NCBI GenBank assembly: GCA_029261895.1
Contig: JAJDAK010000011.1
Span: 3,424 to 67,423, forward strand
Length of the DNA stretch: 64,000 nt
Reading direction: 5' to 3'
Source of the DNA: Deltaproteobacteria bacterium
GTDB lineage: Bacteria > Myxococcota_A > UBA9160 > SZUA-336
Part shown: in pieces, positions 1 through 64,000 of the stretch
How the letters are laid out: each line of letters starts with the position of its first letter
How positions within the stretch are numbered: position 1 is the first letter of the stretch
Program-made: the position numbers and the translations under genes
Notes under the pieces: model-generated
The model's input: only the letters and a program-made list of their open reading frames with translations
What the model was told of the DNA's origin: nothing
The model's database searches: none

Positions 1-485
1 AGGGCAGCGCAGAGTTCGAGGATTTCGCCTTCTTCCAAGAGAAACCGCTGCGATGGTCGCGCATGCCGCTCGAGATTGAGGCGTGTAGGAATTTCACAGA
101 TAAAACAGCCACCTGGGGCGAGTGCTTCAATCACCGCCGCAAAGAGGTCTCGCTGCAGGTAGTGAAAGCAACTGATCAAATCAAACCGACCTTCCGGTAA
201 CGATTCACTGGCTAAATCAAGCACCTGTATCTTCAGCGCAAGTTCACGCTTCTGCGCTTCTGCGCTGGCACGCTCCAGCCCCACCGCGGACACATCAACC
301 GCGAGGACCGAATAGCCCTGTGCCGCCAGCCAGAGCGCGACCGTGCCGGTACCTGAGGCGAGATCGAGAGCGCGACCGCAGGGTAAATCGAGTTCGAGCT
401 CGGAAATCCAATCCGGTCCAGCGCCCGGTGGATGCGAACCTTCCGCGTATCGCTGATCCCAACGCACGCGATCCTGCTCCGACAA
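1..485 (-). CDS. Class I SAM-dependent methyltransferase (TehB/UbiE-like). N-terminal part only, since the C-terminus runs past the window start.
   Basis: Hand translation of the minus strand gives ...SLSEQDRVRWDQRYAEGSHPPGAGPDWISELELDLPCGRALDLASGTGTVALWLAAQGYSVLAVDVSAVGLERA...GRFDLISCFHYLQRDLFAAVIEALAPGGCFICEIP. This contains SAM-binding motif I (LDLASGTG). A TTG start lies immediately after the TAG stop of the upstream gene. The 3' end is outside the window. Confidence 0.55.
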   Translation of the reverse strand, partial: MSEQDRVRWDQRYAEGSHPPGAGPDWISELELDLPCGRALDLASGTGTVALWLAAQGYSVLAVDVSAVGLERASAEAQKRELALKIQVLDLASESLPEGRFDLISCFHYLQRDLFAAVIEALAPGGCFICEIPTRLNLERHARPSQRFLLEEGEILELCAA

Positions 486-486
486 G

Positions 487-1644
487 CTAGTGATGAAACA
501 GACGGATGCCGCTGTGCACCATCGTGATGCCGTACTCTTCGCAGGCGGCGTTGACATCGTCGTCACGGGCCGAACCACCGGGTTGCGCGATAAAGCTCAC
601 ACCGTGCTTCGCACAGTGGTCGATATTATCGCGAAACGGAATGAAGCCATCGGAAACCATCGACACGCCGTTGAGTTTGGCGGCCCAGTCGCGCTTCTCC
701 TCTGAACCGAGCGCGGGTTTCGGCTGCTCCAATACGTCATTGAATGCGGCTTGTTCAGACGTGGTGAGATCGCCCTCGATAAAGCGGACGCGCCAATTGA
801 TACGATCCTGACGCCTCACACCTTTCTTGAAGCGTAAGCCGAGCACACGCGGATGACGTCCCATATGCCAGACATCCGCCTTAGCGCCCGCAAGCTTGGT
901 GCAATCAACACGGGACTGTTGTCCGGCGCCGATGCCGATCATCTGACCATCCAACGCATAGCCGACTGAGTTGGATTGCGTGTACTTCAAGGTGATCAAA
1001 CCCAGGACAAGATCACGGCGAGCTGCATCGGTCAGTTCGCCGGTAACGACGGACGCAAGATCGTCCAGCGTGATCACGCGATTGTTACGGTCTTGCACCA
1101 AGCGCATGCCATAGATCTCTCGGGTCTCACGTTCTGGCGGGATAAAACCTGGATCCGCCTTCATCACAATGAACGAGCCGCCCTTCTTGGCAGCCAAGGT
1201 CTTGAGCGCAGCAGAATCATAGTCGGGCGCCACGATGCCATCGGAGATCACGCCTTTGAGAAAGTCAGCGGTGCTCTGATCGACAGGGGTCGACAGCGCA
1301 ACAAAATCGCCAAACGAACTCTTCGGATCGGCGCCCCGCGCCCGGACATAGGCCAATGCAGCGGGCGTAAGCTCGCGTCCCTCGACCTCGTAGGCGCGGG
1401 ATAACTCGGCGGGCAGCTCAACCGCCACCGCCGCACCCGCTGGCGAAACATGTTTGAAGCTCGCAGCTGCAGGCAAGCCGAGCGCTTCCCCGGCCTCGGC
1501 AGCCAGCTGCCAAGCATTCAACGCATCGAGCAGATTGATGATTGAGGGCGTGCCGTTTAAGACCTCAAGCGGCCGCGTACCTTCAGTCAAAGGCTCCGCA
1601 GACGCATAGGCTTGATGTGGGTTGCAACCGTACTTGAGTCGCAT
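487..1644 (-). CDS. AICAR transformylase-domain protein: the PurH C-terminal domain only, with no IMP cyclohydrolase (MGS-like) domain
   Basis: ORF track 487..1785. The protein from MRLKYGCNPHQ onward matches the PurH AICARFT domain (YGxNPHQ, FKHVSPAGAAVAV, and a C-terminal SDGFIPFRDNIDHCAKHGVSFIAQPGGSARDDDV...HSGIRLFHH). The ATG at 1644 has a GGAGGA ribosome-binding site 5-6 nt upstream. The in-frame extension to 1785 has no MGS-like sequence and would overlap the next gene. Confidence 0.75.
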   Translation of the reverse strand: MRLKYGCNPHQAYASAEPLTEGTRPLEVLNGTPSIINLLDALNAWQLAAEAGEALGLPAAASFKHVSPAGAAVAVELPAELSRAYEVEGRELTPAALAYVRARGADPKSSFGDFVALSTPVDQSTADFLKGVISDGIVAPDYDSAALKTLAAKKGGSFIVMKADPGFIPPERETREIYGMRLVQDRNNRVITLDDLASVVTGELTDAARRDLVLGLITLKYTQSNSVGYALDGQMIGIGAGQQSRVDCTKLAGAKADVWHMGRHPRVLGLRFKKGVRRQDRINWRVRFIEGDLTTSEQAAFNDVLEQPKPALGSEEKRDWAAKLNGVSMVSDGFIPFRDNIDHCAKHGVSFIAQPGGSARDDDVNAACEEYGITMVHSGIRLFHH

Positions 1645-1676
1645 GGAATCCTCCGTCGCTGCGCGCGGAGCATACC

Positions 1677-2636
1677 CTAGGAGATCGGCGCTTGTCTCAT
1701 CAGTTCGATTCCCGCGTGTGGAGCGTCGGTGGTATGCACCACGGTAAGCGCAACCCCGCCAGCGGTATGTTCGGTGCGGATGCAAATTGGGATGCTCGGC
1801 TCAGAGCTTTCGACTGCATCTCGAATCAACTGTTCGAGCATGGGTCCAACTTCAGCGGGGTCGAATCCGAGTTTCGGCAGGTCTTCTACCAGCGAGAGTT
1901 CGACCACCAATTTATGGTCTTCGAGTAACGCACGACTGCGGTCGACCGCGGTGATGACCAAATCATTGAGCGTGGCCGGCCATTGCCGCGAAACCGTGGG
2001 GACCGAAGAAGTCGTGGCGTCTCGAATCGCGGTTGCGCAGCGCCGCGTCATGCGGAGCACATCGCGTAACGCGCGCTCCATCGCCTGAAAAGAGTCCGGA
2101 CCTGAACGCTCCATCAACGCGCACTCTGCCGCCATCTGAATGGTCGCTAGCCGATTGTTGAGCGAATGCGCGAGCTGGTCGATCGCCTGCACGGCCGGTT
2201 CAGCCCCGATCGCGGGCTCATCGTGTACTCGATCCAGCATCCGCCCGACACCGACAATCTGGGTACTGCCATCGTTCGATAGCGTGGCTGTTACTAAAAT
2301 CTCATAGAGGCAGCTCTGGCCTTCGCGTTTCTTCAAGCGAAGCTTGAAACATCGAGGCAACCGACTCGAACGCAGCTCGGTCAACTCCTGTGTCAGCTGT
2401 TTCCAATCCTGCACATGCACGATGTCGGAAATCGGCGCGCCGTGGAGTTCTTCCTGGGTGTAACCCAGGCGCTCTGAACCACCGCGATTCGTGAAGGTGA
2501 CATGATCTTCAGCATCGAGCTCGAAGACGAGATCGGAGATCGCATCCAGGATTCGGCGTGAACGATCCCGCTCCGCGCCGAGGTTCTCACGCGGTGCACC
2601 CCCTCTGGGCGGGCGGCTGGGATCGTCATATAGCAT
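1677..2636 (-). CDS. PAS-domain sensor histidine kinase-like protein, with HisKA-like dimerisation and an apparently incomplete ATPase domain
   Basis: ORF track 1677..2723 with a GTG start. The internal ATG at 2636 is my preferred start. It has a PAS-like block (ILDAISDLVFELDAEDHVTFTN...), an H-box region (AHSLNNRLATIQMAAE) and an N-box-like C-terminus. No G1/G2 glycine boxes are visible. It is transcribed divergently from the four-domain fusion gene. Confidence 0.5.
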   Translation of the reverse strand: MLYDDPSRPPRGGAPRENLGAERDRSRRILDAISDLVFELDAEDHVTFTNRGGSERLGYTQEELHGAPISDIVHVQDWKQLTQELTELRSSRLPRCFKLRLKKREGQSCLYEILVTATLSNDGSTQIVGVGRMLDRVHDEPAIGAEPAVQAIDQLAHSLNNRLATIQMAAECALMERSGPDSFQAMERALRDVLRMTRRCATAIRDATTSSVPTVSRQWPATLNDLVITAVDRSRALLEDHKLVVELSLVEDLPKLGFDPAEVGPMLEQLIRDAVESSEPSIPICIRTEHTAGGVALTVVHTTDAPHAGIELMRQAPIS

Positions 2637-2755
2637 GAGCCAATACCCCCGGCGCCAATTCTCGCAGGATACCCTTTTTCGACGCCAACGGAGTCCCAGC
2701 CGTTGTAGAATATCGTCTGACACACCGTCAGTTTTCTGTGAAGGGAAAGGATCAG

Positions 2756-5700
2756 ATGCCAGCGCGGTACCTCATGGGCTTGGACCTCGGCGGCAGCGGA
2801 GGGCGCTGCCTATTACTGGATCCGGATTCCGGAGAGCAGTTCGTGAGCACGCGCGCCTGGCGCCACGCTCCGGTTCAAGACCAGGGCAATCTCGCTTTCA
2901 ACCTTAACTTTAATGAAATCGATCAAGCCCTTACCAACACCATTGCTGAGGCGCTGGAGCTGGCGGGAGCACAGGCTTCGGACATCGCTGGAATCGCGTG
3001 TACCGGAATGCGCCACGGCATGGTCCTGACCGATCGCGACCTGCAACCCATCTTCGCGGTCCCGACCCGCGATACACGAGCTGCGCTCAGCATCGGCGAA
3101 CTGGTGAACAGCGTCGGACCGCGCTGTTTGGAAGAATGCGGTTCCTGGCCGAACCCGGTTCATCTGGCTACCCGACTGCGCTGGCTCGCAACCACCCAAG
3201 ACGAGCTTTGGCGAGAGGCGAGCTGCGTGCTCGGCATCGGCGAATACTTTGCAGCGCGGCTCAGCGGCGAAGCCGCTGCGGAGCCCTCCCAAGCCAGTGC
3301 CAGCGTGTTGTTGAATCTCGCGAGCCGCGATTGGGCCTGGAACTTAATAGATGACTTGAACTTTCCACGTGAACTCTTTCCAGCAGTTCGTGTTGCAGGA
3401 TCTCCGCTTGGACATGTCACAGACGAGGCCGCCTCGGCGCTTGGATTGACGCCCGGCACGCCGGTGATCATCGGCGCTGGCGATACGCATGCTGCGTTGC
3501 TGGCGGCTGGCGTTGTGGAGCCCGGGCAGATAGGTATCTGTGCCGGTAGCACGGCTCCGCTCATGGGCGTTCTCGAGACGCCGCGCATCGATCCCGACGG
3601 TCGCCTTTGGGTCGAACCCCATATCATTCCTGGACGCTCGGTCGTTGAAAGCAACGCCGGTGGCGTCGGTGAAGCGCTCGAATGGTTCGCCCGCTTGCTC
3701 TTCCGCGATGAGATCTACCCGATGGATCACCTCTTTGCGAACGCCGCCGAAGCCAGGCTTGGATCCCGCGGGGTGCTTTCGACTTTAGGGCCGCAGGTGA
3801 TGGACGGAAAGTCGCTCGCTTTCCCCCTCGGCCGTATTCACCTCACACCGTTTTCACTGATCGACACCGCAGCCGATCGCGCGGATCTCGCGCGTGGTGT
3901 GGTGGAAGGGATCGCCTATGGGTTGCGCGCTAACGCCGAACAAATCATCGCGCATATGGGGACGGTCCCCGAGGAAATCGTAATTACCGGTGGACTGGCG
4001 AGGAATACATTCTTCACTCAACTCTTGAGTGATGTATTGAATCGCCCTGTTGCGGTAGCCAAAGGCGAGCAGACCACGGCGCTGGGAGCTGCACTCTCTG
4101 CCGGGGTCGGTGTAGGCGTATTCGAGAATCTCAGCCAGGCCAGCGCAGTCACGCGTGCTGTGGAACGCCGACATGAACCCCATCCCGATCACGCCGCCGC
4201 CTACGAGTCGATCTACCAAGGTTGGTCGCGTGTTCGTAATGCGGCGATGCCCGGGGATGCCGAGGCGGCCGGCTTGACGATCCAGACTTCGCTGCGTGAA
4301 GCACCAGCGGTCCAATCCTCAGCCGCGCTGCGTTTTCGTCCGAAGATTCTGGTGACCGCTGAATTGGATGCGTTGAGCCTCGAGCGGCTGCAGAATTTGG
4401 GTGACGTCGAGTACGCGAGTTTTCGCGACGCCATGCGGTTGCTCACGGGACCCGACTTGGTCGAAGCCCTCAAAGGCGTACACATCTTCATCACGGAAGT
4501 GGATGTTGTTGACGCTGCGGTGCTCGAACAAGCGACAGACCTCCGGGCGATCGCCATCTGTCGCAGCGACGCGGTAAACGTGGACCTCGAAGCCTGTACC
4601 GCCGTTGGCATCCCCGCGTTGCACGCACCCGGTCGCAATGCCGACGCGGTGGCGGATCTCACACTCACCTACATGCTCACACTGGCGCGCAAATGGGTCG
4701 ATGCCACGCAGTTTCTGCAGCGTCCCGGCGGCGAGGCCGGCGACATGGCGCGGATGGGTCAGGCGTTTCAGGAACTCCTGGGTCACGAGCTTTGGCAGAA
4801 AACCGTCGGCTTGGTTGGCCTGGGTGCCGTGGGTCGACAGGTCGCGAAACGTCTGCAAGCATTCGGCGCAAAGCTCTTGGTCTTCGATCCATATCTCCCG
4901 TCTCAGGCCGCGCGTGTGCTTGGCGCAGAACCCGTTGATTTAGACGAGCTACTCACGCGCAGTGATTTCGTCAGCCTGCACGCTCCCGTTACTCCCACGA
5001 CTGAAGGGATGATCGGTGGGCCCGAGTTCGGACGCATGAAACAGGGTGCGATGTTGATCAACTCGGCTCGCGCTGCGTTGGTCGACTACGACGCGTTGAT
5101 CACGAGTTTAAAGAGCGGTCACTTGGGTGGCGCCGCGGTGGATGTCTTTCCGATCGAACCGCCCGCGGCCGACGACCCGCTGCTCTCCATACCCAATTTG
5201 ATCGCGACGCCACATATCGGTGGGAACACCGTGGAGGTCGGCGCCCACCAGGGCGAGATTATTACGGACGATCTCACACGCATGCTCCGCGGCGAAGCGC
5301 CGCAGCACGCGTTGAATCCCGCTGCACTCGAGCGGTTCCGTTGGGACGGAAGTCGGGAAACCCTGGACACCGACACCTGGGATGACCTCAAGCGCGCCGC
5401 AGGTCCGACGGTCTCGGGTCCACAGAGGGCACCCGCCGTTGCAGCGGTTGCGGCAAAGCCCGAGACGGATCCAGCCTCGCGCCGCGACGACGCACAGTAC
5501 GTGAACGCGCGAGCCAAGATGCAGCCGCTTCTCGGAGCATTCGTGGCGGATTGTCTGGACGATGATGCGCTCGGCACGTTCGCTAACGGCAAATCCGTCA
5601 TCCTGCATTTCATCTTGAACGATCTCGACTTGGACTTTCAGCTGGGCTTTGCGGGTGACCGTGTCATCGGTGAGCTAGGCGCACCGAATCCAGATCCTGA

Positions 5701-6580
5701 CGTACAGCTAAAAATGAAAGCCGATATTTTCGACGGCATGTTCACGGATCGCGTCAATCCAATGCAGGCTGCGATGAACGGAAAGCTCAGCTTCAGCGGC
5801 GATACCGCGAAAGCGATGACGCTGCAACAGATTCAAGCGGATCTCTCACGAATCTACAGCGCCACACGCGAGAGAGTTGGAGATCCCGGGGATCTCGGCG
5901 CGCTCGAGCCTGCTTCGGCCGCGGTTTCGGTCCCGGAAGGCGGCGAGGGCCAAGCGTTGAAACAGGAATTGGTCGACGTGGTGAACGAACTCTATTCCAC
6001 ACAGTTGATCACGGCGACCGGCGGGAACGTCAGCGCGCGAATTCCGGAAACGGACGAACTCTGGATCACACCCAGCCAACTCTTTAAGGGCGACCTCTCG
6101 CCCGAAATCCTGGTGCGCATCGATATTGAGGGCAAGGCGGTGGGAGACCAAGCCCTCTCGGCGTCGAGCGAACGTATGATGCACTGCGCGATTCTGAAAG
6201 CGAAACCGGAAGCGCAGGCCGTTGTTCACGCGCACGCCCCCCATGCGACCATTCTTGCCAATACCGGCCTCCCCTTCTTACCGATCTCCACTGAAGCGGC
6301 GTTCTTCTCGGAGATCCCACGCATACCGTTCATCATGCCGGGTACGAACGAGCTCGCAGAGGCTATCGCGGAAGCGATCGGTGATGGTTGGGCGGTCTTG
6401 ATGCAAAATCATGGGTTGTTGGTCGCGGGTCGCAGCCTGCGCCGAGCCGCAGACATGGTCGAAATCATTGAACGCACCTGTGAAGTGATTCTGGGTTGCT
6501 ACGCCGTCGGTAAAGAACCGCCCGTGCTACCCGAAGAAACCGTTGCGATCTTGCGAGAGATGGGCGACCTCGTCGCCTAG
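2756..6580 (+). CDS. Four-domain fusion protein: FGGY carbohydrate kinase, D-isomer-specific 2-hydroxyacid dehydrogenase, SCP2 sterol-carrier domain, class II aldolase/adducin domain
   Basis: One continuous frame (ORF track 2738..6580 from a GTG start). The ATG at 2756 follows the AGGA-rich stretch ending at 2751. Kinase: GLDLGGSGG...IGAGDTHAALLAAG...GGLARNTFFTQLLSDVLNRPVAVAKGEQTTALGAALSAG. Dehydrogenase: VGLVGLGAVGRQVAKRLQAFGAKLLVFDPY...NLIATPHIGGNT. SCP2: NPMQAAMNGKLSFSGDTAKAMTLQQI. Aldolase: ATGGNVSAR...SSERMMHCAILKA...VVHAHAPHATILA. Confidence 0.8.
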   Translation: MPARYLMGLDLGGSGGRCLLLDPDSGEQFVSTRAWRHAPVQDQGNLAFNLNFNEIDQALTNTIAEALELAGAQASDIAGIACTGMRHGMVLTDRDLQPIFAVPTRDTRAALSIGELVNSVGPRCLEECGSWPNPVHLATRLRWLATTQDELWREASCVLGIGEYFAARLSGEAAAEPSQASASVLLNLASRDWAWNLIDDLNFPRELFPAVRVAGSPLGHVTDEAASALGLTPGTPVIIGAGDTHAALLAAGVVEPGQIGICAGSTAPLMGVLETPRIDPDGRLWVEPHIIPGRSVVESNAGGVGEALEWFARLLFRDEIYPMDHLFANAAEARLGSRGVLSTLGPQVMDGKSLAFPLGRIHLTPFSLIDTAADRADLARGVVEGIAYGLRANAEQIIAHMGTVPEEIVITGGLARNTFFTQLLSDVLNRPVAVAKGEQTTALGAALSAGVGVGVFENLSQASAVTRAVERRHEPHPDHAAAYESIYQGWSRVRNAAMPGDAEAAGLTIQTSLREAPAVQSSAALRFRPKILVTAELDALSLERLQNLGDVEYASFRDAMRLLTGPDLVEALKGVHIFITEVDVVDAAVLEQATDLRAIAICRSDAVNVDLEACTAVGIPALHAPGRNADAVADLTLTYMLTLARKWVDATQFLQRPGGEAGDMARMGQAFQELLGHELWQKTVGLVGLGAVGRQVAKRLQAFGAKLLVFDPYLPSQAARVLGAEPVDLDELLTRSDFVSLHAPVTPTTEGMIGGPEFGRMKQGAMLINSARAALVDYDALITSLKSGHLGGAAVDVFPIEPPAADDPLLSIPNLIATPHIGGNTVEVGAHQGEIITDDLTRMLRGEAPQHALNPAALERFRWDGSRETLDTDTWDDLKRAAGPTVSGPQRAPAVAAVAAKPETDPASRRDDAQYVNARAKMQPLLGAFVADCLDDDALGTFANGKSVILHFILNDLDLDFQLGFAGDRVIGELGAPNPDPDVQLKMKADIFDGMFTDRVNPMQAAMNGKLSFSGDTAKAMTLQQIQADLSRIYSATRERVGDPGDLGALEPASAAVSVPEGGEGQALKQELVDVVNELYSTQLITATGGNVSARIPETDELWITPSQLFKGDLSPEILVRIDIEGKAVGDQALSASSERMMHCAILKAKPEAQAVVHAHAPHATILANTGLPFLPISTEAAFFSEIPRIPFIMPGTNELAEAIAEAIGDGWAVLMQNHGLLVAGRSLRRAADMVEIIERTCEVILGCYAVGKEPPVLPEETVAILREMGDLVA

Positions 6581-7650
6581 GACTGAACCGTTCGCTTGCC
6601 CAAGAGATTGAGCTTGTAGCGACGTATCGTCTCGGGGGCGATCCGTTGACCATCGGTGCTCTCAAATGCGAGCGCGTCCATCGGGCATTGCACGACGCAA
6701 GCACCACAGCGCACACAACGATCGTCATGAGCCAAAATCGCTTTACGAGGCTCTGATTGTTTTTCGAAGCACGCTTCCGGACAAACCTCCCAACATGAGA
6801 ACACGCCCTGGCAACGATCCCGGTCTAGAGAGATCCGCCACTCGCGCTCCGCAAAATGACTTCCACCTTCAATAGGCGTTGAACCGGAGTAATCGAATGT
6901 CAGTACACCGGACAAAAACCATGTCGAGAGAAATGCAGCAGCCCAGGTGCTCGGACCCCCATGGATACAAAGGACCACGAGTGCAGCGACCGCAGTTGCA
7001 AGTAGCGTGAACAAGGTTCTTCGCGGTTCTGGCAAGCGGTCATAGAACTGAAACATGGTGATCGCAAGGACGACCGCCCAAATGACAATCGGCAAGGCGA
7101 ACTCGGAAAATGCAAACGCCCCAACGCCACCGACTACGATCGCCGTAGGAGTCGCCCAGGCGGCCGCCATTTCCAAGCGTTCACGCGTGCCGAAGCGTAC
7201 GCGCCGCATTGCGTCGTCTTTCTTCGCGCCACGCGCGAGATAGCGCGGAATATCTACTGCATCCACGGGACCGAAACGAACCTTCCAACCACAGCGGCGT
7301 GACACCTCGCGTGCTTCAACGCCCGTCGCCGCCAGTTGAGGCAAGATCGCACGCCGATGGGTGACTCGATCTTCGATGCCCGAAGTTTTGAGCGCACTCA
7401 CGACCTGATGCGTGCTGAAGTGTCCTCCCGCAGCCGCGCACCAGATATTGATGCCCGAACTCGGCGCAACGACCAGCCACGCGTCCATACCTTTGAGGGC
7501 TCGGATCACAGACCGAACCGTGAAATCGTAGTTCCCGGTCACGAGTACCGGACTGCTCGAATCCGGTTGCCCGATCGCTCGCAGGCCCGGTTCGGTCGAC
7601 CAGGGAAAAAGACGAAAGCCGGTTTGCATGACGTTGCGCAAGAGACTCAT
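6577..7650 (-). CDS. HgcA-like corrinoid-binding membrane protein fused to an HgcB-like 2x[4Fe-4S] ferredoxin (fused HgcAB-like)
   Basis: ORF track 6577..7893. The ATG at 7650 forms an ATGA overlap with the stop of the upstream methyltransferase. The N-terminal domain has the HgcA-family signature VLVTGNYDFTVRSVIRALKGMDAWLVVAPSSGINIWCAAAGGHF and the downstream DRVTHRRAILPQLAATGVEAREV motif. About 4 predicted TM helices follow. The C-terminus has CQGVFSCWEVCPEAC and CVRCGACVVQCP. Confidence 0.75.
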   Translation of the reverse strand: MSLLRNVMQTGFRLFPWSTEPGLRAIGQPDSSSPVLVTGNYDFTVRSVIRALKGMDAWLVVAPSSGINIWCAAAGGHFSTHQVVSALKTSGIEDRVTHRRAILPQLAATGVEAREVSRRCGWKVRFGPVDAVDIPRYLARGAKKDDAMRRVRFGTRERLEMAAAWATPTAIVVGGVGAFAFSEFALPIVIWAVVLAITMFQFYDRLPEPRRTLFTLLATAVAALVVLCIHGGPSTWAAAFLSTWFLSGVLTFDYSGSTPIEGGSHFAEREWRISLDRDRCQGVFSCWEVCPEACFEKQSEPRKAILAHDDRCVRCGACVVQCPMDALAFESTDGQRIAPETIRRYKLNLLGKRTVQS

Positions 7651-8300
7651 GGGTTTGGCTGCGCGACAATAACGACGAGCGTTCCAAACAAAAACCGCTG
7701 CTCGTGATGGATACGAAACCCGGCGCCCGTAATTTCTTCGACAAGATTGGGAATCGGTCGTGACACTGAACCGACCCAGAACCAACCCAACAAGGCTTGC
7801 GGAACACGCATGAAGGCAAATGTAATGCGTGCAAACACGCCAGATGGGCGCACTTCGTCGGCGATAACCAACAATCCACCGGCGCGAATACATTCGCGCG
7901 CGGACTTGAGCACGTGGTGACGCTCTAGACGCGAGAGTTCAGAGAATGCAAAACTTGCAACGACGGCATCGAACTCTCCGGGTTCAAACTGATCGACCTC
8001 GGCAGCGGTTTGTTCGAGCCAGCGTAAGTTTTGGGCATCCACGAGACGTGTTTTTGCAATCGCAAGCATCTCCGGATTCTGGTCCAGCGCCACCACACGG
8101 GCACCGCGAGCCACCAGCTTCGCCGTAAGCGATCCCGTACCACAACCGATTTCGAGTACGTGAGTTCCGTGCACCGATACCGCAGCGTCTGCGACCGCAC
8201 GATGTATCCGTCTTGCCCGTCCCAACGTTAGTATGTTCATACCCACGTCGTAGCGTTCGGGCGTCGACTCGAGCCATCGCATCAGCGCAAGCGAACTCAT
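7647..8300 (-). CDS. Class I SAM-dependent methyltransferase (Methyltransf_11/25-type)
   Basis: 217 aa. Motif I is VLEIGCGTGSLTAKLVARGARVVALD. The gene has 4-nt ATGA overlaps with the upstream TetR (8297..8300) and the downstream HgcAB-like gene (7647..7650). Confidence 0.8.
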   Translation of the reverse strand: MSSLALMRWLESTPERYDVGMNILTLGRARRIHRAVADAAVSVHGTHVLEIGCGTGSLTAKLVARGARVVALDQNPEMLAIAKTRLVDAQNLRWLEQTAAEVDQFEPGEFDAVVASFAFSELSRLERHHVLKSARECIRAGGLLVIADEVRPSGVFARITFAFMRVPQALLGWFWVGSVSRPIPNLVEEITGAGFRIHHEQRFLFGTLVVIVAQPNP

Positions 8301-8878
8301 GCTGCTAGCACCTTGCGAACACTCATCACTAAGGCTGTTTCAAGTCCGCCGATATCATCAAACGCTCGCCGATCCGCCAGGTACTGCAGAAGCAGACCAT
8401 CCATCGACGCGATCAAAAACGACGCCGTCCAAACTGAATCGAGGTTCGAATCAATCGATCCATCGCGCTGGCCTTCAGCGATCACCTCGGCGAGCAATTG
8501 ACGAATACGCCGAAAAAAATTTCGAAAGTCCAATGCTCGCAACGTGTGCAGGTCGAGCGTGATCGATCCGTTCCGCGACCAGGCTTCAAAGACGTGGCTC
8601 ATTCCAGTCATCAACTGCTCGATACGGCGCGTCGATTCGCCTTTCGACTCCAAGACGCCCCGGAATAGCTTTTCTTCGCTCTCGAGGAGATCACGCGCGA
8701 TGTCGCGAACCAACGACGACTTGTCGGGGTAGTAGTGGTACAGACTTGATCGACCCATACCGGCCGCATCCGCCACCGCGGCAAGCCCGGTGCCTTTGAT
8801 ACCCCGACGTCCAAACACACGCCGAGCGGCAGTTCGAATCTCGGCTTTCTGCGCCACACCATCGACGATCTTTGGCAT
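8297..8878 (-). CDS. TetR/AcrR-family transcriptional regulator
   Basis: 193 aa. The N-terminal helix-turn-helix is RRVFGRRGIKGTGLAAVADAAGMGRSSLYHYYPDK. It is the first gene of the TetR-MTase-HgcAB-like operon. Confidence 0.8.
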   Translation of the reverse strand: MPKIVDGVAQKAEIRTAARRVFGRRGIKGTGLAAVADAAGMGRSSLYHYYPDKSSLVRDIARDLLESEEKLFRGVLESKGESTRRIEQLMTGMSHVFEAWSRNGSITLDLHTLRALDFRNFFRRIRQLLAEVIAEGQRDGSIDSNLDSVWTASFLIASMDGLLLQYLADRRAFDDIGGLETALVMSVRKVLAA

Positions 8879-8890
8879 TGCTTCCTCGTT

Positions 8891-8908
8891 TTCGACAGTA
8901 TTGTCGAA
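8891..8908. promoter_or_regulatory. Inverted repeat TTCGACA-GTAT-TGTCGAA, a candidate TetR operator, 13 bp upstream of the TetR start
   Basis: 7-bp arms read directly from the sequence (ttcgacagtattgtcgaa). It lies in the 91-bp gap between the amidohydrolase stop (8970) and the TetR start (8878). Confidence 0.35.
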
Positions 8909-8969
8909 ATAAACCCAACGGTCAATCGAAACATCTCAGTGATTCGAATCGAGGGATCGCCCGGGCGGG

Positions 8970-9788
8970 CTATGAATTGCGCGAAAAGAAGAGCCGCTTC
9001 GCGTTCATGTAGAGATACTTGTCGAGCACGCCTTCGCGCAGATCGAGCCCAGCGGCTTCTTCAAGACAGCGCACCATCGAGAGTGCTGGGTGGTCGGAAG
9101 CAAAGATCACTTTGTCCTGGCCGCGCGTATTCATGTAGTGGATGAGCTCGGGCGGAAAATACTTTGGCGCGTACGCACTGGTCTTCAGATACAGGTTCTT
9201 ATATTTCAGCATCAACCGAATGGCTTCCTGCCACCAGGGGTCGGTGCCATGCGCCATCACCAGCTTCAACTCCGGAAAATGAAGGCATACTTTGTCGAGG
9301 TGCATCGGGTGCTGACATTCGCCGGGCACAGGCGGCCCAGGAATCCCCGTGTTGATCGTCACCGGTAAATCGAGCTCGATGCACTTGGCATAGACGGGAT
9401 AGTAAATCGGATCGCACCCCGGTCGATCGATCCAGAACGGCGTGACCCGCGCGAGAACGACCGGATAATTTTCCGCGAAACTCTCGAGCGCCCGAATGAC
9501 TTTCATCCCGCGGCGAGGATCCACCTGCGCGCCCAGCGAAAAGCGATCGGGATGGGCCTTGGGAAATGCGAGCACGTGGTCCGATGGCCGCTCGGGCTCC
9601 GTGGTGACGATCGCGCGTTCCACTCCCAAGCGATCCATTTCCTCCACGACTTCCTCGACTGAGTAATCGCGAAAAAAATCTTCGCCGCCATTGAACAGGT
9701 CTTCCGCCACGCGCACCAGGTAGTCGGGGCGGCCCAACTCGCTCATGTTGACGTTGATCCAGGTATCGATCGCCCGGAGATCAGTCAT
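8970..9788 (-). CDS. Amidohydrolase-2 family metal-dependent hydrolase (ACMSD/LigJ-like)
   Basis: 272 aa with PF04909-like features (HGTDPWW..., a C-terminal FASDHP motif). It overlaps the Rieske oxygenase gene by 8 nt. Confidence 0.7.
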   Translation of the reverse strand: MTDLRAIDTWINVNMSELGRPDYLVRVAEDLFNGGEDFFRDYSVEEVVEEMDRLGVERAIVTTEPERPSDHVLAFPKAHPDRFSLGAQVDPRRGMKVIRALESFAENYPVVLARVTPFWIDRPGCDPIYYPVYAKCIELDLPVTINTGIPGPPVPGECQHPMHLDKVCLHFPELKLVMAHGTDPWWQEAIRLMLKYKNLYLKTSAYAPKYFPPELIHYMNTRGQDKVIFASDHPALSMVRCLEEAAGLDLREGVLDKYLYMNAKRLFFSRNS

Positions 9789-10752
9789 CGCCGCGTAGAA
9801 TTGGCACGCTGAAAAACTGCTTCATCCAGCGTCGGTAGGTACCAATCTGGCCGTCTCCATCGCAGAGCAGTGGTCGGCTGTAGTAGTGCTTGTTCTCCCA
9901 AATGACGATGTCCTCCGCCATTTGTTTTTCCAAGTCTTTAACCAGCGCCGCTCCCACGCCCCGAGTGGCCGAAACCCCGTCGACCTCACGTACCGCGTAC
10001 GCGAAACTCACGTCAGTTGTGTCTTCATCAATCGGCGTTGAGGTATTGACCATCAAAGTTTCCGCGATTCCCGAAACATCAACGGTTTGCAACCCCGGCC
10101 CATAGTCCGTCGTATCGATCCCACCAGTGATCTCACCCTGCGGCGTACCCATCTTCATACGCGATCGGCAACGCAGAATATGACCGTCGATGTCGACTTC
10201 GGTCTCGGGAGACGTATGCGTGCCGTGCACGTAGCGGAAATGAATTTGATCGACAGCGTTCTCGTTCATATCCAGCCAACGACTCTTCACCGTCCAGCGT
10301 CGGATTTGATACGGCGACCATTCCGAAGACCCACATTGCCATAGCTCGGGCACCTCATACGAAGGCGGCTCGTCCTGATCGTGATACCAAGTAAAGAGCA
10401 AGCCGTTACGTTCGACCAAAAGCCATGCACGCATCTTCGCCGTACGAGGAATTTTCTTCGCATACGGAATCTCGATACAGCGCCCTTCTCCATCCCAGAG
10501 CCATGCGTGGAACGGACAGCGAATTCCCTTGCCATCTACCGTACCTCCAAAACCGAGATGCGCGCCCAGGTGAGGACAGTGCGCGTCGAGCAGATGTGCC
10601 TCGCCTTCTTCATCACGAAAGAGCACCAGATGCTGACCGAAGTAGTGCAACGCTTTGACCTCGCCGGCCGCGATGTCATCCGCATACGCGATGCGAAACC
10701 AACCGTTCGCATAGGCGGGAAACGGAAAACGTTGAGAAATCTGACGATCCAT
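9781..10752 (-). CDS. Rieske [2Fe-2S] non-heme iron oxygenase alpha subunit (phthalate-dioxygenase/KshA/VanA-like family)
   Basis: 323 aa. Rieske motif CPHLGAHL...CPFHAW, followed by a catalytic domain. Confidence 0.8.
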   Translation of the reverse strand: MDRQISQRFPFPAYANGWFRIAYADDIAAGEVKALHYFGQHLVLFRDEEGEAHLLDAHCPHLGAHLGFGGTVDGKGIRCPFHAWLWDGEGRCIEIPYAKKIPRTAKMRAWLLVERNGLLFTWYHDQDEPPSYEVPELWQCGSSEWSPYQIRRWTVKSRWLDMNENAVDQIHFRYVHGTHTSPETEVDIDGHILRCRSRMKMGTPQGEITGGIDTTDYGPGLQTVDVSGIAETLMVNTSTPIDEDTTDVSFAYAVREVDGVSATRGVGAALVKDLEKQMAEDIVIWENKHYYSRPLLCDGDGQIGTYRRWMKQFFSVPILRGDD

Positions 10753-10803
10753 CAGATACGACGATATCTGTGGTGCGTCCGCAACGCAAGCGCTTTTCCG
10801 TGG

Positions 10804-11985
10804 TTAGGAATCGAAAAGTACCGGGACGCGATCGGGACCCCGAAACATGAGACCCACCACCCCGCATTGCTGGTCCAGATCGAGCCGAAGGCCAGGCAAG
10901 CGTTCGAAGAGCGCGCGCATGCCGATCTCCGCCTCCAGATACGCCAGGCGAGATCCCGCGCAATAGTGCTTCCCGAAGCCAAACGCGATGTGATCTTTGG
11001 CATCGCGATGGATGTCGAAACGAGCCGCGTCTTTGAAGTGTGATTCGTCGCGGTTCGCGGAACCGATCCCTACCAAGACTTGAGAACCGGCTGGAATCAT
11101 CGTGCCGGCAATCTCCACGTCCTCCAATGCCCGACGGGTCACGAGCTGCACCGGAGACTCCCAGCGCAGTCCCTCATCCAACGCAGGCCGCAGCATGTCG
11201 GGTACCTTGAGAACTTCATCGAACTGCGCAGGATCCCGGAGCAAACCGAGAAACGTGGAACCCATCAGATGATACGTCGTCTCCGCACCCGCGAGCACGA
11301 GCAGTCGGATGAAGCTCACGATCTCCTCTTCCGTCATCCGCTCACCGTCGATCTCCGCGTGGACCAGCCGTGTAATCAAGTCATCGGTCGGCTGCTGTTT
11401 TCGTTTTTCGACGACGGGACGCAGGTAGTCGGCCATACGTTGGGACGCTTCAAGACCACGATTCGCATCCACGGTAACGTGCGTGAGCGAAATCGCCCAG
11501 CGATGAAATTCGGCAACGTCGTCCACGGGCAAACCAAGAAGTTCGATAAATACTTTCAACGGATACACGAACGTAAACGCTTCCACCAAATCCGCCATGC
11601 CGTCATCAGCGAACTGATCAATCAGCTCATGCGCGATCGACTCAACGAGTTTTGGGAAGTCGCCGCGCAGCGCTCTCGGGGCTAACGCGGGTGTCACGAT
11701 ATTTCGATGCTTGAGATGCTCTTCACCATCCATCGCCACGATGGTGCGCCCCATCACCAGACTGATCCCTACGTCATTCGAGCTATTGGAAAACACCCGA
11801 TCGTCACGAAGCGCACGCGCTACATCGTCGTAGCGCGTGATGAGATACCCGTCGCCACCAATGGTTTGTATTTTCAGCACGGGGTGATCGCGTCGAAGCC
11901 GGGTATATGCCGAAAAAGGATCGCGCACCGCATCGAGTTCGCTGCCACCAAATACATCGATAAATGTCGGCGCGGCATCCGTCAT
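10804..11985 (-). CDS. Cytochrome P450 monooxygenase
   Basis: 393 aa. Heme-binding loop FGFGKHYCAGSRLA. ATGA overlap with the upstream TetR. Confidence 0.85.
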   Translation of the reverse strand: MTDAAPTFIDVFGGSELDAVRDPFSAYTRLRRDHPVLKIQTIGGDGYLITRYDDVARALRDDRVFSNSSNDVGISLVMGRTIVAMDGEEHLKHRNIVTPALAPRALRGDFPKLVESIAHELIDQFADDGMADLVEAFTFVYPLKVFIELLGLPVDDVAEFHRWAISLTHVTVDANRGLEASQRMADYLRPVVEKRKQQPTDDLITRLVHAEIDGERMTEEEIVSFIRLLVLAGAETTYHLMGSTFLGLLRDPAQFDEVLKVPDMLRPALDEGLRWESPVQLVTRRALEDVEIAGTMIPAGSQVLVGIGSANRDESHFKDAARFDIHRDAKDHIAFGFGKHYCAGSRLAYLEAEIGMRALFERLPGLRLDLDQQCGVVGLMFRGPDRVPVLFDS

Positions 11986-12584
11986 GACAATGTCCTTCGC
12001 CCTTGCTGCGGTGCTTGAGCGATCAGCCGATAGACGGTGCCTAAGCCTTCGGCTGGATCGTCGGCTTCAGGACTGGGAAAAATCAACATCGAGAGCAACG
12101 CGCGGGTGATCCAATCCACCAACTGGCCGACACTCACTTGGCCACTCACCACGAGGCTCGTGTCCTTCAAGAGCGGGCCCATCAAACCCAGCAACCCATC
12201 GCGAATCAACGGAAACTCTCCGCGCAGCCACTCAAACATCAGCGGCATGTCGGTCTCGCGCAGGCGATTAAGAACAGGGTGCGCACGCATGTAGCGCGCG
12301 GTTTCGTCGAGCACATACTGAATCGCGTCCTCGCTCTCATCAATCGTCTCGAGTAGCTCGATAATCCGAGCGCGGTAGCGCTCGACTTCGTGCTCTGTCA
12401 GTGACGCGTAGACGGCGTCGCGGGTCGGAAAGTAACGGTACAGCGTGCCGCGTGAGACTCCCGCCGCGGCACTGATTTCACCCATGCTGAGCTTGCTCGC
12501 ACCATGGGTCGCGATAGCGCGCAAGGCCCCGGCGAGAATACGTATTCGGGTCTTTGGGCGTAGCTCAGGACTGCTGGATTCCAT
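11982..12584 (-). CDS. TetR-family transcriptional regulator
   Basis: 200 aa. N-terminal helix-turn-helix is ILAGALRAIATHGASKLSMGEISAAAGVSRGTLYRYF. A short ATTTG-T-CAAAT palindrome lies in the 36-bp upstream gap. Confidence 0.8.
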   Translation of the reverse strand: MESSSPELRPKTRIRILAGALRAIATHGASKLSMGEISAAAGVSRGTLYRYFPTRDAVYASLTEHEVERYRARIIELLETIDESEDAIQYVLDETARYMRAHPVLNRLRETDMPLMFEWLRGEFPLIRDGLLGLMGPLLKDTSLVVSGQVSVGQLVDWITRALLSMLIFPSPEADDPAEGLGTVYRLIAQAPQQGRRTLS

Positions 12585-12620
12585 AGGTCAAATTGAACAA
12601 AATATGCCTAATTTGTCAAA

Positions 12621-13865
12621 TCAGCTCGAAGCGCCATCCAGGCCGTAGTCGAAGAGCACCTTCACGGCGGAAGTTCTGCCCTGCCGATAACAGGTCAGAA
12701 AGGCTCGGCTGTAATCCTCGAGCGCAAAGCGATGCGTAATGATCGGCGTCACGTCGATATGCTTGTCGCGGATGAATTCGAAATACCATTCCATCGCGTG
12801 CTTGCGTCGCCCCTCGTATTCCTCGGTCGCGAATGCATTCGAGCCAATCACCCGCAGTTCTTTAAAGTAGAGCGGCGTCCACTCGAATCGCTTGGGCGTC
12901 TCAACGCCGGTCACCACGATTCGACCCCGTGGTCGTGTGATCCGTACACCAATTTCCAAGGTTTCCGCTTTGCCGACCGTGTCATAGATCAGGTCGACTC
13001 CACCATTGATCATCGGAAGCCCACGCCAGGGCGTGTAGAGTTTCTGTTCCAATAACTCGGCGACGTTCTCGACCACTTCATCCTTGGGCCAGTGTTTTAT
13101 GATCTTCTCTGCACCGAACTTTTCGGCCAGCACTGCTTGATGGGCGAACCGTGCGACGGCAAACACACGCACCGTTGGAAAGAGCGCATGTAAAATGGTG
13201 ATCGTCAGTAACCCTAAGGTGCCGCAGCCATAGACCAATGCAACGGAGTCCGCTTGTGGTGGATCGCGAAGCACCGCATGCAACGCCACGGCAAAAGGAT
13301 CCGCGAGAACCGCTGAGCTATCGGAGATGTGATCCGGAATTGGAATACATTGCGATTCGTGCGCAGGAACGAATTTTGCGAACCCGCCCGTCGCTTGCAC
13401 ACTATTGCCGTGATGCAAACCTGCATCGATTGAGCCGTTGGTGAAATTCAAACACTGCGCGAACTCACCGCGTTGACACCAATCGCAGAGCGGCAAGCCA
13501 CGGGGTATGCAGGACAACCATGGATTCAACACGACCCTTTCACCGATGCGACGGCGTGTAACACCTGGCCCCACCCGCTCGATCGTACCGACGACTTCAT
13601 GACCCAATACCTGTGGGAATGAGATCAACGCCGTCATGGGGTTGTCCGAGGCACCGTTCAAGAAGACCTGTTTGGAATCGCTACCGCAGATCCCGCAGAG
13701 GTGCGTACGAATCACCACCCAGTCCGCAGCGGGTACGACCGGATCGGGAATCCGGCGCAATTGAAGCGGCGCTGTTGGGCCCACGTACGCGCCGGCCGTA
13801 AACAAACCGAGTGCACGGGTCGTCGCAAGTCGCGGCAATCTATGATCAAAGACCAGTGCACGCAT
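12621..13865 (-). CDS. Zn-dependent alcohol dehydrogenase (MDR superfamily)
   Basis: 414 aa. Catalytic-zinc region CGICGSD...GHEVVG. Confidence 0.75.
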   Translation of the reverse strand: MRALVFDHRLPRLATTRALGLFTAGAYVGPTAPLQLRRIPDPVVPAADWVVIRTHLCGICGSDSKQVFLNGASDNPMTALISFPQVLGHEVVGTIERVGPGVTRRRIGERVVLNPWLSCIPRGLPLCDWCQRGEFAQCLNFTNGSIDAGLHHGNSVQATGGFAKFVPAHESQCIPIPDHISDSSAVLADPFAVALHAVLRDPPQADSVALVYGCGTLGLLTITILHALFPTVRVFAVARFAHQAVLAEKFGAEKIIKHWPKDEVVENVAELLEQKLYTPWRGLPMINGGVDLIYDTVGKAETLEIGVRITRPRGRIVVTGVETPKRFEWTPLYFKELRVIGSNAFATEEYEGRRKHAMEWYFEFIRDKHIDVTPIITHRFALEDYSRAFLTCYRQGRTSAVKVLFDYGLDGASS

Positions 13866-13867
13866 CG

Positions 13868-15076
13868 TTAGGCGATCACCTCCGTGGCGATCATGCGCTG
13901 AATCTCTGTTTGAGACAACCCGAGAATCTCACCCAATACCATCTCGTTGTGCTCGCCGAGACAGGGTCCGGGGCGCCGAAGCTCTGCGCTGCTGCTCCGA
14001 TGTCGAATCGCACTATGTTCGAAACGCAACGTTCCAAGATGAACGTGATCGAGGGATTGAAAATGTTCCCGATGTTCGAGTTGTGGATCGCCGTTCAGAT
14101 CTTGAAAATTCTGCACTGCACCGGCTTCGATACCCGAGTCTTGAAGTCTCTGCATTAACTCGTGTGCATCATAATCCGTGGTCCACACTCGTAGCCGTTC
14201 TTCGATCATATCTTCGTTGCGCCGACGACCCGCTAATGTTTCGAATTCGACATTCAACACCCAGTCCGGATTGCCCATGAAACGCACCAAGGCTTTCCAG
14301 TCGGCGTCGGTGTGCACCGCGATCGCGATCCACCGATCCACACCACGACAAGGATAGATTCCATGCGGCACCGCAAACTCAGAGCGATTCCCCATGCGTG
14401 TCACGGATTCACCACGGGCCGATTGGCGCGCCACCATTTCGGACAGACTGTAGACGGCGGCCTCAATCTGCGAGAGGTCGATGTATTGCCCCTCGCCCGT
14501 GCGATCGCGATGAAACAGCGCGGCAATCAATGAGAGCGCCACATACTTGGGTGAAAGTGAATCCGTAATCGTTGCGTACGGGCCCACGGCCTCACGATCG
14601 GGCCAGCCAGTAAGATGGTTAAAACCCGAGAGTGCGGAACCCTGGCCGCCGAAGCCGGGATACATGCGCTGGGGTCCGGTTTGCCCAAAGAGACAACTGC
14701 TCACCATGATGAGATCGGGTTTGAGCTCGCGTAAACGCGGATAGTCGAGACCCCATTTCGCCATCGCCTTCGGTGAGAAGTTCTCAGATACTACATCCGC
14801 CCAAAGGACGAGGCGTTTTACCAACTCGATCCCTTCAACCGTAGACATATTGATTGAAACACTGAGTTTGTTCGCGTTGAGTAGAACAAACATCGGCGCG
14901 GAGTCGAGCTCAGCATCGGAGTTCTTTGTCTGGGTGAGTGTGCGGAGAAAGTCGGGCCGCTTCGTACTCTCCACGCGTAAGACAGTCGCGCCTTGATCCG
15001 CTAGATATCGTGTGGCGACCGGGCCCGCCGCACCCGCACCAAGTTCCAGTACCTTGATACCGTCGAACGCGCCCAC
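13868..15076 (-). CDS. Family III CoA-transferase (CaiB/BaiF)
   Basis: 402 aa with the N-terminal IKVLELGAGAAGPVATRYLADQGATVLRVE pattern. Confidence 0.85.
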   Translation of the reverse strand: MGAFDGIKVLELGAGAAGPVATRYLADQGATVLRVESTKRPDFLRTLTQTKNSDAELDSAPMFVLLNANKLSVSINMSTVEGIELVKRLVLWADVVSENFSPKAMAKWGLDYPRLRELKPDLIMVSSCLFGQTGPQRMYPGFGGQGSALSGFNHLTGWPDREAVGPYATITDSLSPKYVALSLIAALFHRDRTGEGQYIDLSQIEAAVYSLSEMVARQSARGESVTRMGNRSEFAVPHGIYPCRGVDRWIAIAVHTDADWKALVRFMGNPDWVLNVEFETLAGRRRNEDMIEERLRVWTTDYDAHELMQRLQDSGIEAGAVQNFQDLNGDPQLEHREHFQSLDHVHLGTLRFEHSAIRHRSSSAELRRPGPCLGEHNEMVLGEILGLSQTEIQRMIATEVIA

Positions 15077-15077
15077 G

Positions 15078-16289
15078 TCAGATGATTTCCTGCGCCTGAA
15101 GCGTTTCGAGTTCAGACAAGTCTATGCCGAGCTCGGCATAGACTTCGTGATTGTGCTCACCGATCCGTGGCGCACGTCGGCGCACGCCGATCTTGCGCGC
15201 CGTCGATTTGGCAAAAAAACCCGGGATTTCAAAATCTTCGCCCAACTCAGTTTCAATCGTGACGAAGAAATCCCGTGCACGAAGCTGAGGTTGGTCAACA
15301 ATCTCCGCCGCGTTATTGCACGGCGCGAGCAGGATCCGCCTCTTCAGGGCTTCCTCATAGAGTTCTCGCATGGTCTTGGTTGCGAAAAACGTGGTGAACA
15401 CCGCTTCGAACCGCGCGATCTCAGCATCCGCGAGCGTATTATGGTTGTACTTCGACCAATCGTATTCGCGCAGCCAATCCGGAGCGAGGTCGTTCTCATG
15501 CATGTACTCAACGGCCGCGATCAGGTTGGGGATACGTGCCGCGCCGCCGCGCAGTCCGAAGGAGACATAACCATCTTTGGCTCGCCAAATTTCGCGCGTT
15601 CGTCCAAGCACCGCACCCGAACGCGTACCGAGTCTCTCTGTATATGCGTACTGTGCCGCGCCGGTAATCAGTGAAGAAAGCTGGGCTTCCTGCATCGACA
15701 CATCGATGTAATCCCCCTGCTGGCTTCGACCCCGCGCATAGAGCGCGGTCAAGACACCGATCACGGCTTCGGGTCCAGCGTGATAATAGGCGGTCGGCAT
15801 GCTGCATCGAATCGGCGGGCGATCGGGATCTCCGGTCATCGATGGGTTGCCCCCCATCGCGACCGCAACCAAGTCATGCGCACGATACATCGCGTATGGA
15901 CCCGTCTGGCCGAACGGCGTGATCGATGCCCAAACGATGCCAGAATTCTTTGCACGTGCGTCCGCGTAACCGAGGTTCATTGCATCAAGCGTTCCGGGGG
16001 CAAAGGTTTCCAAGAGCACGTCTGCAACGCCGATCAGTTCACGCAATAACGCGCGACCTCGCTCGAATTCCAAACTTAACGTGATGCCTCGTTTGCTGCT
16101 GTTGAGCGCATGCCAGAGCAGGCTGCGCTCGGGGTCGTCGACACCCCCTAAGAACGGACCTCGACGCCCAGACAAATCGCCGGACGGCGGTTCGATCTTG
16201 ATGACATCGGCGCCGAGCTCCGCGAGGATCTTGCCCGCGAGGAAACCCGGCTCCTGTGTCAGGTCCAATACGCGAATACCCGAGAGCAC
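15078..16289 (-). CDS. Family III CoA-transferase (CaiB/BaiF), second paralogue
   Basis: 403 aa. IRVLDLTQEPGFLAGKILAELGADVIKIE. Confidence 0.85.
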   Translation of the reverse strand: MLSGIRVLDLTQEPGFLAGKILAELGADVIKIEPPSGDLSGRRGPFLGGVDDPERSLLWHALNSSKRGITLSLEFERGRALLRELIGVADVLLETFAPGTLDAMNLGYADARAKNSGIVWASITPFGQTGPYAMYRAHDLVAVAMGGNPSMTGDPDRPPIRCSMPTAYYHAGPEAVIGVLTALYARGRSQQGDYIDVSMQEAQLSSLITGAAQYAYTERLGTRSGAVLGRTREIWRAKDGYVSFGLRGGAARIPNLIAAVEYMHENDLAPDWLREYDWSKYNHNTLADAEIARFEAVFTTFFATKTMRELYEEALKRRILLAPCNNAAEIVDQPQLRARDFFVTIETELGEDFEIPGFFAKSTARKIGVRRRAPRIGEHNHEVYAELGIDLSELETLQAQEII

Positions 16290-16354
16290 GCTAGAATTCT
16301 AACACCTCGTCAGATTTCGTTGGGGTATGCTATCTCCCCGGAGGAACACGTGTT

Positions 16355-17134
16355 TTGAGGCTCCAAGAGCTCTTTGATTTGACCGGCAGAAACGCCCTCG
16401 TCACGGGAGGCGGGCGCGGCATCGGGCGCCACCTTGCACTCGGGCTCGCGGAAGCCGGCGCGAACGTCGCCGTCGCCTCGCGCAAAATCGAAAACTGCCA
16501 GGCCACCGCCGTTGAGATCGAACGACTCGGGCGGCGCGGACTTGCGATCGGAACCGACTTAAGCCGTGAGGACGATATCGCGGCACTTGCAGCGCAGGTC
16601 ATCCACGAGTTTGATCACGTCGATATTTTGGTCAATAACGCGGGCGCGATCTGGGGTGAAGACACCCTGGAATACTCGATCGAGGGCTGGGACAAAGTTT
16701 TCAATGTGAATGTCCGTGGACTCTGGCTGCTTTCCCAAGCGATCGCTCGACATATGAAAGCAATCGGTTCAGGCAGCATCATTCACATCGGCTCTGCATC
16801 TGGGCTTCGCGGCGAGCGCGAGGAAGACATGCCGGCGATCGCGTACAACGCGAGCAAAGGTGCAGTAGCGACACTGACTAAGGACATGGCGGTCAAACTG
16901 GCACGCTACGGCATTCGCGTGAATTCGATCGCACCCGGCGCATTTACCACAGACATGATGAGTCACATCACTTCCGACCCGGACAAGCTCGACGCGTTCA
17001 ATGCGAAAATTCCGTTGGGTCGTTCCGCAGGCGAGGACGACATTAAGGGCGCGGTTGTATTCTTGGCCAGCGACGCAGCCGCGTACGTCACGGGCCACAC
17101 CCTCGTTGTAGACGGCGGAACGCTCGCGCTCTAA
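16355..17134 (+). CDS. Short-chain dehydrogenase/reductase (FabG-like)
   Basis: 259 aa. TGGGRGIGRHLA Rossmann motif and SDR catalytic region. Confidence 0.85.
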   Translation: MRLQELFDLTGRNALVTGGGRGIGRHLALGLAEAGANVAVASRKIENCQATAVEIERLGRRGLAIGTDLSREDDIAALAAQVIHEFDHVDILVNNAGAIWGEDTLEYSIEGWDKVFNVNVRGLWLLSQAIARHMKAIGSGSIIHIGSASGLRGEREEDMPAIAYNASKGAVATLTKDMAVKLARYGIRVNSIAPGAFTTDMMSHITSDPDKLDAFNAKIPLGRSAGEDDIKGAVVFLASDAAAYVTGHTLVVDGGTLAL

Positions 17135-17395
17135 TAACTGCGTATGCTTTGCATGGCGGTGTTTTGACTCAAGTTCCACCAACGTCATCCCGATGTAGGG
17201 CATGACCAATACGACACATAACAGTGTCCGCCATCAGGTGACAGAACTCCTTAAAATGGTTCTGTCCCACGAAATGGCAAACCCGTCGTAATACGGGGAC
17301 GCAAAGCCAGTGCCCTACCGCGGTAGTCTTCGAATATCGCGCGGGTCGAACGGTTGGCGAATGGGTCAGATGATGAACTGCATTGAAGGAGATCT

Positions 17396-17473
17396 ATGTC
17401 CCTACCATACCTTTCAACGTTACCCCATGTGAGCACCGTGTTCCGCTACTTCGGCCATAGCGACGGCCTCTAA
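17396..17473 (+). CDS. Candidate small ORF (25 aa, MSLPYLSTLPHVSTVFRYFGHSDGL) with a consensus Shine-Dalgarno sequence
   Basis: AAGGAG at 17386..17391 sits 4 nt before the ATG. The ORF is below the ORF-track size cutoff. A strong hairpin follows 30 nt downstream. Confidence 0.3.
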   Translation: MSLPYLSTLPHVSTVFRYFGHSDGL

Positions 17474-17503
17474 CATATTGGCGTAACCCACAGCAGAACC
17501 TTG

Positions 17504-17551
17504 GTGGCACCGCTCCCTGTACTCTGGAGCGGTGCCACTTTGCTTCTATAT
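17504..17551 (+). terminator. Intrinsic-terminator-like hairpin: 13-bp GC-rich stem (gtggcaccgctcc / ggagcggtgccac), 9-nt loop, T-rich tail
   Basis: Read directly from the sequence. The tail is tttgcttctatat. It sits between the small ORF and the START-domain gene start at 17592. Confidence 0.4.
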
Positions 17552-17591
17552 GAGTCGCTGACGATCGGCGGGAGCGCTACGCTCAATCGCT

Positions 17592-18284
17592 ATGAAGCGA
17601 ATTGCCTGTTTGATCGGTGCGGCGTATTTCCTATCGTCTGCCGCTGCGGCCGAATCACTCCGCGTTACCGAGCCACTCTCGATTACCGAACAAGACTGGG
17701 AATTCGTTGCCAAGAAGAACGGCATCGTGGTTTCCCAGCGACTCCACCCTGATGGTTTTCCCATCTTCCGTGGCGTCACGACCCTCGATGCGAGTCCGTG
17801 TGCATTGCTCGCTGTGATGCACGATGTCCCGCGTCATACCGAGTGGATGGAGCGATGTGCTGAGTCCAAGACGTTGAAGGTCGAATCGAAGTATCGTCGA
17901 ATCGTTTACAACCGGACCGACCTGCCCTGGCCTGCTGCCGATCGCGACACTGTGACACGTTCAATCGTGCGTGTGATCAAAACCGCGAGCACGATCGACC
18001 TTGAGTTTAAAGCGATACCAGACGTTCTAGATCCAATCGAAGATGTGGTTCGCATGCCCCGCCTTGAGGGGCGGTATCAGCTTCGTTCGACCGATCGGGG
18101 AACCGAAGTTACATATCAGGTTGCGGCGCATCCGGGTGGCCGTATTCCGGGCTGGCTCGTCAATCAGATCGTGCGGTCGATGCCGATCAAGACGCTAAGC
18201 CGACTGCCGGAGCAGGAAGCGAAACATCATGAGACCTATCAGTCATTTCGCGAGGAGTGTCAGGCCTGGCCTGCAACCAAGTAA
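17592..18284 (+). CDS. Secreted START/SRPBCC lipid-binding domain protein
   Basis: 230 aa. N-terminal signal peptide MKRIACLIGAAYFLSSAAAA. The START-like block is DVPRHTEWMERCAESKTLKV...RSIVRV. Confidence 0.6.
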   Translation: MKRIACLIGAAYFLSSAAAAESLRVTEPLSITEQDWEFVAKKNGIVVSQRLHPDGFPIFRGVTTLDASPCALLAVMHDVPRHTEWMERCAESKTLKVESKYRRIVYNRTDLPWPAADRDTVTRSIVRVIKTASTIDLEFKAIPDVLDPIEDVVRMPRLEGRYQLRSTDRGTEVTYQVAAHPGGRIPGWLVNQIVRSMPIKTLSRLPEQEAKHHETYQSFREECQAWPATK

Positions 18285-19924
18285 CCATGGCCATCAATCG
18301 TCACAGCGTCGGTGGCGAGGCGCTTTTCCGCGGCTGCACGCAGGGGACCCAGTTGAACCTTCTCCGTACCTGTGAGTTCGAGTTCCCCGGGTTCAAAGAA
18401 GAGCACGGCTTTCGGAACCTTGTATGCCGCAAGTTTACTGCGTAAAAACTCGCGCAGCTCCGCCTCTTGAATCGATGAACCTTCCACACGTACGACGCAG
18501 AGAACTACCGCTTCTCCAAGCGTCGGATGCGGAACGCCGACCGACCTACCGAGTCGAACATCGGGATGCATTTCAATATGCCCATCAATCTCGACCGGCG
18601 ATACATTCGCACCCCCGGTCTTGATCAAGCTTGAAAGTCGCCCGGTCCAATGCAGATAACCCTCCGCGTCCAGCCAACCACCGTCTTGCGTGTGGAAGTA
18701 ACCGTTCGCGTCGAAAGTTTCTTCGGGCGGCACTTTGTAATAACCACTCATCAGGGTGACGCCGCGTATGACGATCTCGCCCGTCTGCCCCGGCGATAGA
18801 ATCTCTCCGCTCTCCGCATCCATGATCCGCAGCTCCACACCCGGCAGTGGCCGGCCATGCGTCTTCTTCCGCAGTTCGAGCGCGGCATCGGCCGGGATCG
18901 AACTTGCGATCGTGAAGCTTTCGCTACAGCCATACGAACCCTCGGGATCCCAAAGGTCTTCCGTGAGCCCCGCGAACTTCGCCAACGGGTTGCTGAATTT
19001 AACCTTCTGAAGCGCGGATAAATCTCGCGTGGCCGCTGTGGGATGTTCACCAAGCTGCTTCTCCTGATGCGGCCAGGCATGTAGCGTCGTGACAGCTTCG
19101 CTTTCGATCAGATCGAGGGCCGCACCCGCTTCAAAAACCTCCTGCAAAACCAGGCATGCGCCCGCGGCGAACGTCGCACCCAAAGACATCGCGATCCCGG
19201 CTGTCCAGAAAAATGGTTGCGCAGTCCACACAACATCATCGGGTGCCAAGCGCATCTGCTCGGCGAAACGCCAGCTCTGAATCACCGGGGTACGCTGTCG
19301 ATGCATCACGCCCTTCGGCATGGCGGTGGTGCCTGAGGTGTAGATCAGCAGCGCTGGGTCGGTGGGCTTAACTTCAAGCATCACACTCTCGAGAAATTCA
19401 TCCGATACTTCGTGCCCAAGCTGAAGAAACTCGCTCGGCTCATCCATGCATTGAACACGACGCAACATCGGCAAAGCATTGGTTCGAATTCGACCCGCCG
19501 GCGCTTTTCGAATCTCGGGATATTCTTCGACAAGCTCGTCGAGATATTGATGTTTCAACAACTGTGATTGCAGCAGCAGCACTTCCGCGTCGCTATGCCG
19601 CAGAATATGATTCCGTTCCTCGCGATTCGCGAACGTATTCACCGGGACGATGACCGCTCCGATCATCCCGGCACCCAGCATATTGAAAACCCACTCTGGG
19701 CGGTTTCCAAAGAGCAGCGCGACGTGCTGCCCCTTGCCGACACCGGCGGCGAGCAGCGCTTTGGCGCGCTGTCGTGCTTCCCATTCTAAATCACGGTAGG
19801 TCCAGACACGATCTTCGAAGCGAATGCAGGCGCGATCCGCGTGGTGACCCGAAATGCGACGCAGAAACTGACCGAGTGTGAGTTCCGCTTCCGCTTGCCC
19901 CACCCACGCATCGGAAGCTTGCAT
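18260..19924 (-). CDS. AMP-dependent acyl-CoA synthetase/ligase
   Basis: 554 aa. AMP-binding motif LIYTSGTTAMPKGV. Confidence 0.85.
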   Translation of the reverse strand: MQASDAWVGQAEAELTLGQFLRRISGHHADRACIRFEDRVWTYRDLEWEARQRAKALLAAGVGKGQHVALLFGNRPEWVFNMLGAGMIGAVIVPVNTFANREERNHILRHSDAEVLLLQSQLLKHQYLDELVEEYPEIRKAPAGRIRTNALPMLRRVQCMDEPSEFLQLGHEVSDEFLESVMLEVKPTDPALLIYTSGTTAMPKGVMHRQRTPVIQSWRFAEQMRLAPDDVVWTAQPFFWTAGIAMSLGATFAAGACLVLQEVFEAGAALDLIESEAVTTLHAWPHQEKQLGEHPTAATRDLSALQKVKFSNPLAKFAGLTEDLWDPEGSYGCSESFTIASSIPADAALELRKKTHGRPLPGVELRIMDAESGEILSPGQTGEIVIRGVTLMSGYYKVPPEETFDANGYFHTQDGGWLDAEGYLHWTGRLSSLIKTGGANVSPVEIDGHIEMHPDVRLGRSVGVPHPTLGEAVVLCVVRVEGSSIQEAELREFLRSKLAAYKVPKAVLFFEPGELELTGTEKVQLGPLRAAAEKRLATDAVTIDGHGYLVAGQA

Positions 19925-19928
19925 CAGC

Positions 19929-21083
19929 TCAACCCGCCGGAAGCATGACCTCGGCTGCCCCGATTGCCATCAGATTGTCGTCCTGATTCGTCATTCTGAT
20001 TTGTAAGGTCGCGATCGGGCTTCCCGACGGATCATCGTAGTTGAGATTGGAGACCTCGCCATCGATGTACGTCACATCGCCCGTCAGCGCGGGTGCGCGG
20101 AACTTCATATCCGAGTGCACGACGAATCCCCACTCGCCCGCCCAATTGGTCAGGTAGTCGACGATCCACGCCCCCATGGATGCGCCGTAGCCGTAGCCGC
20201 GTGGCATGCCAATCAATTGCGCGTACTTCGGCTGCACGTGTCCGCGGGATGGCCCTTTGTAAAGACCGTCATTATGCGACGGGTCAACGGCCGCGCCTTC
20301 ATCGTCGCGAGACATCTCAGGCAACCAACCGGCCTCATAGGTCGAGGACCGACCTTCGTCGTAACTCGCGCCCCAAACCGTCATTAGATACGACCGCCAC
20401 TCGGTTGTGAATGTCATAAGCGAATGCGGACCGATCACGCGCCGCGGAAGTTTGTCGCCGACTTGAACAAAGAGCCGCTTTTCATGACCCAGATCAAGAA
20501 AGCTTCGGTAATACTCCAGCTTCTGACGCTCGACTTCTTCAAGTTCCTCGTCGGTCCACTGTTTCTCTTGCTGGTCTTCGAACGAGGCTCGCTTGCGAGC
20601 TTCCTCGGCCAGGTAGCGAATCGAGGTCGAGCGCTGCTTGCACACGACCTCGCCCGTTTGACCGATGTATGTGGTATCGCCACGCGAAAACATCGTGGGT
20701 CCGGCGAATTTCGTATCTTTGACTGAATAGTCAAAAAGCATCCGCTCGGAACGAATTTTATCGCCGGGCCGAATTCGTGGACCAAAGAACCACCACTCAT
20801 CGCCGCCAAAGAGCATATGCGTGCCGGGGATATTGCCTTGAATCGCCGGAACCGCGCCGTGTCCGACCGTGGTGCAAACTGCAAACGACTGCGGCGCGAC
20901 GAGTTCGCCGAAGTGACCTTCCGCTGCAAATCTCTCGTCGTAGAAGAGCGGATTGGGATTTTGCATTCCCTGCGCCCAGCGTCGGATATCGTTGACGTGA
21001 ATCGGGTCTTTGAACTGGCCGCCACCGATCGGCACGCCCACCCACCGATCAACGTCGCTTGTATCGAACGGGATCTCACTCAT
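19929..21083 (-). CDS. MaoC-like (R)-specific enoyl-CoA hydratase, double hotdog fold
   Basis: 384 aa. Sits between an acyl-CoA ligase and an amidohydrolase. The two hotdog-like halves resemble ChsH-type hydratases. Confidence 0.6.
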   Translation of the reverse strand: MSEIPFDTSDVDRWVGVPIGGGQFKDPIHVNDIRRWAQGMQNPNPLFYDERFAAEGHFGELVAPQSFAVCTTVGHGAVPAIQGNIPGTHMLFGGDEWWFFGPRIRPGDKIRSERMLFDYSVKDTKFAGPTMFSRGDTTYIGQTGEVVCKQRSTSIRYLAEEARKRASFEDQQEKQWTDEELEEVERQKLEYYRSFLDLGHEKRLFVQVGDKLPRRVIGPHSLMTFTTEWRSYLMTVWGASYDEGRSSTYEAGWLPEMSRDDEGAAVDPSHNDGLYKGPSRGHVQPKYAQLIGMPRGYGYGASMGAWIVDYLTNWAGEWGFVVHSDMKFRAPALTGDVTYIDGEVSNLNYDDPSGSPIATLQIRMTNQDDNLMAIGAAEVMLPAG

Positions 21084-22198
21084 TGGTCAAGACCATAGAT
21101 GCGCTTCACGTTGCCACAGATAATCAGTTCCTTTTCGTCTTGGGGAACATTCTGAAAGAGTTCCCCGATCACTTTGCGGCTGTACGGCCAATCGCAACCG
21201 TGGTGAGGAAAGTCCGTCGACCACGCCATATTGCGAACGCCGACGTCATAGCGATTGCGAATACCGACATGATCGCTCAGAAACGTACACATGAAGTGTC
21301 GATGGAAGTAGTCGCTCGGCAGGCCGCGAATGGTGAGCCCGGTATGGGTTCGGTTGCGCCAATAGAAATTGTCGAGCTGCTCGAGCGCGGTCGGAATCCA
21401 GCCGATATCGACCTCAACACCGCAGATGAAGGCGTTCGGCACGCGATCAAAGAGACCTGAGGTAATCAGCTCGGCCATGATGGGCGGGAAGTTCAACATC
21501 CCCGCCAACGCCATATTGCCAATCGCCGCATGTCCCTCGAGCGCACCCGTCGTGGTGCGACTGCGCTGAATATTGATATGAATGCTAACCGGCAAACCCA
21601 TCTCGGCAGCCGCGGCAAAAAAACGATCGTCTTCATTCGTGAGTTGGTCGCCACCCGCCGGCCACGCGGAGATGATGACGCCGCGCACACCTTTCACCTT
21701 GCAACGTTCCATTTCGGCGATCGCTTCGTCGACACCGAGGTTGGGCATCTGCGCCAGATGAAATAGCCGCTCCGGATCCGCGGCGCAGAACTCGTCCATC
21801 ATGAAATTGTTGTAGGCCTGAATGCCCGAACGATGAAACTCCGTGTCCTTGTTATGCATGTAGTAGTACATCGTGCGCTGACTCGGATAGAGAAACTCGG
21901 CGTCGATGCCATCGAAGTCCATGTCCTCCAATCGCGCTTTGGCCTCAAAGCATGACTGTCGAATCGATTCGTAGGTATTGCCCGACCACTTCATGTCCTC
22001 GTAACTCTGGCCAGCCGTCGTTACCAAACCAATCTTCATCGGCGGTCGACCGTCGTTGAACTGCCACGCATCACCGCCGGCTTCGTCTTTCACCAAGCGC
22101 GGGGCGTCGTCTCGAAACTTACTCGGTAGGTAGGTGTCCCAAATATGCTTGGGTTCGAGCACGTGACAATCGGCGTCGATGATTCTGTAATCCCGCAT
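21080..22198 (-). CDS. Amidohydrolase-2 family metal-dependent hydrolase
   Basis: 372 aa. Begins IIDADCHVLEP. The C-terminal WSTDFPHHGCDWP motif is typical of PF04909. Confidence 0.75.
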   Translation of the reverse strand: MRDYRIIDADCHVLEPKHIWDTYLPSKFRDDAPRLVKDEAGGDAWQFNDGRPPMKIGLVTTAGQSYEDMKWSGNTYESIRQSCFEAKARLEDMDFDGIDAEFLYPSQRTMYYYMHNKDTEFHRSGIQAYNNFMMDEFCAADPERLFHLAQMPNLGVDEAIAEMERCKVKGVRGVIISAWPAGGDQLTNEDDRFFAAAAEMGLPVSIHINIQRSRTTTGALEGHAAIGNMALAGMLNFPPIMAELITSGLFDRVPNAFICGVEVDIGWIPTALEQLDNFYWRNRTHTGLTIRGLPSDYFHRHFMCTFLSDHVGIRNRYDVGVRNMAWSTDFPHHGCDWPYSRKVIGELFQNVPQDEKELIICGNVKRIYGLDQ

Positions 22199-22296
22199 GA
22201 GGCCTCCTCGGATGCAAAATCTGACGGTCTGTCAGATTCTACTTTATATCCCCGATCTGGCCGAAAATCAAGCGATTCCTATGCTAGCGTGGCGCT

Positions 22297-22734
22297 GTGC
22301 CCATCGATGCCATCAGCCATATCGGGATCTGTGTATCCGACCTCGAAAGGTCTCTCACCTTCTACTGCGACCGGCTCGGCTTTCGCGAAGTCGCGGATCT
22401 CGAAATTGCGGGCGCCCAAGCCGAGCGCTTGCTGCAACTATCGAACGTGAAGCTGAAAGCCGTTTACCTCGAACGCGACGGCACACGGATCGAGCTGCTG
22501 AGTTTTGATCAACCCGGCACGGTGGATGACGATGAGGGTCGGCGGCTCAATCGTTTGGGACTGACACATCTCAGTTTCGCCGTTCATGATCTCGATGCGC
22601 TGGTCACCGAACTCGAGCGCGAGGGCGTACGCGTGCTTCACGAAACCCGGATCGGTGATGCGGCCGTTATGGTCACCGATCCCGACGGCACACGAATCGA
22701 GCTCTATCATTCGGACCGCGTGCCTAAGTCGTAG
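22297..22734 (+). CDS. VOC/glyoxalase-family protein
   Basis: 145 aa. ISHIGICVSDLERSLTFY and THLSFAV blocks. Confidence 0.7.
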   Translation: MPIDAISHIGICVSDLERSLTFYCDRLGFREVADLEIAGAQAERLLQLSNVKLKAVYLERDGTRIELLSFDQPGTVDDDEGRRLNRLGLTHLSFAVHDLDALVTELEREGVRVLHETRIGDAAVMVTDPDGTRIELYHSDRVPKS

Positions 22735-23845
22735 CGTTTAATCCGAGGCCGTGGCGCGCGATCACGCCGCGCATCATTTCCGATGTACCGCCACCGATGG
22801 TTTCCCAAATACTTTGACGCCACAGTAGTTCGACTGTGCCACCAGCGGCAATGAGCTCGGCTCCCCCGATTTCCTGTGCAAAACGTGCGATGTTTTGACA
22901 GCTAGTGGTCCAGGCGAGTTTGTTGCGCGCGGCTTCAATCGTGGAATTCCGTCCCGCCTCGACGGCGGCGACCACCGAGAGTGCGTGCATCTCAACCTCT
23001 CGAACCTCGACCACAAGCTCTGCCAGCCTTCTCCGTACGAAGTCATCGTCCGTGAGCTGGAGCCGACCCGCAAACGCGATCACGTCTTCGAGATCGCGGC
23101 GCAGACGCTTCGGCGGAAACTGCACGTGACGTTCGGCCGCCAGCGCATCTGCCATCAGTTTCCACGCCCCGTCCTCGGGCCCGACGCGATTGGCCGCGGG
23201 AACCTCGACACCATCGAGTCTGATTTCATTGAGTTGCTCGCCATCCATCAAGGGCAGCGGTTGGATCGATACACCCGCAGCGTGGAGATCGACGATGAAG
23301 AGGCTGAGTCCACGACCTCGGCTCTCTTGCGTGCCGGTTCGCGCCAAGAGCCAGAGGTAATCGGCGTCCTGTGCATACGAAGTCCAACATTTCTCGCCAT
23401 GCATCACGTAGGAGTCGCCTGTCTTTTCCGCGCGGGTACGCACCGAGGCAAGGTCCGACCCTGCCTCGGGTTCCGAATACCCGAGTGAAAAATGCATCTC
23501 ACCCGAGGCAATGCTCGGTAGAAAACGCGCACGTTGTTCGTCGCTGCCATGCTGGATCAATGTCTTCGCGACGATGCCAGGTGCGAGCGGCGGTCGTGCC
23601 GCACGCGTGTATGCCATCTCGTCCCAAAGAATAAATTCAAAACTCGCGGGGCGGTCCAGTCCACCCACCGCCTCTGGCCACGATAGCGAGAGCCAGCCTT
23701 TTCTCCCCATGGCCTCAAAGAGCGCCCGCACTTCCGGCCATCGCCGATCCTGATACAGGAATCCGTTAAGCTCGCGATAGTCGGCTAAGAACTCCCGCAC
23801 TTCGGCACGAAAGCGTTCTGCATCGTCGGGAAACCTAAAGTTCAT
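22724..23845 (-). CDS. Acyl-CoA dehydrogenase
   Basis: ORF track 22724..23968. The ATG at 23845 forms an ATGA overlap with the upstream crotonase stop. Sequence: MNFRFPDDAERFRAEVREF...SLGYSEPEAGSDLASV. Confidence 0.8.
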   Translation of the reverse strand: MNFRFPDDAERFRAEVREFLADYRELNGFLYQDRRWPEVRALFEAMGRKGWLSLSWPEAVGGLDRPASFEFILWDEMAYTRAARPPLAPGIVAKTLIQHGSDEQRARFLPSIASGEMHFSLGYSEPEAGSDLASVRTRAEKTGDSYVMHGEKCWTSYAQDADYLWLLARTGTQESRGRGLSLFIVDLHAAGVSIQPLPLMDGEQLNEIRLDGVEVPAANRVGPEDGAWKLMADALAAERHVQFPPKRLRRDLEDVIAFAGRLQLTDDDFVRRRLAELVVEVREVEMHALSVVAAVEAGRNSTIEAARNKLAWTTSCQNIARFAQEIGGAELIAAGGTVELLWRQSIWETIGGGTSEMMRGVIARHGLGLNATT

Positions 23846-24711
23846 ACGTCGGACTCGGTGTTCCGCGCATTCGGATCTGGATTCCACTTGGGTTTGCGTT
23901 TTTCCGCGAACGCACACGGCCCTTCCTTGAAGTCTGGGTGTGCCCAGTGCAGGCGAAGCAACGCCCATGCATGCTCGAGCGCGTCTTGGTAGCTGCGCTC
24001 AAGAGAACCCCAAACGGCCTGCTGTGAAAGTGACATCGCCTGTGGGGAATTCTCCAGCATCGCTCGCGCCATTTCCTCCGCGGTTTTGAGCAGTGCATCG
24101 GCAGGAACCAATTCATCCACCAAGCCGAGTTCATAAGCGCGTTTAGCGGGCATCCGATAGTGACGACCCATCAAAGTCATTCTCAGCGCGGAACCCAGCG
24201 GTAGACGTTTCGCGAGACCCACATTCTCAAGCGCACCCACCATTCCCACATTCACGTGCGTATCCATGAACGCGGCGTTCTCGGTTGCGATCACGATATC
24301 TGCGTCGACAACGAAATGAAGACCGGCACCTACCGCGAGTCCGTTGACGGCACAAATCGTCGGCTTCCAGACATCGTTATGTCGCGGTGACCAGAATACG
24401 TCCTCTTTGAACGGTAGATTGTTTGCGACGGCTCCCGATTCATCGATCGACGTAACGTCGAAGCCCGTCGAAAAATGTCGCTCACCCGCCGCGGTCACGA
24501 TTGAGACGCGGACGTCGCCGTCCTCACGCACATCCCGCCAAATCGCACGAAAGATCTGCTCCATCCTCTTCGTGAGTGAATTACCCTTGTCCGGACGGTT
24601 GATGGTGATGAACGCGATTCCATCCCGTTTCTCGTAGAGAATTCCATCGAGTGGGGCCTCGAGGTCAATATCCTCGTATCGAAATTTCACCATGGATGAT
24701 TCTCCCTTCAA
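23842..24711 (-). CDS. Enoyl-CoA hydratase/isomerase (crotonase family)
   Basis: 289 aa. ...GIAFITINRPDKGNSL...AVNGLAVGAGLHFV. Confidence 0.85.
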   Translation of the reverse strand: MKGESSMVKFRYEDIDLEAPLDGILYEKRDGIAFITINRPDKGNSLTKRMEQIFRAIWRDVREDGDVRVSIVTAAGERHFSTGFDVTSIDESGAVANNLPFKEDVFWSPRHNDVWKPTICAVNGLAVGAGLHFVVDADIVIATENAAFMDTHVNVGMVGALENVGLAKRLPLGSALRMTLMGRHYRMPAKRAYELGLVDELVPADALLKTAEEMARAMLENSPQAMSLSQQAVWGSLERSYQDALEHAWALLRLHWAHPDFKEGPCAFAEKRKPKWNPDPNARNTESDV

Positions 24712-25637
24712 TCCGAGAACGACTCGAACGCGCGCGTAGCGGCGTTCGCATCGGCAATCGGTGCTGAAATCAACTCACGAATACGACGACCCTGTAGATA
24801 GACTGGCCCTTCGATCGTAATGCCGATCGCGCCAAAGACCTGATGGCAGGTGTAGAGCGTTTCGAGCGCGTTCTTGGCTGCAGATACGCGCGCGGTCGCA
24901 GCAACCGAGGAGGCTTGACCCGTCGCATCGAACTCGTCCGCCGCTGCACGCGCGAGCCATCGACTGGCATGCAGCGATGTGGAGCGGTCGGCCAAGGGAT
25001 AGCTCACGGCTTGAAACTCCCCGATCGCGCGGCCAAACTGCTGCCTTGTCCGCGCGTGTTCGACGGTGCGGGTCAGCAGCGAATCCGCCGCAGCACCCAA
25101 GTACGCCGCCATCGCAATATCGGTCAGTGTGCGCGCGCGCCCAAGACCTGTGAGCTCTCGCTGCCGTGTGACGTCACCTTCAAACCAATCCCCGAGCGCG
25201 GTATTCAAGACGCGCGGCGGGGTGGCGAACTCCACCTGCCACGCGCGCTCGTCGTCGAGCTCAATAAAAACGCCGGCAAGATCCGCCCAGGGGAATAAGC
25301 CTCGCGCACCGACAGTGACCATCCGCTCCCCACTTACAATCGCCTCTACGGTTTCCGGCAGCATGACCTGGCTCGCGTAAACCGTTTCCAGTAGTGGGCC
25401 CGGAAACAACGCACGGCCCAAGGATTCCATGACGGCAGCGAGCTCGATCGCGCCCGATCCGCTCTCGGGCATCATCACGCCGAGAACGCCCAAATCTGCG
25501 AGCGAACGCCAAAGATCATCCGGAAATTTTTCAAGCGCTGCGTGCAAGACCGCTTCATCGCAGTGATCACGGCAAAAGAGATCGATCGACTCTGCGATCG
25601 CCGATTGTGCGTCGTCGTATTCGAGATCCAGACTCAA
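24708..25637 (-). CDS. Acyl-CoA dehydrogenase-family protein, probable partner subunit of a heteromeric ACAD
   Basis: ORF track 24708..25658 (TTG start). I shortened it to the TTG at 25637 so that it does not overlap the upstream gene. The ACAD C-terminal fold includes QQFGRAIGEFQAV. Confidence 0.6.
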   Translation of the reverse strand: MSLDLEYDDAQSAIAESIDLFCRDHCDEAVLHAALEKFPDDLWRSLADLGVLGVMMPESGSGAIELAAVMESLGRALFPGPLLETVYASQVMLPETVEAIVSGERMVTVGARGLFPWADLAGVFIELDDERAWQVEFATPPRVLNTALGDWFEGDVTRQRELTGLGRARTLTDIAMAAYLGAAADSLLTRTVEHARTRQQFGRAIGEFQAVSYPLADRSTSLHASRWLARAAADEFDATGQASSVAATARVSAAKNALETLYTCHQVFGAIGITIEGPVYLQGRRIRELISAPIADANAATRAFESFSD

Positions 25638-26566
25638 GAAATGGCTCCCGCTTGCCAACGCGCCTTGCTCAATGCGAGGTGGTGCGCGCTGACTCCGCCC
25701 AATTCGAGTCGAAGTGCCTGCAGACGCATACTCCAGACATGCAAATCATGTTCGCGTGTATATCCGATGGCGCCGCTGAGTTGATGCGTTTCATTAAAGA
25801 CCTGGCTCGCGGCCAACATACTCTGCGCGGCGGCAGCCGCGACCGCTTCTTCAGGCGCGCCAAGCCAGGCGGCCTCATAGGTCAGCCACCGGCTGCCTTC
25901 TACCAATACGTGACAGTCGGCAAGGCGGTGCTGCACGGTCTGGAATGATCCGATCGCACGGCCGAACTGCTTGCGTGTCTTCAAATAATCCAACGTGCAC
26001 TGCAGAGCGCTCTGCATCGTGCCAACCGCTTCCGCCGCGATGCCCAGGCGCCACCATCGCCGAAGTTTGCTCCCACTGCCGATACCAAGACCTTCACCCC
26101 GAACGCTTTTCAGTCGACCCATCGGATACCCGAAATTCGACGGCACCGGCATCGCATCACCCGCATCAAGGGCCATCAGCTCGGCTTCTTCACCGCGATC
26201 CACGAGGACGGTCCGAGCTTGCGCGGCGAAGCGAATCGGTGCAGCTACATCGCCACTCGCCAGCGCGACGGGCGTACTGGGTTCGTGACGCAACACAGCC
26301 GGCACAACCAGCAGCGACGCCATCGAGGCAACGGTACCCGCCGCAGCTGCACAGGCTTCGACTACAAGTACGGCTTCGAGCGGCCCGGTTTCGCCGCCAT
26401 TCATAAGCTCAGCGAAGCCCGCGCTGATGAGCGCTTCCTCTAGCTCGAAATCGTATTCGGTTTTTCGCGCCAACTCGATCGCGCGTTTGGCACCCGCGCG
26501 TCGCGCAAGCAGTGTCTGCACGGCTTCGAGGATCGCGCGCTGTTCATCGCCGAGTTCAAAATCCAT
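25634..26566 (-). CDS. Acyl-CoA dehydrogenase-family protein (short form)
   Basis: 310 aa. KQFGRAIGSFQTVQHRLAD. Confidence 0.7.
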   Translation of the reverse strand: MDFELGDEQRAILEAVQTLLARRAGAKRAIELARKTEYDFELEEALISAGFAELMNGGETGPLEAVLVVEACAAAAGTVASMASLLVVPAVLRHEPSTPVALASGDVAAPIRFAAQARTVLVDRGEEAELMALDAGDAMPVPSNFGYPMGRLKSVRGEGLGIGSGSKLRRWWRLGIAAEAVGTMQSALQCTLDYLKTRKQFGRAIGSFQTVQHRLADCHVLVEGSRWLTYEAAWLGAPEEAVAAAAAQSMLAASQVFNETHQLSGAIGYTREHDLHVWSMRLQALRLELGGVSAHHLALSKARWQAGAIS

Positions 26567-26568
26567 CG

Positions 26569-27714
26569 CTACCCCTTCGGCAAGCCGAGCGCGCGCGAGG
26601 CGATCAGACCCAATTGAATCTCGGTTGTTCCCACGGCCACACCGGCCGTCATCGCCATACGGAAATTCTTATCCGCGAAGCCGCCGTACTCGAGCGCATC
26701 CGCGCCATGAACCTGGAGTGCCAACTCGGCAATCGCGCGATCGGCGCGGGTACCAGCGACCCGTGCAACGTTGGAATCCGGCGTCGGTGGTAAACCATGC
26801 GCGCGTTGATCCACCACGCGATACGTCAGTACCCGCGCAGCTTCACAGAGCGCCCGCGCCTCCCCCAAACGCTCCTGAATACGTAGATCATCAAGCAGGC
26901 CGCGCTCGCGCGCGTGCTCTGCGATTTCATCGAGCGTCTTGGCCGCGCGTGCATACCTGGGAGCACCGACACGCTCGTACTGCAGCGCGTAACTCACGAT
27001 CGACCAACCCTCGTGCTCCGGTCCCAAGAGACATCCAATAGGAACCCGTACATCTGTCAAAAAGACTTCGTGGAAGTAGCGATCCCCCACAACCGCTGGG
27101 ATTTCTCGAACCTCTATTCCGGGAAGATCCATGGGCATGAGGAGCACAGAAATACCGCGATGACGCTGCGACTCTGGATCCGTCCGCACCAGCAAGAAAC
27201 AATACTGCGCGTTGTTCGCGTACGAAGTCCAAATTTTCGAGCCGTTCACGACGTAGTCATCACCATCGCGAAGTGCCAGCGTACGCAATGCGACTAAATC
27301 CGAACCCGCTTCGGGCTCAGAAAAACCCTGACACCAAAGCACCTGCCCGCTTGAAATCAAAGGAAGGTGGTGGGCCTTCTGTTCCTCGGTTCCGTACTGC
27401 ATGATCGTCGGACCGATCCAATTCACGTTCATGTACTGCGGACCCCGAGGTTCGCCACGCGCCCACATCTCTTCGCTGAGAACGATATGCCGCCACGCGG
27501 TCGCATCGCCACCACCGTATTCGCTCGGCCAATGCTGCGTGAGCCAGCCGCGTTCGGCGAGTTTACCGGCGAACTCGTAGGAGAACTCCGCCTGCGCGTC
27601 GCTACCGGGGCCGTCTGCGGATAGCTCCGACCATGTTTCGGGCAGCGCTTCCTCAACGAACGCGATCAGCTCGCGTCGATAGCGTCGATCTTCTTCGGAC
27701 CAACCGAACTCCAT
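26569..27714 (-). CDS. Acyl-CoA dehydrogenase
   Basis: 381 aa. QGFSEPEAGSDLVALRT...VVNGSKIWTS. Confidence 0.85.
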   Translation of the reverse strand: MEFGWSEEDRRYRRELIAFVEEALPETWSELSADGPGSDAQAEFSYEFAGKLAERGWLTQHWPSEYGGGDATAWRHIVLSEEMWARGEPRGPQYMNVNWIGPTIMQYGTEEQKAHHLPLISSGQVLWCQGFSEPEAGSDLVALRTLALRDGDDYVVNGSKIWTSYANNAQYCFLLVRTDPESQRHRGISVLLMPMDLPGIEVREIPAVVGDRYFHEVFLTDVRVPIGCLLGPEHEGWSIVSYALQYERVGAPRYARAAKTLDEIAEHARERGLLDDLRIQERLGEARALCEAARVLTYRVVDQRAHGLPPTPDSNVARVAGTRADRAIAELALQVHGADALEYGGFADKNFRMAMTAGVAVGTTEIQLGLIASRALGLPKG

Positions 27715-27719
27715 GCCGA

Positions 27720-28394
27720 CTACCCTCTTTTTGAGTCCGCCATCAGCTGCTCAACAACATCGGCGTACATCTGCCGCTTCATCGCGCCGTAGGTCTTGCG
27801 ATCCTTGCTCGCGAGCGCGGCTGCACGCTCCAACGCACGTGCACGTAGGTTTTCTTCGGGTACCGCTTCGTCGGCGATCCCCGCTATGACCGCGGCAGCG
27901 GCAGCGTAGCGCGCGCCCGTCAGCGTGGCATCGCGCCAGATGTTGGGCGTTAGCGCCGACTTCACCAGCGCCATCATTCCCGGACGAAACTGAACCTTCA
28001 AGTCAATCTCCGGTAGACAGATGTAGCCACGCTCCTGTCGCATGATGCGGAAATCATGCGCGAGCACGTGCACGGCACCCGCACCGAACGCGTGGCCGTT
28101 GATCGCCGCAATGGTAGGCATCGGAAAAGTAAGGAGTCGCGCCCAGAGCGCCTGGGTATCGGCAAGAAAGCCGATCGCCTCACGGCCAAGCTCGAGAACT
28201 GTCTGCAGATCGAAGCCGTTGGAAAAAAACTTTCCCTCGGCCGTCGTGATCAGCGCCGCAGCGCCCTCCGAAGCCTCGACCTCATCCAGCGCGTCATGGG
28301 TCGCTGTTAGAAACTCGGGCGTGATACGGTTTTCATCCGACCCGAGATTCAATACGAAGACTTCCTTCTCGCGGACCAAACTGATTTGACTCAT
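27720..28394 (-). CDS. Enoyl-CoA hydratase/isomerase (crotonase family)
   Basis: 224 aa. ...AAINGHAFGAGAVHVLAHDFRIM. Confidence 0.75.
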   Translation of the reverse strand: MSQISLVREKEVFVLNLGSDENRITPEFLTATHDALDEVEASEGAAALITTAEGKFFSNGFDLQTVLELGREAIGFLADTQALWARLLTFPMPTIAAINGHAFGAGAVHVLAHDFRIMRQERGYICLPEIDLKVQFRPGMMALVKSALTPNIWRDATLTGARYAAAAAVIAGIADEAVPEENLRARALERAAALASKDRKTYGAMKRQMYADVVEQLMADSKRG

Positions 28395-30457
28395 TTCGCT
28401 ACCTCTACGACGTAATTACCCAGATGATCTAACTCTGCCGACTGTCCTGGATACAGAACAATCGTTGTAAAACGTTCCTCGATGATGGCCGGACCATCCA
28501 CGCGATGCCCCGCGCGGAATAGATCGCCGTCATACACCGGGGTATCGACGTAACCATCGCCGAAATATGCCGGACGGCGTTCGCGTAACGCGGACTCCAC
28601 CGCTGAGCCTCCCGCATCATATTCAAGCGGCGTCGGCTTTTCCGTCTGACCGATGGCCTGGATGCGCACGGCGCGTAGCACGGGTGCCTCATCGCGCTGT
28701 GCGTAGGTGTGGAGCTCTTCGTGTTGGTCGTGGAAACGCACGATCGTTGCTTTCAGGTCGGCTTCGCGCATTCGCGTGTCGGTCAGCACCATCGGCACGG
28801 CCATATCAAAGGTTTGACCCGGATAGCAGATATTCAAACTGCGCACGAATTCAATATCCTCGCGCCCCAAACCCGCAACCTCCAACTCAGCAATCGACTG
28901 CGCTTCAGTCTCGTCCAATATCCGGTTGATGTAGTTCACATCCGCCTGTGCGGCGGGAGAAATGTAGGACCGCTGAATATCCACCAAGTAGTCTGCGACC
29001 AGGAGTCCCAATGCGGAAAACGCGGGCGAGGTCTTTGGCACGATGTAAGACTTAATTCCCAATTCTGCAGCCTGCATGCCGGCATGCATCGGACCATTTC
29101 CGCCGTAGACGACCATTTGAAACTCGCGTGGATCGAATCCTGCCTGAGATGAAACGCGGCGAATCGCGTTCGCCATATTGGCGTTGACGATTCGAAAGAT
29201 TCCGTACGCGGCTTTGACGAGCTCAAGATTCAGCGGCTTGGCGATTTTTTCTTCGATAGCTTCGCGAACGCCTTCCGACGACAACTTAAAATCGCCACCG
29301 CAGAGCGCGCCCGGATTGAGGTAGCCCAAAACGAGATTAGCGTCGCTCACCGTCGGTTCGGTGCCGCCGCGTCCGTAGCAGATTGGACCCGGATTCGCTT
29401 TCGCGCTGCGCGGACCGACCTTCAGCGCTCCCGCTTCAACATACGCGATCGAACCGCCCCCGGCACCAATGGAATGCATCTCCAACATCGGCAGCCCAAC
29501 AAGGTATCGATGCTGCCAATTCCAATAGCTTCGAATCGTCGGCGTGCCGCCATGCACGAGACAGGCTTCGTAACTGGTTCCACCCATGTCAACAGCAATG
29601 AAATTCTCGATGCCCGCGCGCTGCGCAGTTTCACACGCGCCCTTAACCCCGGCAGTCGGACCCGAGCCGAGCGCCGACACCGCACGGCGAGACATGCCCT
29701 CGGCCGTCGCGAGTCCGCTATTGGATTGCATGATCAAGAGGTCATGCGCATAGCCCGCGTTACGAAGCGCAGCTTGCAAATTCTTGAGATACGTCTCCAC
29801 ACGCGGGCCCACGTAGGCATCGACCAACGTGGTCGAAGTTCGCTCGAACTCCGGTGCGGTGGGCATCACCTCATGCGAAAGCGAAACCCGGACTCCAGGA
29901 TATTCCTCTTCGATCAACTCGCGAACGCGTTTTTCATGGGCGGCGTTGATGAACGAAAACAGCAGCACCACCGCAATCGACTCAACCCCCTGCTGCTTAA
30001 GCCGACGAATCGCTACTCGGGTCGCGGCTTCGTCTAACGGACGCACAACCTCACCTCGGAAATTCAAGCGTTCAGGAACGCCCAAGCGACGCCGCCGCGG
30101 CGCAATCGGCACCGGAGGTGGAGCCGAAGGATCCCAAATGTCTTCTTTGAAGCCCCGTCGAATATCAATTTCGTCGCGATGACCTTCGGTGGTCAGCAGG
30201 CCTGTTAACGCGCCACTCATTTCGATCATCGTGTTATCTGCGGTGGTGGTGCCGTGGACAATCAAGTCTGTGGCTGCGAGAAATGCCGCGGTGTCGAGTC
30301 CTTCGCGCGACGCGAGCTCCTGAATTGCATTCATTACACCGAGCGATTGATCTTCGAGTGTCGTCGGTGTTTTCGAGAGGATTAGCTCGCCATTCGTTCG
30401 AACCAGGACGAAATCCGTAAACGTACCGCCGACGTCGATGCCGATTCGATAACCCAT
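28391..30457 (-). CDS. Hydantoinase A / acetone carboxylase beta / 5-oxoprolinase A-type ATP-dependent subunit (HyuA family)
   Basis: 688 aa. Starts MGYRIGIDVGGTFTDFVLV. Confidence 0.85.
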   Translation of the reverse strand: MGYRIGIDVGGTFTDFVLVRTNGELILSKTPTTLEDQSLGVMNAIQELASREGLDTAAFLAATDLIVHGTTTADNTMIEMSGALTGLLTTEGHRDEIDIRRGFKEDIWDPSAPPPVPIAPRRRRLGVPERLNFRGEVVRPLDEAATRVAIRRLKQQGVESIAVVLLFSFINAAHEKRVRELIEEEYPGVRVSLSHEVMPTAPEFERTSTTLVDAYVGPRVETYLKNLQAALRNAGYAHDLLIMQSNSGLATAEGMSRRAVSALGSGPTAGVKGACETAQRAGIENFIAVDMGGTSYEACLVHGGTPTIRSYWNWQHRYLVGLPMLEMHSIGAGGGSIAYVEAGALKVGPRSAKANPGPICYGRGGTEPTVSDANLVLGYLNPGALCGGDFKLSSEGVREAIEEKIAKPLNLELVKAAYGIFRIVNANMANAIRRVSSQAGFDPREFQMVVYGGNGPMHAGMQAAELGIKSYIVPKTSPAFSALGLLVADYLVDIQRSYISPAAQADVNYINRILDETEAQSIAELEVAGLGREDIEFVRSLNICYPGQTFDMAVPMVLTDTRMREADLKATIVRFHDQHEELHTYAQRDEAPVLRAVRIQAIGQTEKPTPLEYDAGGSAVESALRERRPAYFGDGYVDTPVYDGDLFRAGHRVDGPAIIEERFTTIVLYPGQSAELDHLGNYVVEVAK

Positions 30458-32247
30458 TAGGCGCTTGGCTCCACGCGGCGGGATTTACGCAGGCGGGTGG
30501 TCGCGCCGACATCCACCTGCAAATCCAAAGCCTCGACGCTGCCGCTGAAGACAACGCCGTAGTCACGTTCGGCTGCTTCGATGGAAACAAGCTCATCGAG
30601 CACATCATCCTTGACCGCTTCAGGTTCACGCTTTAGAGCATCACCCCAACCACCGCCGCCGCCATACAGGTATTCAACCCCTTCGCCCGCAGCGTGCGGT
30701 ACAAAGTTTGCCATGCGTTCGACCCGCGTGGGCGTGTCGCCGCCGTAGTTGACGGTCAGCTGGTTCGGACTGCCGTTCTGGCCTCCGGCGATTCCGGGCA
30801 TCGGATAACGAATCCCCACCATGTAGGTCTGAATCGCCGCTGGCGCGGTCACGCGTTTCACATAACGCGAGCCAGGACAACCACGCCATTGGCCCGCTCC
30901 CCCGGAATCCATTTCATAGTCGCAACATTCGTGCAGCGTGGGAAAGATGGACTCACTGATCTCCGCCGGTGCGCGTACCAGGTTCCCAAACGACGCCGGC
31001 ATCGAGCCCCAGCCGTCTTGTCCATACACGGCGCCGCAGTAGGCGGAAAGCGTGTCCACCGAATGATCGACAAACATCTGACCTGTCTCGGGATGATCGC
31101 CAATCACGACTGTGGGCATTCCGAGCTTGTAAATCTGCGGGCACGCGCGCTCCGGAATTACCTTCGCAAGCGCCAAACAAATCGCCTCGCCGACCTCCAC
31201 GCCTGGGTGATGCGTTCCCGCAGCGACTGTTTTGCCATCCTCGGGATTGAGACAGCAGCCCTTGGGCACCACCAGCTCAATCGAGTCAAAGAAGCCTTCG
31301 TTTTTAGGAATCGCGGGATCCATCATCGACGCCAGCTGTGCAACAACGTAGCCACGTGTATTGCCGAAACTCGAATATGCTTGCAGGTTTTGCCGCATAT
31401 CCGAACCCGTGAAGTCGACCTTGAGTCTTTCGCCATCGACGGTAACCGCGCAGTGGACATGAATATCCAAGTTACCAGCAGGATCATGGTCGACGTAGAC
31501 ATCCGCTTCGTAGCTACCATCGGGCCAACGCGAGACTTCCTCGCGAAAACGTCTCGCCGCGTAATCGATCGAGTGATCCACTGCCGCTCGCACCGCATCG
31601 ATTCCGTAGCGCTCAATAATTTCGCCCAGACGCTTGGCGCCCAATTGGGCTGCACCGACCTGCGCACGAATATCACCGATGAATGTCGGCGTACGGTTAT
31701 TTATTCGCAGCATGTACATGACATCCCGCCGCTCCACGCCACGGTCGTAAACCTTTAGCGCGGGGAAACGCACGCCCTCGGCCCAGATATCGATCGCCTC
31801 CGCGTTGTACCCACCCGGCATGCCGCCACCCGTATCCGCGTGATGGCATTGAATCGACGCGATCAAGACCACTTCATCGCCAACGAGCACTGGCGCAAAC
31901 ACGTTGTAGTCCGGTAGATGTCCGCCGCCGTGATACGGATCGTTCGCTACGAAGACATCGCCCGCGCTAAAACCTTCATCTGCAAAAAACTCCAGCGCGA
32001 AACGCACCGGTAAAGTCGAAGAAAGCATGAACTGCGGAATTCCAACCGAAAGTGCGGCCAATCGGCCCCGTTCATCCAAAATGGTCGCGTTCCGTTCGTT
32101 GGACTGGTTAAGTATGGGAGTGGTCGCTGTCAGAGAAACATGGGTCGCCATTTCGAATGCGACCGTCTCCATTGCGCCCCGAATCACTTCGGCGGTCACG
32201 GAATCGATCCGATCGGCTTTGCGGGCTGAATTTCGGCGATCTGACAT
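30457..32247 (-). CDS. Hydantoinase B / oxoprolinase B-type subunit (HyuB family)
   Basis: 596 aa. It abuts hyuA directly. Confidence 0.85.
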   Translation of the reverse strand: MSDRRNSARKADRIDSVTAEVIRGAMETVAFEMATHVSLTATTPILNQSNERNATILDERGRLAALSVGIPQFMLSSTLPVRFALEFFADEGFSAGDVFVANDPYHGGGHLPDYNVFAPVLVGDEVVLIASIQCHHADTGGGMPGGYNAEAIDIWAEGVRFPALKVYDRGVERRDVMYMLRINNRTPTFIGDIRAQVGAAQLGAKRLGEIIERYGIDAVRAAVDHSIDYAARRFREEVSRWPDGSYEADVYVDHDPAGNLDIHVHCAVTVDGERLKVDFTGSDMRQNLQAYSSFGNTRGYVVAQLASMMDPAIPKNEGFFDSIELVVPKGCCLNPEDGKTVAAGTHHPGVEVGEAICLALAKVIPERACPQIYKLGMPTVVIGDHPETGQMFVDHSVDTLSAYCGAVYGQDGWGSMPASFGNLVRAPAEISESIFPTLHECCDYEMDSGGAGQWRGCPGSRYVKRVTAPAAIQTYMVGIRYPMPGIAGGQNGSPNQLTVNYGGDTPTRVERMANFVPHAAGEGVEYLYGGGGGWGDALKREPEAVKDDVLDELVSIEAAERDYGVVFSGSVEALDLQVDVGATTRLRKSRRVEPSA

Positions 32248-32295
32248 AGTGTCAGCATTCTATCATCTCGCTCGCTTTGCTAGTCTTCGGACCGC

Positions 32296-33873
32296 ATGAA
32301 CTGGCCCGAACACGTCGCGACCGTTCCAGCCGCACTCGAAGCCTGGGGCGGAAAATTCGGGTCGCGCACCGCCTTGGTGGACGGAGCGCGCCGCCTCACC
32401 TACGCCGCGCTCGATCATGAGTCCGCAAAACTCGCAGCCGGGCTCATCTCCCAGGGTGTCGGTAAAGGCCATCACGTCGGGCTGCTGATGCCAAACGGAG
32501 CCGATTGGGTGCTCGCATTTCTGGCAGCCGCCCGAATCGGCGCCGTGATCGTGCCGATCAACACGTTCTACCAAAGCCGCGAGTTGAGACGCACGTTGAA
32601 CCATGGCGATGTCGAAACCCTGCTGATGACTCAGCGCTTTGCCAACCACGATTACCCGGCATTGCTCGAGGACACGGTTCCCGGACTTTGCGATCAGACC
32701 GATTTGATTTGCTGCCCCGAGGTTCCATGCCTGCGACGTGTGTTTATTTGGGGAAACGTCGAAGTTCCCTGGGCGCGATCCGCCACCAATCTCTTGCAGT
32801 TCGGTTCTGCGTACGGGCCCTTGCAAGCTGGTCTCTCGAAGAACGTCGTACCCGCGGATCGCCTACTGCTCATGCATACGTCGGGCAGCACTGGCGAACC
32901 CAAAGCGGCAATCCATACGCATGGCTCAGTGATCCGACATTCGTACCAACTCGCCATGACCCGCGATCTAAGGGAAGACGACTGCGTTTGGTCGCCGATG
33001 CCGTTCTTCTGGATCGGTGGTTTGGTCTTTAGCCTGCTTGGAGCCCTGCACCGCGGCGCATGCTTCGTCGCGCAGGGCAAGTTCGATCCGCGCGCAACAC
33101 TCGAAATCATGGAGAAAGAACGCGTTACGTTGGCACTCGCATGGCCACATTACGGGCGCGCGCTGGCTGAGGACCCTTCGTTTAAGGCCCGTGACCTTTC
33201 CGCGCTTCGCGGCGGCAACCTCCAGGAAATTTTACCGAACGATCTTAAACCGTCGGATCCAAGCTTACGTGCGAATAGCTTAGGCATGACGGAAACCTGT
33301 GGGCCCCATACCTTCGCCGAGGGCACGTTGCCCGAACGGCTGCGCGGCTCTTTTGGCCCAGCACTTCCGGGTCTTGAACATCGCATCGAAAACGATGAAA
33401 TCTTGGTTCGCGGTTACGCGTTGATGCAAGGTCTCTATAAGGAAGAGCGCGAAGACACCTTCGATGCCGACGGTTTCTATCACACGGGTGACTCGGGCCA
33501 CTTCGATTCTGAAGGTCAGCTCTTTTTTACCGGTCGCTTGACCGAACTCATCAAGACCGCGGGCGCGAACGTCAGTCCAGCCGAAGTTGAAACCGTGCTG
33601 CTGGAGCGCCCAGAGATCGAGCAGGCCTATGTCTTTGCCATACCGGATCCCGAACGCGACCAAGTGGTCGGCGCCGCCTTGGTGTTATGCGAGGGCGCAA
33701 GTGTTGATGCTGAAGCCCTGCGCGTGCACCTCAAATCCCTGATCGCGAGTTATAAAATTCCGTCTCGAATTTTCTTTCTCGAACGCAGCGCGCTCCCCCT
33801 CACCGACACCGGCAAGGTAAATCGCCACGAGCTCTCGCGCGCACTACAAGGCTTAGAACAGCACCGCCGCTGA
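32296..33873 (+). CDS. AMP-dependent acyl-CoA synthetase/ligase
   Basis: 525 aa. LMHTSGSTGEPKAA. Confidence 0.85.
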   Translation: MNWPEHVATVPAALEAWGGKFGSRTALVDGARRLTYAALDHESAKLAAGLISQGVGKGHHVGLLMPNGADWVLAFLAAARIGAVIVPINTFYQSRELRRTLNHGDVETLLMTQRFANHDYPALLEDTVPGLCDQTDLICCPEVPCLRRVFIWGNVEVPWARSATNLLQFGSAYGPLQAGLSKNVVPADRLLLMHTSGSTGEPKAAIHTHGSVIRHSYQLAMTRDLREDDCVWSPMPFFWIGGLVFSLLGALHRGACFVAQGKFDPRATLEIMEKERVTLALAWPHYGRALAEDPSFKARDLSALRGGNLQEILPNDLKPSDPSLRANSLGMTETCGPHTFAEGTLPERLRGSFGPALPGLEHRIENDEILVRGYALMQGLYKEEREDTFDADGFYHTGDSGHFDSEGQLFFTGRLTELIKTAGANVSPAEVETVLLERPEIEQAYVFAIPDPERDQVVGAALVLCEGASVDAEALRVHLKSLIASYKIPSRIFFLERSALPLTDTGKVNRHELSRALQGLEQHRR

Positions 33874-36800
33874 GAGGCAGACCTCTGACTCCCCCTTGCT
33901 TGCTAGTTCTTCGGGTCCGAATTGCGGGTGCACGTGAATATTCGAGCGCTTGGTATGCGCGGCTTGCTTCGGAGCACGCTTCGCCCGGTAGCAAAGCAGG
34001 TGTCGAGCCGCGTCCTTCACGCCTTCTCCGTTCTTATCCGTCGCGTTGCAAAGATGCGTCGGCCGGATGATGTCATAGAGTCGATCTTCGAACTGATCCA
34101 AGATCGGCACGTCTTCAACCCTATCGAATCCGCCCACCCGCTTGAGTTTGTAACAAAGATAGTGATCGACCTGATGGGTCGACGAGTCGATCGGTTCTGG
34201 CAGCGGCTGCGCGAGGTCTTTCAGCGTCGGAACCAGCAAGCGGTCCGCCTTGAGGGTATCGACCGAAACAGTTCCCAATAGCGTCGTCACTTGAATTCCG
34301 CTGCGCTTCGTATGCTTTGGCTGACCGCCGAGCAGGCTAACGAGATAACCTTCAAGGTGCGTCGCCGAGTCTTCAACGGCAGTACCGTCATAATCAGCCG
34401 GGAGCGCGAGTCGCAACGCGCGTCTCACTTTGAAGTTCGCCGATTCTGCGAAAGTCGGATCTTCAAGGCTGACGTCAACCGTGGAAAACTTCGGCGTCCC
34501 TTTGCTCTTGGCAACGCGATAGCTCACAAAAGGATCGCCACCATCGCACGCATCACCGACGCCATCGGCATCGAAATCCAGCTGAGAGGGATTTGCGGTG
34601 ATCTCACAATTATCATCGCCGTCCAGTACCGCGTCTTCGTCGCGATCAATACCGATGCGAACGCCAGACGCAGGAGGCACGCATGTATAGGTCAACTCAG
34701 TCCCGCCGCCCGCGAGGCCACGTAGCGCAGCATCCGTCAACGGCGCTTCGTTTGCGCGGTCCGAGACGAAGTCGCCGCTGCCATTCATCACCCAGCCACG
34801 CGCCTCACCGCCGAACAAACCTTTGACCACCAGGTCACACTCATTTGCCGATGGATCGTCCGCTTTGACGAACGGCGTAGACGCGCGCGCCACCAGGAGA
34901 TCGATGCGTGCGTTCTGATCGATATCGTTTGGATCATCGAGCGTCATCTGTTGCCCGACGATGGGTGCCAGGTCGGTTTCAAACGCCAACGCAAACGCTT
35001 CCACCTGGCGCCGCTTCACATCTCCGTCGTCGGGACCATCAAATCCCACGCCCTCCTGGGAGCCAGGAATGATATCGGGGAAGGGGTTTACGTTTGGATC
35101 GGAACTGAACACATCCGCGCGCAAAAACCGAAAGAGGGTATCGGTGCTGCCATCGTGCAAGAAACCAAAGCCCCGTACCTGATCGCCCTTGTGGTCGTTA
35201 TCTCCGGCTTCAAAGAACTGCACGAGCGGCATCCCAAACATGCCTATTTTCGTATACATATTGCGCAGATGCGGAATCTTCATAAACTGCGGCTCGTTTT
35301 CGAAACTCGCGCCACCATCGGTGCCAAAGAAGCCTTGACTTGGGTCAAGCACGTGGCAACCCACACAGTTAAAGCCAAGCTGTATACCGGGAAGATCGAA
35401 ATCCGCGCCGTCGGAACGGCGAGACCCCGTCATGAAATCGCGACCCGCCTGCTCGTCCGCTGTCAAAGAGTTGTCGAGATTGCGAATCGGATTCGGTGGT
35501 AGCGTGACGTCAAGGATGAAATCTGTAAAAGCCTGCATCTCTTCGTCGCTGAGATCGCCTTCATCGCGGCCGACGAGCCCGCCGAACGCGACGTTAAACT
35601 TTTTAAACGCCGCGTCGGAATCGAATGGATCGCCGTTCGGGTCGTTACCCCCGGTACGATCCCCGCGCCAATGCATCGAACCCGAATTGAGCATGCCGCG
35701 CAGTGTTTGCGTCGTCATCGGTCCCTTCATGGGATGATGCTCGTTCGTGACATTGAAAAACGACGCCGCGATTTCCAAGCGTGTGGGTATCGGGTTGGCA
35801 ACGATGGAGCCATCGGGGTCGCCCAAGTCCCAGCCGAGTTCGTCCTTGTCGGCGAAGATATGACATGACGAACACGACGCTTCCCCATTGCTCGAGGTGA
35901 AATTCGCGTCATAGAGAAAGCGACGACCGGCGATGACGTGGTCGGGCTCCGGATTATGAAGCACATGATGGGCGATCTCATCATGCGTCGTGGTATCGAT
36001 CACGCTCAGGCCGTTGTCAAAGCGTGTGAGTACGTAGAGCTGCTGCCGCGCTTCGTCAAGAACCAAACCCGCGGGGCCGCCACCCGAAACAATGACATGA
36101 TCGTTTGGGTCCGGCGCGAAGGTATTGCTCTCCAACTCGGCAGTGCTGAAGATCCCCACTTTGCTAGAACCGAAGGCCGCGACATATATCGTGGTCCCGT
36201 CGCTCGTCAGCGCCATTTCGACGGGCGTTGCCAAACTCTTGCCCTTGACGTCCGCTGGCATTGGCGATGCGGCATACGGAATATGCTTGTTCAAATGGCG
36301 CGGCAACACCGCAGCACCGTCGAGAATCGTGATTCGGGACTGCGCGAGTTGACCACGAACCGTCGTGGCGATCGTCCCCGGCCCTTCAAAACGTACGTGG
36401 TTTTGTGAGTCGGTATTGCTGACGTAGACCTTTCCATTCACCGGGTTGACCGCCATATTGAACAGAATGGTTCCGACATGCGCGTAACGCCCCGCCGGAT
36501 CTTCAACGGGAGGATTCGCGAGTGCATCCAACGTAAAGACGTCGTAGTCAGGAAGATCGAAGCGCACGGCGTTATCCCAAACACGGTCGAGCTCATCGAC
36601 CCAGTGGGTACCGTCGTATTTGACCACCAGTCCTGTTTCCGGCGCGTCATCGCCCTCCACCGATTGATTCGGCAGCGGCGATCCGCCGGGCATGTTGACG
36701 CCTTCAATCACACACGGACCGACTAAACCACCGCCGTCGCAAACCGCACCTTCAGAAACCGACGTCGTCTGATTTCCAGACATGAAGACGCCCGCGTACA

Positions 36801-37422
36801 CCGTGCTTCCATCCGGCGTTGCCGCGAGCGCGCGCGGCGTATCCCCAAACACGGTAATAATGGTGAGCGGCGTGCCCCCCGCCGGTGCGCCCAGACTATT
36901 CGCATCAAAGACCCAGATGTCGGCGCGCCCAATGCCTTCGGTGGTTAACTGGGGATCCATGGGGCTGTTTTGACCACGATGCGCAGTGGTGATGAACGCG
37001 CGCGGAAACGGTTGATTCGGATCCGTGCGCATACCCGCAAAAACGATGTCACGCGGTTCGTCACCGGTGTGCAGCGTACGGACGACCCGCGCCGGCATGG
37101 TGGAAGCGTCAATAATCGAAACGCTGTCGGAAAGATGATTGACGACCCAAATCTCAGTGTTCGTGCGCGCAGCGATTGCGACGGGTTCGAGACCAACAGG
37201 AATCGAATGCAGATGACTGAGACCGGCAGAGGTGATTGCGAAAACCTCGACGCGATTGTCCGGCGTATTGGTCACGTAGAGCCGGCTACCATCCGGAGAA
37301 AGTGCCATCGGCCGCACCGAGCCCGACTCGAACGCGACAAACGATTGCGCCGCTTGCGCGAATGCCGGTAGCGCGAATGCCATCAATAGGATCAAAACGC
37401 CAGATCGAATACGCCGTGCCAT
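33853..37422 (-). CDS. Large secreted multidomain protein: signal peptide, YVTN-type beta-propeller, di-heme cytochrome c peroxidase/MauG-family domain, TSP3-like Ca-binding repeats, C-terminal repeated Cys modules
   Basis: ORF track 33853..37524. The start at the ATG at 37422 is the one that gives a signal peptide (MARRIRSGVLILLMAFALPAFAQA). Two CxxCH motifs: CSSCH...MHWRGDRTG and CVGCH...KIPHLRNMY. Also DRDEDAVLDGDDNCEITANPSQLDFDADGVGDACDGGD. Confidence 0.75.
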   Translation of the reverse strand: MARRIRSGVLILLMAFALPAFAQAAQSFVAFESGSVRPMALSPDGSRLYVTNTPDNRVEVFAITSAGLSHLHSIPVGLEPVAIAARTNTEIWVVNHLSDSVSIIDASTMPARVVRTLHTGDEPRDIVFAGMRTDPNQPFPRAFITTAHRGQNSPMDPQLTTEGIGRADIWVFDANSLGAPAGGTPLTIITVFGDTPRALAATPDGSTVYAGVFMSGNQTTSVSEGAVCDGGGLVGPCVIEGVNMPGGSPLPNQSVEGDDAPETGLVVKYDGTHWVDELDRVWDNAVRFDLPDYDVFTLDALANPPVEDPAGRYAHVGTILFNMAVNPVNGKVYVSNTDSQNHVRFEGPGTIATTVRGQLAQSRITILDGAAVLPRHLNKHIPYAASPMPADVKGKSLATPVEMALTSDGTTIYVAAFGSSKVGIFSTAELESNTFAPDPNDHVIVSGGGPAGLVLDEARQQLYVLTRFDNGLSVIDTTTHDEIAHHVLHNPEPDHVIAGRRFLYDANFTSSNGEASCSSCHIFADKDELGWDLGDPDGSIVANPIPTRLEIAASFFNVTNEHHPMKGPMTTQTLRGMLNSGSMHWRGDRTGGNDPNGDPFDSDAAFKKFNVAFGGLVGRDEGDLSDEEMQAFTDFILDVTLPPNPIRNLDNSLTADEQAGRDFMTGSRRSDGADFDLPGIQLGFNCVGCHVLDPSQGFFGTDGGASFENEPQFMKIPHLRNMYTKIGMFGMPLVQFFEAGDNDHKGDQVRGFGFLHDGSTDTLFRFLRADVFSSDPNVNPFPDIIPGSQEGVGFDGPDDGDVKRRQVEAFALAFETDLAPIVGQQMTLDDPNDIDQNARIDLLVARASTPFVKADDPSANECDLVVKGLFGGEARGWVMNGSGDFVSDRANEAPLTDAALRGLAGGGTELTYTCVPPASGVRIGIDRDEDAVLDGDDNCEITANPSQLDFDADGVGDACDGGDPFVSYRVAKSKGTPKFSTVDVSLEDPTFAESANFKVRRALRLALPADYDGTAVEDSATHLEGYLVSLLGGQPKHTKRSGIQVTTLLGTVSVDTLKADRLLVPTLKDLAQPLPEPIDSSTHQVDHYLCYKLKRVGGFDRVEDVPILDQFEDRLYDIIRPTHLCNATDKNGEGVKDAARHLLCYRAKRAPKQAAHTKRSNIHVHPQFGPEELASKGESEVCLSAAVLF

Positions 37423-37552
37423 GAACCATCCCTCCCAGCTTTGAAAAGCGCGTGCCTCTCGGAAAACTACATACATGCACGCGGCTCTACTCGAATGTAG
37501 TCTGAGCAGGAAGAAAAGTGGCATAATTTTATAAATTTACAGTATGAATGCA

Positions 37553-38509
37553 TTATCGATAGATGCTATGAGTCACGCAGTGGACGGCGCCGTACTTTCG
37601 CATCATGGCTCGGGCAGGAATCGGTATCACCGCAAAGCCAATCTCACGATAGGCCGCAAGCGCGGCTTCATCACCGGGCAGATGATAGACCGGAACAAAA
37701 CCATCGGAGTCAATGAGCAAACTATTGATGTAGCTCGCATAGACGCCGTCGCCCGGTACGGCGTGTGGAATCTTTAGTAGCTGGTATCCCGCACGGCGTA
37801 GTCGCGCGTAATTGATTTCCATCACGTGCTGCGCCTGACTGCCCGCGGGAAACGCCGCAACCAACGCACGTTGGTCGGCCAAGATCTGCGTGTGAAGATC
37901 GATGTGGCCCGTGCGCTCGCCCGGAAGGGCTTTCAACGACACCGCTTCCCGACAACCGAGTTGCCGTAGCACACGCGAACGCGTCGTCTGCGCCCGCGGA
38001 TTTTTGAATACGGTTTCACCAAGGAAACAGCGCCCGGAAGCATCGGCCTGGAAGTTTCCACCCGCCAAGTTTACCTGCCATCCGACACCAGTCGCGTGTG
38101 CCACGCCCTGCTCCACTGCAATACGCCGCGGCAAATCGTCATCACCACCACTACGTCCGTAGTGATGATCGATCACGCGGAGCTCATGCTGGTCACGCAC
38201 CCAAAACGGTCCATAATCGCGAATCCAATACGTACGAAGGTCCGCGACTCGCAGCTCCGCCGCCGGCAGGCGAGCTTGTACAGCGACACGACACGCCGCA
38301 GACACGTAGACGACCAACGGATACTTCGCCGCGATCCGCTCCGCTAGAAAACTGACTTCTTCAGTAACCGCAGCATCGCCATCCCCACAGCCAGGAAAAG
38401 CCATCATGACTTTTTCGGGATGCGTGAAGGTCGGGACGGGAAACAGCGTCGATGATGAAGTCGCACAGCTGCAGAGAAGGAGCATCGCTAGCGGCCTATA
38501 CCAGCTCAA
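37553..38509 (-). CDS. Agmatine deiminase / Porphyromonas-type peptidyl-arginine deiminase family protein, secreted
   Basis: 318 aa. IRDYGP...GGNF...HIDL...YGAVHCVTH with the catalytic Cys near the C-terminus. N-terminal signal peptide. Confidence 0.65.
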   Translation of the reverse strand: MSWYRPLAMLLLCSCATSSSTLFPVPTFTHPEKVMMAFPGCGDGDAAVTEEVSFLAERIAAKYPLVVYVSAACRVAVQARLPAAELRVADLRTYWIRDYGPFWVRDQHELRVIDHHYGRSGGDDDLPRRIAVEQGVAHATGVGWQVNLAGGNFQADASGRCFLGETVFKNPRAQTTRSRVLRQLGCREAVSLKALPGERTGHIDLHTQILADQRALVAAFPAGSQAQHVMEINYARLRRAGYQLLKIPHAVPGDGVYASYINSLLIDSDGFVPVYHLPGDEAALAAYREIGFAVIPIPARAMMRKYGAVHCVTHSIYR

Positions 38510-39492
38510 CGATTCGGCGCGACCTCACCTTCGAAGTAGCGACGCGGATTCTCCTCGAAAATCACTCGCTCGTCTTCTTCGGTCAGCCCTTGATTCCGCA
38601 TCTCGGGAAGAATGCGTTTGAAGAGATGTGTCGCGTTCCAATCCGGCGCGAGCCGTTCCACGATTCCCGCAGGGAATACCTTGCCGTCAATAATCGGACG
38701 ACCCAACCAGGTACAGATCGAATCGTGAGAGAGAAAGATCGAGCGTCGATAGCCGGCTTGAACCATCGCCATCACACTCTTGATCCGTTCTTCATCGGGA
38801 ATAATGGTGTGGATCCCAAAGCGATCGAACCCAAGATATGCGCCCGCGTCGGCCAGACTGCGATGATACGCGTGATCACTTCGTCCGTCGGAATGCCCCA
38901 CCATGATTCGATGCGCTGGAACGCCTGCGTCGATCAGAATCTGCAATTGCTCTTGGCCACAGCACGCATCGTCGGTGTGGGTCAAAACCGGGCAGCCGAC
39001 TTCGGCGGCCGCCATTCCGCCCGCGGTGAGGAGTTTGAGTTCATACGGTGAAATTGTGGGTGAGCCTGTTGCGACTTTTACGAGTCCCGCACGAATGCCA
39101 GTATCACCGACTCCCTCGGTCAGCTCCTTGATGTAAATATCGCGAATCTCTTCCATCGGTAGGGCCGCAAAGGTGTACGTGAGTCCTTGATCTTCTTTGT
39201 AAGCGCCCGTCGCGCAGATCACCCTCATGCCAGATCGCTGCGCAACCTCGGCCATGAATTCGACGTCGCGACCGAGGTCGACCGGGCATGGATCCAGGTA
39301 GGTGGCAACACCGTGTCCCTGGAGCTCTTGAAGCTTATCGATCGCACGCACACGAACTTCTTCGCGGGTGTACGTCGGTGCGAGCCCGTCCATCTCCCAC
39401 CCCGGGAAGCCGATTTTCAAATGCTCGTGCACCAGTGTTGTGCCGAGTTCCGAGGAGTCACAGGGACCGGTGACGGTTTGAACCTTCGCCAC
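38506..39492 (-). CDS. Phosphotriesterase-family (PTE/PHP) metal-dependent hydrolase
   Basis: 328 aa. TLVHEHL near the N-terminus, with the rest of the amidohydrolase-superfamily pattern. Confidence 0.75.
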   Translation of the reverse strand: MAKVQTVTGPCDSSELGTTLVHEHLKIGFPGWEMDGLAPTYTREEVRVRAIDKLQELQGHGVATYLDPCPVDLGRDVEFMAEVAQRSGMRVICATGAYKEDQGLTYTFAALPMEEIRDIYIKELTEGVGDTGIRAGLVKVATGSPTISPYELKLLTAGGMAAAEVGCPVLTHTDDACCGQEQLQILIDAGVPAHRIMVGHSDGRSDHAYHRSLADAGAYLGFDRFGIHTIIPDEERIKSVMAMVQAGYRRSIFLSHDSICTWLGRPIIDGKVFPAGIVERLAPDWNATHLFKRILPEMRNQGLTEEDERVIFEENPRRYFEGEVAPNR

Positions 39493-39493
39493 C

Positions 39494-39874
39494 TCAGGCG
39501 TTCTCCGCTCGCGTGAACATGTACGCCCAGGCGATCAATAGGAACTGAAACGGCAGGCGGATCCAATTGATTATTCCACCGTCGCTCATTTCACCCAGTG
39601 GGATATTGTTCAACGCGACATGAATATTGGCGGGGAAAATCGCAATGAATAGTGCAATCAAGCCCCAGGCCGCGAGCACACGAAAGCGGGGAATCAGTAC
39701 AGCAGCGCCAAGCGCGATTTCCGCCACACCGGACAACCAAATCAGGAAGTCATGCGCGGGCAAGTACGGCGGCATCATCGGTTGATAGAACTCTGGACTT
39801 ACGAAGTGAGGCACACCGGCGCCGATCATCACGACACCTAGAAGCCAAAGAAGAATGCGTTTGGTTAGACTCAT
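39494..39874 (-). CDS. DoxX/YqjF-like small membrane protein
   Basis: 126 aa with 4 hydrophobic segments. Confidence 0.45.
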   Translation of the reverse strand: MSLTKRILLWLLGVVMIGAGVPHFVSPEFYQPMMPPYLPAHDFLIWLSGVAEIALGAAVLIPRFRVLAAWGLIALFIAIFPANIHVALNNIPLGEMSDGGIINWIRLPFQFLLIAWAYMFTRAENA

Positions 39875-39914
39875 CGCGACATTATCGCGCGAAAGTCCGC
39901 AGGACGGTGAATTT

Positions 39915-40880
39915 TTAGTGGAGCGTGTCCTTCAGCTCTTCCGCGGCCTCATAGATACGCTTCATCTGTTGCTCGTTGAGGCCGAGCAATTCCCGTGCTT
40001 CGTCGAGCACTCGTTCCGGCGTCCGGTCGACACTCGATAAACCGGTCAGGCACGCGACTTCGACTTCGCTGACCCCTTCCGGCGTCTCATCCTCTCCCGG
40101 CACCACGCCCAGTCCCAACTCGTGCGCGATGTGATCTGCGAGCGCGACCGTGGCGGCCATGGGATGTCCTTGACCGTCGATCTTGACTCGGTGGTGTGCG
40201 CTTACAACGAGCTGAATGTCCAGCGGCAGATCCCAAAACTTTGCCATCAGAACGCCGGCTTCATGATGCATTCGGTGGATACCTGGCCAGACAGAGATCA
40301 GGTCAGGTCGCTTCCACTTGCCATTGGGTTCACTGAGCGCGACCAGCGTTCCCGCGATGCCGACATCGTGCATCAGGCCACAGAGAAACGCGAACTCACC
40401 CTCGATCGAAGTGTACTTGCAAATCGTTCGGCAAAGATGTGCCGTGAACGCGCTATGACGGCGCAGGCGTTCCATCGTGTCGGTGTACGCATCGGATCGA
40501 AAGACGCGCATGTTCATCGAAACTTCAATCACGATGTCACGCAACGTGTTAAGCCCTAGGCGCACAACGGCGTTTTTCAGTGAGGTGATCTCCACGGCGC
40601 CACAGTAAATCGGTGAGCGAACCAGCTTGAGCACTTTGCCCGCAAGCATGGTGTCTTGTTCAAGTACAGCTACGACTTCTTCGAAACGAACATCCGGTTT
40701 TTGCGAGAGTTCCATCAACTCCATCGCAACTTTCGGCAACGTGGGCGGCCGGTAACCTGGCGCGGTAAAAATCTCGAGTAATCGACCGGTGAATTCGTCG
40801 TCCGCGATCAGCGCGTCGTCATCATCCGAGAGCTGAACCTGTCCCTCTCCGTAGCCCTCATCTGTTTTTCGCTTGCCCAT
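39915..40880 (-). CDS. HDOD-domain signalling protein
   Basis: ORF track 39915..41009 (TTG start). The ATG at 40880 is my preferred start. HD-related motif LCGLMHDVG. Confidence 0.6.
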   Translation of the reverse strand: MGKRKTDEGYGEGQVQLSDDDDALIADDEFTGRLLEIFTAPGYRPPTLPKVAMELMELSQKPDVRFEEVVAVLEQDTMLAGKVLKLVRSPIYCGAVEITSLKNAVVRLGLNTLRDIVIEVSMNMRVFRSDAYTDTMERLRRHSAFTAHLCRTICKYTSIEGEFAFLCGLMHDVGIAGTLVALSEPNGKWKRPDLISVWPGIHRMHHEAGVLMAKFWDLPLDIQLVVSAHHRVKIDGQGHPMAATVALADHIAHELGLGVVPGEDETPEGVSEVEVACLTGLSSVDRTPERVLDEARELLGLNEQQMKRIYEAAEELKDTLH

Positions 40881-41077
40881 AGAGGTCGTCTCGCCGTTTT
40901 CTGCGCCAATCTTGAATGTCCCGGCATCGATCCAGACTCGGAAGTGCTGAGCATTACCTATCCTATTGAATTTAATAGACTTTTCTACTTTCCGACTGGG
41001 CGGTGTCAACCCAATTGCGGGCTCTGCGTTCTATCTCCTAGCAGCCCGGATTTTCGGGCGCAAAGGAAGGGACCAAG

Positions 41078-41503
41078 ATGAAGTACGGAATTGGGGCCGC
41101 AGCCCTTATGGGCGTGATAATCGGACCGCTTCATGCGGATGCGAGCGATGGGCATCGCATTGAGGATCGCTTTGATCGCAAGGGCGACAGAATTGAACGC
41201 CGCCTCGACCGCAGGGGTGATCGCATCGATCTGCGTCTGGATCACAAAGGCGACCGCATAGAAGCTCGTTATGATCGAAAGGCCGACCGCGCCCGCGCGC
41301 ACGGCAAGGATCGGTTGGCGAATCGCCTCGAGCGCAAGGGCGACCGCATCGATCGGCGCCTTGATCGCAAAGGCGATCGCATTGATCGGCGTTTGGATCG
41401 TCGCGGCGATCGTGCGGACCGACGTTGGGACCGAAAGGGCCGAAGGCACCAGCGCCACCACAACCGTCGGCATCACCGACGGCATTACCGTCGGCATCAC
41501 TAG
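41078..41503 (+). CDS. Secreted repeat protein: about 9 tandem decapeptides (RLDRKGDRID consensus) and a His/Arg-rich C-terminal tail
   Basis: 141 aa. Ribosome-binding site AGGAAGG. Signal peptide MKYGIGAAALMGVIIGPLHADA. The tail is RRHQRHHNRRHHRRHYRRHH. Confidence 0.6.
   Translation: MKYGIGAAALMGVIIGPLHADASDGHRIEDRFDRKGDRIERRLDRRGDRIDLRLDHKGDRIEARYDRKADRARAHGKDRLANRLERKGDRIDRRLDRKGDRIDRRLDRRGDRADRRWDRKGRRHQRHHNRRHHRRHYRRHH
41160..41450 (+). repeat. 30-bp tandem coding repeats (about 9 units) inside the repeat-protein gene
   Basis: Visible periodicity of gatcgcaaaggcgatcgcattgatcggcgc-like units. Confidence 0.55.
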
Positions 41504-41624
41504 ACCCGGCAAGGGCCTGCGCACATTGGATGGACTGTGCGCAGGCCCTTGAGGCAGACTAAAGTGATTCAGAATTTATCAGGGGGATGCCGCGCTGTCC
41601 GACACTCAGGCGCTGAATCGTTTC

Positions 41625-42128
41625 TTGGCCGGAATCGAACGGCGCGCGTTTCGGATTGCCGAAATCTCGGTGGGCGATCGCGAGGACGCACTCGATATCG
41701 TGCAGGACGCGATGTTCAAGCTAGTCGAGCGCTATCGTGATCGCGACGAATCGGAATGGCGCCCCCTGTTCTACAAAATACTGCAAAGCCGAATTCGAGA
41801 TCGTTATCGTCGAACGGCGGTTCGAAATCGTCTGCGCGGTTTCTTTTCCCGCGGCGATTCCGCAGACGAGGATCCGATCCAAACCGCCCCAGACCCGAAG
41901 GGCGAAACACCGGAGCGGCAGCTCGAGCAGACCCAGACCATGGACTCGATCGACCAGGCATTGCGAACCTTGCCTACGCGACAACAACAAGCTTTTCTAC
42001 TTCGGGCATGGGAGGGGATGGCCGTCGCCGAAACCGCGGCGGCCATGGGATGTTCCGCAGGTAGCGTAAAAACCCACTATCATCGTGCCGTACATGCGTT
42101 GCGAGCCATACTAGAGAGCACGGAATGA
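41625..42128 (+). CDS. ECF-type RNA polymerase sigma-70 factor (RpoE-like). The true start probably lies about 30-50 nt upstream at a non-ATG codon.
   Basis: ORF track TTG start. Region 2 reads ALDIVQDAMFKLVERY...WRPLFYKILQSRIRDRYRR and region 4 reads AFLLRAWEGMAVAETAAAMGCSAGSVKTHYHRA. The in-frame upstream stretch SDTQALNRFLAGIERRAF looks like sigma region 2.1 but has no ATG or GTG. Confidence 0.7.
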   Translation: MAGIERRAFRIAEISVGDREDALDIVQDAMFKLVERYRDRDESEWRPLFYKILQSRIRDRYRRTAVRNRLRGFFSRGDSADEDPIQTAPDPKGETPERQLEQTQTMDSIDQALRTLPTRQQQAFLLRAWEGMAVAETAAAMGCSAGSVKTHYHRAVHALRAILESTE

Positions 42129-42469
42129 GTCGAAATCGAGACGAAGAAGAATTCACAGATCGTGTGAAGGCGAAGCTGGACCAAACGGCCGACCCGCTCG
42201 ATGCGAATACGCTCACGCGATTGCAGCAGATTCGTCTCGCTGCTCTAGCACGCGCGGAAACGGAGAAACGTCCACGCAGCTGGCTGCCCGTGGGTGGGGT
42301 CTTGGCGGCGACAGCTGCGTTAGCACTTTTCCTGCTCAACAAGGACTCGATTCCAAACGCTGAGCTTGATGCGAATGAGCTCGACATCCTCGCTTCGAGT
42401 GACGAAGTCGAACTGTACGAAGACTTAGAATTTTACCAGTGGCTGGACGCCGACGAAGAGCAAAGCTAA
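42125..42469 (+). CDS. DUF3619-like single-pass membrane protein, putative anti-sigma factor
   Basis: 114 aa. ATGA overlap with the sigma stop. One TM helix (VGGVLAATAALALFLL) and an acidic C-terminus. Confidence 0.5.
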   Translation: MSRNRDEEEFTDRVKAKLDQTADPLDANTLTRLQQIRLAALARAETEKRPRSWLPVGGVLAATAALALFLLNKDSIPNAELDANELDILASSDEVELYEDLEFYQWLDADEEQS

Positions 42470-43060
42470 ATGGCTCGCCCTCCTGTTACTCATACTGGCT
42501 CCGTACGTGGTCACAAGAGCTGCGGGTTCCTGCTCGTTGGGCTGCTGGTTTTCGCGACCGTGGCGAACGCCGACGAGGCCGTGCCTTGGGAATCTTTGAG
42601 CGAATCCGAACGCGAAGTATTGGCACCGCTAGAAGAGACATGGTCCGAGCTTCCGGCAAAACGTCAGCGACGTTTGCAACGTGGAGCGGCGCGTTGGGAG
42701 ACGATGGACAAGGGTGAACGCGACGGTGCGCGTAAAAAGATGCAGCGCTGGCGTGGCCTTTCAGCTGAGAAACGACAGCGCATACGCCAACGCTTCGATC
42801 GTTTCCAAAGCCTGCCAGCTGAAACCCAGGAACGTTTACGAAAGCGTCGGCGCTGGTTCCAGAGCTTGCCCAAAGAGCGCCAAGATAAGTTGCGGGAGAA
42901 ATGGCGCGGCATGACGGCAGAGGAGCGTCGGGATACTGCGAGAAAATGGAATCAGAAACGCCGAGAGCGTTTGCAGAAGAAAAAACGCTACAAGAAGAAG
43001 CTCCGACAGCAGCAGCGTGACCAGAAACAGCAGCGCCGTCAGGGCCGTGACAGCGAATGA
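42470..43060 (+). CDS. DUF3106-family periplasmic repeat protein
   Basis: 196 aa. Signal/TM segment, then repeated W..L.PE.R..LR..W motifs (WSELPAKRQRRLQRGAARW; LSAEKRQRIRQRFDRFQSLPAETQERLRKRRRWFQSLPKERQDKLREKWRGMTAEERRD). Confidence 0.6.
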   Translation: MARPPVTHTGSVRGHKSCGFLLVGLLVFATVANADEAVPWESLSESEREVLAPLEETWSELPAKRQRRLQRGAARWETMDKGERDGARKKMQRWRGLSAEKRQRIRQRFDRFQSLPAETQERLRKRRRWFQSLPKERQDKLREKWRGMTAEERRDTARKWNQKRRERLQKKKRYKKKLRQQQRDQKQQRRQGRDSE

Positions 43061-43449
43061 GCGAACGCGCCACCGGTTTCCTGCTCTGGCTTATCTTCGT
43101 TTGTGTGCTCCCGCTACCGTTCTTTCTGGTCGTAACGGGTTGGGTTCCCGTCTGGCGGCTATTTCAACTCAGTACCGCACTTGTCGAGGTACGGATCGAG
43201 CAAGGGGGTCAAGGAGCGATTGACTTCGCGCTCGTGATCTTACTCACGCAGGCGGTCGTCGGGACAATGCTATGGGGGTATCTCGCAAAACGCGCCGCGG
43301 CCTTATTGCCCAACTCGACGCGCATGAGATTGATCAGCGTTCTTATGATCGGCGTCGTGTCATTCACGCTCGCGAGTCAATTCGACGTCTACGGCACGCC
43401 TTTCAGGCAAAAGGCGTTACGTGGGACCCTGCTTGAGGTCGCGGAGTGA
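43057..43449 (+). CDS. Small integral membrane protein, function unknown
   Basis: 130 aa with 4 hydrophobic segments. 4-nt overlaps with both flanking genes. Confidence 0.45.
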   Translation: MSERATGFLLWLIFVCVLPLPFFLVVTGWVPVWRLFQLSTALVEVRIEQGGQGAIDFALVILLTQAVVGTMLWGYLAKRAAALLPNSTRMRLISVLMIGVVSFTLASQFDVYGTPFRQKALRGTLLEVAE

Positions 43450-45248
43450 TTCGCAAGCTCTTCGGCATCTGGATGCTCGTACTATTGCCGCTCGGTGCCC
43501 CTGCAGAACCGCAACGTTGCGATGACTATAACGCCGAACGGAACGCCTACTTCGGCGACACCCACGTTCATACCGCGCTCAGCTTCGACGCAAACGCATT
43601 GGGCGTGCGCAACACGCCCTACGATGCGTATCGCTTTGCTCAGGGTGAACGTGTCGGCCTACAGCCCTACGATCCCAACGATCGCCCGCTTCGTTCGGTA
43701 AAGCTTGGGCGACCGCTCGACTTCGCCATCGTCACAGATCACGCGAGTTTGCTAGGTGAGATTCGACTTTGCCAACAGCCCGACTCGGGAGCGCACGAAT
43801 CTGCGGTCTGCCGGTTGTATCGACGCTGGCCGCTCCTCGCTTACTTCGTGGTCAACAGCCGGACATTCAACGTAGCCAACCCGATGCGCTACTCGTTCTG
43901 CGGAGAAAACGGTCAGCTCTGCCGCGATGCGGCCGCGGCACCGTGGAAAATGATCCAAGACGCGGCGGATGCGGCAGATGATCCCTCCCCTATGTGTCGT
44001 TTCACCAGTTTTGTTGGTTACGAATGGAGTGGCGGCCCCGAATCCAAAATGATTCACCGTAATGTGATCTTTCGGAACCGGGTCGTTCCGGACCATCCGG
44101 TCGGCTATATCGACGAACCCACAGTCAAGGGCTTATGGTCATCGCTTCGCAAGAATTGTCTCGACCGGGATAACGGCTGCGACGTACTCACAATTCCTCA
44201 TAATTCAAATTTAAGCGGCGGCCTACTCTTTCAACATTCACCCGCAGATGCGAAAGAACGTGCCTTCTTCGAACCTCTCGTTGAAATCATGCAGCATAAG
44301 GGCGACTCGGAATGTAGTGTTGAGACCAGCCCAACCGAAGACGAACTCTGTGGTTTCGAAAAACTTCCCTTCGCACAGATGGATCAACAACCCTTTAAAT
44401 TTCTTTGGTCGCAAGCGAACTCGCAAAGTTACGTACGCGATGCACTCGGACGCGGCTTGATCGAAACTCAAAACGGCCGCGCCAATCCCTTCAAGTTTGG
44501 CATCATCGCTTCCACCGATTCGCATCTGGGTACCCCCGGGCTGGTGGATGAATCCGCTTATCCCGGGCACGGTGCCGGCGGCGATACGAGTCGGGTTGAA
44601 ATCGCGGCACGTCCTGACGCGGCCGAGTTCAACCCGGGCGGTCTCGCGGTGGTCTGGGCGGAAGAAAACTCCCGCGAGGCGATTTTTAAAGCCATGCGCC
44701 GTCGCGAAACCTATGGCACGAGTGGCCCTCGCATTCGGCTACGTTTTTTCGCGGGGAGCGGTCTCGCTGAGGACCTCTGTGAACGCTCCGATTTCGTAAG
44801 TCAGGGTTATGCCCATGGCGTGCCGATGGGTGGCACGTTAAAGCTGGAGCCTGGCGGGGCGGCGCCACGCTTCGCCGTCTGGGCGGGTCAGGATCCCGAC
44901 GGCAACCTCCTGCGGAAAATCCAAATCGTTAAACTCAGTGTTCGTGGCGACGAAATCTTAGAACGTGTGCATGACGTGGCCACCCATCCGGGTCAGGAGG
45001 CGAGCGTCGATCTCAACACCTGTAAGACCTTCGGCTCCGGCGCCTCCTCACTTTGCGCCGTTTGGCGCGACCCCGACTATCAAGCACACGAACAGTCCAC
45101 CTACTATGTTCGCGTGCTCGAGAACCCCAGCTGCCGCTGGACGCAGCACCTCTGTATTCGTAATCCTAACGCCTGCTCGGACGTGCCGCCGATCCAGCAA
45201 GAGCGTGCGTGGAGTTCTCCTATCTGGCTGGGCAATCCGGTACACTAG
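43446..45248 (+). CDS. Secreted DUF3604-like protein (PHP-type metal-dependent phosphoesterase fold predicted)
   Basis: 600 aa. Signal peptide, then YFGDTHVHTALSFDA close to the N-terminus. Confidence 0.55.
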   Translation: MIRKLFGIWMLVLLPLGAPAEPQRCDDYNAERNAYFGDTHVHTALSFDANALGVRNTPYDAYRFAQGERVGLQPYDPNDRPLRSVKLGRPLDFAIVTDHASLLGEIRLCQQPDSGAHESAVCRLYRRWPLLAYFVVNSRTFNVANPMRYSFCGENGQLCRDAAAAPWKMIQDAADAADDPSPMCRFTSFVGYEWSGGPESKMIHRNVIFRNRVVPDHPVGYIDEPTVKGLWSSLRKNCLDRDNGCDVLTIPHNSNLSGGLLFQHSPADAKERAFFEPLVEIMQHKGDSECSVETSPTEDELCGFEKLPFAQMDQQPFKFLWSQANSQSYVRDALGRGLIETQNGRANPFKFGIIASTDSHLGTPGLVDESAYPGHGAGGDTSRVEIAARPDAAEFNPGGLAVVWAEENSREAIFKAMRRRETYGTSGPRIRLRFFAGSGLAEDLCERSDFVSQGYAHGVPMGGTLKLEPGGAAPRFAVWAGQDPDGNLLRKIQIVKLSVRGDEILERVHDVATHPGQEASVDLNTCKTFGSGASSLCAVWRDPDYQAHEQSTYYVRVLENPSCRWTQHLCIRNPNACSDVPPIQQERAWSSPIWLGNPVH

Positions 45249-45282
45249 CGCCAGCATTTTTTCTCAGAGCTAGGGAGGACTG

Positions 45283-45759
45283 ATGAGTACAACGATCGCT
45301 TCGCCTTCACCGATCGACACAAGTCTTGTTTCGTACGACGCGATTCCTTGGGCCGAGCTCATTCCTGGAATTGAAATCCGCATGCTGAGAACCGGGGAAG
45401 GCTCTGGAACCTACACGGTAATGAGTCGTTTTGCGCCAGGCACGGTTCTGCCCAAGCACTACCATCTGGGTTGCGTGCATGCGTATACGATTTCAGGCGA
45501 GTGGTTTTACCAGGAATACGATTGGGTCGCCGGTCCGGCGTCCTACATCTACGAACCCCCGGGGTCGACGCATACACTGGCGGTGGCAGACGCTGCCACT
45601 GAGCCCGCAGTAATCATCTTCGTGATCGATCAAGGCATGGAAATCTATGGCCCCAGCGGTGAGGTGCTCACTGTTGAGACGGCCGAAACAATCACCCAGA
45701 TGTATCGTGATGTGCTCAAGACAAAGGGGATTCCACTGCCGACTGGAATCCTCCCCTAA
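45283..45759 (+). CDS. Cupin-fold protein, 2,4'-dihydroxyacetophenone dioxygenase (Dad)-like family
   Basis: 158 aa. PKHYHLGCVHAYTISGEW. Confidence 0.55.
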   Translation: MSTTIASPSPIDTSLVSYDAIPWAELIPGIEIRMLRTGEGSGTYTVMSRFAPGTVLPKHYHLGCVHAYTISGEWFYQEYDWVAGPASYIYEPPGSTHTLAVADAATEPAVIIFVIDQGMEIYGPSGEVLTVETAETITQMYRDVLKTKGIPLPTGILP

Positions 45760-45773
45760 CTCGACTTTGGGTT

Positions 45774-46868
45774 CTACGAATCCCCGCCCACCCGAGCGAG
45801 CTCGGCATCAATGACGCGCGTGAACGCGCTCAGCGGTTGTGCACCCGAGAGCGGAATCCCGTTAATGAAAAAGTGCGGTGTACCGTTTACGCCTGCCGCT
45901 GCTCCCGCTTGAGTGTCCACATTCACCTGCTCAGCAAAACGATTCTCACTCACGCAAGCTTTGAAGCCGTTGAGATCCAGACCCGCTTTCTCGGCCACTT
46001 TTTCTAGATCTTCCGCCGCGAGACTTCCCCCCACGTCGGTGAAAATCAACTTGTGATATTCCCAGAACTTCCCCTGGTCATCCGCACAGGCCGCAGCTTC
46101 CGCCGCAGGCTTTGCGCGCGCGTGAAACTCCAATGGATAGTGGCGGTACACCAGGCGGATCTTGCCCTTATAGCGCTCCATCACCTGCTTGACGGTGGGC
46201 TCAGCGCGCTTGCAGAACGGGCATTCGTAGTCGCTGAATTCCACCAATGTAATCGGAGCATCCGCGGGTCCCATCGAGGGTCCGGTTGGATCTACCGGAA
46301 TTCGCGGCGGTTCGATATTGACCGCAACCCCCGCGTCCACGCGCAAACCGGAGACAAACTTTTCAATCGACTCGCCACGACGCAGCTGACCGAGATAGAT
46401 GCCGATTCGCTCAGACATGTCGTCGAAACTCGCTTCACCGAATCGCTCAGCGTTTTCTTCATAGAAACTCTGCACTTCTGCTTCGGTTACCTCACCCACC
46501 TTCTCGGATTCGCGCGTGAGTAGCTCCTCCGCTGTTAACCCTTCTTTCGCAGCCGCAGCCTCGATCAAGCGCTTTTGGATCAGTCGATCCAAACCGGTGG
46601 ATCGCAGTTCATACAGACCCGACTCATCCAGTTCTTCCGTCTGTTGTTCCCAGAGTTCTTCTTTGAGATGGGTGGTGAGTTCGGCCTCGCTGATCGGAAC
46701 CCCGTTCAACTCTGCGACAATGGTGTTACCGCTTTCAGCGATCGATCCGGCTGCAGCTGCTTCTGGATTGGAAGCATCGGTAGGCGCTGAAGAATCCGCG
46801 GTCCCCTGGGGCTCACATCCGAGCGCCAGTGCGGCAATAATGAAGGCGGAGAAACACACACGGATCAT
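45774..46868 (-). CDS. DsbA-family thiol:disulfide oxidoreductase lipoprotein with an N-terminal SurA-like chaperone domain
   Basis: 364 aa. Lipobox LALGC. Thioredoxin motif EFSDYECPFCKR. Confidence 0.75.
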   Translation of the reverse strand: MIRVCFSAFIIAALALGCEPQGTADSSAPTDASNPEAAAAGSIAESGNTIVAELNGVPISEAELTTHLKEELWEQQTEELDESGLYELRSTGLDRLIQKRLIEAAAAKEGLTAEELLTRESEKVGEVTEAEVQSFYEENAERFGEASFDDMSERIGIYLGQLRRGESIEKFVSGLRVDAGVAVNIEPPRIPVDPTGPSMGPADAPITLVEFSDYECPFCKRAEPTVKQVMERYKGKIRLVYRHYPLEFHARAKPAAEAAACADDQGKFWEYHKLIFTDVGGSLAAEDLEKVAEKAGLDLNGFKACVSENRFAEQVNVDTQAGAAAGVNGTPHFFINGIPLSGAQPLSAFTRVIDAELARVGGDS

Positions 46869-46935
46869 CTGGGGGTTCCTTTCGATACGGTTTCGGAATC
46901 GCTCCGAAACGCGGCAAGAGTATCACGAGGGGTAT

Positions 46936-48531
46936 TCACCTGCTCGACACAGGCTGTAAATCCGCTTCGCCGTTCCGGTAGAGCGGTTCCATCAAGCCGA
47001 CGACGTCTGAGTTCAAATAGTCGGCGTGTGCACCGATCGGATCCAACCAGCCCAAGGTAAAGTCGACCATCGGTCGTGCAAGGTTTTCAAAGAAGATCCC
47101 CTCCTGGATCTCGTCCGAAGCGTCTACCGCGAAAGCGCCGCTACAAATCGGCAGGTGGCAGCCGTCCGCGAGCGAGCGCTGAAACTCTTCCATCGAAAAA
47201 ACCGGAGGAACATCTCGCTCGAGAATTCCGTGCGTCACAACGCGCCCAACGGATTCATGCAACACCCCAAGATTGAAAAAGCCTTTACTGCGTCGACCCC
47301 AGGGTACTTCCTTACCCGCCACGCGCGAAAGCGCCTCGACTGGAATTTCGACCAGCGGGATCTGCGCCAAGGTGTCCATCACATGATCAACGGGATGCGT
47401 CGCTAGCCCGCGCGTCTGCGTGTACGCATAGCTGATCGGTGTCGACACGATGGTAAATGCCAAACTCGCCGGAATACTCAGGACTTCGGCAAGCGAGCGT
47501 CGCAGTCGAAACCCGGTATCGCCAGGCAGAGACATATGCGGCCGCGGGATTCGAACGTTCGAATTCGGATCCATCGGTCGCATGCGCTCCGGCAGCGGCG
47601 CCTGCATGATGTCCTTCATCATATCTGCCGTGACTTCCATGGTCGACATCGTCGTATCGACTGCGGTACCCACGCCACTTTCGACGTAACTGAAGACGTA
47701 ACGCCGAAAGAACGCCTCAAAAAGCGTAAAACTAAATGCGTTCAAAGGAATATTGGCGACGGGAAACAAGAAACCGTTGGCATGGTCGTGCGCACTTTGG
47801 GTAACGAGAATCGGATACTCGGCGTCGTTGTGCAGACTCGGTCGTGCGAGCGCTGGCTGAATCATCAATGCAGCACTTACACGACTCGCACCGGCGAATG
47901 GTTCGGCTTTAACGGGGAACGGACCGAGGCGATTCTGCATCAGCCCCGACAAGACACGCGTGCCAAAACTATGACCGATCAGATACACGGGTGGCGATTT
48001 TTCGACATCGGGGTAGACGGAGGAAAAAATCACGTTGAGTGCGCTACGGAGACCCCCGAAGCCAATGCGGTCGGCCATCGCAGCTTTCGACCAAAATGAA
48101 ATCGGAAACAAGAGCTGGTCCGGAATGAAAGCGAGTGAATCCGCGATGATGGGGAGCGGAATCACATCGTTCAAAAGTTTGCGAAAACCTGTTTGTGACG
48201 AATCCCAACCAACAGCGATAACCGCGGTTTCACGGAGATCGAGCGCCGACTCCTTACTGAAGTCATCCAACAAGTGCCGATACGTCGAATACGAGACCTC
48301 ACCGTCATTCGCCCAGCCGTAACTGATGACCAAAATACGCTTGATCCCGAGATGAGCGCGCATTTCCTGAACGGCGAGTTCGACCTCGAAGGGGTCCACG
48401 AGATTTCCCCAACGATTAAAGGACAACACGTAGAGCCCGTGAAACATGGGCTCTTGCGCCTTCGCGGCGCTGGCCATCAGGCCCGCGGTCGCGATCAAAA
48501 GCACCAATAACGTGGCGGATAGATTTTTCAC
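46936..48531 (-). CDS. Secreted alpha/beta-hydrolase-fold protein (DUF900-like esterase/lipase)
   Basis: 531 aa. Signal peptide. GxSxG nucleophile motif VYLIGHSFGTRV. Confidence 0.55.
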   Translation of the reverse strand: MKNLSATLLVLLIATAGLMASAAKAQEPMFHGLYVLSFNRWGNLVDPFEVELAVQEMRAHLGIKRILVISYGWANDGEVSYSTYRHLLDDFSKESALDLRETAVIAVGWDSSQTGFRKLLNDVIPLPIIADSLAFIPDQLLFPISFWSKAAMADRIGFGGLRSALNVIFSSVYPDVEKSPPVYLIGHSFGTRVLSGLMQNRLGPFPVKAEPFAGASRVSAALMIQPALARPSLHNDAEYPILVTQSAHDHANGFLFPVANIPLNAFSFTLFEAFFRRYVFSYVESGVGTAVDTTMSTMEVTADMMKDIMQAPLPERMRPMDPNSNVRIPRPHMSLPGDTGFRLRRSLAEVLSIPASLAFTIVSTPISYAYTQTRGLATHPVDHVMDTLAQIPLVEIPVEALSRVAGKEVPWGRRSKGFFNLGVLHESVGRVVTHGILERDVPPVFSMEEFQRSLADGCHLPICSGAFAVDASDEIQEGIFFENLARPMVDFTLGWLDPIGAHADYLNSDVVGLMEPLYRNGEADLQPVSSR

Positions 48532-48656
48532 GGGCCGCAGTATCCCTCTGTAGCACTCGCTTGGATAGGCATGGCAGCTCGAGACCGGGATTTTCCTTGA
48601 CCTCCCCCGGGCTCATTCGTATGCTTGGACGAAATTTGAGGAGGACTCAATTTTAA

Positions 48657-50240
48657 ATGACCCGCCCTCACGACTTCAAACGGAACTCGTCCCAAGACTG
48701 GCCCTTCCCCTTTTCAGCACCGGGGCGACCCAAGAAGCGTGCACTACCTGCGCGCACCGAATCCCGATGGCCTTTCACAAGCATCGACGCGCTGGACTCC
48801 GAACAGCCCCCACCCGTATTTGTGCGCAGTCCGGTTTCGGTCGAAAGTCTCAAGAAGGAACTGCTCGGCTTCGCCGATGATGTCGGCGTCATCTCGATCG
48901 ACCATCCTGCGATCGCACACGAGCGCGATGAGATTCGTTACGTCTACCCGCATGCAAAGTCGTTGATCTGTCTGATTGGCAAAGAAAATAAGGCGGCCAT
49001 GCAGTCGCGCTACCTACCCACGGCCAATCACGAGCTCTACACCTGCGAAGAGCGCATCTTCGAAATGGGTCGTCGCACGATCGAATATATCGAAACACTT
49101 GGCGGCGCGGGACTCACCACGACCATTGGCTGGCCACAAGAAGTTTCTCAACGCTGGGCGGATAAAATCTGGCCGCTGTCGCATAGGTTGGTCGCGCAGG
49201 CGGCAGGTCTTGGCGTGATCGGAACCAGTCGAAATTTCTTACACAAGAAGTTCGGTGCCTATTGCTTGATCGATACCGTCGTATCGAACTTGGAATTTCC
49301 CGATCGTGAATTCGACCAGACCTCGGAATGGAATCCGTGCCTCAACTGCAATCTATGTGTGGCATCCTGCCCAACCGACGCCATTAAAAGCGACGGTGAT
49401 TTCGACTTCTTCGCCTGTTACAACCACACCTACCGCGATTCGATACCGGGGTTCCTCGATCTCGTACAGGATCTTGGCGCTGCCAAACCGAAGCGCTTCG
49501 CCAAGCGCTGGAACGACTCCGAGATCGCGGCACTTTGGCAATCCCTTTCGTTCAAGGTCGAGTACCGCTGCTTCAACTGCGTGGCAACGTGTCCTGCAGA
49601 AATTCACGGACCGTTCCATGCTGACCGTGGCGTGCGGCGCGACTACCTCGATCATGTGATGAAGCCGCTCGCCCATACCCGTCGTCATGTCGAGGAACAG
49701 TTCGTCATCGACACACCATCGGCGCGCGAAGAATTCGGCATACCGCCCGGACAGTGGCGAACGCGTCCAGATATTACGCGCCCCAACGCGCGCGGCACCC
49801 GGCTCGTCAACCTGCAGCGCATCCGCACATCGAATATCGATTCGATGATGCGTAATATGCCGCATTACTTTCGCGGGACCGAAGCGCGCGGCCTCGACTT
49901 CGTGGCCCACCTCGCGTTTAGCGGCGATGGGGGTGGTGACTGGACATTGCGCATCGCCGAACAACGCTGTCAGGTCGTTCCCGAAGCGCCGCCGAAAGCC
50001 GACCTTCGACTACGCTGCGATGGCAGCCTGTTCTTACGCATTCACCGCGGCGAAACGAGCCCTGTTTGGGCACTGATCACAGGTCGATTGCGCCTCGATG
50101 GCCGGCGCGAACTCTTTCTTCATTTCGCTCGACTCTTTCCCTCAACGCTTGGGAATACTCTGCTCGAGCGAGCACAGTGGTATGGGAGACGGATATGGCA
50201 GCGCATTCAGAAACCTTGGCGGAAAAACCGAACGACGTAA
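48657..50240 (+). CDS. QueG/reductive-dehalogenase-like 2x[4Fe-4S] protein fused to a C-terminal SCP2 lipid-binding domain
   Basis: 527 aa. CLNCNLCVASCPTDAI and CFNCVATCPAE cluster motifs. The N-terminal block LLGFADDVGVISIDHPAIAHERDEIRYVYPHAKSLICL resembles QueG/RdhA. The SCP2-like block is DWTLRIAEQRCQVV...LITGRLRLDGRRELFLHFARLFP. Confidence 0.6.
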   Translation: MTRPHDFKRNSSQDWPFPFSAPGRPKKRALPARTESRWPFTSIDALDSEQPPPVFVRSPVSVESLKKELLGFADDVGVISIDHPAIAHERDEIRYVYPHAKSLICLIGKENKAAMQSRYLPTANHELYTCEERIFEMGRRTIEYIETLGGAGLTTTIGWPQEVSQRWADKIWPLSHRLVAQAAGLGVIGTSRNFLHKKFGAYCLIDTVVSNLEFPDREFDQTSEWNPCLNCNLCVASCPTDAIKSDGDFDFFACYNHTYRDSIPGFLDLVQDLGAAKPKRFAKRWNDSEIAALWQSLSFKVEYRCFNCVATCPAEIHGPFHADRGVRRDYLDHVMKPLAHTRRHVEEQFVIDTPSAREEFGIPPGQWRTRPDITRPNARGTRLVNLQRIRTSNIDSMMRNMPHYFRGTEARGLDFVAHLAFSGDGGGDWTLRIAEQRCQVVPEAPPKADLRLRCDGSLFLRIHRGETSPVWALITGRLRLDGRRELFLHFARLFPSTLGNTLLERAQWYGRRIWQRIQKPWRKNRTT

Positions 50241-50836
50241 GAAAACCGCGTTCGCGGGCCTGGCGTTGGGACCCTGAAGGGCGACGTGCACGCATTCTCC
50301 ACGCCGCCGCGCACGAGTTTGGCCGCAAGGGTTATCACGCAACCCGCGTGGAAGACATTGCGAAAGCCGCGGACGTCGCGGAGGGAACGGTCTACCACTG
50401 GTTTCGTACCAAACGCGGCTTGCTCATCGCCGTGGGCGACCGTTACGGACAAAGGCTAGCTGAGGCTGCGTTCGGCGGAATTGGGGCATCGCCGCAGCCA
50501 TCCGACGTGGAATCGGTCGTACAGAGCGTTTTTGCATTCGTGCGTGAAACCGAACAACCACTCGCGGCATTCATACTCTCGAACCAAACGGATGAAGGTG
50601 CACCCGCACAAGCCGCGAGTCGTGCACAGATGCTCGAAGCTATTCAGTCCGTACTCGACCTCTGGGTTCGAAGCGGCGAGGCGCCCGCGATGAATACGCA
50701 GATCGCCGCCAAGGTGCAATACGGTTTGGTCGAAGCCGCGCTGCGCACATGCTTTCTCGAGGAAGGCGGTGCGGATGAGGCCGCGTATCAAACTGAAGTC
50801 ACGCGTGCGCTACGCGCATCTCTGCACAAGCGCTAA
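50195..50836 (+). CDS. TetR-family transcriptional regulator
   Basis: ORF track 50066..50836. The ATG at about 50195 gives MAAHSE...ILHAAAHEFGRKGYHATRVEDIAKAADVAEGTVYHWF. It overlaps the preceding gene by 46 nt. Confidence 0.6.
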   Translation: MAAHSETLAEKPNDVRKPRSRAWRWDPEGRRARILHAAAHEFGRKGYHATRVEDIAKAADVAEGTVYHWFRTKRGLLIAVGDRYGQRLAEAAFGGIGASPQPSDVESVVQSVFAFVRETEQPLAAFILSNQTDEGAPAQAASRAQMLEAIQSVLDLWVRSGEAPAMNTQIAAKVQYGLVEAALRTCFLEEGGADEAAYQTEVTRALRASLHKR

Positions 50837-50849
50837 GACCTAAGCCGCG

Positions 50850-51269
50850 CTAGGGCTCCAGATCGTCAACGTCTAGCTGTCCACTCACGCGCCGGCGAAC
50901 CAATGACCAGCTCAGCCCTGCGGCTAGTACCCCGGACAGTACGAAGATCACGAGGTACGACACCACGCGAACGCTGTCGGTAGGCAATCCCGCGTACTCG
51001 ATCAGCAACCAGACGAGCGTGCCAAAAAAGGCCAGCGCTAGCGCCAATCCAAACGCGCCGAGCGAGCGCATGGTGGCGCGGAGAAAGACCGTCCAGGCGA
51101 TCAAGAGCACGACGCCGGCGAAGGCCTTCAGCGCGTCGAAATCGGGCAAGCCCGCGAGCGCCCAATGGTAGTAGGAGAATCCCTCCGGATTGTACGTAGC
51201 CAGAATGAGCAGCACCGCGGCCAAAAAGCGTATCCCCGCACCCGCCCAAGTGAATTCTCGATCCGACAT
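50850..51269 (-). CDS. Small integral membrane protein, function unknown
   Basis: 139 aa with 4 hydrophobic segments. Confidence 0.4.
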   Translation of the reverse strand: MSDREFTWAGAGIRFLAAVLLILATYNPEGFSYYHWALAGLPDFDALKAFAGVVLLIAWTVFLRATMRSLGAFGLALALAFFGTLVWLLIEYAGLPTDSVRVVSYLVIFVLSGVLAAGLSWSLVRRRVSGQLDVDDLEP

Positions 51270-51370
51270 CCCCCCTCCCCTTTTTCAAATGGAATCATAG
51301 CGTGTTACCGATGTCGCCAACCGGCATCAGAGTCTGAAACGGGTAAGATGCCCTGCACCTGGAGGAACAC

Positions 51371-52117
51371 GTGATGCTGAACGAGAAACAGATCAAACAA
51401 TGCGAGGACAGCCGCTGGGACTTTTCAGATCTCAACGCTCTGTTTTTGAATTGCACTTTAAAACGATCCCCCGAGCGTTCCCATACAGATGGGTTGGTTC
51501 AAATCTCGCGCGCGATCATGGAGAAAAACGGTGTGACGGTCGATGCGCTGCGACCTATCGATCATCAGCTCGCGTTTGGCGTCTACCCGGATATGACTCA
51601 AAAGGGTTGGGACCGCGACGATTGGCCGGAGATTTACGAAAAGGTAAAAAAGGCAGATATCTTGGTTCTCACTATGCCTATCTGGCTTGGCGAAAAATCT
51701 TCGGTCTGCACGCAGGTGATCGAGCGGCTCTACTCATCGTCGGGTGATCTGAACGCCAATGGCCAATACGCCTACTACGGACGTGTTGGCGGTTGCTTGG
51801 TCACGGGTAACGAGGACGGTGCGAAGCATTGCTCGATGAACGTGCTGTATTCGTTGCAACATTTAGGATACGTGATTCCCCCGCAAGCCGACGCCGCGTG
51901 GCTCGGCGAAGCTGGACCCGGTCCGTCCTATCTCGATGAAGGTTCCGGCGGGCCTGAGAATGAATTTACCAATCGCAATACCACCTTCATGACTTGGAAC
52001 TTGATGCACATGGCGCGCATGATTAAGGACGCGGGTGGTATTCCTGCACACGGCAATCAACGCTCGGAATGGGATGCCGGCTGTCGCTTCGATTACCCGA
52101 ACCCGGAGCATCGATAG
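51371..52117 (+). CDS. Flavodoxin-like fold NAD(P)H-dependent FMN reductase family protein
   Basis: 248 aa. ...ADILVLTMPIWLGEKSSV... Confidence 0.55.
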   Translation: MMLNEKQIKQCEDSRWDFSDLNALFLNCTLKRSPERSHTDGLVQISRAIMEKNGVTVDALRPIDHQLAFGVYPDMTQKGWDRDDWPEIYEKVKKADILVLTMPIWLGEKSSVCTQVIERLYSSSGDLNANGQYAYYGRVGGCLVTGNEDGAKHCSMNVLYSLQHLGYVIPPQADAAWLGEAGPGPSYLDEGSGGPENEFTNRNTTFMTWNLMHMARMIKDAGGIPAHGNQRSEWDAGCRFDYPNPEHR

Positions 52118-52120
52118 CCA

Positions 52121-53008
52121 TTGAGCCAAGGCAATGACGCGATCGATCGACCTATCATCGTGCTCGGTACGGGACGAAGCGGGACGTCGTTGTTTTTCGA
52201 CCTTCTCGCCTTTCACCCGCAGCTCGCTTGGTTTTCAAATTACGATGAGCGTTTCGGCTGGCCTCCATTCTGGGGGCTGCTGAACCGCGTCCACGACCTA
52301 CCGGGGATTTCGAATCGACTGAATCATACTTCGCGCTATATACCGCGACCGGTCGAGTCTTATCGAATGCTCGACCGCTGCACGTTTGGCTTGTTCACTG
52401 AAAATCGAGACCTTACGCGCAGCGACGCCACGGATCGTGTGCGCAAACGGTTTCGGAAGCAAGTCAGATGGCAGATGCAGCTACAGGGGAAACGGCGCTT
52501 CATTACCAAGTACACGGGCGTGCCGAGAACCGACTTCGTTCGAGAGATTTTTCCCGATGCCCGCTTTATCCACGTCTACCGTGATGGTCGTTCGGTCGCA
52601 AATTCGTTCTTGAACGTCGACTGGTGGCCCCAGGACGAAACGGGTTGGTGGTACGGCGAGATGCCGGCTGAAGTGCGAGAACGCTATGAAGCCTCTGGCC
52701 GTTCCCCCGTGGTGCTCGCGGGATTGGTTTGGTCCACGCTCGTCACCGCGATCGATCAGGAATTGAAAGCGATGCCCGAGAACCAAACGCTCAGCATTCG
52801 TTATGACGAACTCATCCGCGATCCGGTCGCGACGTTACAGCGGGCAACGGATTTCTGTGGTCTCAATCGATCTGACGACTTCGAAAATCATGTGCGTTCG
52901 ATACGCGTGAATGATCGCGACAATAAGTGGAAGCACGACCTAACCCCGGAGCAGCAGCGATTGCTTGAGGGTACGATCGAAGAAACCCTACGATGTTTCA
53001 ATTACTAA
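52121..53008 (+). CDS. Sulfotransferase-family protein
   Basis: 295 aa. PAPS 5'-phosphosulfate-binding loop IIVLGTGRSGTSLFF. Confidence 0.7.
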   Translation: MSQGNDAIDRPIIVLGTGRSGTSLFFDLLAFHPQLAWFSNYDERFGWPPFWGLLNRVHDLPGISNRLNHTSRYIPRPVESYRMLDRCTFGLFTENRDLTRSDATDRVRKRFRKQVRWQMQLQGKRRFITKYTGVPRTDFVREIFPDARFIHVYRDGRSVANSFLNVDWWPQDETGWWYGEMPAEVRERYEASGRSPVVLAGLVWSTLVTAIDQELKAMPENQTLSIRYDELIRDPVATLQRATDFCGLNRSDDFENHVRSIRVNDRDNKWKHDLTPEQQRLLEGTIEETLRCFNY

Positions 53009-54723
53009 TTAAAAGAAATCGATTTCGACGCCTGACTTCCCGCGGTACCGGAGCCTTGATAGGTGAGCGTTCCGGATTGGACGTTCGATCCGATCAAGCG
53101 CCAGGTCCGTACCCAGCCACCAATCACATTGGATCCCTGGCAGAAAACCTTCTCGGAGCCAATCTGTTCCATTTGAATTCCATTGACGGTCATGGAATTC
53201 GACAGCGCATAACCGAATTCGAGGGTGGAGACAAAGATATTGCCACCGTGATTCCCCGCGTTAAACGCCCCGAAAGAAATTGGAACCCATTGGTTGTTGG
53301 AGATGCTTGAACCCACGGCCATGATCTCTACCTGACGTAACGTCGGCACCACAGGACACGCGGAAATTTCGGACCCTTGCGGGAACCACGAGGGATACGG
53401 ATTCCCAATCGGCAAGGTGCCGCCGCCCCCACCATTGAGGACCACGAGGTAGGTGATGTCTTGGCGCGCCTTTACCTCGGTTGAACCCGTCGAAAACCCA
53501 GACTTCGACGCGCGCATTACGTGCACGTCTACAAAATCTTGGTTGTTCCAGGAAAAGAAACCGGGAATCAGAAAACGTTCCTCGGTCAAGCCGAACGCAC
53601 CCGTTGTCGAGACGCCGAGGTTTTCGCCCATAACATTGGTCATCGTCACCGTCGCGCCGACAACCCCGGTGCGAGACGACGTTTCCACCACACCGCCAAC
53701 CGAATACCACGCGTCGAGAATCGAGTTTTCATCGGTTTCGACCGAACTCCGTTCACCGACGATCGGATCGAGCACACGAGGCATGTAGAGACCCACGGTA
53801 CGATTGACCGCGACCGATATCCCCTCAGGCAATGCGTCCGCAGTTGCCAGGACATGACGAAAATCCGTTCCACAGCGAATGCTGCCGGAATCAAACACGT
53901 TATCCCAGGTATTGCGTAGCTCGATGCACGGGCCGACGGCAGCATCGAAGTCCACGCGGCTGAAGTGATTGGCGACCGGATACCCCACTACGCCGGGTGC
54001 TACCTCGGTCGCAGCGATCAAGAGCTGCCCCATTTCATCGCGATAAAATCGATTTTCAAACGCATTGCCCGCGATCAGCGTGAGATCGCGAAGCTGATTA
54101 CTATGGAGCCGGGCGCCTTCGGTACTGTCCAATACCAACCCGATCATCGCGCCCTCAGAACTGACCGAACTCACCTTGGCCTTCTGCGAACCGTCCAAGA
54201 AAATGTTTATGACCCTGTTGTTGGAGAATTCGGAGCGTTGAAGATCCAATCGCGTCACGGCCGGATCGGCATAGAGACCGATATTGGTATTGTCGTGGAC
54301 GTTGATTCCCCTGATCCGCGCACGTTTGGTGGCGCCGTAGATTTCGATGCCGTTCTGGTTTCCCGAAAGCTCGGTATCCCTCAACGTAATCGACCGAACG
54401 TTGGCGAAGAGTAGACCGGTTTGAAAGCGTTCGACTTTCACGTCGCGGACATAGCCACGTTTCTGGTCCTCCACGAGGATACCGATCGTACCCGCCTCAC
54501 CGTTACCGCTGACGCGGAAGCCGCGTCCATCCAAATACGCGCGCGCGGCGATCTTCAACGCGTAGGGAGTGGAACAGGGACCTAGGTTCTTGGTGAGGCG
54601 CGCGCGGCGCACCACGGTATCGCCGCATTCGCAGCTCACCCTGCCACCGCAGTCACCGGCGAATACGCCGTCTGCGAGCGGGCTCAAACCCAGTACCAGC
54701 AACAAGAAAAGGCTGCGCATCAT
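53005..54723 (-). CDS. Secreted right-handed parallel beta-helix repeat protein
   Basis: 572 aa. Signal peptide. Repeats of the type NxIxxNxxxGIxI. No catalytic assignment. Confidence 0.55.
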   Translation of the reverse strand: MMRSLFLLLVLGLSPLADGVFAGDCGGRVSCECGDTVVRRARLTKNLGPCSTPYALKIAARAYLDGRGFRVSGNGEAGTIGILVEDQKRGYVRDVKVERFQTGLLFANVRSITLRDTELSGNQNGIEIYGATKRARIRGINVHDNTNIGLYADPAVTRLDLQRSEFSNNRVINIFLDGSQKAKVSSVSSEGAMIGLVLDSTEGARLHSNQLRDLTLIAGNAFENRFYRDEMGQLLIAATEVAPGVVGYPVANHFSRVDFDAAVGPCIELRNTWDNVFDSGSIRCGTDFRHVLATADALPEGISVAVNRTVGLYMPRVLDPIVGERSSVETDENSILDAWYSVGGVVETSSRTGVVGATVTMTNVMGENLGVSTTGAFGLTEERFLIPGFFSWNNQDFVDVHVMRASKSGFSTGSTEVKARQDITYLVVLNGGGGGTLPIGNPYPSWFPQGSEISACPVVPTLRQVEIMAVGSSISNNQWVPISFGAFNAGNHGGNIFVSTLEFGYALSNSMTVNGIQMEQIGSEKVFCQGSNVIGGWVRTWRLIGSNVQSGTLTYQGSGTAGSQASKSISFN

Positions 54724-54886
54724 TCAACTCCAAAGACCGTAACCGTATGTGGATGGATGCATGATACAGGCCGAAAGAGATGAGTCTATCACGAGTCGGC
54801 AAGCGAAGAGCAGGTGGGTACCGATCTGGAGCCTCGCACTGGCGAAATTACTTCCCTGGGCCTACCCCCGCGCGTAGTATCGGAGC

Positions 54887-56143
54887 ATGCAATCAGCCAT
54901 TCCTAAATCGATTGATGTCATCAACGCTGCCCAATATGGGCAGACGGGTTACCCGCATGATGAATGGACTCGGATGCGGCGCGAATCGCCGGTTCACTAT
55001 TGTGAGCCTCCGGGTTACAAGCCTTTTTGGGCGATCACCAAGCACGCCGACATCACAGAGATTTCAAAGCAGCCTGAAAAATTTCGCAGCTTCGGGCGCT
55101 TCATTCTGTTTCCAGAGGCCATGGGCGAGGCAGAGCAACTGACTGAAAATCCACCGCTGCGCATGCTCGTCAACATGGATCCGCCCGAACACCGCGACTA
55201 TCGCAAGCTCGTGAGCCATTGGTTCACACCGCGAGCCATCGGAAACTTGAAACCGCGACTCGAGGAAATCACCGCGGAGATTTTTGACGACCTGGCAAGA
55301 GACGGTAGTACCTATGAATGCGATTTTGTTTACGAGATCGCGGTCAAGCAACCCCTCCGCATGATCACCGAACTACTTGGCATTCCCCGCAACGACGAGG
55401 ATTTTGTACTTCGTATCACCAACGAGAATTTCGGTCAGGAGGATCCAGAATTCCAACGCAAAGGTGAAACGCCGGAAGAGCGCCTTGGTTTTCTACAGGA
55501 GGCGTTTGGGTACCTGGCGAAAATCACTGAAGAGCGTCGACTCCAACCTCGGAACGATCTTACAACCGTGCTCGCAAATGCGACGTTCGACGGGGAACCC
55601 GTGCCGCAGTTTGAACTTTTCTCACTGTATTTTTTGATTATGGTCGCCGGACACGATACGACACGAAACGCCATCTCCCATGGCATGCAAGCGCTCTTCG
55701 AACATCCGGATCAACTCCATGAGCTGCTGGAAAATCCCGGGCTTGCTGGTACCGCGGCAGATGAGATCGTGCGTTGGACCACACCGGTCAATCATTTCGC
55801 ACGAACCGCCACTGCCGATTACGAACTACGCGGACAGAAAATTCGCGAAGGCGATTCAGTGGCGCTCTTTTATGCATCAGCCAATCGAGACGAAGAGGTT
55901 TTCGAAGATCCGTTCGCGTTCCGTCTTGACCGATCACCGAATCCCCATCTTGGCTTTGGCATTGGGGAACATTTCTGCCTCGGCGCGCATTTGGCTCGAA
56001 TCGACCTTCAGGTATTCTTTCGGCAATTCGCAGAGCGCGTCGAGTCGATCGAGCTCGCGGGACCGATCGAACAGTTACAGTCGAGCTTCGTTTGCGGACC
56101 CAAGCGGCTGCCCGTGCGCTACCGCTTCAAGCCGAGAGTGTAA
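54887..56143 (+). CDS. Cytochrome P450 monooxygenase
   Basis: 418 aa. FGIGEHFCLGAHLA. Confidence 0.85.
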   Translation: MQSAIPKSIDVINAAQYGQTGYPHDEWTRMRRESPVHYCEPPGYKPFWAITKHADITEISKQPEKFRSFGRFILFPEAMGEAEQLTENPPLRMLVNMDPPEHRDYRKLVSHWFTPRAIGNLKPRLEEITAEIFDDLARDGSTYECDFVYEIAVKQPLRMITELLGIPRNDEDFVLRITNENFGQEDPEFQRKGETPEERLGFLQEAFGYLAKITEERRLQPRNDLTTVLANATFDGEPVPQFELFSLYFLIMVAGHDTTRNAISHGMQALFEHPDQLHELLENPGLAGTAADEIVRWTTPVNHFARTATADYELRGQKIREGDSVALFYASANRDEEVFEDPFAFRLDRSPNPHLGFGIGEHFCLGAHLARIDLQVFFRQFAERVESIELAGPIEQLQSSFVCGPKRLPVRYRFKPRV

Positions 56144-56148
56144 TTTCG

Positions 56149-56949
56149 ATGATCGAAACACCCCATCAGCCATCGGCCGAACTTCATTCCATCGGCACCT
56201 ACGTTCGACTCGTATCCACGCCCCTGGATCGCGTGTTTGAGAATGCGTACGACTGGGAGCACCTGCCCTGGCTCCATGCCCAGGACTTTGCATCGATCTC
56301 ACTTCACGAGAGCGGTCCCTGGGGTTGGCGCGCGCAAATCGGACTGCGACCCGACAGCCGAGGCACACTCGATTTAGAACTTCTCGTCAATCGAGAACAT
56401 TCGTGTTGGGTGTCACGCCCGTGCGGCGGCGAAAGTATGGGCGAAGTATGGACCTATGCGAAAGCCTCGAGTCCGACGGAAACACGCTTGGAGATCAGTT
56501 TTCACGTACCCGTCAAACTCCTGCCCGCAAAAGAGATCCTTTTCGAACAGTATCAGGCGCTGTATCGGCGACTTTGGAATCAAGACGAAGAGATGGCTTG
56601 GCTTCGCGAACGACGTTCATCACGACCACCGTCCGCTGCAACAGAGTTGGATCTTGGATCGGTGAAATCGGTCCGCGCGAGCCTGCCCCTGCAAGTTGAG
56701 TTCGGCGGCCGCCCTTTCCGCCTGGTAGACCTCGACGGCGAACTGGTCGTGCATTCCGCGACCTGTCCGCATTGGTTGGGCCCGTTACAGAATGCCAGTG
56801 TTGTGGACGGCTGCGTGACCTGCCCATGGCATGGCTATCGATTCGATATTCGTACGGGCGAGAACGTGGAAGGACGGAAACTCAAACTTGCGAAAGCGCC
56901 CGCGGTCATCATCGAAGATCATCGCGTGCTGCTTCGAAGTACGGACTAA
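56149..56949 (+). CDS. Rieske [2Fe-2S] protein with inverted domain order: N-terminal SRPBCC/oxygenase-catalytic-like domain, C-terminal Rieske domain
   Basis: ORF track 56092..56949. The ATG at 56149 is 6 nt after the P450 stop. The C-terminus has CPHWLGPL...CPWHGYRF. The N-terminus has ENAYDWEHLPWLH, a D-x2-H-x4-H pattern. Confidence 0.6.
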   Translation: MIETPHQPSAELHSIGTYVRLVSTPLDRVFENAYDWEHLPWLHAQDFASISLHESGPWGWRAQIGLRPDSRGTLDLELLVNREHSCWVSRPCGGESMGEVWTYAKASSPTETRLEISFHVPVKLLPAKEILFEQYQALYRRLWNQDEEMAWLRERRSSRPPSAATELDLGSVKSVRASLPLQVEFGGRPFRLVDLDGELVVHSATCPHWLGPLQNASVVDGCVTCPWHGYRFDIRTGENVEGRKLKLAKAPAVIIEDHRVLLRSTD

Positions 56950-57422
56950 AAACGCCGACGCAGGAAGTACCCGATCGGCAAAGCGAGCAACATCGCTGCC
57001 ATCGACAACGCGACCGGGTGATCAAATCGGGCCAAATGACCCGCGATCGCCGCTCCGCCGAATGCCGCGAGCCCGAGTGGCAGTACGCAGAAAAGAAACA
57101 CACTCAGCCCCAACCCGAGACCACCGGCTTTCAGCGCGGACTTGATGCGACTCGGCGCCACGCCATCCACACTGAGACTCAGCGTAGACGGGCCCTCCGA
57201 TAGATCCCAGTCAAGACCGCTGCAACACTGGCGCTCGAACTCCACAAGTTCTTCCAGCTTACGCTGCAACTCCGGGTTGCGCTCAAAGGTCCACGTACAA
57301 CCATTTGCGCGCTCGTCCTTCCCCGTTGCGAGCGGAAGCAACTCGCTGCGGATCATTTTGATTCGTTCCTGGAGCTCATCCTCCGGAAGATTGCAGAAAT
57401 CAGTGGACTGGCAGTTTCCCAT
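56946..57422 (-). CDS. Hypothetical Cys-containing protein with a C-terminal membrane anchor
   Basis: 158 aa. No family recognised. Confidence 0.35.
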   Translation of the reverse strand: MGNCQSTDFCNLPEDELQERIKMIRSELLPLATGKDERANGCTWTFERNPELQRKLEELVEFERQCCSGLDWDLSEGPSTLSLSVDGVAPSRIKSALKAGGLGLGLSVFLFCVLPLGLAAFGGAAIAGHLARFDHPVALSMAAMLLALPIGYFLRRRF

Positions 57423-57556
57423 GTCATCGATCCTTTCGGCAGAATGATGCGCTGAAGATAGCGCTTCAAGTTAACTTTAAGTCAATAGGTAGATTGCGTC
57501 GCCAGCGCGCTGGTGATAAGAGGGGAAGGTATCGCTCCCCAAGCCAAGGAGAAAAC

Positions 57557-59053
57557 ATGGCCGCGCCTCAAATCCTCGAACCCGTTCAAGATTTTCTAAA
57601 CCAATCTCAAACGTTGCTCATCGATGGCAAATGGGTTGCGCCCGCGAACGGCGAGACTTTCGTGGTGGAAAACCCCGCCACCGAGGCCCATATCGCGACG
57701 GTCGCCCGTGGCGGGCCCGCGGATGTCGAGCGCGCCGTCACAGCCGCGCGCCGGGCGCTTGAGACAGGTCCTTGGCTACGTCTCAACCCCAACGAACGCG
57801 GCAAAATGCTTTGGCGCCTGGCGGATTTGATTGAACAGCATAGCGAGGAATTCGCTCAGCTCGAAAGCCTCGACAACGGCAAACCCCTGACCATGGCGCG
57901 TGCCGCCGACGTCGCTCTTACGATTGATCACTTCCGCTACTACGCAGGTTGGGCGACCAAAATTGAGGGAGAAACCATCCCGATCAATTCGCCAACCGGC
58001 GGCATGTTTCTCGATTACACCTTACGCGAACCCGTTGGAGTCGTTGGCCAGATCATCCCCTGGAACTTCCCACTGCTGATGGCCGCGTGGAAACTCGGTG
58101 CAGCGCTCGCGTGTGGTAACACCGTGGTGTTGAAGCCCGCCGAGCAAACACCACTCACAGCGATCCGCCTGGGGCAGATGATCTGTGAGGCGGGTTTCCC
58201 CGATGGCGTGGTCAACGTGGTCACGGGATTCGGCGACGCCGGGGCCGCATTGGCGCAACACCCCGGCGTAGACAAGGTGGCGTTCACGGGCAGTACTGAA
58301 GTTGGACACGAAATTGTTCGCGCTTCGGCAGGCAACCTGAAGCGCGTCTCACTTGAACTCGGCGGCAAGAGCCCCGCGATCGTTTTCGATGACGCCGATC
58401 TCGAACTCGCCGCAGCTGGCGTGGCGGGAGCGATCTTCTTCAACCACGGTCAATGTTGCGCGGCCGGGTCTCGCCTCTTTGCGGGACCGAAAATTCGTGA
58501 AGAGTTGATCGAACGCGTACGCAAGATCGCGGCGGATACTCGACTCGGTGATGGCTTCGACCCCTCAACCGATATGGGCCCGCTGGTCTCACGCGACCAA
58601 TACAATCGAGTCACCGACTACATCCGGTCAGGAACCGAACAAGGCGCAGCCGTGATTCACGGCGGCGACGCGCGCCCGAAGTCGCTCGAAAAAGGACATT
58701 TCGTGAAGCCCACGATCTTCGGAAGCGTCACCAATGAGATGCGCATCGTCCGCGAAGAAATTTTTGGGCCGGTGGTTTGCGTGCAGGACTTCGAAGACCT
58801 GGATGAGGTCATAGGCCGTGGCAACGATACGCCCTACGGTCTTGCGGCAAGCGTCTGGACCCGCGATATCAACAAAGCGCATCGCGTGGCCGCAGGCTTG
58901 AAAGCGGGAACCGTGTGGATCAACTGCCACAACGTGTTCGACGCTGCAGCACCTTTTGGCGGCTATAAGAAGAGTGGGTACGGACGCGAGATGGGTCGGC
59001 ACGCGCTCGAACTCTACACCCAAACCAAGAACGTGGTCGTCAATCTGGGTTAG
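57557..59053 (+). CDS. NAD(P)-dependent aldehyde dehydrogenase
   Basis: ORF track 57494..59053. The ATG at 57557 has an AAGGAG site 5 nt upstream. ALDH motifs include ELGGKSP and a catalytic Cys region FFNHGQCCAAGSR. Confidence 0.85.
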   Translation: MAAPQILEPVQDFLNQSQTLLIDGKWVAPANGETFVVENPATEAHIATVARGGPADVERAVTAARRALETGPWLRLNPNERGKMLWRLADLIEQHSEEFAQLESLDNGKPLTMARAADVALTIDHFRYYAGWATKIEGETIPINSPTGGMFLDYTLREPVGVVGQIIPWNFPLLMAAWKLGAALACGNTVVLKPAEQTPLTAIRLGQMICEAGFPDGVVNVVTGFGDAGAALAQHPGVDKVAFTGSTEVGHEIVRASAGNLKRVSLELGGKSPAIVFDDADLELAAAGVAGAIFFNHGQCCAAGSRLFAGPKIREELIERVRKIAADTRLGDGFDPSTDMGPLVSRDQYNRVTDYIRSGTEQGAAVIHGGDARPKSLEKGHFVKPTIFGSVTNEMRIVREEIFGPVVCVQDFEDLDEVIGRGNDTPYGLAASVWTRDINKAHRVAAGLKAGTVWINCHNVFDAAAPFGGYKKSGYGREMGRHALELYTQTKNVVVNLG

Positions 59054-59054
59054 T

Positions 59055-60560
59055 TTGAAACTGCACTGGCTCGATGGCGCGCTGCTCCTTGCTTATTTCG
59101 GCGGGATCGCGGCACTCGGATTATTCTTCGCCAAGAAAAACCAAGATACCGAGGAGTATTTTCTTGGAGGTCGAGGTTTTTCTGGCTGGGTGATCGGCCT
59201 CAGCATGGTCGGAACCGCGATCAGTTCGATCACGTTTCTATCGATGCCCGCCGATTCTTTTAAAACCTATTGGTTACGCTTTCTCCCCTACGCCTTCGTG
59301 CCGATCGCCGCACTGTTCGCCATCGTGTTCTTCATCCCCCTCTTTCGGGCGCAGCGCATCACATCCGCCTACGAGTACTTAGAAACGCGTTTCGGCCCAT
59401 CGATTCGGACCTATGGTGCGGCGACATACATCGTCGCGCAGTTGCTCCGGATTAGCCTGGTGCTCTACCTCGTCGCCCTGCTCCTCCACCGGCTCACGGG
59501 CCTTGATCAAACGCTCTGCATCGTGATCGCGGGTGCTTTCGTGGGGCTGTATACGGTGGTGGGCGGGATCGATGCAGTGATCTGGACAGACGTGATCCAG
59601 ACCGTCGTTCTCGCGTCGGGCAGCCTGCTCTGTCTCGCCGTCATCATCTACAAATTACCAGGAGGGCTTTCGCAGATCTTCGAGGTCGCGAACGCGCACT
59701 CAAAGTTCGCGCTCGCAAGCTTGGTCGACGGCAAACCCTTGCCGATGTCCTGGGGACTCAACCTCGGGGAGAAAACCATTCCCTTGATGGTGATGATGAG
59801 CGCGACGTTTTTTTTGACCGAATACGCGACGGCCCAGCATTTCGTGCAGCGCTATTGCGCAGCGCGCAGTACCCGCGAGGCGCGAAAGGCGATGCTTGTG
59901 CAAGTCGCCATCGCGATGCCCATTTGGTTGTTCTACATGTTCCTCGGTACCGCGCTCTTCGTTTTCTTCCATGTCTTTCCTGCGACCGAAGCCAGCGAGA
60001 TGCTCAACGGCACGCGACGCGCCGAAGGCATCGTGCCCTTCTTTGTGCTCAACCACTTGCCCCCAGGAATCGCTGGATTGGTGATTGCCGCAGCGCTCGC
60101 CGCCGGCATGTCGTCACTCGATTCAAGCATCAACGCGGTTGCGACCGTTGCGGTCGTAGACATCTACAAGCGTCATTGGGCTAAGGACCGAGAAGATCGT
60201 CACTACCTTCGCGTCGCTTGGGTTGTCGCTGCTGCCGCTTCCGTTCTCATGTTGATCGGGGCGTCACTCCTGCTTCACGCGGAAAGCACCACGCTTCAAG
60301 ACACCTCGATCAAATTGACTTCACTCGTTGGCGGCGGCATTCTCGGCGTCTTTCTCTTGGGATTTTTCACACGCGTCGGCGATACGCGCGCGGTTTGGTG
60401 CGGCATTCTCTGCACGCTGGGCTTTACACTCTGGACGATGTTCGGAAGCGTGCCGTTCGACAGCTACTACACCGCCACAATCGGCAATCTACTCATGTTC
60501 GCCATCGGTGCAATCCTGGGGACGGTCCTTAAAAAGTTGCAGAAATCTGCAACTTTTTAA
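59055..60560 (+). CDS. Sodium:solute symporter family transporter
   Basis: ORF track 58956..60560. A TTG start at about 59055 begins right after the ALDH stop. 12-13 TM segments. Confidence 0.65.
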   Translation: MKLHWLDGALLLAYFGGIAALGLFFAKKNQDTEEYFLGGRGFSGWVIGLSMVGTAISSITFLSMPADSFKTYWLRFLPYAFVPIAALFAIVFFIPLFRAQRITSAYEYLETRFGPSIRTYGAATYIVAQLLRISLVLYLVALLLHRLTGLDQTLCIVIAGAFVGLYTVVGGIDAVIWTDVIQTVVLASGSLLCLAVIIYKLPGGLSQIFEVANAHSKFALASLVDGKPLPMSWGLNLGEKTIPLMVMMSATFFLTEYATAQHFVQRYCAARSTREARKAMLVQVAIAMPIWLFYMFLGTALFVFFHVFPATEASEMLNGTRRAEGIVPFFVLNHLPPGIAGLVIAAALAAGMSSLDSSINAVATVAVVDIYKRHWAKDREDRHYLRVAWVVAAAASVLMLIGASLLLHAESTTLQDTSIKLTSLVGGGILGVFLLGFFTRVGDTRAVWCGILCTLGFTLWTMFGSVPFDSYYTATIGNLLMFAIGAILGTVLKKLQKSATF

Positions 60561-62341
60561 GGACCGTCCCCGCGAATGAGCTTTCCGGGCAAGAAACCCG
60601 TCGGTTCGCCGTTTTCATAGATCACGTGGCCTGAAACCAGGGTGTAGTCATAGCCCCGGGCGCCTTGAAAAAGTCTGCGACCCCCTGCGGGTAGATCAAA
60701 GATCATTTCGGGACGAGTCAGATCGAGGCGCTCAAAGTCAATCACGTTGACGTCAGCCTTCATTCCCGGCGCAAGTAGGCCGCGATCCCAGAGCCCGTAT
60801 TGTTCGGCGGTATCGCGGGTTTGTCGACGCACAATGAATTCCAACGGTAGGCGTTCACCGCGTTTTCGATCACGCACCCAGTGCATCAACATGAACGTGG
60901 GTGTACTCCCATCACAGATGGCGCCACAGTGCGCACCACCATCAGCGAGGCTCAGTCCGGTCTGCGGATGTTTCATGGTTTCGAGAATTGCGTCGAAGTT
61001 CCCTTGCGCGTAGCCAAAAAGCGGAAAGTAGAGGAACCCCTTGCCGTCCTGATCGAGCATGGCGTCATAAACCAGCTCAGCGGGGCTGCGACCACTGCTT
61101 TCGCAAAGCCCAGCAATCGACTTCGATGCGTCGGGCTCATAGTCGTGCTCACCACGCATCGGAAACATCTTATGTGTACTCGCAACCAGGAACTCGAGAA
61201 AGATCGGGGGAATCGGCGGGTCCTCGGGGAGGCCGTCGGTTCTGAGCTTGCCACCATCAATGAGCCGAGCGCGCACCTCTGGCCGTCGGAGTTGCGCGAG
61301 TCTTTGCTGGAACGGCAACTCCGCAAGCTTGGCGTATTCGGGGTGCCCGATAAACGGGTGAACCGTCGTCTGCCAACCCATCAAGACGCCAACCGGCCGA
61401 CCTGAAAATTGACCACGCAACTGCGTAATGCCTTCGGCCCGTGCTTCATCGAGCAAGCGCAGCCCCTCCTTATAAAGTTCCGGCGCTTCATCGATCTGCT
61501 GCAAATTAAACGTGACGACACGCCCTGTTTCGCGCGCGAGATCCTTCATCCACTTCATCTCGTTCGGAACTTCACGATGTGTGACGCTCATTTGGAACAC
61601 GCCGGCTTCCAATTCGCCTAAGACACGACCGATGCCAAAGAGCTCCTCACGGTTCGCGAAGGTTCCCGGCACAGCGTCGCCTGTAAGCGTGCGATGGAGT
61701 TCCGTACGGGATGTTGAAAATCCGAGTGCACCGGCACGAATGCTTTCCCGCACAATCTCACGCATCGCCTCGATATCTTCCCCCGTGGCATCCTCATTGC
61801 GCACGCCGCGATCACCCATGACGTAGGTACGCAGTGCGCAATGCGGGACCTGCAGCCCATAATCGATCGCATGCAGGCGACGCTCGAGCGCATCCATGTA
61901 CTCGGGGAAACTCTCCCACTCCCACTCGATGCCTTCGTGCATCGCGGAACCGGGAATATCTTCAACCGCTTCCATCAGGTCGATCAGGTCGCCGCGCTGC
62001 GCCTCGTGAACCGGCGCGAAACCAACGCCGCAATTTCCCATCACGACAGTCGTTACACCGTGGTTCGATGACGGTGTGAGGTAAGGATCCCACGTCGCTT
62101 GTGCATCGTAGTGTGTGTGAATGTCGACCCACCCGGGCGTAACAAGTTTGCCCTGAGCATCAATTTCCCGGGCACCCGAACCTACATCTGTACCAACCGC
62201 GTCGATTTTGCCCTTGGAAATACCAAGATCAGCTTCGAAGGGGGCCGCCCCACTACCATCGACCACCGTCCCGCCACGTATCACGACATCATACTGACTC
62301 ACGGAAACCTCCTGATCGGCACATCCTATCAAACCCAGCAC
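60557..62341 (-). CDS. D-aminoacylase / N-acyl-D-amino-acid deacylase family amidohydrolase
   Basis: 594 aa. GTG start. YDVVIRGGTVVDGSG...VDIHTHYD. Confidence 0.8.
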   Translation of the reverse strand: MLGLIGCADQEVSVSQYDVVIRGGTVVDGSGAAPFEADLGISKGKIDAVGTDVGSGAREIDAQGKLVTPGWVDIHTHYDAQATWDPYLTPSSNHGVTTVVMGNCGVGFAPVHEAQRGDLIDLMEAVEDIPGSAMHEGIEWEWESFPEYMDALERRLHAIDYGLQVPHCALRTYVMGDRGVRNEDATGEDIEAMREIVRESIRAGALGFSTSRTELHRTLTGDAVPGTFANREELFGIGRVLGELEAGVFQMSVTHREVPNEMKWMKDLARETGRVVTFNLQQIDEAPELYKEGLRLLDEARAEGITQLRGQFSGRPVGVLMGWQTTVHPFIGHPEYAKLAELPFQQRLAQLRRPEVRARLIDGGKLRTDGLPEDPPIPPIFLEFLVASTHKMFPMRGEHDYEPDASKSIAGLCESSGRSPAELVYDAMLDQDGKGFLYFPLFGYAQGNFDAILETMKHPQTGLSLADGGAHCGAICDGSTPTFMLMHWVRDRKRGERLPLEFIVRRQTRDTAEQYGLWDRGLLAPGMKADVNVIDFERLDLTRPEMIFDLPAGGRRLFQGARGYDYTLVSGHVIYENGEPTGFLPGKLIRGDGP

Positions 62342-62573
62342 ATGCCACGCTGGATCCTCACCGACGTTCTATGCACATGGGCAGCCCGTCCTTCGGGCGG
62401 ATGCACTGGCGTGCGCCGCCACCAAAGGGGAATACGCGAAGCGCGCTCGAAAAAGTTTCGCTTTGTGCTCGACCCAGGGCAAGTCAGTCATATAACCGAT
62501 GACCTCCCCGGTCCGTCTACCCCCTGCACGCTGGTACTGCTAAAAGCCGACCTCTATGACTTCAGCTCTAGCC

Positions 62574-62605
62574 TTGACTCTGTAGTAAGGTACAGGGTCT
62601 ACAGT
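62574..62605 (+). promoter_or_regulatory. Candidate MerR-type promoter: TTGACT, 20-bp spacer, TACAGT, with an imperfect dyad across the spacer
   Basis: Read directly from the sequence. The over-long 20-bp spacer is typical of MerR-family promoters. It lies about 30 nt upstream of the merR-like start. Confidence 0.35.
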
Positions 62606-62633
62606 ATCAGCATTGGAGATCGCGGTGGAATCC

Positions 62634-63038
62634 ATGACAATCGGACAAGTGGCCAAGCAGACCGGTGTCGGTATCGAGACCGTTCGCTTCTACGAGCGCG
62701 AGCGGATGATTCCCAAGCCGCCTCGTCGGTCTTCCGGGTACCGCGCCTATCCGCTGGAAACCATTGCTCGCGTGGCATTTATCCGCAACGCGAAGGAGCT
62801 GGGCTTCTCGCTGCGAGAAATTCGGGAACTACTCTCCCTCCACGTGGACTCGCGCGCAAACTGCAAAGCGGTAAAGCAAAGGGGCGAAGAGAAAATCGAG
62901 GATATCAACAGCAAGCTCCGACGCCTTCAACGCATGAAACGCGAACTCACCAAACTCTTGCATGCATGCAATGAGCGGCAGCCAACTGGCCCCTGCCCAC
63001 TCCTCGATGCGCTCGACCACAAAGACCTCGGCCTTTAG
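62634..63038 (+). CDS. merR: MerR-family metalloregulator with the mercury-type three-cysteine site
   Basis: ORF track 62613..63038 (TTG). The ATG at 62634 gives MTIGQVAKQTGVGIETVRFYERERMIPKP. Cys77, Cys112 and Cys121 (RANC ... LLHAC-x8-CPLLD) are spaced exactly as Cys82/117/126 in Tn501 MerR. Confidence 0.8.
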   Translation: MTIGQVAKQTGVGIETVRFYERERMIPKPPRRSSGYRAYPLETIARVAFIRNAKELGFSLREIRELLSLHVDSRANCKAVKQRGEEKIEDINSKLRRLQRMKRELTKLLHACNERQPTGPCPLLDALDHKDLGL

Positions 63039-63046
63039 ACGGTGCG

Positions 63047-63253
63047 ATGATGGAAATAACATCAACCATCACCTGCCCGCATTGTCAGCATACGAAGGTC
63101 GAGGAAATGCCGACGAACAGTTGCCTCTTCTTTTACGAGTGTGCCGGTTGCCAGCGTCGGTTAAAGCCGAAGTCGGGAGACTGTTGCGTATTTTGCTCGT
63201 ACGGAACTATTCGCTGTCCACCAAAACAACAGGAAGAAGGGTCCGACACATGA
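63047..63253 (+). CDS. Small Cys-rich GDCCVxC-motif protein (68 aa, 9 Cys)
   Basis: CPHC...CLFFYECAGC...SGDCCVFCSYG...CP. Starts 8 nt after the merR stop. Confidence 0.65.
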   Translation: MMEITSTITCPHCQHTKVEEMPTNSCLFFYECAGCQRRLKPKSGDCCVFCSYGTIRCPPKQQEEGSDT

Positions 63254-63633
63254 CGAGTTCCATCACAGCACTGGATTGGGTCGCTCGAAGGCGCAGCTGG
63301 TTTCTGTTTTGGGGTGCACCCTCGATTGCAATCGCGGTTTCTGTCGTAGTGACATCAGATCAAATGACGCTAGGAATCATCTGGAGTGCAGCATTACTTC
63401 TTATGAGCGGTGCGTGCTTGATGAACGCTCGTCGCTGCGGCCGCCTGCACTGCTACCTCACCGGCCCATTTTTCCTCGTGATGGCTCTACTGTCGATGGC
63501 GGAGGGATTGGGGATCATCTCCCTCGGCCCCCACGCATGGCCACGGCTTGGTGCGATCCTAGTCGCCGGTGGCGCTTTCCTTCACTTCGTCCCCGAAAAG
63601 CTCTGGGGCAAATATCGGCAGCGACAGGACTGA
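63250..63633 (+). CDS. 4-TM membrane protein with an intramembrane/loop Cys cluster (C-x7-C-x4-HC)
   Basis: ATG at about 63250 forms an ATGA overlap with the stop of the GDCCVxC gene (reading frame of ORF track 62962..63633). Sequence: MTSSITALDW...SGACLMNARRCGRLHCYLTGP.... Confidence 0.5.
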   Translation: MTSSITALDWVARRRSWFLFWGAPSIAIAVSVVVTSDQMTLGIIWSAALLLMSGACLMNARRCGRLHCYLTGPFFLVMALLSMAEGLGIISLGPHAWPRLGAILVAGGAFLHFVPEKLWGKYRQRQD

Positions 63634-63806
63634 CCCGACACTCACCGGCACATCCGCCGAGACCGAGTCACCCTGAAACCTGACCCGGGCTGGGGTGTGT
63701 CGATCATGGCATCACTTACTGATGCTCTTCCTCGGGATGCCTTCCTCAGATTCTTCCGTATGGATCCTATGGGACCCTTCGAGTAATGTGTTGATCGGAG
63801 GAACCC

Positions 63807-64000
63807 ATGTCCCACCAAGACATCGTTGAAGATTTACCCTTTAAGCTTGGACAACTCGACCACGTGGTGCTCCGGACAATCAACGTTCAGACGATGCTGG
63901 ATTTCTATGCTGCGCTCGGTTGCAACGTCGTGCGCAGCAGTGAGAAACTGGGTATGCATCAGCTAAGGGCCGGGTCCTCAATGATTGACATCGTCGACGC
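63807..64000 (+). CDS. VOC/glyoxalase-family protein. N-terminal part only, since it continues past the window end.
   Basis: MSHQDIVEDLPFKLGQLDHVVLRTINVQTMLDFYAALGCNVV... Confidence 0.5.
   Translation, partial: MSHQDIVEDLPFKLGQLDHVVLRTINVQTMLDFYAALGCNVVRSSEKLGMHQLRAGSSMIDIVD

Follow-up and report, generated by a model that had tools for sequence, protein, structure and literature searches.

In this work we have asked what is encoded by one long reading frame in a 64,000-nt window, by which we mean the whole stretch of DNA analysed here, and on what kind of molecule its product might act. The frame (2756-6580, forward strand) runs uninterrupted for 1274 residues and a stop and joins a sugar kinase, a dehydrogenase, a sterol-carrier fold and an aldolase. 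Is this a genuine gene or an artefact of assembly? If it is genuine, are its three enzymes intact, and what would they do with a sterol-carrier domain in their midst?

The fused gene and its relatives

On the forward strand the frame is open over 2738..6580, which would give 1280 residues from a GTG start. We regard this upstream GTG as an unlikely start; upstream of the ATG at 2756 lies AAGGGAAAGGA, and the N-terminus which this ATG produces agrees with the homologue consensus MxxxxLMGLD, giving 1274 residues. The preliminary description had read four domains in a single frame, in the order given above, and this is borne out by Pfam. All six profile matches exceed the gathering score: FGGY_N (residues 5-249, 121.7 bits vs a threshold of 28.8), FGGY_C (373-451, 67.1 vs 27), 2-Hacid_dh (531-854, 55.1 bits), 2-Hacid_dh_C (638-822, 181.6 bits), SCP2 (947-1026, 45.2 vs 21.3) and Aldolase_II (1070-1245, 160.4 vs 22.2). 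All the families that had been predicted, PF00370/PF02782, PF00389/PF02826, PF02036 and PF00596, were thus recovered, and the domain limits first proposed differed from the Pfam-based ones by no more than some tens of bases (Table 1).

Table 1. Positions of the domains of the fused gene and of other genes in the window
Feature	Position	Strand	Basis
PAS-domain protein, divergent neighbour of fused gene	1677-2723	-	PAS domain, H-box LAHSLNNRL
FGGY-family kinase domain, LsrK-like, residues 4-497	2765..4246	+	Pfam, LsrK comparisons, invariant residues
Variable linker 1, residues 498-527	4247..4336	+	Conservation dip to 0.39, 98-sequence alignment
D-isomer 2-hydroxyacid dehydrogenase domain, residues 528-858	4337..5329	+	Pfam, PHGDH alignment, invariants, Foldseek
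Linker 2, disordered part, residues 889-909, N-terminal to SCP2	5420..5482	+	pLDDT <50 (AF2), conservation 0.34
SCP2 (sterol-carrier-protein-2 fold) domain, residues 907-1041	5474..5878	+	Pfam, AF2 model, Foldseek
Class II (zinc) aldolase-fold domain, residues 1065-1274	5948..6577	+	Pfam, FucA alignment, invariants
KshA-like Rieske oxygenase	9781..10752	-	Pfam Rieske + KshA_C; orthologue directly downstream of fused gene in 6 loci
Cytochrome P450	10804..11985	-	Pfam; related to P450 directly upstream of fused gene in 14 loci
Zn-dependent alcohol dehydrogenase (Zn-ADH)	12621..13865	-	Pfam; orthologue directly upstream of fused gene in L030, L035, L044
ACAD - enoyl-CoA hydratase (ECH) - ACAD (316 aa) - ACAD (310 aa) - ACAD (381 aa) block	22724..27714	-	Pfam; orthologues adjoin fused-gene operon in L007, L015, L026, L038, L065, L087
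Acyl-CoA (AMP-forming) ligase	32296..33873	+	Pfam; orthologue upstream of TetR-P450-fused gene in 12 loci

A frame of this kind could be a chimera of assembly, or several genes run together through errors in sequencing. We saw nothing in favour of this and consider it close to impossible, because the homologues are colinear and conserved and the composition is even. The search for the same domain order returned more than 120 full-length homologues (counted as clusters) with 45-55% identity and an identical arrangement, spread over at least 80 species-level genomes which include isolates of the Mycobacterium kansasii group and Bellilinea caldifistulae. They come from independent assemblies, complete isolate chromosomes among them, and a protein identical to the product of 2756-6580 is recorded in NCBI. 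Within the gene, composition and codon usage are even across the domain junctions: GC3 stays at 0.64-0.71 in all domains, and the inter-domain codon-usage cosines (0.88-0.91) are about equal to those with a neighbouring gene. In the alignment of 98 sequences conservation drops only at three linkers (residues 501-525, 876-925 and 1051-1075). The fused protein is a member of a widespread, unstudied family. The preliminary description had known of no described protein with this architecture, and our search of curated families and the literature found no account of a kinase-dehydrogenase-SCP2-aldolase protein; it is not unique, however, as well over 100 homologues already stand in public databases under the generic or wrong labels "NAD(P)-dependent oxidoreductase" and "AI-2 kinase".

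Three catalytic centres

Judged by the aligned residues, the catalytic centres of all three enzymes look intact. The kinase belongs to the FGGY carbohydrate kinases, with both actin-fold halves above threshold and with the catalytic and ATP-binding residues aligned to those of LsrK and glycerol kinase: Asp10 (in GLDLGG) is invariant among the homologues, Asp243 (in GAGDT) is conserved in at least 90% of them, and the glycine-rich ATP motif G412-G413 is conserved as well. Among PDB structures LsrK (5ya0) matches it end to end with 214 bits, compared with 108-118 for glycerol and gluconate kinases; the LsrK equivalog model NF008187 (NCBIfam) gives 256.6 bits and its cut-off of 528 is not reached. 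The resemblance to AI-2 processing, in which LsrK works together with the SorC-family regulator LsrR, extends to some Anaerolineae loci, where a regulator of the LsrR type immediately precedes the fused gene. In contrast to AI-2 processing, LsrF, LsrG and the Lsr transporter are absent here, and the kinase shares its chain with three further domains. LsrK accepts alkyl-extended DPD analogues.

The second domain has the two halves, the Rossmann GxGxxG motif (688-693, with G688, G690 and G693 invariant) and the Arg-Glu-His triad of the D-isomer 2-hydroxyacid dehydrogenases (PF00389/PF02826). The triad (Arg772, Glu801 and His820) is invariant and aligns with R236, E265 and H283 of human PHGDH, and the conserved Asp711, which specifies NAD, aligns with D175 of the same enzyme. 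Foldseek places the domain with McyI, GHPR and PHGDH. The score with the SerA equivalog TIGR01327 is 229.9 bits, well short of its cut-off of 454; of the 525 profile positions only 32-315 are matched, and the regulatory ACT/ASB part is missing. Where the PGDH motifs stand in PGDH, the substrate loops here read CRSD and GRN, and they contain two family-specific invariants, Arg603 and Arg627, which would be compatible with a phosphorylated substrate.

The fourth domain aligns end to end with E. coli FucA and shows the profile, metal ligands, acid/base residue and phosphate pocket of the class II aldolase/adducin family (PF00596). Its zinc ligands His1158, His1160 and His1219 (FucA H92, H94 and H155), Glu1139 (the acid/base Glu73) and the pocket residues Gly1089-Gly1090-Asn1091 and Ser1137-Ser1138 (FucA N29 and S71-S72) are all invariant. 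The AraD epimerase has Asp at the position of FucA Glu73, so the Glu found here matches the aldolases rather than AraD. The second catalytic residue of FucA, Tyr113, and the residues on the aldehyde side are not kept: Ile1177 occupies the position of Tyr113, and Glu1180 nearby is nearly invariant. Could the domain be assigned to a known pathway? The preliminary description had suggested the fuculose/rhamnulose or oxo-tetronate routes, and these are not borne out, as every equivalog model remains far below its cut-off. The FucA models TIGR01086, NF005984 and NF005302 give 89-101 bits (cut-offs 264-400), NF043034 for OtnC, the 3-oxo-tetronate 4-phosphate decarboxylase, gives 102 (cut-off 250), and the L-ribulose-5-phosphate 4-epimerase models NF005123 and TIGR00760 give 109 (cut-off 251) and 52 (cut-off 389). 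Cleavage is thus a putative activity, since aldolase, epimerase, decarboxylase and dehydratase models score equally.

The SCP2 domain and the gene neighbourhood

The sterol-carrier assignment was checked by structure prediction, which gave a confident AF2 model (pLDDT 93.7, pTM 0.88). All 44 significant Foldseek matches in the PDB are SCP2-fold lipid-binding domains, among them the C-terminal domains of alkylsulfatases, UbiJ, MFE-2 and classical SCP2. With profile and predicted alpha/beta fold in agreement, the SCP2 fold is confirmed at the level of the model. None of the 120 homologues listed lacks the domain; it is well conserved (column identity 0.56-0.77), it is tandemly duplicated in one sub-lineage of about 1480-residue variants, and the linkers on both of its sides are flexible or disordered in the AF2 model. 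Its closest structural matches, the domains of MFE-2 and the alkylsulfatases, come from proteins in which, as in SCPx, catalytic domains are likewise fused to an SCP2 that recruits a hydrophobic substrate (MFE-2/HSD17B4; alkylsulfatases SdsA1/Pisa1). The chemistry of those proteins differs (beta-oxidation, thiolase, sulfatase), and none of them unites kinase, 2-hydroxyacid dehydrogenase and aldolase domains. Eis acetyltransferases were also seen among the low-ranking Foldseek matches; in proteins such as these the SCP2 fold can be purely structural.

The presence of SCP2 had been taken to speak against a substrate that is only a sugar, and the genes found beside members of the family strengthen this view. 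A recurring order is AMP-ligase, TetR regulator, P450, fused gene and Rieske oxygenase of the KshA-like type, with an ACAD/ECH block resembling ChsE next to them. Orthologues of the entire set are present in the window. The Rieske protein scores 175 bits with KshA in the PDB and at most 72 with other Rieske families, and genes 44-63% identical to it lie in eight related loci. The P450 of the window has tblastn matches in 19 related loci; in 14 of 84 a P450 stands directly upstream of the fused gene on the same strand, and the best PDB matches of this type are CYP125 and CYP142. Zn-ADH orthologues (63-65% identity) end 30-51 bp before the fused gene in three loci, and the acyl-CoA ligase orthologues are 46-53% identical. 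Orthologues of the ACAD/ECH block (46-74% identity), which combines an ECH with split ACADs lacking the middle domain, occur in about seven loci overall. ALDH genes are among the commonest nearest neighbours, and the M. kansasii locus is rich in FadD, ALDH, acyltransferase and WS/DGAT genes. The P450, the KshA-like oxygenase, the split ACADs with their ECH and the acyl-CoA ligases are homologous to components of the actinobacterial steroid side-chain clusters (Cyp125/Cyp142, KshA, FadD19, ChsE-type alpha2beta2 ACADs, EchA19). A homologue of the fused gene is not known in any described steroid pathway, and no genes of the KstD, HsaA-D or IpdAB type were seen in the scanned subset of window ORFs.

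The divergent neighbour had been called a PAS histidine kinase. It does have a PAS domain and an H-box and is divergently transcribed; its HisKA match is below threshold, however (16.7 bits vs 26.9), and it stops before the G1/G2 ATP-binding boxes, so we describe it as a PAS protein whose kinase core is truncated or degenerate. A functional link with the fused gene is not supported, as no counterpart lies within 10 kb in any of the 84 related loci.

Could the fused enzymes instead form a pathway whose substrate is small and soluble, be it a polyol, a deoxy-sugar or a sugar acid? Candidates would be a tetritol or pentitol, a compound of the 5-deoxy-pentose type or a diketone similar to DPD/AI-2, and SCP2 would then serve only as a structural or oligomerisation module. 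The closeness of the kinase to LsrK agrees with this. FGGY kinases, class II aldolase-fold enzymes and dehydrogenases together are typical of the fucose/rhamnose, erythritol/threitol and oxo-tetronate pathways. The SorC/LsrR-type regulators, which in Bellilinea and two further Anaerolineae loci lie immediately upstream of the fused gene, are phosphosugar sensors, and another Anaerolineae locus has a GntR regulator, a PfkB kinase and GFO/IDH/MocA oxidoreductases nearby. The context is also varied (112 Pfam families over 139 nearest ORFs), and a P450, KshA-like, AMP-ligase, ADH or ACAD partner lies within 10 kb in 24 of 84 loci, so that roughly three quarters have none. We nevertheless find a soluble substrate rather unlikely, in view of an SCP2 domain that every listed member keeps and one lineage has doubled, whose nearest structures all bind lipids, and of the tight operon coupling with oxygenases, acyl-CoA ligase and beta-oxidation genes; a sugar transporter, moreover, is not consistently adjacent in the nearest-ORF survey.

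A possible route for removal of a polyol head

The family probably cleaves a three-carbon phosphate unit from the polar head of a greasy molecule, since it is often found in operons for steroid and lipid breakdown. More specifically, we propose a catabolic cascade of phosphorylation, NAD+-dependent oxidation and retro-aldol cleavage, to which we give an even chance. We infer the class of substrate and the order of the steps as follows, preferring cleavage to epimerisation or decarboxylation and taking SCP2 to bind lipid. The substrate would be an amphiphile with a hydrophobic tail or ring system and a terminal vicinal polyol head, similar to glycerol or an alditol. The LsrK-like domain would phosphorylate the terminal CH2OH with ATP, the PGDH-like domain would oxidise the adjacent secondary alcohol with NAD+ to a head of the ketose-1-phosphate type, and the FucA-like zinc domain would split this into dihydroxyacetone phosphate (DHAP) and a lipid aldehyde. 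Held between its two flexible linkers, SCP2 would grip the hydrophobic part and possibly offer the head to each of the three active sites, one after another. Substrate channelling, which the preliminary description had suggested, is a candidate property of the protein; the feature observed in this regard is the flexibility of the linkers around SCP2. The aldehyde could then pass through Zn-ADH/ALDH, acyl-CoA ligase and the ChsE-like ACAD/ECH enzymes, via acid and CoA ester, to beta-oxidation. The proposal is weakened by the loci without lipid partners and those with sugar-type neighbours in Anaerolineae, by the loss of FucA Tyr113 and by the structural role which SCP2 folds can have; it also suffers from the fact that D-2-hydroxyacid dehydrogenases usually act adjacent to a carboxylate.

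The L-fucose/D-arabinose route of E. coli (FucK, FucA, FucO) uses the same kinase and aldolase families with the same chemical logic, in that the terminal carbon is phosphorylated and the ketose-1-phosphate is cleaved to DHAP and an aldehyde for another enzyme. Those enzymes are separate proteins which act on soluble sugars and have no SCP2, and their ketose is made by an isomerase, whereas here the PGDH-like dehydrogenase is proposed to make it. The erythritol/tetritol routes (Brucella EryA/EryB, M. smegmatis LerK/LerI) proceed from polyol through an FGGY kinase to dehydrogenation of the polyol phosphate and provide a precedent for enzymes of the class II aldolase fold with tetrulose phosphates as substrates; they differ in the dehydrogenase family, in being separate proteins, in their soluble C4 substrates and in the lack of SCP2.

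Is it possible that the enzymes run in the opposite direction? Class II aldolases catalyse a reversible reaction, and reduction is the working direction of many 2-hydroxyacid dehydrogenases, so the aldolase might join DHAP to a hydrophobic aldehyde held by SCP2 and the dehydrogenase reduce the product to a polyol lipid or signalling molecule, with the kinase supplying or recycling the phosphorylated precursor. The acyltransferase and WS/DGAT genes near the M. kansasii copy would suit such a role. We think biosynthesis improbable all the same: the NAD-specific Asp711 and an ATP-consuming kinase are better suited to catabolism, the partners (TetR-regulated P450, acyl-CoA ligase, ACADs, ECH) are catabolic, and no biosynthetic core genes recur among the nearest ORFs.

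Returning to head cleavage, one candidate substrate deserves mention as a long shot, slightly less probable even than biosynthesis: the family might strip the polyol side chain from bacteriohopanepolyols, or from some comparable polycyclic lipid that has an alditol as its tail. By our own chemical reasoning this would be compatible with the domain chemistry, with SCP2 and with the Cyp125-, KshA- and ChsE-like partners. Phosphorylation of the C35-OH of bacteriohopanetetrol and oxidation of its C34-OH would turn it into a 5-substituted D-ribulose-1-phosphate, a class of compound on which FucA/DrdA-type aldolases act, and the retro-aldol step would release DHAP and a C32 hopanoid aldehyde, with SCP2 as a non-covalent swinging carrier of the triterpenoid among the three active sites. 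C32 hopanoic acids and hopanols are common in sediments; if the idea were true, this aldehyde would be a precursor of them and the family the missing enzyme of side-chain removal.

A conserved four-domain protein family

In the preliminary description, a single uninterrupted frame of 1274 aa was said to join an FGGY sugar kinase, a D-2-hydroxyacid dehydrogenase, an SCP2 domain and a class II aldolase. This was borne out. The window ORF (2738..6580, + strand) is one frame whose translation contains no internal stops, and since its ATG at 2756 is preceded by a purine-rich AAGGGAAAGGA stretch and begins an N-terminus that agrees with the homologue consensus MxxxxLMGLDxGG, we take the product of the fused gene to be 1274 aa. 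All four domain types lie in the predicted order, and the nucleotide ranges first proposed for them are right within a few tens of bases. A promoter and terminator scan of window 2400-7000 gave nothing above shuffled expectation.

Positions of the domains of the fused protein, of window genes related to the fullest operon, and of SorC/LsrR-type regulators at related loci
Feature	Position	Strand	Remark
FGGY_N	residues 5-249	+	above Pfam gathering score
FGGY_C	residues 373-451	+	above Pfam gathering score
2-Hacid_dh	residues 531-854	+	above Pfam gathering score; encloses 2-Hacid_dh_C
2-Hacid_dh_C	residues 638-822	+	above Pfam gathering score; nested in 2-Hacid_dh
SCP2	residues 947-1026	+	above Pfam gathering score
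Aldolase_II	residues 1070-1245	+	above Pfam gathering score
TetR	window 8297-8878		
KshA-like	window 9781-10752		orthologue
P450	window 10804-11985		orthologue
TetR	window 11982-12584		
Zn-ADH	window 12621-13865		orthologue
ACAD(414) - ECH(289) - ACAD(316) - ACAD(310) - ACAD(381)	window 22724-27714	-	block of five genes
AMP-ligase	window 32296-33873		orthologue
SorC/LsrR-type regulator	L048 8973-9977		HTH + PF04198 sugar-binding domain
SorC/LsrR-type regulator	L068 824-1786		HTH + PF04198 sugar-binding domain
SorC/LsrR-type regulator	L077 8915-9913		HTH + PF04198 sugar-binding domain

Could such a frame be an artefact of assembly? A protein search found an identical sequence in an NCBI record and, for the same domain order, at least 120 further homologue clusters of 1230-1490 aa, 44-55% identical and all with the same Pfam set. 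Query coverage is 93-100% in nearly all of them and 68-82% in a handful, namely the variants with a tandem SCP2 domain and two others. Four mycobacteria, Mycobacterium kansasii (protein AGZ49501.1), M. pseudokansasii, M. persicum and M. innocens, encode homologues on complete chromosomes. When GTDB was scanned with one genome for each species, 80 loci aligned over essentially the whole protein were retained, labelled as Myxococcota/'delta' MAGs, Anaerolineae and Thermoflexales (including the cultured Bellilinea caldifistulae GOMI-1), Mycobacterium, Ca. Uabimicrobium, Halioglobus, Binatia and others; the record titles of the carrier genomes name at least seven phylum-level groups, the MAG labels being uncurated. 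Within the fused gene, GC3 is 0.64-0.71 in each domain, codon-usage cosines between domains (0.88-0.91) are not below the value to a neighbouring gene, and conservation in the family alignment drops at three short linkers only. Because the homologues are full-length and colinear, composition and codon usage are even and the dips are confined to linkers, a chimeric or frameshift origin is excluded for practical purposes, and we regard an assembly artefact as extremely improbable. The first account of the fusion was accurate overall: this is a real gene, and its product is a member of a widespread, conserved, uncharacterised four-domain family built of known parts. Full-text literature searches brought up no description of the architecture. 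In their source records the homologues are annotated generically or wrongly, as 'NAD(P)-dependent oxidoreductase', 'autoinducer-2 kinase' or 'L-ribulose-5-phosphate 4-epimerase', and at the very least these database names mislead.

The search for split forms yielded proteins of 371-479 aa spanning SCP2 and aldolase. Several, including the database proteins P0136 and P0138, are clearly truncated gene calls, and the sole complete-looking one, P0142 (373 aa), is 50% identical to the C-terminal part of the window protein and starts with a Met in the linker region. Another protein, P0158 (217 aa), also has a Met start in the linker region and is 69% identical to the C-terminal part. Judged from these sequences, P0142 may be a stand-alone SCP2-aldolase and P0158 an aldolase-only relative. 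The nearest stand-alone aldolases (~215 aa, 43-46% identical) are likewise without a curated assignment. The adjacent fucA/serA2/xylB genes of M. tuberculosis (Rv0727c-Rv0729) might be the unfused equivalent; the context of the M. kansasii fused gene differs from that neighbourhood.

Catalytic residues and the SCP2 module

In alignments of 28 and 98 sequences, the canonical catalytic residues of the kinase, dehydrogenase and aldolase are invariant or nearly so. The kinase retains Asp10 (GLDLGG), Asp243 (GAGDT) and the G412-G413 motif, and aligns end to end with LsrK at 214 bits, compared with 108-118 bits for gluconate and glycerol kinases. The dehydrogenase has a conserved GxGxxG at 688-693, and its Asp711, Arg772, Glu801 and His820 align with D175, R236, E265 and H283 of human PHGDH; Asp711 we take, from what is established for Rossmann folds, to mark the use of NAD and not NADP. 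Its substrate loops are unlike those of PGDH and contain two arginines, R603 and R627, that are invariant and specific to the family and could possibly form a phosphate site. The aldolase aligns with E. coli FucA over its full length and keeps the zinc histidines H1158, H1160 and H1219, the acid/base glutamate E1139 (FucA E73) and the phosphate pocket N1091, S1137 and S1138. The position of FucA Tyr113 is occupied by Ile1177, and three residues further Glu1180 is nearly invariant. The protein scores below the cut-off of each curated equivalog model compared: LsrK (256.6 bits, cut-off 528), SerA (229.9, cut-off 454), FucA (89-101, cut-offs 264-400), OtnC (102, cut-off 250) and L-ribulose-5-phosphate 4-epimerase (52-109, cut-offs 251-389).

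AlphaFold modelling, which the preliminary description had suggested, gave a confident SCP2 fold for residues 905-1055 (pLDDT 93.7, pTM 0.88), and each of the 44 significant Foldseek matches to the PDB is a lipid-binding domain with the SCP2 fold, among them alkylsulfatase C-terminal domains, UbiJ-SCP2, the SCP2-like domain of MFE-2 and classical SCP2s. A model of residues 500-1274 (mean pLDDT 88.4, pTM 0.65) places disordered segments, 889-909 and 1054-1058, on both sides of SCP2; this 775-residue model matched PDB entries through its dehydrogenase domain only, and Foldseek found no multi-domain analogue. In a sub-lineage of ~1450-1490 aa (proteins P0002 and P0061; loci L077, L079 and L080) a tandem double SCP2 lies between dehydrogenase and aldolase, and this duplication speaks for a functional module, against a degenerate spacer.

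Gene neighbourhood and a possible reaction sequence

The context of the fused gene is heterogeneous: the 139 nearest ORFs at ~70 loci fall into 112 Pfam families. P450 is the commonest (nine ORFs), followed by aldehyde dehydrogenase, SDR, TetR and methyltransferase (four each) and by AMP-ligase, KshA_C Rieske, NAD-epimerase/3beta-HSD and SorC-type 'Sugar-bind' regulators (three each). When the window's own proteins were used as tblastn queries against 84 related loci, a recurring operon emerged. A P450 lies 14-78 bp upstream of the fused gene on the same strand at 14 loci, and a KshA-like Rieske oxygenase 9-39 bp downstream, also on the same strand, at six. An orthologous AMP-forming ligase (46-53% identity) is found upstream at 12 loci, a Zn-ADH (63-65%) directly upstream at three, and an ACAD-ECH-ACAD-ACAD-ACAD block (46-74%) nearby at about seven, adjoining the fused-gene operon in L007, L015, L026, L038, L065 and L087. 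The fullest form, at locus L087 (a 755-kb contig), reads [ACAD-ECH-ACAD-ACAD-ACAD], then AMP-ligase - TetR - P450 - fused gene - KshA-like; the window has orthologues of all these genes in a more dispersed arrangement. Two ACADs of the block, of ~310 aa, have no middle domain, a feature shared by the heteromeric ACADs of steroid side-chain degradation. The adjacent-type P450 is closest, by a modest margin, to the steroid C26-monooxygenases CYP125 and CYP142, and the Rieske protein clearly belongs with KshA (175 bits; no other Rieske family exceeds 72). Elsewhere the window holds family III CoA-transferases, a MaoC-like hydratase, a START-domain protein, an SDR and further ligases, and around the M. 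kansasii copy there are FadD-type ligases together with genes for an aldehyde dehydrogenase, an acyltransferase and WS/DGAT.

The reactions of the three catalytic families can be combined into a single sequence, in which a terminal-polyol substrate would be converted to DHAP and R-CHO while SCP2 holds R; we give this reading an even chance. FGGY kinases add phosphate to a terminal CH2OH beside another hydroxyl, PGDH-like enzymes oxidise the C2 hydroxyl adjoining a CH2-O-phosphate, and FucA-like enzymes bind a 1-phospho-2-keto-3-hydroxy unit on zinc and cut C3-C4; the three domains would carry out these steps in turn. While domain identity, intact catalytic residues, the SCP2 fold, the conserved fusion and the operon partners are shown, we infer the order of the reactions, cleavage in preference to epimerisation or decarboxylation, the binding of lipid and the class of substrate; a biosynthetic aldol condensation seems improbable to us. 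SCP2, universally kept, sometimes duplicated and flanked by flexible linkers, most plausibly serves to hold R, and it might offer the head group to the three active sites in turn. For the processing of a hydrophobic R-CHO one would expect genes such as the Zn-ADH/ALDH, acyl-CoA ligase and ACAD/ECH genes that recur here.

Might the substrate be a small soluble polyol, a sugar or a DPD-like compound, with SCP2 as a structural module? The likeness of the kinase to LsrK points this way, and so does a second type of context. In Bellilinea and two other Anaerolineae loci (L048, L068 and L077) a SorC/LsrR-type regulator lies directly upstream on the same strand, echoing the lsrR-lsrK pairing of AI-2 systems, and another Anaerolineales locus has GntR, PfkB, 3beta-HSD/epimerase, SDR and GFO/IDH/MocA genes. 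However, the conservation of SCP2 and the oxygenase/beta-oxidation operons speak against a soluble substrate, and we consider it rather unlikely. As for a specific lipid, bacteriohopanetetrol (BHT), or some comparable polycyclic lipid that ends in an alditol, is a long shot. If C35 were phosphorylated and C34 oxidised, the product would be a 5-substituted D-ribulose-1-phosphate, which falls in the substrate class of FucA/DrdA-type aldolases, and cleavage would release DHAP and a C32 hopanoid aldehyde. Chemical cleavage of BHT by periodate also gives the C32 product, in a study that does not address enzymes (PMC12583986); the tie to the fused enzyme is one that we ourselves infer.

If the cascade from polyol-headed lipid to DHAP is true, it would be a compact, CoA-independent harvest of a C3 glycolytic unit from a lipid polar head that leaves the tail exposed for beta-oxidation. 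To our knowledge, no enzyme type of this kind has been described. It would also be a rare example of a non-covalent lipid-carrier domain built in among three enzymes that work as an assembly line, and as such would interest enzymologists and pathway engineers. Since carriers of the family include heterotrophs abundant in sediments and the sea (Myxococcota, Anaerolineae) as well as opportunistic pathogens of the M. kansasii complex, the cascade would matter for how recalcitrant membrane lipids are turned over and for the diagenesis of biomarkers. With the fused gene tied to catabolic operons of the steroid/lipid type and a lipid carrier built into its product, this is a concrete and testable hypothesis.

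Other genes around the fused gene

The divergent neighbour (1677-2723, - strand) had been described as a PAS histidine kinase. The PAS domain and an H-box are present, but the HisKA match is sub-threshold and the G1/G2 boxes are absent. By tblastn a counterpart lies near the fused gene at none of the 84 loci, and a regulatory link to it was therefore rejected; the conserved regulators beside the fused gene are instead TetR, SorC or GntR. The convergent gene (6577-7893, - strand), whose end overlaps that of the fused gene by 4 bp, encodes a CdhD-like domain (CO dehydrogenase/acetyl-CoA synthase delta subunit) with 4Fe-4S clusters and is likewise found near the fused gene at 0 of 84 related loci.

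Downstream of the fused-gene/KshA-like pair, three loci carry a cysteine-rich protein of ~1000 aa (L087 12931-15975, L033 15030-17807, L065 15978-18755; 47-64% identity) that has a signal-like segment at its N-terminus, matches no Pfam family and is absent from the window. Oxygenase and lipid-oxidation genes are unusually numerous in the window itself, which has a second cytochrome P450 at 54887-56143 (+) and an aldehyde dehydrogenase (596 bits) at 57494-59053 (+). Beside the beta-oxidation block lies a hydantoinase A / hydantoinase B pair of the oxoprolinase or acetone-carboxylase type (28391-32247, -), and a 1223-aa ORF (33853-37524, -) has weak matches only, to a lactonase beta-propeller and DUF7450. 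A second SCP2-containing protein of 527 aa (48657-50240, +) has a 4Fe-4S motif at about residues 218-243 and a C-terminal SCP2 at residues 424-494 (32.4 bits). Lastly, a 432-aa protein (487-1785, -) matches the C-terminal two thirds only of the AICARFT/IMPCHase (PurH) profile, and its 76%-identical counterpart at L004 (4832-6097, -), the locus of the closest relative, is upstream of the fused gene there.

Follow-up and report, generated by a model that had tools for sequence, protein, structure and literature searches.

Why should a gene for a SAM-dependent methyltransferase be locked, by overlapping codons, between a TetR-family regulator gene and a gene resembling both halves of the HgcAB mercury-methylation system? 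The locus raises the questions of whether the three genes constitute one unit, whether the HgcAB-like protein methylates mercury, and whether the methyltransferase (CpaM) loads the corrinoid of its neighbor or acts with it on a common compound.

Gene organization and junctions

The three minus-strand open reading frames and ATGA overlaps described in an earlier note are all present (Table 1), and with both overlaps read directly in the sequence its description of one tightly coupled unit holds; the identity of the genes and the operon structure tetR-cpaM-hgcAB-like are close to certain. The longest mechanical reading frame of the hgcAB-like gene opens at ATG 7893 (438 aa), but the start at 7650 is backed by alignment with 14 homologs and by the NCBIfam profile, of which residues 5-327 cover positions 2-349 of 350.

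Bacterial operon genes meet most often in a 4-bp ATGA overlap, so a lone instance is unremarkable; that between cpaM and the hgcAB-like gene exceeds chance because it is conserved across related loci. Among 71 such loci the two genes overlap by 4 bp in 35, by 1 bp in five and by another short length in eight; 13 have 0-30 bp between them, and three have one fused reading frame. The tetR/cpaM junction is likewise a 4-bp overlap in most tetR-bearing loci, including L081 and L084.

Table 1. Features of the tetR-cpaM-hgcAB-like locus, numbered within the 64-kb window (the whole stretch of DNA analyzed)
Feature	Position	Strand	Details
TetR-family regulator	8297..8878	minus	193 aa
CpaM, class I SAM methyltransferase	7647..8300	minus	217 aa, contains VLEIGCGTG
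HgcAB-like fusion protein	6577..7650	minus	357 aa
tetR/cpaM ATGA overlap	8297..8300	minus	TetR TGA and methyltransferase ATG, read directly
cpaM/hgcAB-like ATGA overlap	7647..7650	minus	methyltransferase TGA and HgcAB-like ATG, read directly
Corrinoid (B12)-binding domain	7231..7608	minus	residues ~15-140, cap helix GINIWCAAAGGH
Membrane domain	6898..7188	minus	four predicted TM helices: residues 155-180, 182-205, 210-228, 233-251
HgcB-like ferredoxin domain	6646..6837	minus	residues ~272-335, Pfam Fer4 families
Promoter-like site	8897..8925	minus	-35 TTGACC, 17-nt spacer, -10 AATACT
Putative TetR operator	8890..8909		perfect palindrome TTTCGACA-N4-TGTCGAAA, overlaps -10 hexamer

The HgcAB-like fusion protein

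The product of the last gene matches the NCBIfam model for HgcAB-like fusion proteins (NF043039) at 399 bits (cutoff 285), has Pfam matches to the CdhD and Fer4 families, and has 892 homologs at E<=1e-10. As read from its sequence, it is a CFeSP/HgcA-type corrinoid domain with a cap-helix cysteine, followed by four predicted transmembrane helices and a two-cluster ferredoxin. The corrinoid domain (AF2 pLDDT 80-92) can be aligned with its B12-binding counterpart in the large subunit of CFeSP (PDB 2h9a/4c1n, E 4e-11), and Cys71 (TGC codon 7438-7440), invariant in 15 aligned sequences, is the predicted lower axial cobalt ligand. The transmembrane helices, called from AF2 secondary structure, hydropathy and conservation, enclose a conserved YDRLPxPRR loop and are directly followed by a conserved DYxGSTPIEGGSHF motif (residues ~253-266); as their number is even, the two soluble domains would share one side of the membrane. 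Eight cysteines of the ferredoxin domain are invariant (C280/286/290/294/312/315/318/322), forming a first motif C-x5-C-x3-CP-x2-C and a canonical second, CxxCxxCxxxCP; the AF2 model of this domain is poor (pLDDT <50).

HgcA and HgcB of Pseudodesulfovibrio mercurii ND132 have the same parts, namely a corrinoid domain capped by Cys, a membrane domain and a ferredoxin unit of the 2x[4Fe-4S] type, but as two polypeptides where the fusion is one. HgcA has five predicted transmembrane helices rather than four, its cap helix reads WCAAGK rather than WCAAxGGH, and the C-terminal cysteine pair of HgcB is absent from the fusion protein in the alignment of 15 sequences.

The CpaM methyltransferase

CpaM matches NF043040 (corrinoid protein-associated methyltransferase), a hypothetical equivalog model, over its full length at 253 bits (cutoff 180), and the VLEIGCGTG motif, Pfam matches (Methyltransf_25/11/12) and NCBIfam agree with its earlier assignment to the class I SAM type. 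The AF2 model (pLDDT 88.9) is a Rossmann methyltransferase fold whose best PDB match is Coq5 (4obw, TM 0.77), with CysG/BelI C-methyltransferases, a PE N-methyltransferase and UbiG, all small-molecule or lipid methyltransferases, as further structural neighbors. The Coq5/UbiE quinone C-methyltransferases are thus the closest solved fold, and UbiE/MenG are the best sequence families after CpaM itself; however, identity is 15%, the TIGR01934 score is 66 against a cutoff of 158, and CpaM is paired in genomes with a corrinoid protein instead of with quinone-pathway genes. CpaM also has motifs of its own, including LESxPxRYDxG at the N-terminus, ADE, and RxP...T..TQ..T, with a family-specific motif in helix 155-176. 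No paper naming CpaM was found in the literature searched.

Conservation of the pair

The co-occurrence of methyltransferase and HgcAB-like genes, set beforehand as the refutation test for the earlier note, was surveyed in 80 genome loci. In 71 of these, or 71 of the 73 that are informative, a same-strand cpaM gene immediately precedes the hgcAB-like gene, in bacteria and archaea alike, and the pairing thus withstands that test. The nine others comprise five at contig ends, two with true HgcA (L076, L077) and two of the fusion type (L021, L067), where the upstream sequence is present and no CpaM was found in it. Bacterial groups with the pair include Myxococcota, Chloroflexota, Acidobacteriota, Gemmatimonadota and Binatia; archaeal groups include Heimdallarchaeota, Bathyarchaeia, Thermoplasmata and Desulfurococcales. 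In the reverse direction, the partner was downstream of all four full-length CpaM metagenome matches that had room for it, and of 75 generic methyltransferases none had an HgcAB-like partner. Five contigs (L074, L078, L079, L089, L090) encode both proteins as one reading frame, in which CpaM forms the N-terminal part and the corrinoid domain follows at once. Judged from these gene arrangements, translational coupling links cpaM to the fusion gene in nearly every case, and some loci fuse the two outright. That the overlaps merely reflect the usual compaction of unrelated genes, as the general frequency of 4-bp overlaps in bacteria might suggest, has a negligible probability given the retention of the pair across bacterial and archaeal phyla, the five independent gene fusions and the result for generic methyltransferases; chance adjacency is effectively refuted by the survey.

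The pairing is not new: NF043040 and NF043039 already encode it, and PGAP uses both names, which appear on the homologs P0043, P0138, P0168 and P0200. The present locus is a plain member, with both proteins above the cutoffs over their full length and a gene order and adjacency that agree with what the family name implies.

The TetR regulator and its putative operator

The regulator has an N-terminal HTH and a BetI-type C-terminal ligand domain (Pfam TetR_N, 50.7 bits; TetR_C_6, 33.1 bits; both above cutoff), and matches none of the NCBIfam equivalogs at cutoff. About 20 other loci have a homolog immediately ahead of cpaM. As only roughly one locus in four has the regulator, it is a clade-specific addition and not a component of the core module. 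Within the 91 bp that separate the end of the upstream amidohydrolase gene (8970) from the tetR ATG (8878) lie a promoter-like site, identified by consensus match alone (9/12 positions), and the palindromic putative operator, a new element described here, whose 8-nt arms are 100% complementary around a 4-nt spacer. An exact search of the 64-kb window for its core, TCGACAN4TGTCGA, gives this site alone, and each of 11 other loci (L001, L002, L004, L007, L008, L009, L081-L085) likewise has a single copy, shortly before tetR. Conservation of this palindrome over the tetR -10 hexamer supports autoregulation and, together with the conserved synteny, makes the regulator look as dedicated to the operon as had been proposed. 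No terminator-like site was found between the operon and the upstream gene cluster, so read-through transcription into the operon is possible.

Relationship to mercury methylation and to corrinoid methyl carriers

It is very improbable that the locus is a genuine mercury-methylation system whose fused hgcA/hgcB ortholog produces methylmercury, despite the shared domain order, the common cap-helix cysteine and partial matches to both curated models. Those matches (177 bits to NF040863 for HgcA; 52.8 bits to NF040864 for HgcB) fall below the cutoffs of 275 and 99, respectively. Accepted cap-helix motifs are NVWCA(A/S/G)GK, NIWCA(A/G)GK and NVWCSAGK, none of which is fitted by NIWCAAAGGH of the fusion (PMC10087281), and its ferredoxin motif reads CVRCGAC instead of C(M/I)EC(G/S)(A/G)C (PMC7536318). 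The protein also lacks the C-terminal cysteine pair, and neither of the two organisms with fused genes that have been assayed made MeHg (PMC5893877, PMC10087281). Both surveyed true HgcA loci (L076, L077) carry WCAAGKG and lack CpaM, in contrast to the near-obligate class I methyltransferase partner of the fusion. The HgcAB-like system is a paralog of the mercury-methylation system and distinct from it. The earlier statement that known hgcAB loci are without a SAM methyltransferase stands for L076 and L077 as regards CpaM but not generally, since PMC7438021 describes arsM genes, which encode SAM methyltransferases, close to true hgcAB.

A folate-dependent methyl carrier of anaerobic, Wood-Ljungdahl-like C1 metabolism, to which the methyltransferase would be incidental, is suggested by the homology of the corrinoid domain to the CFeSP large subunit (PF03599), and CFeSP structures (PDB 2h9a/4c1n/4djd) share this B12-binding domain. 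The match is, however, confined to the ~125-residue B12 domain (AcsC/CdhE model, 84 against a cutoff of 306), no conserved MeTr, ACS or CODH gene adjoins the pair in the 80 loci, the genes immediately next to it in the window encode O2-dependent enzymes (a P450 and a Rieske oxygenase), and its partner uses SAM, not folate. This origin of the methyl group is thus highly unlikely. What CFeSP and MeTr (AcsCD/AcsE) may share with the pair is a logic of charging a corrinoid carrier through a methyltransferase reserved for it, while an Fe-S centre keeps the carrier active; the loader proposed here is a Rossmann-fold SAM enzyme whereas MeTr is a TIM-barrel methyl-folate enzyme, and the carrier is membrane-anchored and predicted to be Cys-ligated, with no ACS or CODH genes nearby.

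Methyl relay or common substrate

A methyl relay from SAM through CpaM to Co(I) is plausible from the sequences, if a little short of an even chance. TetR would occupy the putative operator until released by a small organic ligand, and one transcript would then yield all three proteins, translational coupling keeping the amounts of CpaM and corrinoid protein roughly matched. The ferredoxin domain would reduce the Cys-ligated cobalamin to Co(I), CpaM would dock on the cytoplasmic corrinoid domain and hand over the methyl group of SAM, and the resulting methyl-Co(III) would methylate an acceptor, other than mercury, at the membrane surface. We know of no class I methyltransferase that methylates a corrinoid protein. 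MetH during reactivation and the cobalamin-dependent radical SAM enzymes/TsrM bind SAM within the same polypeptide (in an activation or radical-SAM domain), whereas the SAM-binding unit proposed here is a class I methyltransferase in its own right, joined to the carrier in a few loci. In all of these the methyl group of SAM passes, or would pass, to a protein-bound Co(I) corrinoid (PMC11588087). The relay chemistry also has a precedent in true HgcAB, where SAM, the demonstrated methyl donor, methylates the Co(I) cobalamin of the purified protein directly, with Co-S(Cys) ligation and no helper enzyme (Zheng 2024, PMC11588087), and the corresponding Cys71 is invariant here. The same work supersedes the earlier view that HgcA receives its methyl group from folate or CFeSP pathways.

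Because HgcAB accepts the methyl group without a loader, a separate one may be needless in its paralog, and the nearness of the CpaM fold to Coq5 and other small-molecule methyltransferases keeps alive another explanation, which we consider rather unlikely. CpaM would act as a Coq5/UbiE-like enzyme, methylating a lipophilic compound directly with SAM, while the corrinoid/Fe-S protein would carry out a different step on that compound or a precursor, in parallel or in sequence, such as Co(I)-dependent reductive dehalogenation, demethylation or another reduction, and TetR would sense the compound. TetR regulators typically sense small organic molecules, and the BetI-type ligand domain accords with this, as do the structural and UbiE/MenG sequence neighbors of CpaM. 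CCl4 dechlorination by heterologously expressed HgcAB, as outlined in a 2026 preprint (10.64898/2026.04.26.720869), points in the same direction. Against it, the UbiE/MenG model scores far under its cutoff, the 80 loci show no other conserved pathway gene near the pair, and the cap-helix cysteine, which tunes methyl transfer in HgcA, is invariant; recurrent fusion of CpaM to the corrinoid domain and near-obligate coupling are more typical of the subunits of one enzyme than of enzymes that follow one another in a pathway. As an overall compromise, an autoregulated tetR-cpaM-hgcAB-like operon that includes the relay mechanism has an even chance of being correct.

For the pair catalogued by NCBI, the present analysis describes the TetR regulator with its putative operator, gives counts of the junction types and identifies natural fusions of CpaM. 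The cpaM and hgcAB-like genes are a widespread two-gene module of bacteria and archaea, in which CpaM may serve to pass the methyl group of SAM to cobalt.

Organization of the operon

On the reverse strand ATGA is read at 8300-8297 and at 7650-7647, so that the TGA of each upstream gene and the ATG of the next overlap by 4 bp at both junctions; the start-stop overlaps that the earlier note had described between the three minus-strand genes are thus present. In the mechanical ORF list the third gene begins further upstream, at an ATG at 7893; its true start is predicted at 7650, a position on which an alignment of 14 homologues and the NCBIfam profile alignment agree. The operon ends with this gene, since a convergent plus-strand ORF of 1280 aa (2738-6580) stops at 6580; the TAG stops of the two share the palindromic CTAG at 6577-6580, and they therefore overlap tail to tail. 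This ORF is an unusual four-enzyme fusion, with FGGY sugar-kinase, D-2-hydroxyacid dehydrogenase, SCP2 and class II aldolase domains. A second tight minus-strand cluster (8970-12584) adjoins the operon on its upstream side; it encodes an amidohydrolase_2 protein, a KshA-like Rieske oxygenase, a cytochrome P450 and another TetR, and its genes overlap at 9781-9788 and 11982-11985. Its enzymes are O2-dependent, which suggests an aerobic or facultative host; the B12/Fe-S family of the HgcAB-like protein is usually discussed in anaerobes.

Terminator-like matches inside the operon were no more frequent than in shuffled sequence, and composition gave no sign of recent transfer (GC 55-59% across the region). 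An Rfam scan returned nothing at gathering score anywhere near the operon, and hence no cobalamin riboswitch was detected there; the sole Rfam match in the window is a c-di-GMP-I riboswitch aptamer at 17266-17361 on the plus strand (51.9 bits against a gathering score of 35). No tRNA genes were found across the 64 kb.

Features of the operon, and related loci (L numbers) from genome and metagenome surveys that carry natural fusions or a second palindrome
Feature	Location	Strand	Remarks
TetR-family protein, 193 aa	8297-8878	-	ORF list
Class I methyltransferase (CpaM) with VLEIGCGTG, 217 aa	7647-8300	-	ORF list
HgcAB-like fusion protein, 357 aa	6577-7650	-	ORF list
Promoter-like site TTGACC-17-AATACT	8925-8897	-	In 91-bp gap upstream of tetR
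Putative operator, perfect palindrome TTTCGACA-N4-TGTCGAAA	8890-8909		Overlaps -10 of promoter-like site
Natural fusion, genome locus	L074:146-1927		Single ORF, CpaM + HgcA-like corrinoid/TM
Natural fusion, genome locus	L078:1386-3089		Single ORF, CpaM + HgcA-like corrinoid/TM
Natural fusion, genome locus	L079:5281-6897		Single ORF, CpaM + HgcA-like corrinoid/TM
Natural fusion, metagenome contig	L089:53-1966		Single ORF, CpaM + HgcA-like corrinoid/TM
Natural fusion, metagenome contig	L090:205-1764		Single ORF, CpaM + HgcA-like corrinoid/TM
Second-clade palindrome	L037, L038, L049, L052, L055		Upstream of tetR
Second-clade palindrome	L046, L051, L072

The methyltransferase CpaM

The second gene product scores 253 bits against NF043040, "corrinoid protein-associated methyltransferase CpaM" (cutoff 180; a model labelled hypothetical equivalog), with residues 3-214 aligned to profile positions 1-215 of 216, and its gene overlaps by 4 bp that of a corrinoid protein, hgcAB-like. 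Pfam assigns it to generic families (Methyltransf_25/11/12) and to Ubie_methyltran. Motif I (GxGxG) is present as VLEIGCGTG at residues 48-56, and the AF2 model (pLDDT 88.9) has the Rossmann methyltransferase fold of class I SAM enzymes. The nearest solved folds are Coq5 (TM 0.77), MM_2633, CysG/BelI, phosphatidylethanolamine N-methyltransferase and UbiG, at 15-24% identity; Coq5 is alike in fold but shares 15% identity, a resemblance only, and assignment to UbiE/MenG/Coq5 (TIGR01934) was rejected at 66.1 bits against a cutoff of 158. Among 70 homologues, family-specific conservation is found in an N-terminal LESxPxRYDxG, in ADE after the central strands and in RxP...T..TQ..T on a long helix (residues 155-176). 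The best ArsM-type models reach 40-48 bits against cutoffs of 510-575 and the As-binding cysteines are not conserved; the sole invariant cysteine, C53, sits inside the SAM motif GCGTG, and CpaM is therefore not ArsM-like.

The HgcAB-like fusion protein and its distinction from HgcA

The third gene product reaches 399 bits against NF043039, "HgcAB-like fusion protein" (cutoff 285), residues 5-327 corresponding to profile positions 2-349 of 350, and has Pfam matches to CdhD (the corrinoid domain of CFeSP) and to Fer4 families, PF03599 scoring 60.7 bits. Its corrinoid domain (residues ~15-140) aligns with the B12-binding domain of the CFeSP large subunit (PDB 2h9a, 4c1n) and is of the CFeSP/HgcA type with a cap-helix cysteine: the cap helix reads GINIWCAAAGGH, and Cys71, which stands in the context GIN(V/I)WCAA, is invariant in the homologue alignment. 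A transmembrane domain and a two-cluster ferredoxin domain follow in the same polypeptide. The AF2 model (pLDDT 67.5 overall; 80-92 in the corrinoid domain, 75-89 in the membrane part, unusable in the ferredoxin domain) predicts four transmembrane helices between residues 155 and 251; with an even number of them, the corrinoid domain and the ferredoxin domain would face the same side of the membrane, and on this model the conserved loops YDRLPxPRR and DYxGSTPIEGGSHF would be cytoplasmic.

The ferredoxin domain (residues 272-335) has eight invariant cysteines and matches Fer4 in Pfam. Its first Fe-S motif (6769-6813, minus strand; residues 280-294) reads C-x5-C-x3-CP-x2-C rather than the canonical CxxCxxCxxxCP, with Val283 in place of the second canonical cysteine and an extra cysteine after CP. 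This spacing recalls the [3Fe-4S] site of 7Fe ferredoxins, and weak FdxA matches were returned by the NCBIfam search. Relatives of the fusion protein were surveyed in one genome per GTDB species, which gave at least 586 loci, of which the best 80 were kept; 27 of these 80 have the altered motif and 13 distant ones retain two canonical motifs.

True HgcA (NF040863) was rejected, the protein scoring 177.3 bits against a cutoff of 275 and over residues 17-162 only. The window has NIWCAAAGGH where HgcA requires N(V/I)WC(A/S)(A/G/S)GK (accepted cap-helix motifs are listed in PMC10087281); the true HgcA loci L076, L077 and L080 have NVWCAAGKG, and across the survey fusion-type WCAAxGG(H/L) stands against WCAAGKG in true HgcA. 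HgcB (NF040864) was likewise rejected at 52.8 bits against 99, with CVRCGAC in place of the defining C(M/I)EC(G/S)(A/G)C (PMC7536318). The C-terminal pair Cys94/95 of HgcB is listed together with Cys73 as crucial for mercury methylation (PMC11588087); the fusion protein has no cysteine after residue 322, and such a pair is therefore absent. The CFeSP of the Wood-Ljungdahl pathway was rejected as well, its gamma-subunit model scoring 84 bits, below the cutoff of 306. The fused clade forms a separate branch of the HgcA tree that includes an aerobe (10.1101/2022.11.21.517362), and the fused-hgcAB organisms Pyrococcus furiosus and Methanococcoides methylutens make no methylmercury (PMC5893877; PMC10087281).

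Conservation of the pairing

Neighbors were called by phmmer searches of all ORFs in the best 80 loci. A same-strand cpaM precedes the hgcAB-like gene in 71 of these (drawn from at least 586), or 71 of the 73 that are informative, and the co-occurrence that the earlier note had proposed as a check is borne out. Among the nine loci without a cpaM call, five have less than 250 bp of upstream sequence, and L076 and L077 encode true HgcA (WCAAGKG) with neither a fused ferredoxin nor CpaM; L080, a cut locus, also encodes true HgcA. Fusion-type genes that really lack cpaM were found, among the best 80 of at least 586, only at L021 (940-2103) and L067 (5956-7161), both with usable upstream sequence. 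In the L067 protein both CxxCxxCxxxCP motifs are canonical, and the C terminus bears an additional Cys-rich tail (…CSCPTC…NSCCGSTDC); this tail, reminiscent of the HgcB cysteine pair, may mark a different subclade.

At the junction of cpaM with the hgcAB-like gene, 35 loci have a 4-bp overlap, 5 a 1-bp overlap and 8 some other short overlap, and in 13 the two genes lie 0-30 bp apart. In five further cases, three from genomes and two from metagenome contigs, the two genes form a single ORF. The fusions at L074 (593 aa) and L089 (637 aa) are complete CpaM-corrinoid-TM-ferredoxin polypeptides; those at L078, L079 and L090 apparently stop after the TM domain, and may be real short forms or frameshifted assemblies. 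Generic methyltransferases made up most of what a reverse scan of metagenomes returned, GCGTG being an unspecific pattern; these served as a negative control, with an HgcAB-like partner beside 0 of 75, and of the five full-length CpaM proteins in that scan, all four with downstream room are followed by an HgcAB-like gene.

Among the carriers are Myxococcota, Chloroflexota, Acidobacteriota, Gemmatimonadota, Binatia, Heimdallarchaeota, Bathyarchaeia, Thermoplasmata and Desulfurococcales, the nearest relatives among the best 80 of at least 586 loci being Myxococcota-type MAGs. The coupling of cpaM to hgcAB-like genes is real and ancient. All-against-all ORF clustering of the same 80 loci recovered as other conserved neighbors only TetR (24 loci) and antisense shadow ORFs; where there is no TetR, the genes upstream of cpaM are heterogeneous (by eye, IclR-like, anti-sigma-like and thioredoxin-like membrane proteins). 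By sequence reading, a Methanofastidiosia locus (L017:3644-6979) has a second methyltransferase-like gene between cpaM and hgcAB-like and a third after them, and L054 has an apparent PIN/VapC-like gene inserted between the pair.

Candidatus Binatus and one more genome carry the whole tetR-cpaM-hgcAB-like cassette with 4-bp overlaps at both junctions. Just upstream of it on the Candidatus Binatus contig (L081:547-4347) are a heavy-metal P-type ATPase (YHS/HMBD), a second UbiE-like methyltransferase and an HTH_17 protein; this metal context is a single case, and the other loci show none.

The TetR regulator and its putative operator

The regulator belongs to the TetR family, with an HTH at the N terminus (TetR_N, 50.7 bits, cutoff 24) and a helical ligand domain at the C terminus (TetR_C_6, 33.1 bits, cutoff 27), and reaches the cutoff of no NCBIfam equivalog, the best being ScbR at 41.6 bits against 150. 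Among the best 80 of at least 586 loci, each of the nine closest and about ten more distant ones, the archaeon L049 included, have a homologue immediately before cpaM. The operator core TCGACAN4TGTCGA is matched exactly at one place in the 64-kb window, and L001, L002, L004, L007, L008, L009 and L081-L085 each contain it a single time, immediately before tetR; a second imperfect copy sometimes follows in related loci. A promoter-like site whose -10 is overlapped by a putative operator is the typical mark of a TetR operon under autoregulation, to judge from sequence. In a second clade of cassette-linked TetR proteins another conserved palindrome, TGGGTGAC-N2-3-GTCACCCA or ATGGGT…ACCCAT, occupies the same position upstream of tetR. 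The operator appears to have co-evolved with its regulator.

A possible methyl relay

The earlier note had proposed that CpaM passes methyl groups from SAM to the corrinoid, and had taken HgcA itself to be methylated from folate or CFeSP pathways. The latter premise is out of date, since in purified HgcAB the Cys-ligated cobalamin receives its methyl from SAM and not from methyl-tetrahydrofolate (Zheng et al., 2024; PMC11588087). As to the note's statement that known hgcAB loci include no SAM methyltransferase, the true HgcA loci L076 and L077 do lack CpaM, but arsM has been reported adjoining true hgcAB (PMC7438021). A 2026 preprint reports that HgcAB also dechlorinates CCl4 (10.64898/2026.04.26.720869).

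Domain content, gene coupling, natural fusions and the putative operator are read from the sequences themselves; the direction of methyl flow, the docking of CpaM and the TetR ligand we infer. The best-supported reading, tentatively held, would be a SAM-driven corrinoid methyl-transfer module with a relay through CpaM. The ferredoxin domain would regenerate Co(I), to which CpaM, either part of one chain with the corrinoid domain or docking there, would give the methyl of SAM; methyl-Co(III) would then hand it to an acceptor at the cytoplasmic face of the membrane, and TetR would gate expression of the operon on a small-molecule signal. Possible too, if rather doubtful, is that CpaM is a conventional small-molecule methyltransferase acting on a substrate that it shares with a corrinoid-dependent reductive step. 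Its nearest folds, Coq5 and other small-molecule methyltransferases, favor this, as do the ability of HgcAB to take a methyl from SAM with no loader and the habit of TetR regulators, which usually sense organic compounds; the single-ORF fusions of CpaM to a corrinoid domain count among the evidence for the relay.

A true role in mercury methylation, for which the protein lacks the HgcA cap helix and the C-terminal cysteine pair, a Wood-Ljungdahl role, with the CFeSP gamma-subunit model far below its cutoff, and chance adjacency, set beside 71 pairings in 73 informative loci, are each very improbable.

Significance

PGAP already uses the names CpaM and HgcAB-like on the database homologues P0043, P0138, P0168 and P0200, and since both NCBIfam cutoffs are exceeded as well, the two genes are a catalogued family pair; their pairing, which curated NCBI models already name, is not new, and the window locus adds an instance of that pair rather than a new kind. 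No mention of CpaM, of "corrinoid protein-associated methyltransferase" or of CpaM together with HgcA was found in the searchable literature. An article by Haft and Gwadz (J. Bacteriol., 2023) is said to deal with selenoprotein families and methylmercury biosynthesis, and might describe the CpaM and HgcAB-like models. What is new here is the quantified conservation of the junction, five natural CpaM fusions, conserved putative TetR operators, and markers that split the paralogue from true HgcA. Metagenomic surveys that count hgcA should leave out the HgcAB-like paralogue, for which a WCAAxGGH cap helix and an adjoining cpaM are simple markers.

What the HgcA family does physiologically has long been a puzzle: the methylation of mercury seems to be a side activity, one that the fused paralogues lack. 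Genes of the fused branch are coupled in nearly every case to one for a dedicated SAM methyltransferase, and at times joined with it in a single ORF; in some clades the pair stands under a small-molecule-type regulator with a recognizable putative operator, and the inducer of that regulator is likely to be the substrate or a related compound. A bolder proposal, which we regard as speculative and on the unlikely side, is that in CpaM we would have the first SAM:corrinoid-protein methyltransferase of class I (Rossmann fold), forming with the HgcAB-like fusion a widespread membrane-bound machine in aerobes and anaerobes that transfers methyl from Cys-ligated methylcobalamin to a non-mercury acceptor, for example a metalloid or an unreactive organic or lipid substrate, and that in some lineages is induced by a small molecule sensed by TetR. 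If true, the HgcA family would thereby gain a native function, and there would be a reason why its mercury-methylation branch uses SAM.

Follow-up and report, generated by a model that had tools for sequence, protein, structure and literature searches.

True HgcAB has been described as taking its methyl group from SAM, which acts as the donor via a Cys-ligated methylcobalamin with no helper enzyme involved (PMC11588087). HgcA and HgcB of Pseudodesulfovibrio mercurii ND132 and of the other verified methylators comprise a corrinoid domain homologous to that of CFeSP, a membrane domain, and a dicluster-type ferredoxin partner. Six cap-helix motifs are given for verified methylators by Capo 2022 (PMC10087281), namely NVWCAAGK, NVWCASGK, NVWCAGGK, NIWCAAGK, NIWCAGGK, and NVWCSAGK. 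For HgcB, mutation of Cys73 has been reported to abolish methylation and the loss of both C-terminal cysteines to cut activity by 95% (Cooper 2020, PMC7305189). Proteins referred to as fused HgcAB have been in print since 2015 (Podar 2015, PMC4646819), and in the wording of Capo 2022 (PMC10087281) they "include the cap-helix motif." Whole cells of two cultured organisms that carry fused genes, P. furiosus and M. methylutens, gave no methylmercury according to the published assays (PMC4646819, PMC5893877), a result that for P. furiosus is presented by Podar 2015 (PMC4646819) as no proof of an inability of the enzyme, since Hg uptake may explain it.

Two further groups invite comparison. The HgcA-like proteins of the Nitrospina type from the open ocean are discussed together with the fused clade by Lin 2023 (10.1101/2022.11.21.517362); compared by description only, they have a UbiE-type methyltransferase as neighbor (figure legend of Villar 2019), which recalls the CpaM discussed below, and are reported to occur without an HgcB part, unlike the fusion proteins. 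The large subunit of CFeSP (AcsC/CdhE; structures 2h9a, 2ycl, 4c1n, and 4djd) has the same B12-binding fold as the protein analyzed here. This protein shares its corrinoid domain of CFeSP ancestry, the sequence G-[IV]-N-[VI]-W-C including the Cys, the membrane domain, and the dicluster-type ferredoxin partner with verified HgcA, and its gene agrees with the HgcAB-like fusion family (Podar 2015; Gilmour 2018; Capo 2022; Lin 2023) in architecture, cap-helix signature, upstream CpaM, and clade.

Family affiliation of the gene

The window, i.e., the whole stretch of 64,000 nucleotides that was analyzed, contains on its minus strand a gene (P0001; 6577..7650) that codes for a protein of 357 amino acids, followed by a stop codon. 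The reading frame runs from the ATG at 7650..7648 to the stop at 6579..6577. The listed open reading frame extends further upstream to 7893, and the start at 7650 is preferred because it overlaps the stop codon of the upstream gene (ATGA) and because the protein thus delimited can be aligned with its relatives over the full length. The protein passed the NCBIfam model NF043039 ("HgcAB-like fusion protein") with 399 bits against a cut-off of 285; residues 5–327 aligned with positions 2–349 of the 350 model positions, and a whole-genome search agreed with this result. With an E-value of 2.4e-119 for the whole protein against a curated family model, this match cannot be attributed to chance. The model for true HgcA (NF040863) was failed with 177 bits against a cut-off of 275, the corrinoid domain alone being aligned, and so was the HgcB model (NF040864; 53 bits, cut-off 99). 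When NF040863 was run over 201 genomes of one phylum (that of locus L079), three score groups emerged: true HgcA at 296–473 bits, which exceeded the cut-off in 62 of the 201 genomes, fusion-like proteins at 143–178 bits, and CFeSP mostly at about 65–90 bits. The score of the window protein falls into the middle, fusion-like group.

The phylogenetic analysis was based on 124 alignment columns of 93 corrinoid domains (74 from fusion proteins, 16 from true HgcA, and 3 from CFeSP as root) and employed a quick tree search. In the resulting tree, in which few inner forks were resolved and every true HgcA compared is from one phylum, all 74 fusion rows were located on one side of a branch with an SH-aLRT support of 93 and the 16 true HgcA on one side of another (SH-aLRT 97), a split that matches the one described by Lin 2023 (bioRxiv 10.1101/2022.11.21.517362). 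The window protein was placed inside the fusion clade among rows labelled Myxococcota. A previous sequence-only reading of this DNA had proposed that the gene is a paralog rather than a true methylator. This view is borne out by the passed fusion model and the two failed models, by the separate clade, and also by the cap-helix motif, the ferredoxin cysteines (see below), and the two tested organisms with fused genes that produced no methylmercury (PMC4646819, PMC5893877).

The gene almost certainly codes for a typical representative of the HgcAB-like fusion family ("fused HgcAB"), with its motif representing the family signature. The family is already known, and this copy adds nothing beyond another member. 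A second match to NF040863 was not found in the host genome, which is 96.5% complete, so that no true HgcA or CFeSP was detected there. In the family and class of the host, 11 of 41 genomes, the host counted, contain a protein above the cut-off of NF043039, indicating a patchy spread.

The cap-helix motif and its distribution

The cap-helix motif GINIWCAAAGGHF comprises residues 66–78 and is located at 7417..7455 of the minus strand, as determined from the sequence, its translation, and an alignment to true HgcA and CFeSP that shows no gaps here. The frame reads S65-G-I-N-I-W-C71-A-A-A-G-G-H-F78. The sequence-only reading had assigned the variant motif to 7420..7458; it is indeed present there on the minus strand, but this interval is shifted by one codon and thus includes Ser65 and omits Phe78. 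Its statements that the Cys is kept (codon TGC at 7440..7438, residue 71 when counted from the ATG at 7650..7648) and that the Lys of HgcA is missing were both correct, the alignment placing a Gly instead of this Lys at Cys+4. An inserted extra Ala, which had also been proposed, is ruled out, because the MAFFT alignment of 74 fusion-family, 16 true-HgcA, and 3 CFeSP corrinoid domains passes through the cap helix without any gap. The HMMER alignment of the window protein with 2h9a, a solved CFeSP, is gap-free in this region, too. Instead, the difference between the residues following the Cys (A-A-A-G-G-H in the window protein, A-A-G-K-G-T in HgcA) consists of substitutions, with Gly replaced by Ala at Cys+3, Lys by Gly at Cys+4, and Thr by His at Cys+6.

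The only cap-helix column that is fixed differently in the two groups is Cys+4, which is Gly in 73 of 74 fusion rows and Lys in all 16 HgcA. Fixed differences elsewhere in the corrinoid domain (fusion family/HgcA) are T44/S, V45/F, A62/L, V83/L, L87/I, T109/P, and W122/F. At the second position of N-x-W-C the window protein has an Ile, compared to a Val in 71 of the 74 fusion-family rows. Cys71 and the NxWC core are invariant in 50 family sequences from bacteria and archaea; Cys71 would be the lower ligand of the cobalt. His77 was considered as an alternative cobalt ligand and was rejected because this residue varies across the family (H, L, M, Q, E, Y, N, I, R, K, and F).

The distribution of the motif was surveyed in three sets of homologs (119, 78, and 120 sequences), which may share members and hence are not independent. 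The close set consisted of the best 120 homologs listed, i.e., the query and 119 others with 60–67% identity. All of these except P0079 matched G-x-N-x-W-C, and 119 of the 120 listed are summarized by the pattern WCA[AS][AS]GG[HLM], with Lys in none; the residues after the Cys were AAAGGH (n = 53), AASGGH (n = 47), ASSGGH (n = 8), AAAGG[LM] (n = 9), and AASGG[LM] (n = 2). A genome scan with one genome per species yielded at least 600 matching stretches, of which at least 547 encode a relative, and the best 80 loci were kept. Among these best 80 of at least 547 loci, 78 match the motif pattern (the exceptions being L062 and L080), Cys+4 is a Lys in none of the 78, and G-G occupies Cys+4/Cys+5 in 77, with L036 reading G-A-G at Cys+3 to Cys+5. 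A near clade accounts for 53 of the best 80 loci (53–67% identity; labelled mostly Myxococcota or Deltaproteobacteria), and a distant clade for the other 27 (40–46% identity), which belong to Chloroflexota, Acidobacteriota, Aminicenantes, other bacteria, and several archaea. The distant-clade set contained the 120 listed homologs of the archaeal locus L054, of which 119 matched the pattern and one was recognized by eye. Lys at Cys+4 was again found in none of them, including one whose name refers to a Thermococcus atlanticus isolate and which reads GINVWCSAAGGHF. The proteins of P. furiosus and M. methylutens, which may or may not carry this exact motif, are not among these 120 listed homologs.

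True HgcA presented a different picture, as all 16 sequences sampled (from one phylum) read WC[AS]AGK[GR]TF. The string NIWCAAAG of the window protein is absent from the methylator motif list of Capo 2022 (PMC10087281) and deviates from the form N[VI]WC[AS][AGS]GK of the verified methylators given there. Judged by these sequences, N-[VI]-W-C-x-x-x-G-G without the Lys, as derived in this analysis, is a signature shared throughout the family, and the altered helix is no peculiarity of this single gene. The statement of Capo 2022 (PMC10087281) on the motif in fused proteins is looser than the census reported here. A literature search on the motif strings returned no paper whose title could be linked to the fusion family.

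Domain architecture and the question of mercury methylation

A corrinoid-binding domain (approximately residues 15–150, 7201..7608; Pfam CdhD at 15–136, and Foldseek), a membrane domain of four predicted helices (residues 155–180, 182–205, 210–228, and 233–252, 6895..7188; DSSP on the AF2 model), and an HgcB-like ferredoxin domain (approximately residues 271–335, 6646..6840; Pfam Fer4 families at 273–335, and motif tallies), all encoded on the minus strand, are combined in a single chain. The AF2 model, which was calculated from a 50-row alignment, has a pLDDT of 85.9 and a pTM of 0.81 and contains four long helices at 155–252, compared to five membrane helices reported for HgcA (Cooper 2020, PMC7305189). 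Residues 67–69 and 72–75 appear as coil, with pLDDT values under 50 and no cap helix. The Cys-on geometry thus is not borne out by the model, and no inference was drawn from this region, whose lack of structure may be expected when no cofactor is included.

The top match in Foldseek was the deposited HgcAB model 9a0b_A (E = 7.6e-13, 34% identity over 285 columns). The CFeSP structures 2ycl, 4c1n, and 2h9a matched with an rmsd of 2.3–2.4 Å over 126–129 columns, and the range for all CFeSP structures was 2.3–2.6 Å over 126–132 columns. Unlike the window protein, CFeSP has N-terminal [4Fe-4S] and TIM-barrel domains and no membrane domain, and only positions 264–385 of the 387 positions of the CFeSP profile PF03599 could be aligned with the window protein, which is not a full-length CFeSP. 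True HgcAB in turn differs by the separate HgcB, as the ferredoxin is fused in the window protein, and by the dedicated SAM methyltransferase that is attached here.

The ferredoxin domain of the window protein contains a first cluster motif of the form C280-x5-C286-x3-C290-P-x2-C294 (CX5CX3CP) and a second one, C312-x2-C315-x2-C318-x3-C322-P, which reads CVRCGAC and is followed by no further Cys. These features are common in the family. Of 70 family sequences with a recognizable second CX2CX2CX3CP motif, 68 lack any Cys after this motif and two have one. In the first motif, 68 of the 70 have V, A, I, R, or S in place of the second Cys, and 65 have a Cys three residues past the C-P. The canonical first motif is kept in 12 of 93 sequences of the distant-clade set. 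True HgcB was recovered beside 12 of the 16 true HgcA, and each of these 12 proteins contains two canonical motifs, CMECGAC, the GVGC cysteine, and a Cys-rich tail, with several cysteines after the second motif. Compared to HgcB, the fusion ferredoxin lacks CxECGAC, has no counterpart of the conserved Cys that follows the second motif, and does not end in a Cys-rich tail. The absence of these post-motif and tail cysteines leaves the fusion family without the thiols that have been proposed to handle mercury.

The missing cysteines argue against a mercury methylase that functions in spite of its variant cap helix and in which Cys71 would ligate the cobalt and the methyl group would be transferred to Hg(II), as the corresponding HgcB Cys is described as essential and the C-terminal pair as required for most of the activity (PMC7305189). 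Such an enzyme would fit the invariant Cys and NxWC core and the presence of corrinoid, predicted membrane, and ferredoxin domains, and some cap-helix substitutions in ND132 are reported to have kept activity (Capo 2022, PMC10087281, citing Smith 2015). It does not agree with the failed HgcA and HgcB models, the separate clade, the two organisms with fused genes that tested negative (PMC4646819, PMC5893877; with the reservation on Hg uptake in P. furiosus made by Podar 2015, PMC4646819), and the haem-copper oxidases of the host, which has two genes for subunit I. We regard a functional mercury methylase as very improbable and are confident that the fusion protein is not a physiological Hg methylase; the substrate of the family probably is not mercury. 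An hgcAB relic that is decaying or has lost its function has practically no likelihood. Nothing but the absence of the Lys and of the HgcB cysteines would point in this direction, whereas the frame of 357 amino acids is intact and translationally coupled, the score in the family model is well above the cut-off, the listed close homologs are 60–67% identical, and many columns are invariant in 50 bacterial and archaeal sequences; this conservation already contradicts decay. A family-typical fusion protein that is a sister of true HgcA and no mercury methylase is, in all, a highly probable explanation of the gene.

Operon partners, possible function, and evolution

The gene directly upstream on the minus strand (7647..8300) encodes CpaM, a corrinoid protein-associated SAM methyltransferase of 217 amino acids (NF043040, 253 bits, cut-off 180), and is itself preceded on the same strand by a gene for a TetR-family regulator of 193 amino acids (8297..8878; Pfam TetR_N and TetR_C_6). 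The stop codon of cpaM overlaps the ATG of the fusion gene (ATGA at 7650..7647), and that of tetR overlaps the ATG of cpaM (ATGA at 8300..8297). CpaM has Pfam matches to Methyltransf_25, Methyltransf_11, and UbiE, and its GxGxG segment is kept, with G52, G54, and G56 being invariant. The phrases "corrinoid protein-associated methyltransferase" and "HgcAB-like" were not met among the papers listed by a literature search, where the acronym CpaM was swamped by unrelated uses.

A CpaM homolog is located upstream on the same strand at 75 of the best 80 of at least 547 loci, with a median gap of 39 nt between the alignments; of the five loci without a match, L024 and L051 are cut by a contig end and L045, L061, and L072 have upstream room. 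TetR homologs directly before CpaM distinguish the two clades among the best 80 loci. They occur at 33 of the 53 near-clade loci, i.e., in the Myxococcota/"Deltaproteobacteria" subclade (55–67% identity) that includes the window copy, but at none of the 27 loci of the Chloroflexota/Acidobacteriota/archaeal subclade (40–47% identity). When every open reading frame of at least 90 amino acids within 4 kb at the best 80 loci was clustered, no further conserved neighbor that could hint at a substrate was found, as solely the fusion gene, CpaM, TetR, and shadow frames recur; the next-commonest cluster was present at 8 of the 80 and overlaps the fusion gene in antisense. A promoter scan gave two sites, compared to 0.9 expected by chance, and was uninformative. 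One protein (P0122; 634 amino acids) unites a CpaM part (residues 3–179, 231 bits) and an HgcAB-like part (residues 292–619, 335 bits) in one chain, which supports a joint function of CpaM and the HgcAB-like protein.

Since a SAM methyltransferase lies upstream, SAM likely is the methyl donor, a conclusion that also leans on the use of SAM by true HgcAB (PMC11588087). A changed acceptor or donor chemistry, which the sequence-only reading had deduced from the altered helix, is inferential. In the proposed mechanism, the ferredoxin domain would reduce the corrinoid cofactor to Co(I), and the cofactor would then be methylated by the translationally coupled CpaM or by SAM directly, as in true HgcAB. 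In the resulting methyl-Co(III) corrinoid, Cys71 would serve as the lower ligand, and the methyl group may then pass to an acceptor, probably not Hg(II), at the membrane. In the Myxococcota-type subclade, the tetR-cpaM-fusion operon would be switched on by the small-molecule ligand of TetR, as the arrangement of the three genes in one operon makes this ligand the probable inducer. The host possesses a B12-dependent MetH and two cobalamin riboswitches. No match to cobS was found in its genome, and the cofactor must therefore be imported or made by another route.

A transfer in the order SAM, CpaM, Co, and acceptor appears somewhat more plausible than not. Purified HgcAB was methylated by SAM without a helper (PMC11588087), so that a dedicated loader seems unnecessary and CpaM may serve otherwise than in loading the cofactor. 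The module could thus operate in the reverse direction, with the corrinoid protein collecting a methyl group in a demethylase-like manner, or CpaM could be the terminal enzyme with the fusion protein as its redox or cofactor partner. The position of CpaM as first part in the gene order as well as in the natural fusion is uninformative on the direction of transfer, and the lack of a conserved third catalytic gene within 4 kb at the best 80 of at least 547 loci is compatible with such a reversal. CpaM itself, with its kept GxGxG segment, belongs to SAM-dependent methyltransferase families, which speaks against it. The corrinoid demethylase systems known so far use TIM-barrel methyltransferases. 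Furthermore, a Cys as lower ligand has been argued to favor the release of the methyl group to a soft electrophile (Cooper 2020, PMC7305189). We consider a reversed module or a terminal CpaM unlikely and prefer the transfer from SAM via CpaM and the cobalt to an acceptor.

The comparison with CFeSP is also informative on the ancestry of the motif. The residues at Cys+3 to Cys+5 are small in both proteins (A-A-G, A-G-G, or T-S-G in CFeSP and A-G-G in the window protein), whereas CFeSP has Thr or Ala at the position of the Cys and no N-x-W. The three CFeSP rows have G/A/S at Cys+4, W/W/W at W122, and T/T/D at T44, and thus resemble the states of the fusion family at these three positions. On the basis of these three outgroup rows, the Lys appears to be a derived trait of HgcA. 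A tentative and rather speculative joint reading would be that Cys-on corrinoid methyl transfer predates mercury methylation and that HgcA is a derived form, which gained the Lys and a Cys-rich HgcB; CpaM and the fusion protein would then constitute a methylase that is driven by SAM and acts on a different soft electrophile, for example a metalloid or an organic compound reactive toward thiols, and that is induced in Myxococcota-type hosts with haem-copper oxidases by the ligand releasing the TetR repressor.

Surveys that score mercury-methylation potential from hgcA-like matches can pick up the fusion family. The Lys at Cys+4 separates the two groups in the samples analyzed, being present in 16 of 16 true HgcA and in none of the 119, 78, and 120 fusion-family sequences in which the motif was located. 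A motif filter that includes this lysine therefore removes the fusion family. The latter is a widespread and conserved family that is translationally coupled to a SAM methyltransferase and is found in organisms with aerobic respiration.

Residues characteristic of the HgcAB-like fusion family

In the 357-aa HgcAB-like fusion protein (P0001), His81, encoded on the minus strand at positions 7408–7410 of the window, lies 10 residues C-terminal of the cap-helix cysteine (Cys71). This position is invariant across 50 sequences of the fusion family, bacterial as well as archaeal. In contrast, the aligned position is occupied by D, E, S or R in true HgcA (four alignment rows) and by L, D or E in the corrinoid protein CFeSP, which served as outgroup (three alignment rows). 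Judged from these alignments, His81 is an invariant residue specific to the HgcAB-like fusion family.

A second deviation concerns the ferredoxin domain, whose first cluster motif (residues 280–299; window 6753–6813, minus strand) reads C-x5-C-x3-C-P-x2-C in P0001. Of 70 family sequences in a motif tally, 68 have V, A, I, R or S in place of the second cysteine of the canonical CX2CX2CX3CP, and 65 carry an additional cysteine after the C-P; the canonical motif is retained in 12 of 93 proteins of the distant clade (Chloroflexota, Acidobacteriota, and archaeal relatives). The altered motif could mean that the ferredoxin of the fusion family holds a [3Fe-4S] cluster or has a fourth ligand of an unusual kind.

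Genes around the tetR-cpaM-fusion module

Upstream of the module and on the same (minus) strand, Pfam identified two genes: 8970..9788 encodes an Amidohydro_2 protein and 9781..10752 a Rieske/KshA-type oxygenase. Further upstream lies a putative cytochrome P450-like frame (10804..11985, minus strand), whose translation contains an FGxGxHxCxG-type segment as judged by eye. Genes of oxygen-dependent enzymes (window 8970–11985) adjoin a low-potential corrinoid system. Among the best 80 related loci, no conservation of these neighbors beside the module was detected (ORFs of at least 90 aa within 4 kb). On the other side, a 1280-aa frame on the plus strand (2738–6580), in which FGGY kinase, 2-hydroxyacid dehydrogenase, SCP2, and class II aldolase domains are fused, runs convergently to the fusion gene, with a 4-nt overlap at the latter's stop.

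At one locus labelled Methanofastidiosia (L071:2676–4001), the gap within the module between CpaM and the fusion gene is approximately 680 nt, compared to a median of 39 nt at the other loci, and a further gene may reside there.

Corrinoid supply of the host

The host genome, which is 96.5% complete, yielded no match for cobS. Outside the window it carries two cobalamin riboswitches (contig C2:9057–9485; 106.9 and 94.7 bits), one on each strand in a back-to-back arrangement. The organism may take up its corrinoid from outside instead of synthesizing it.
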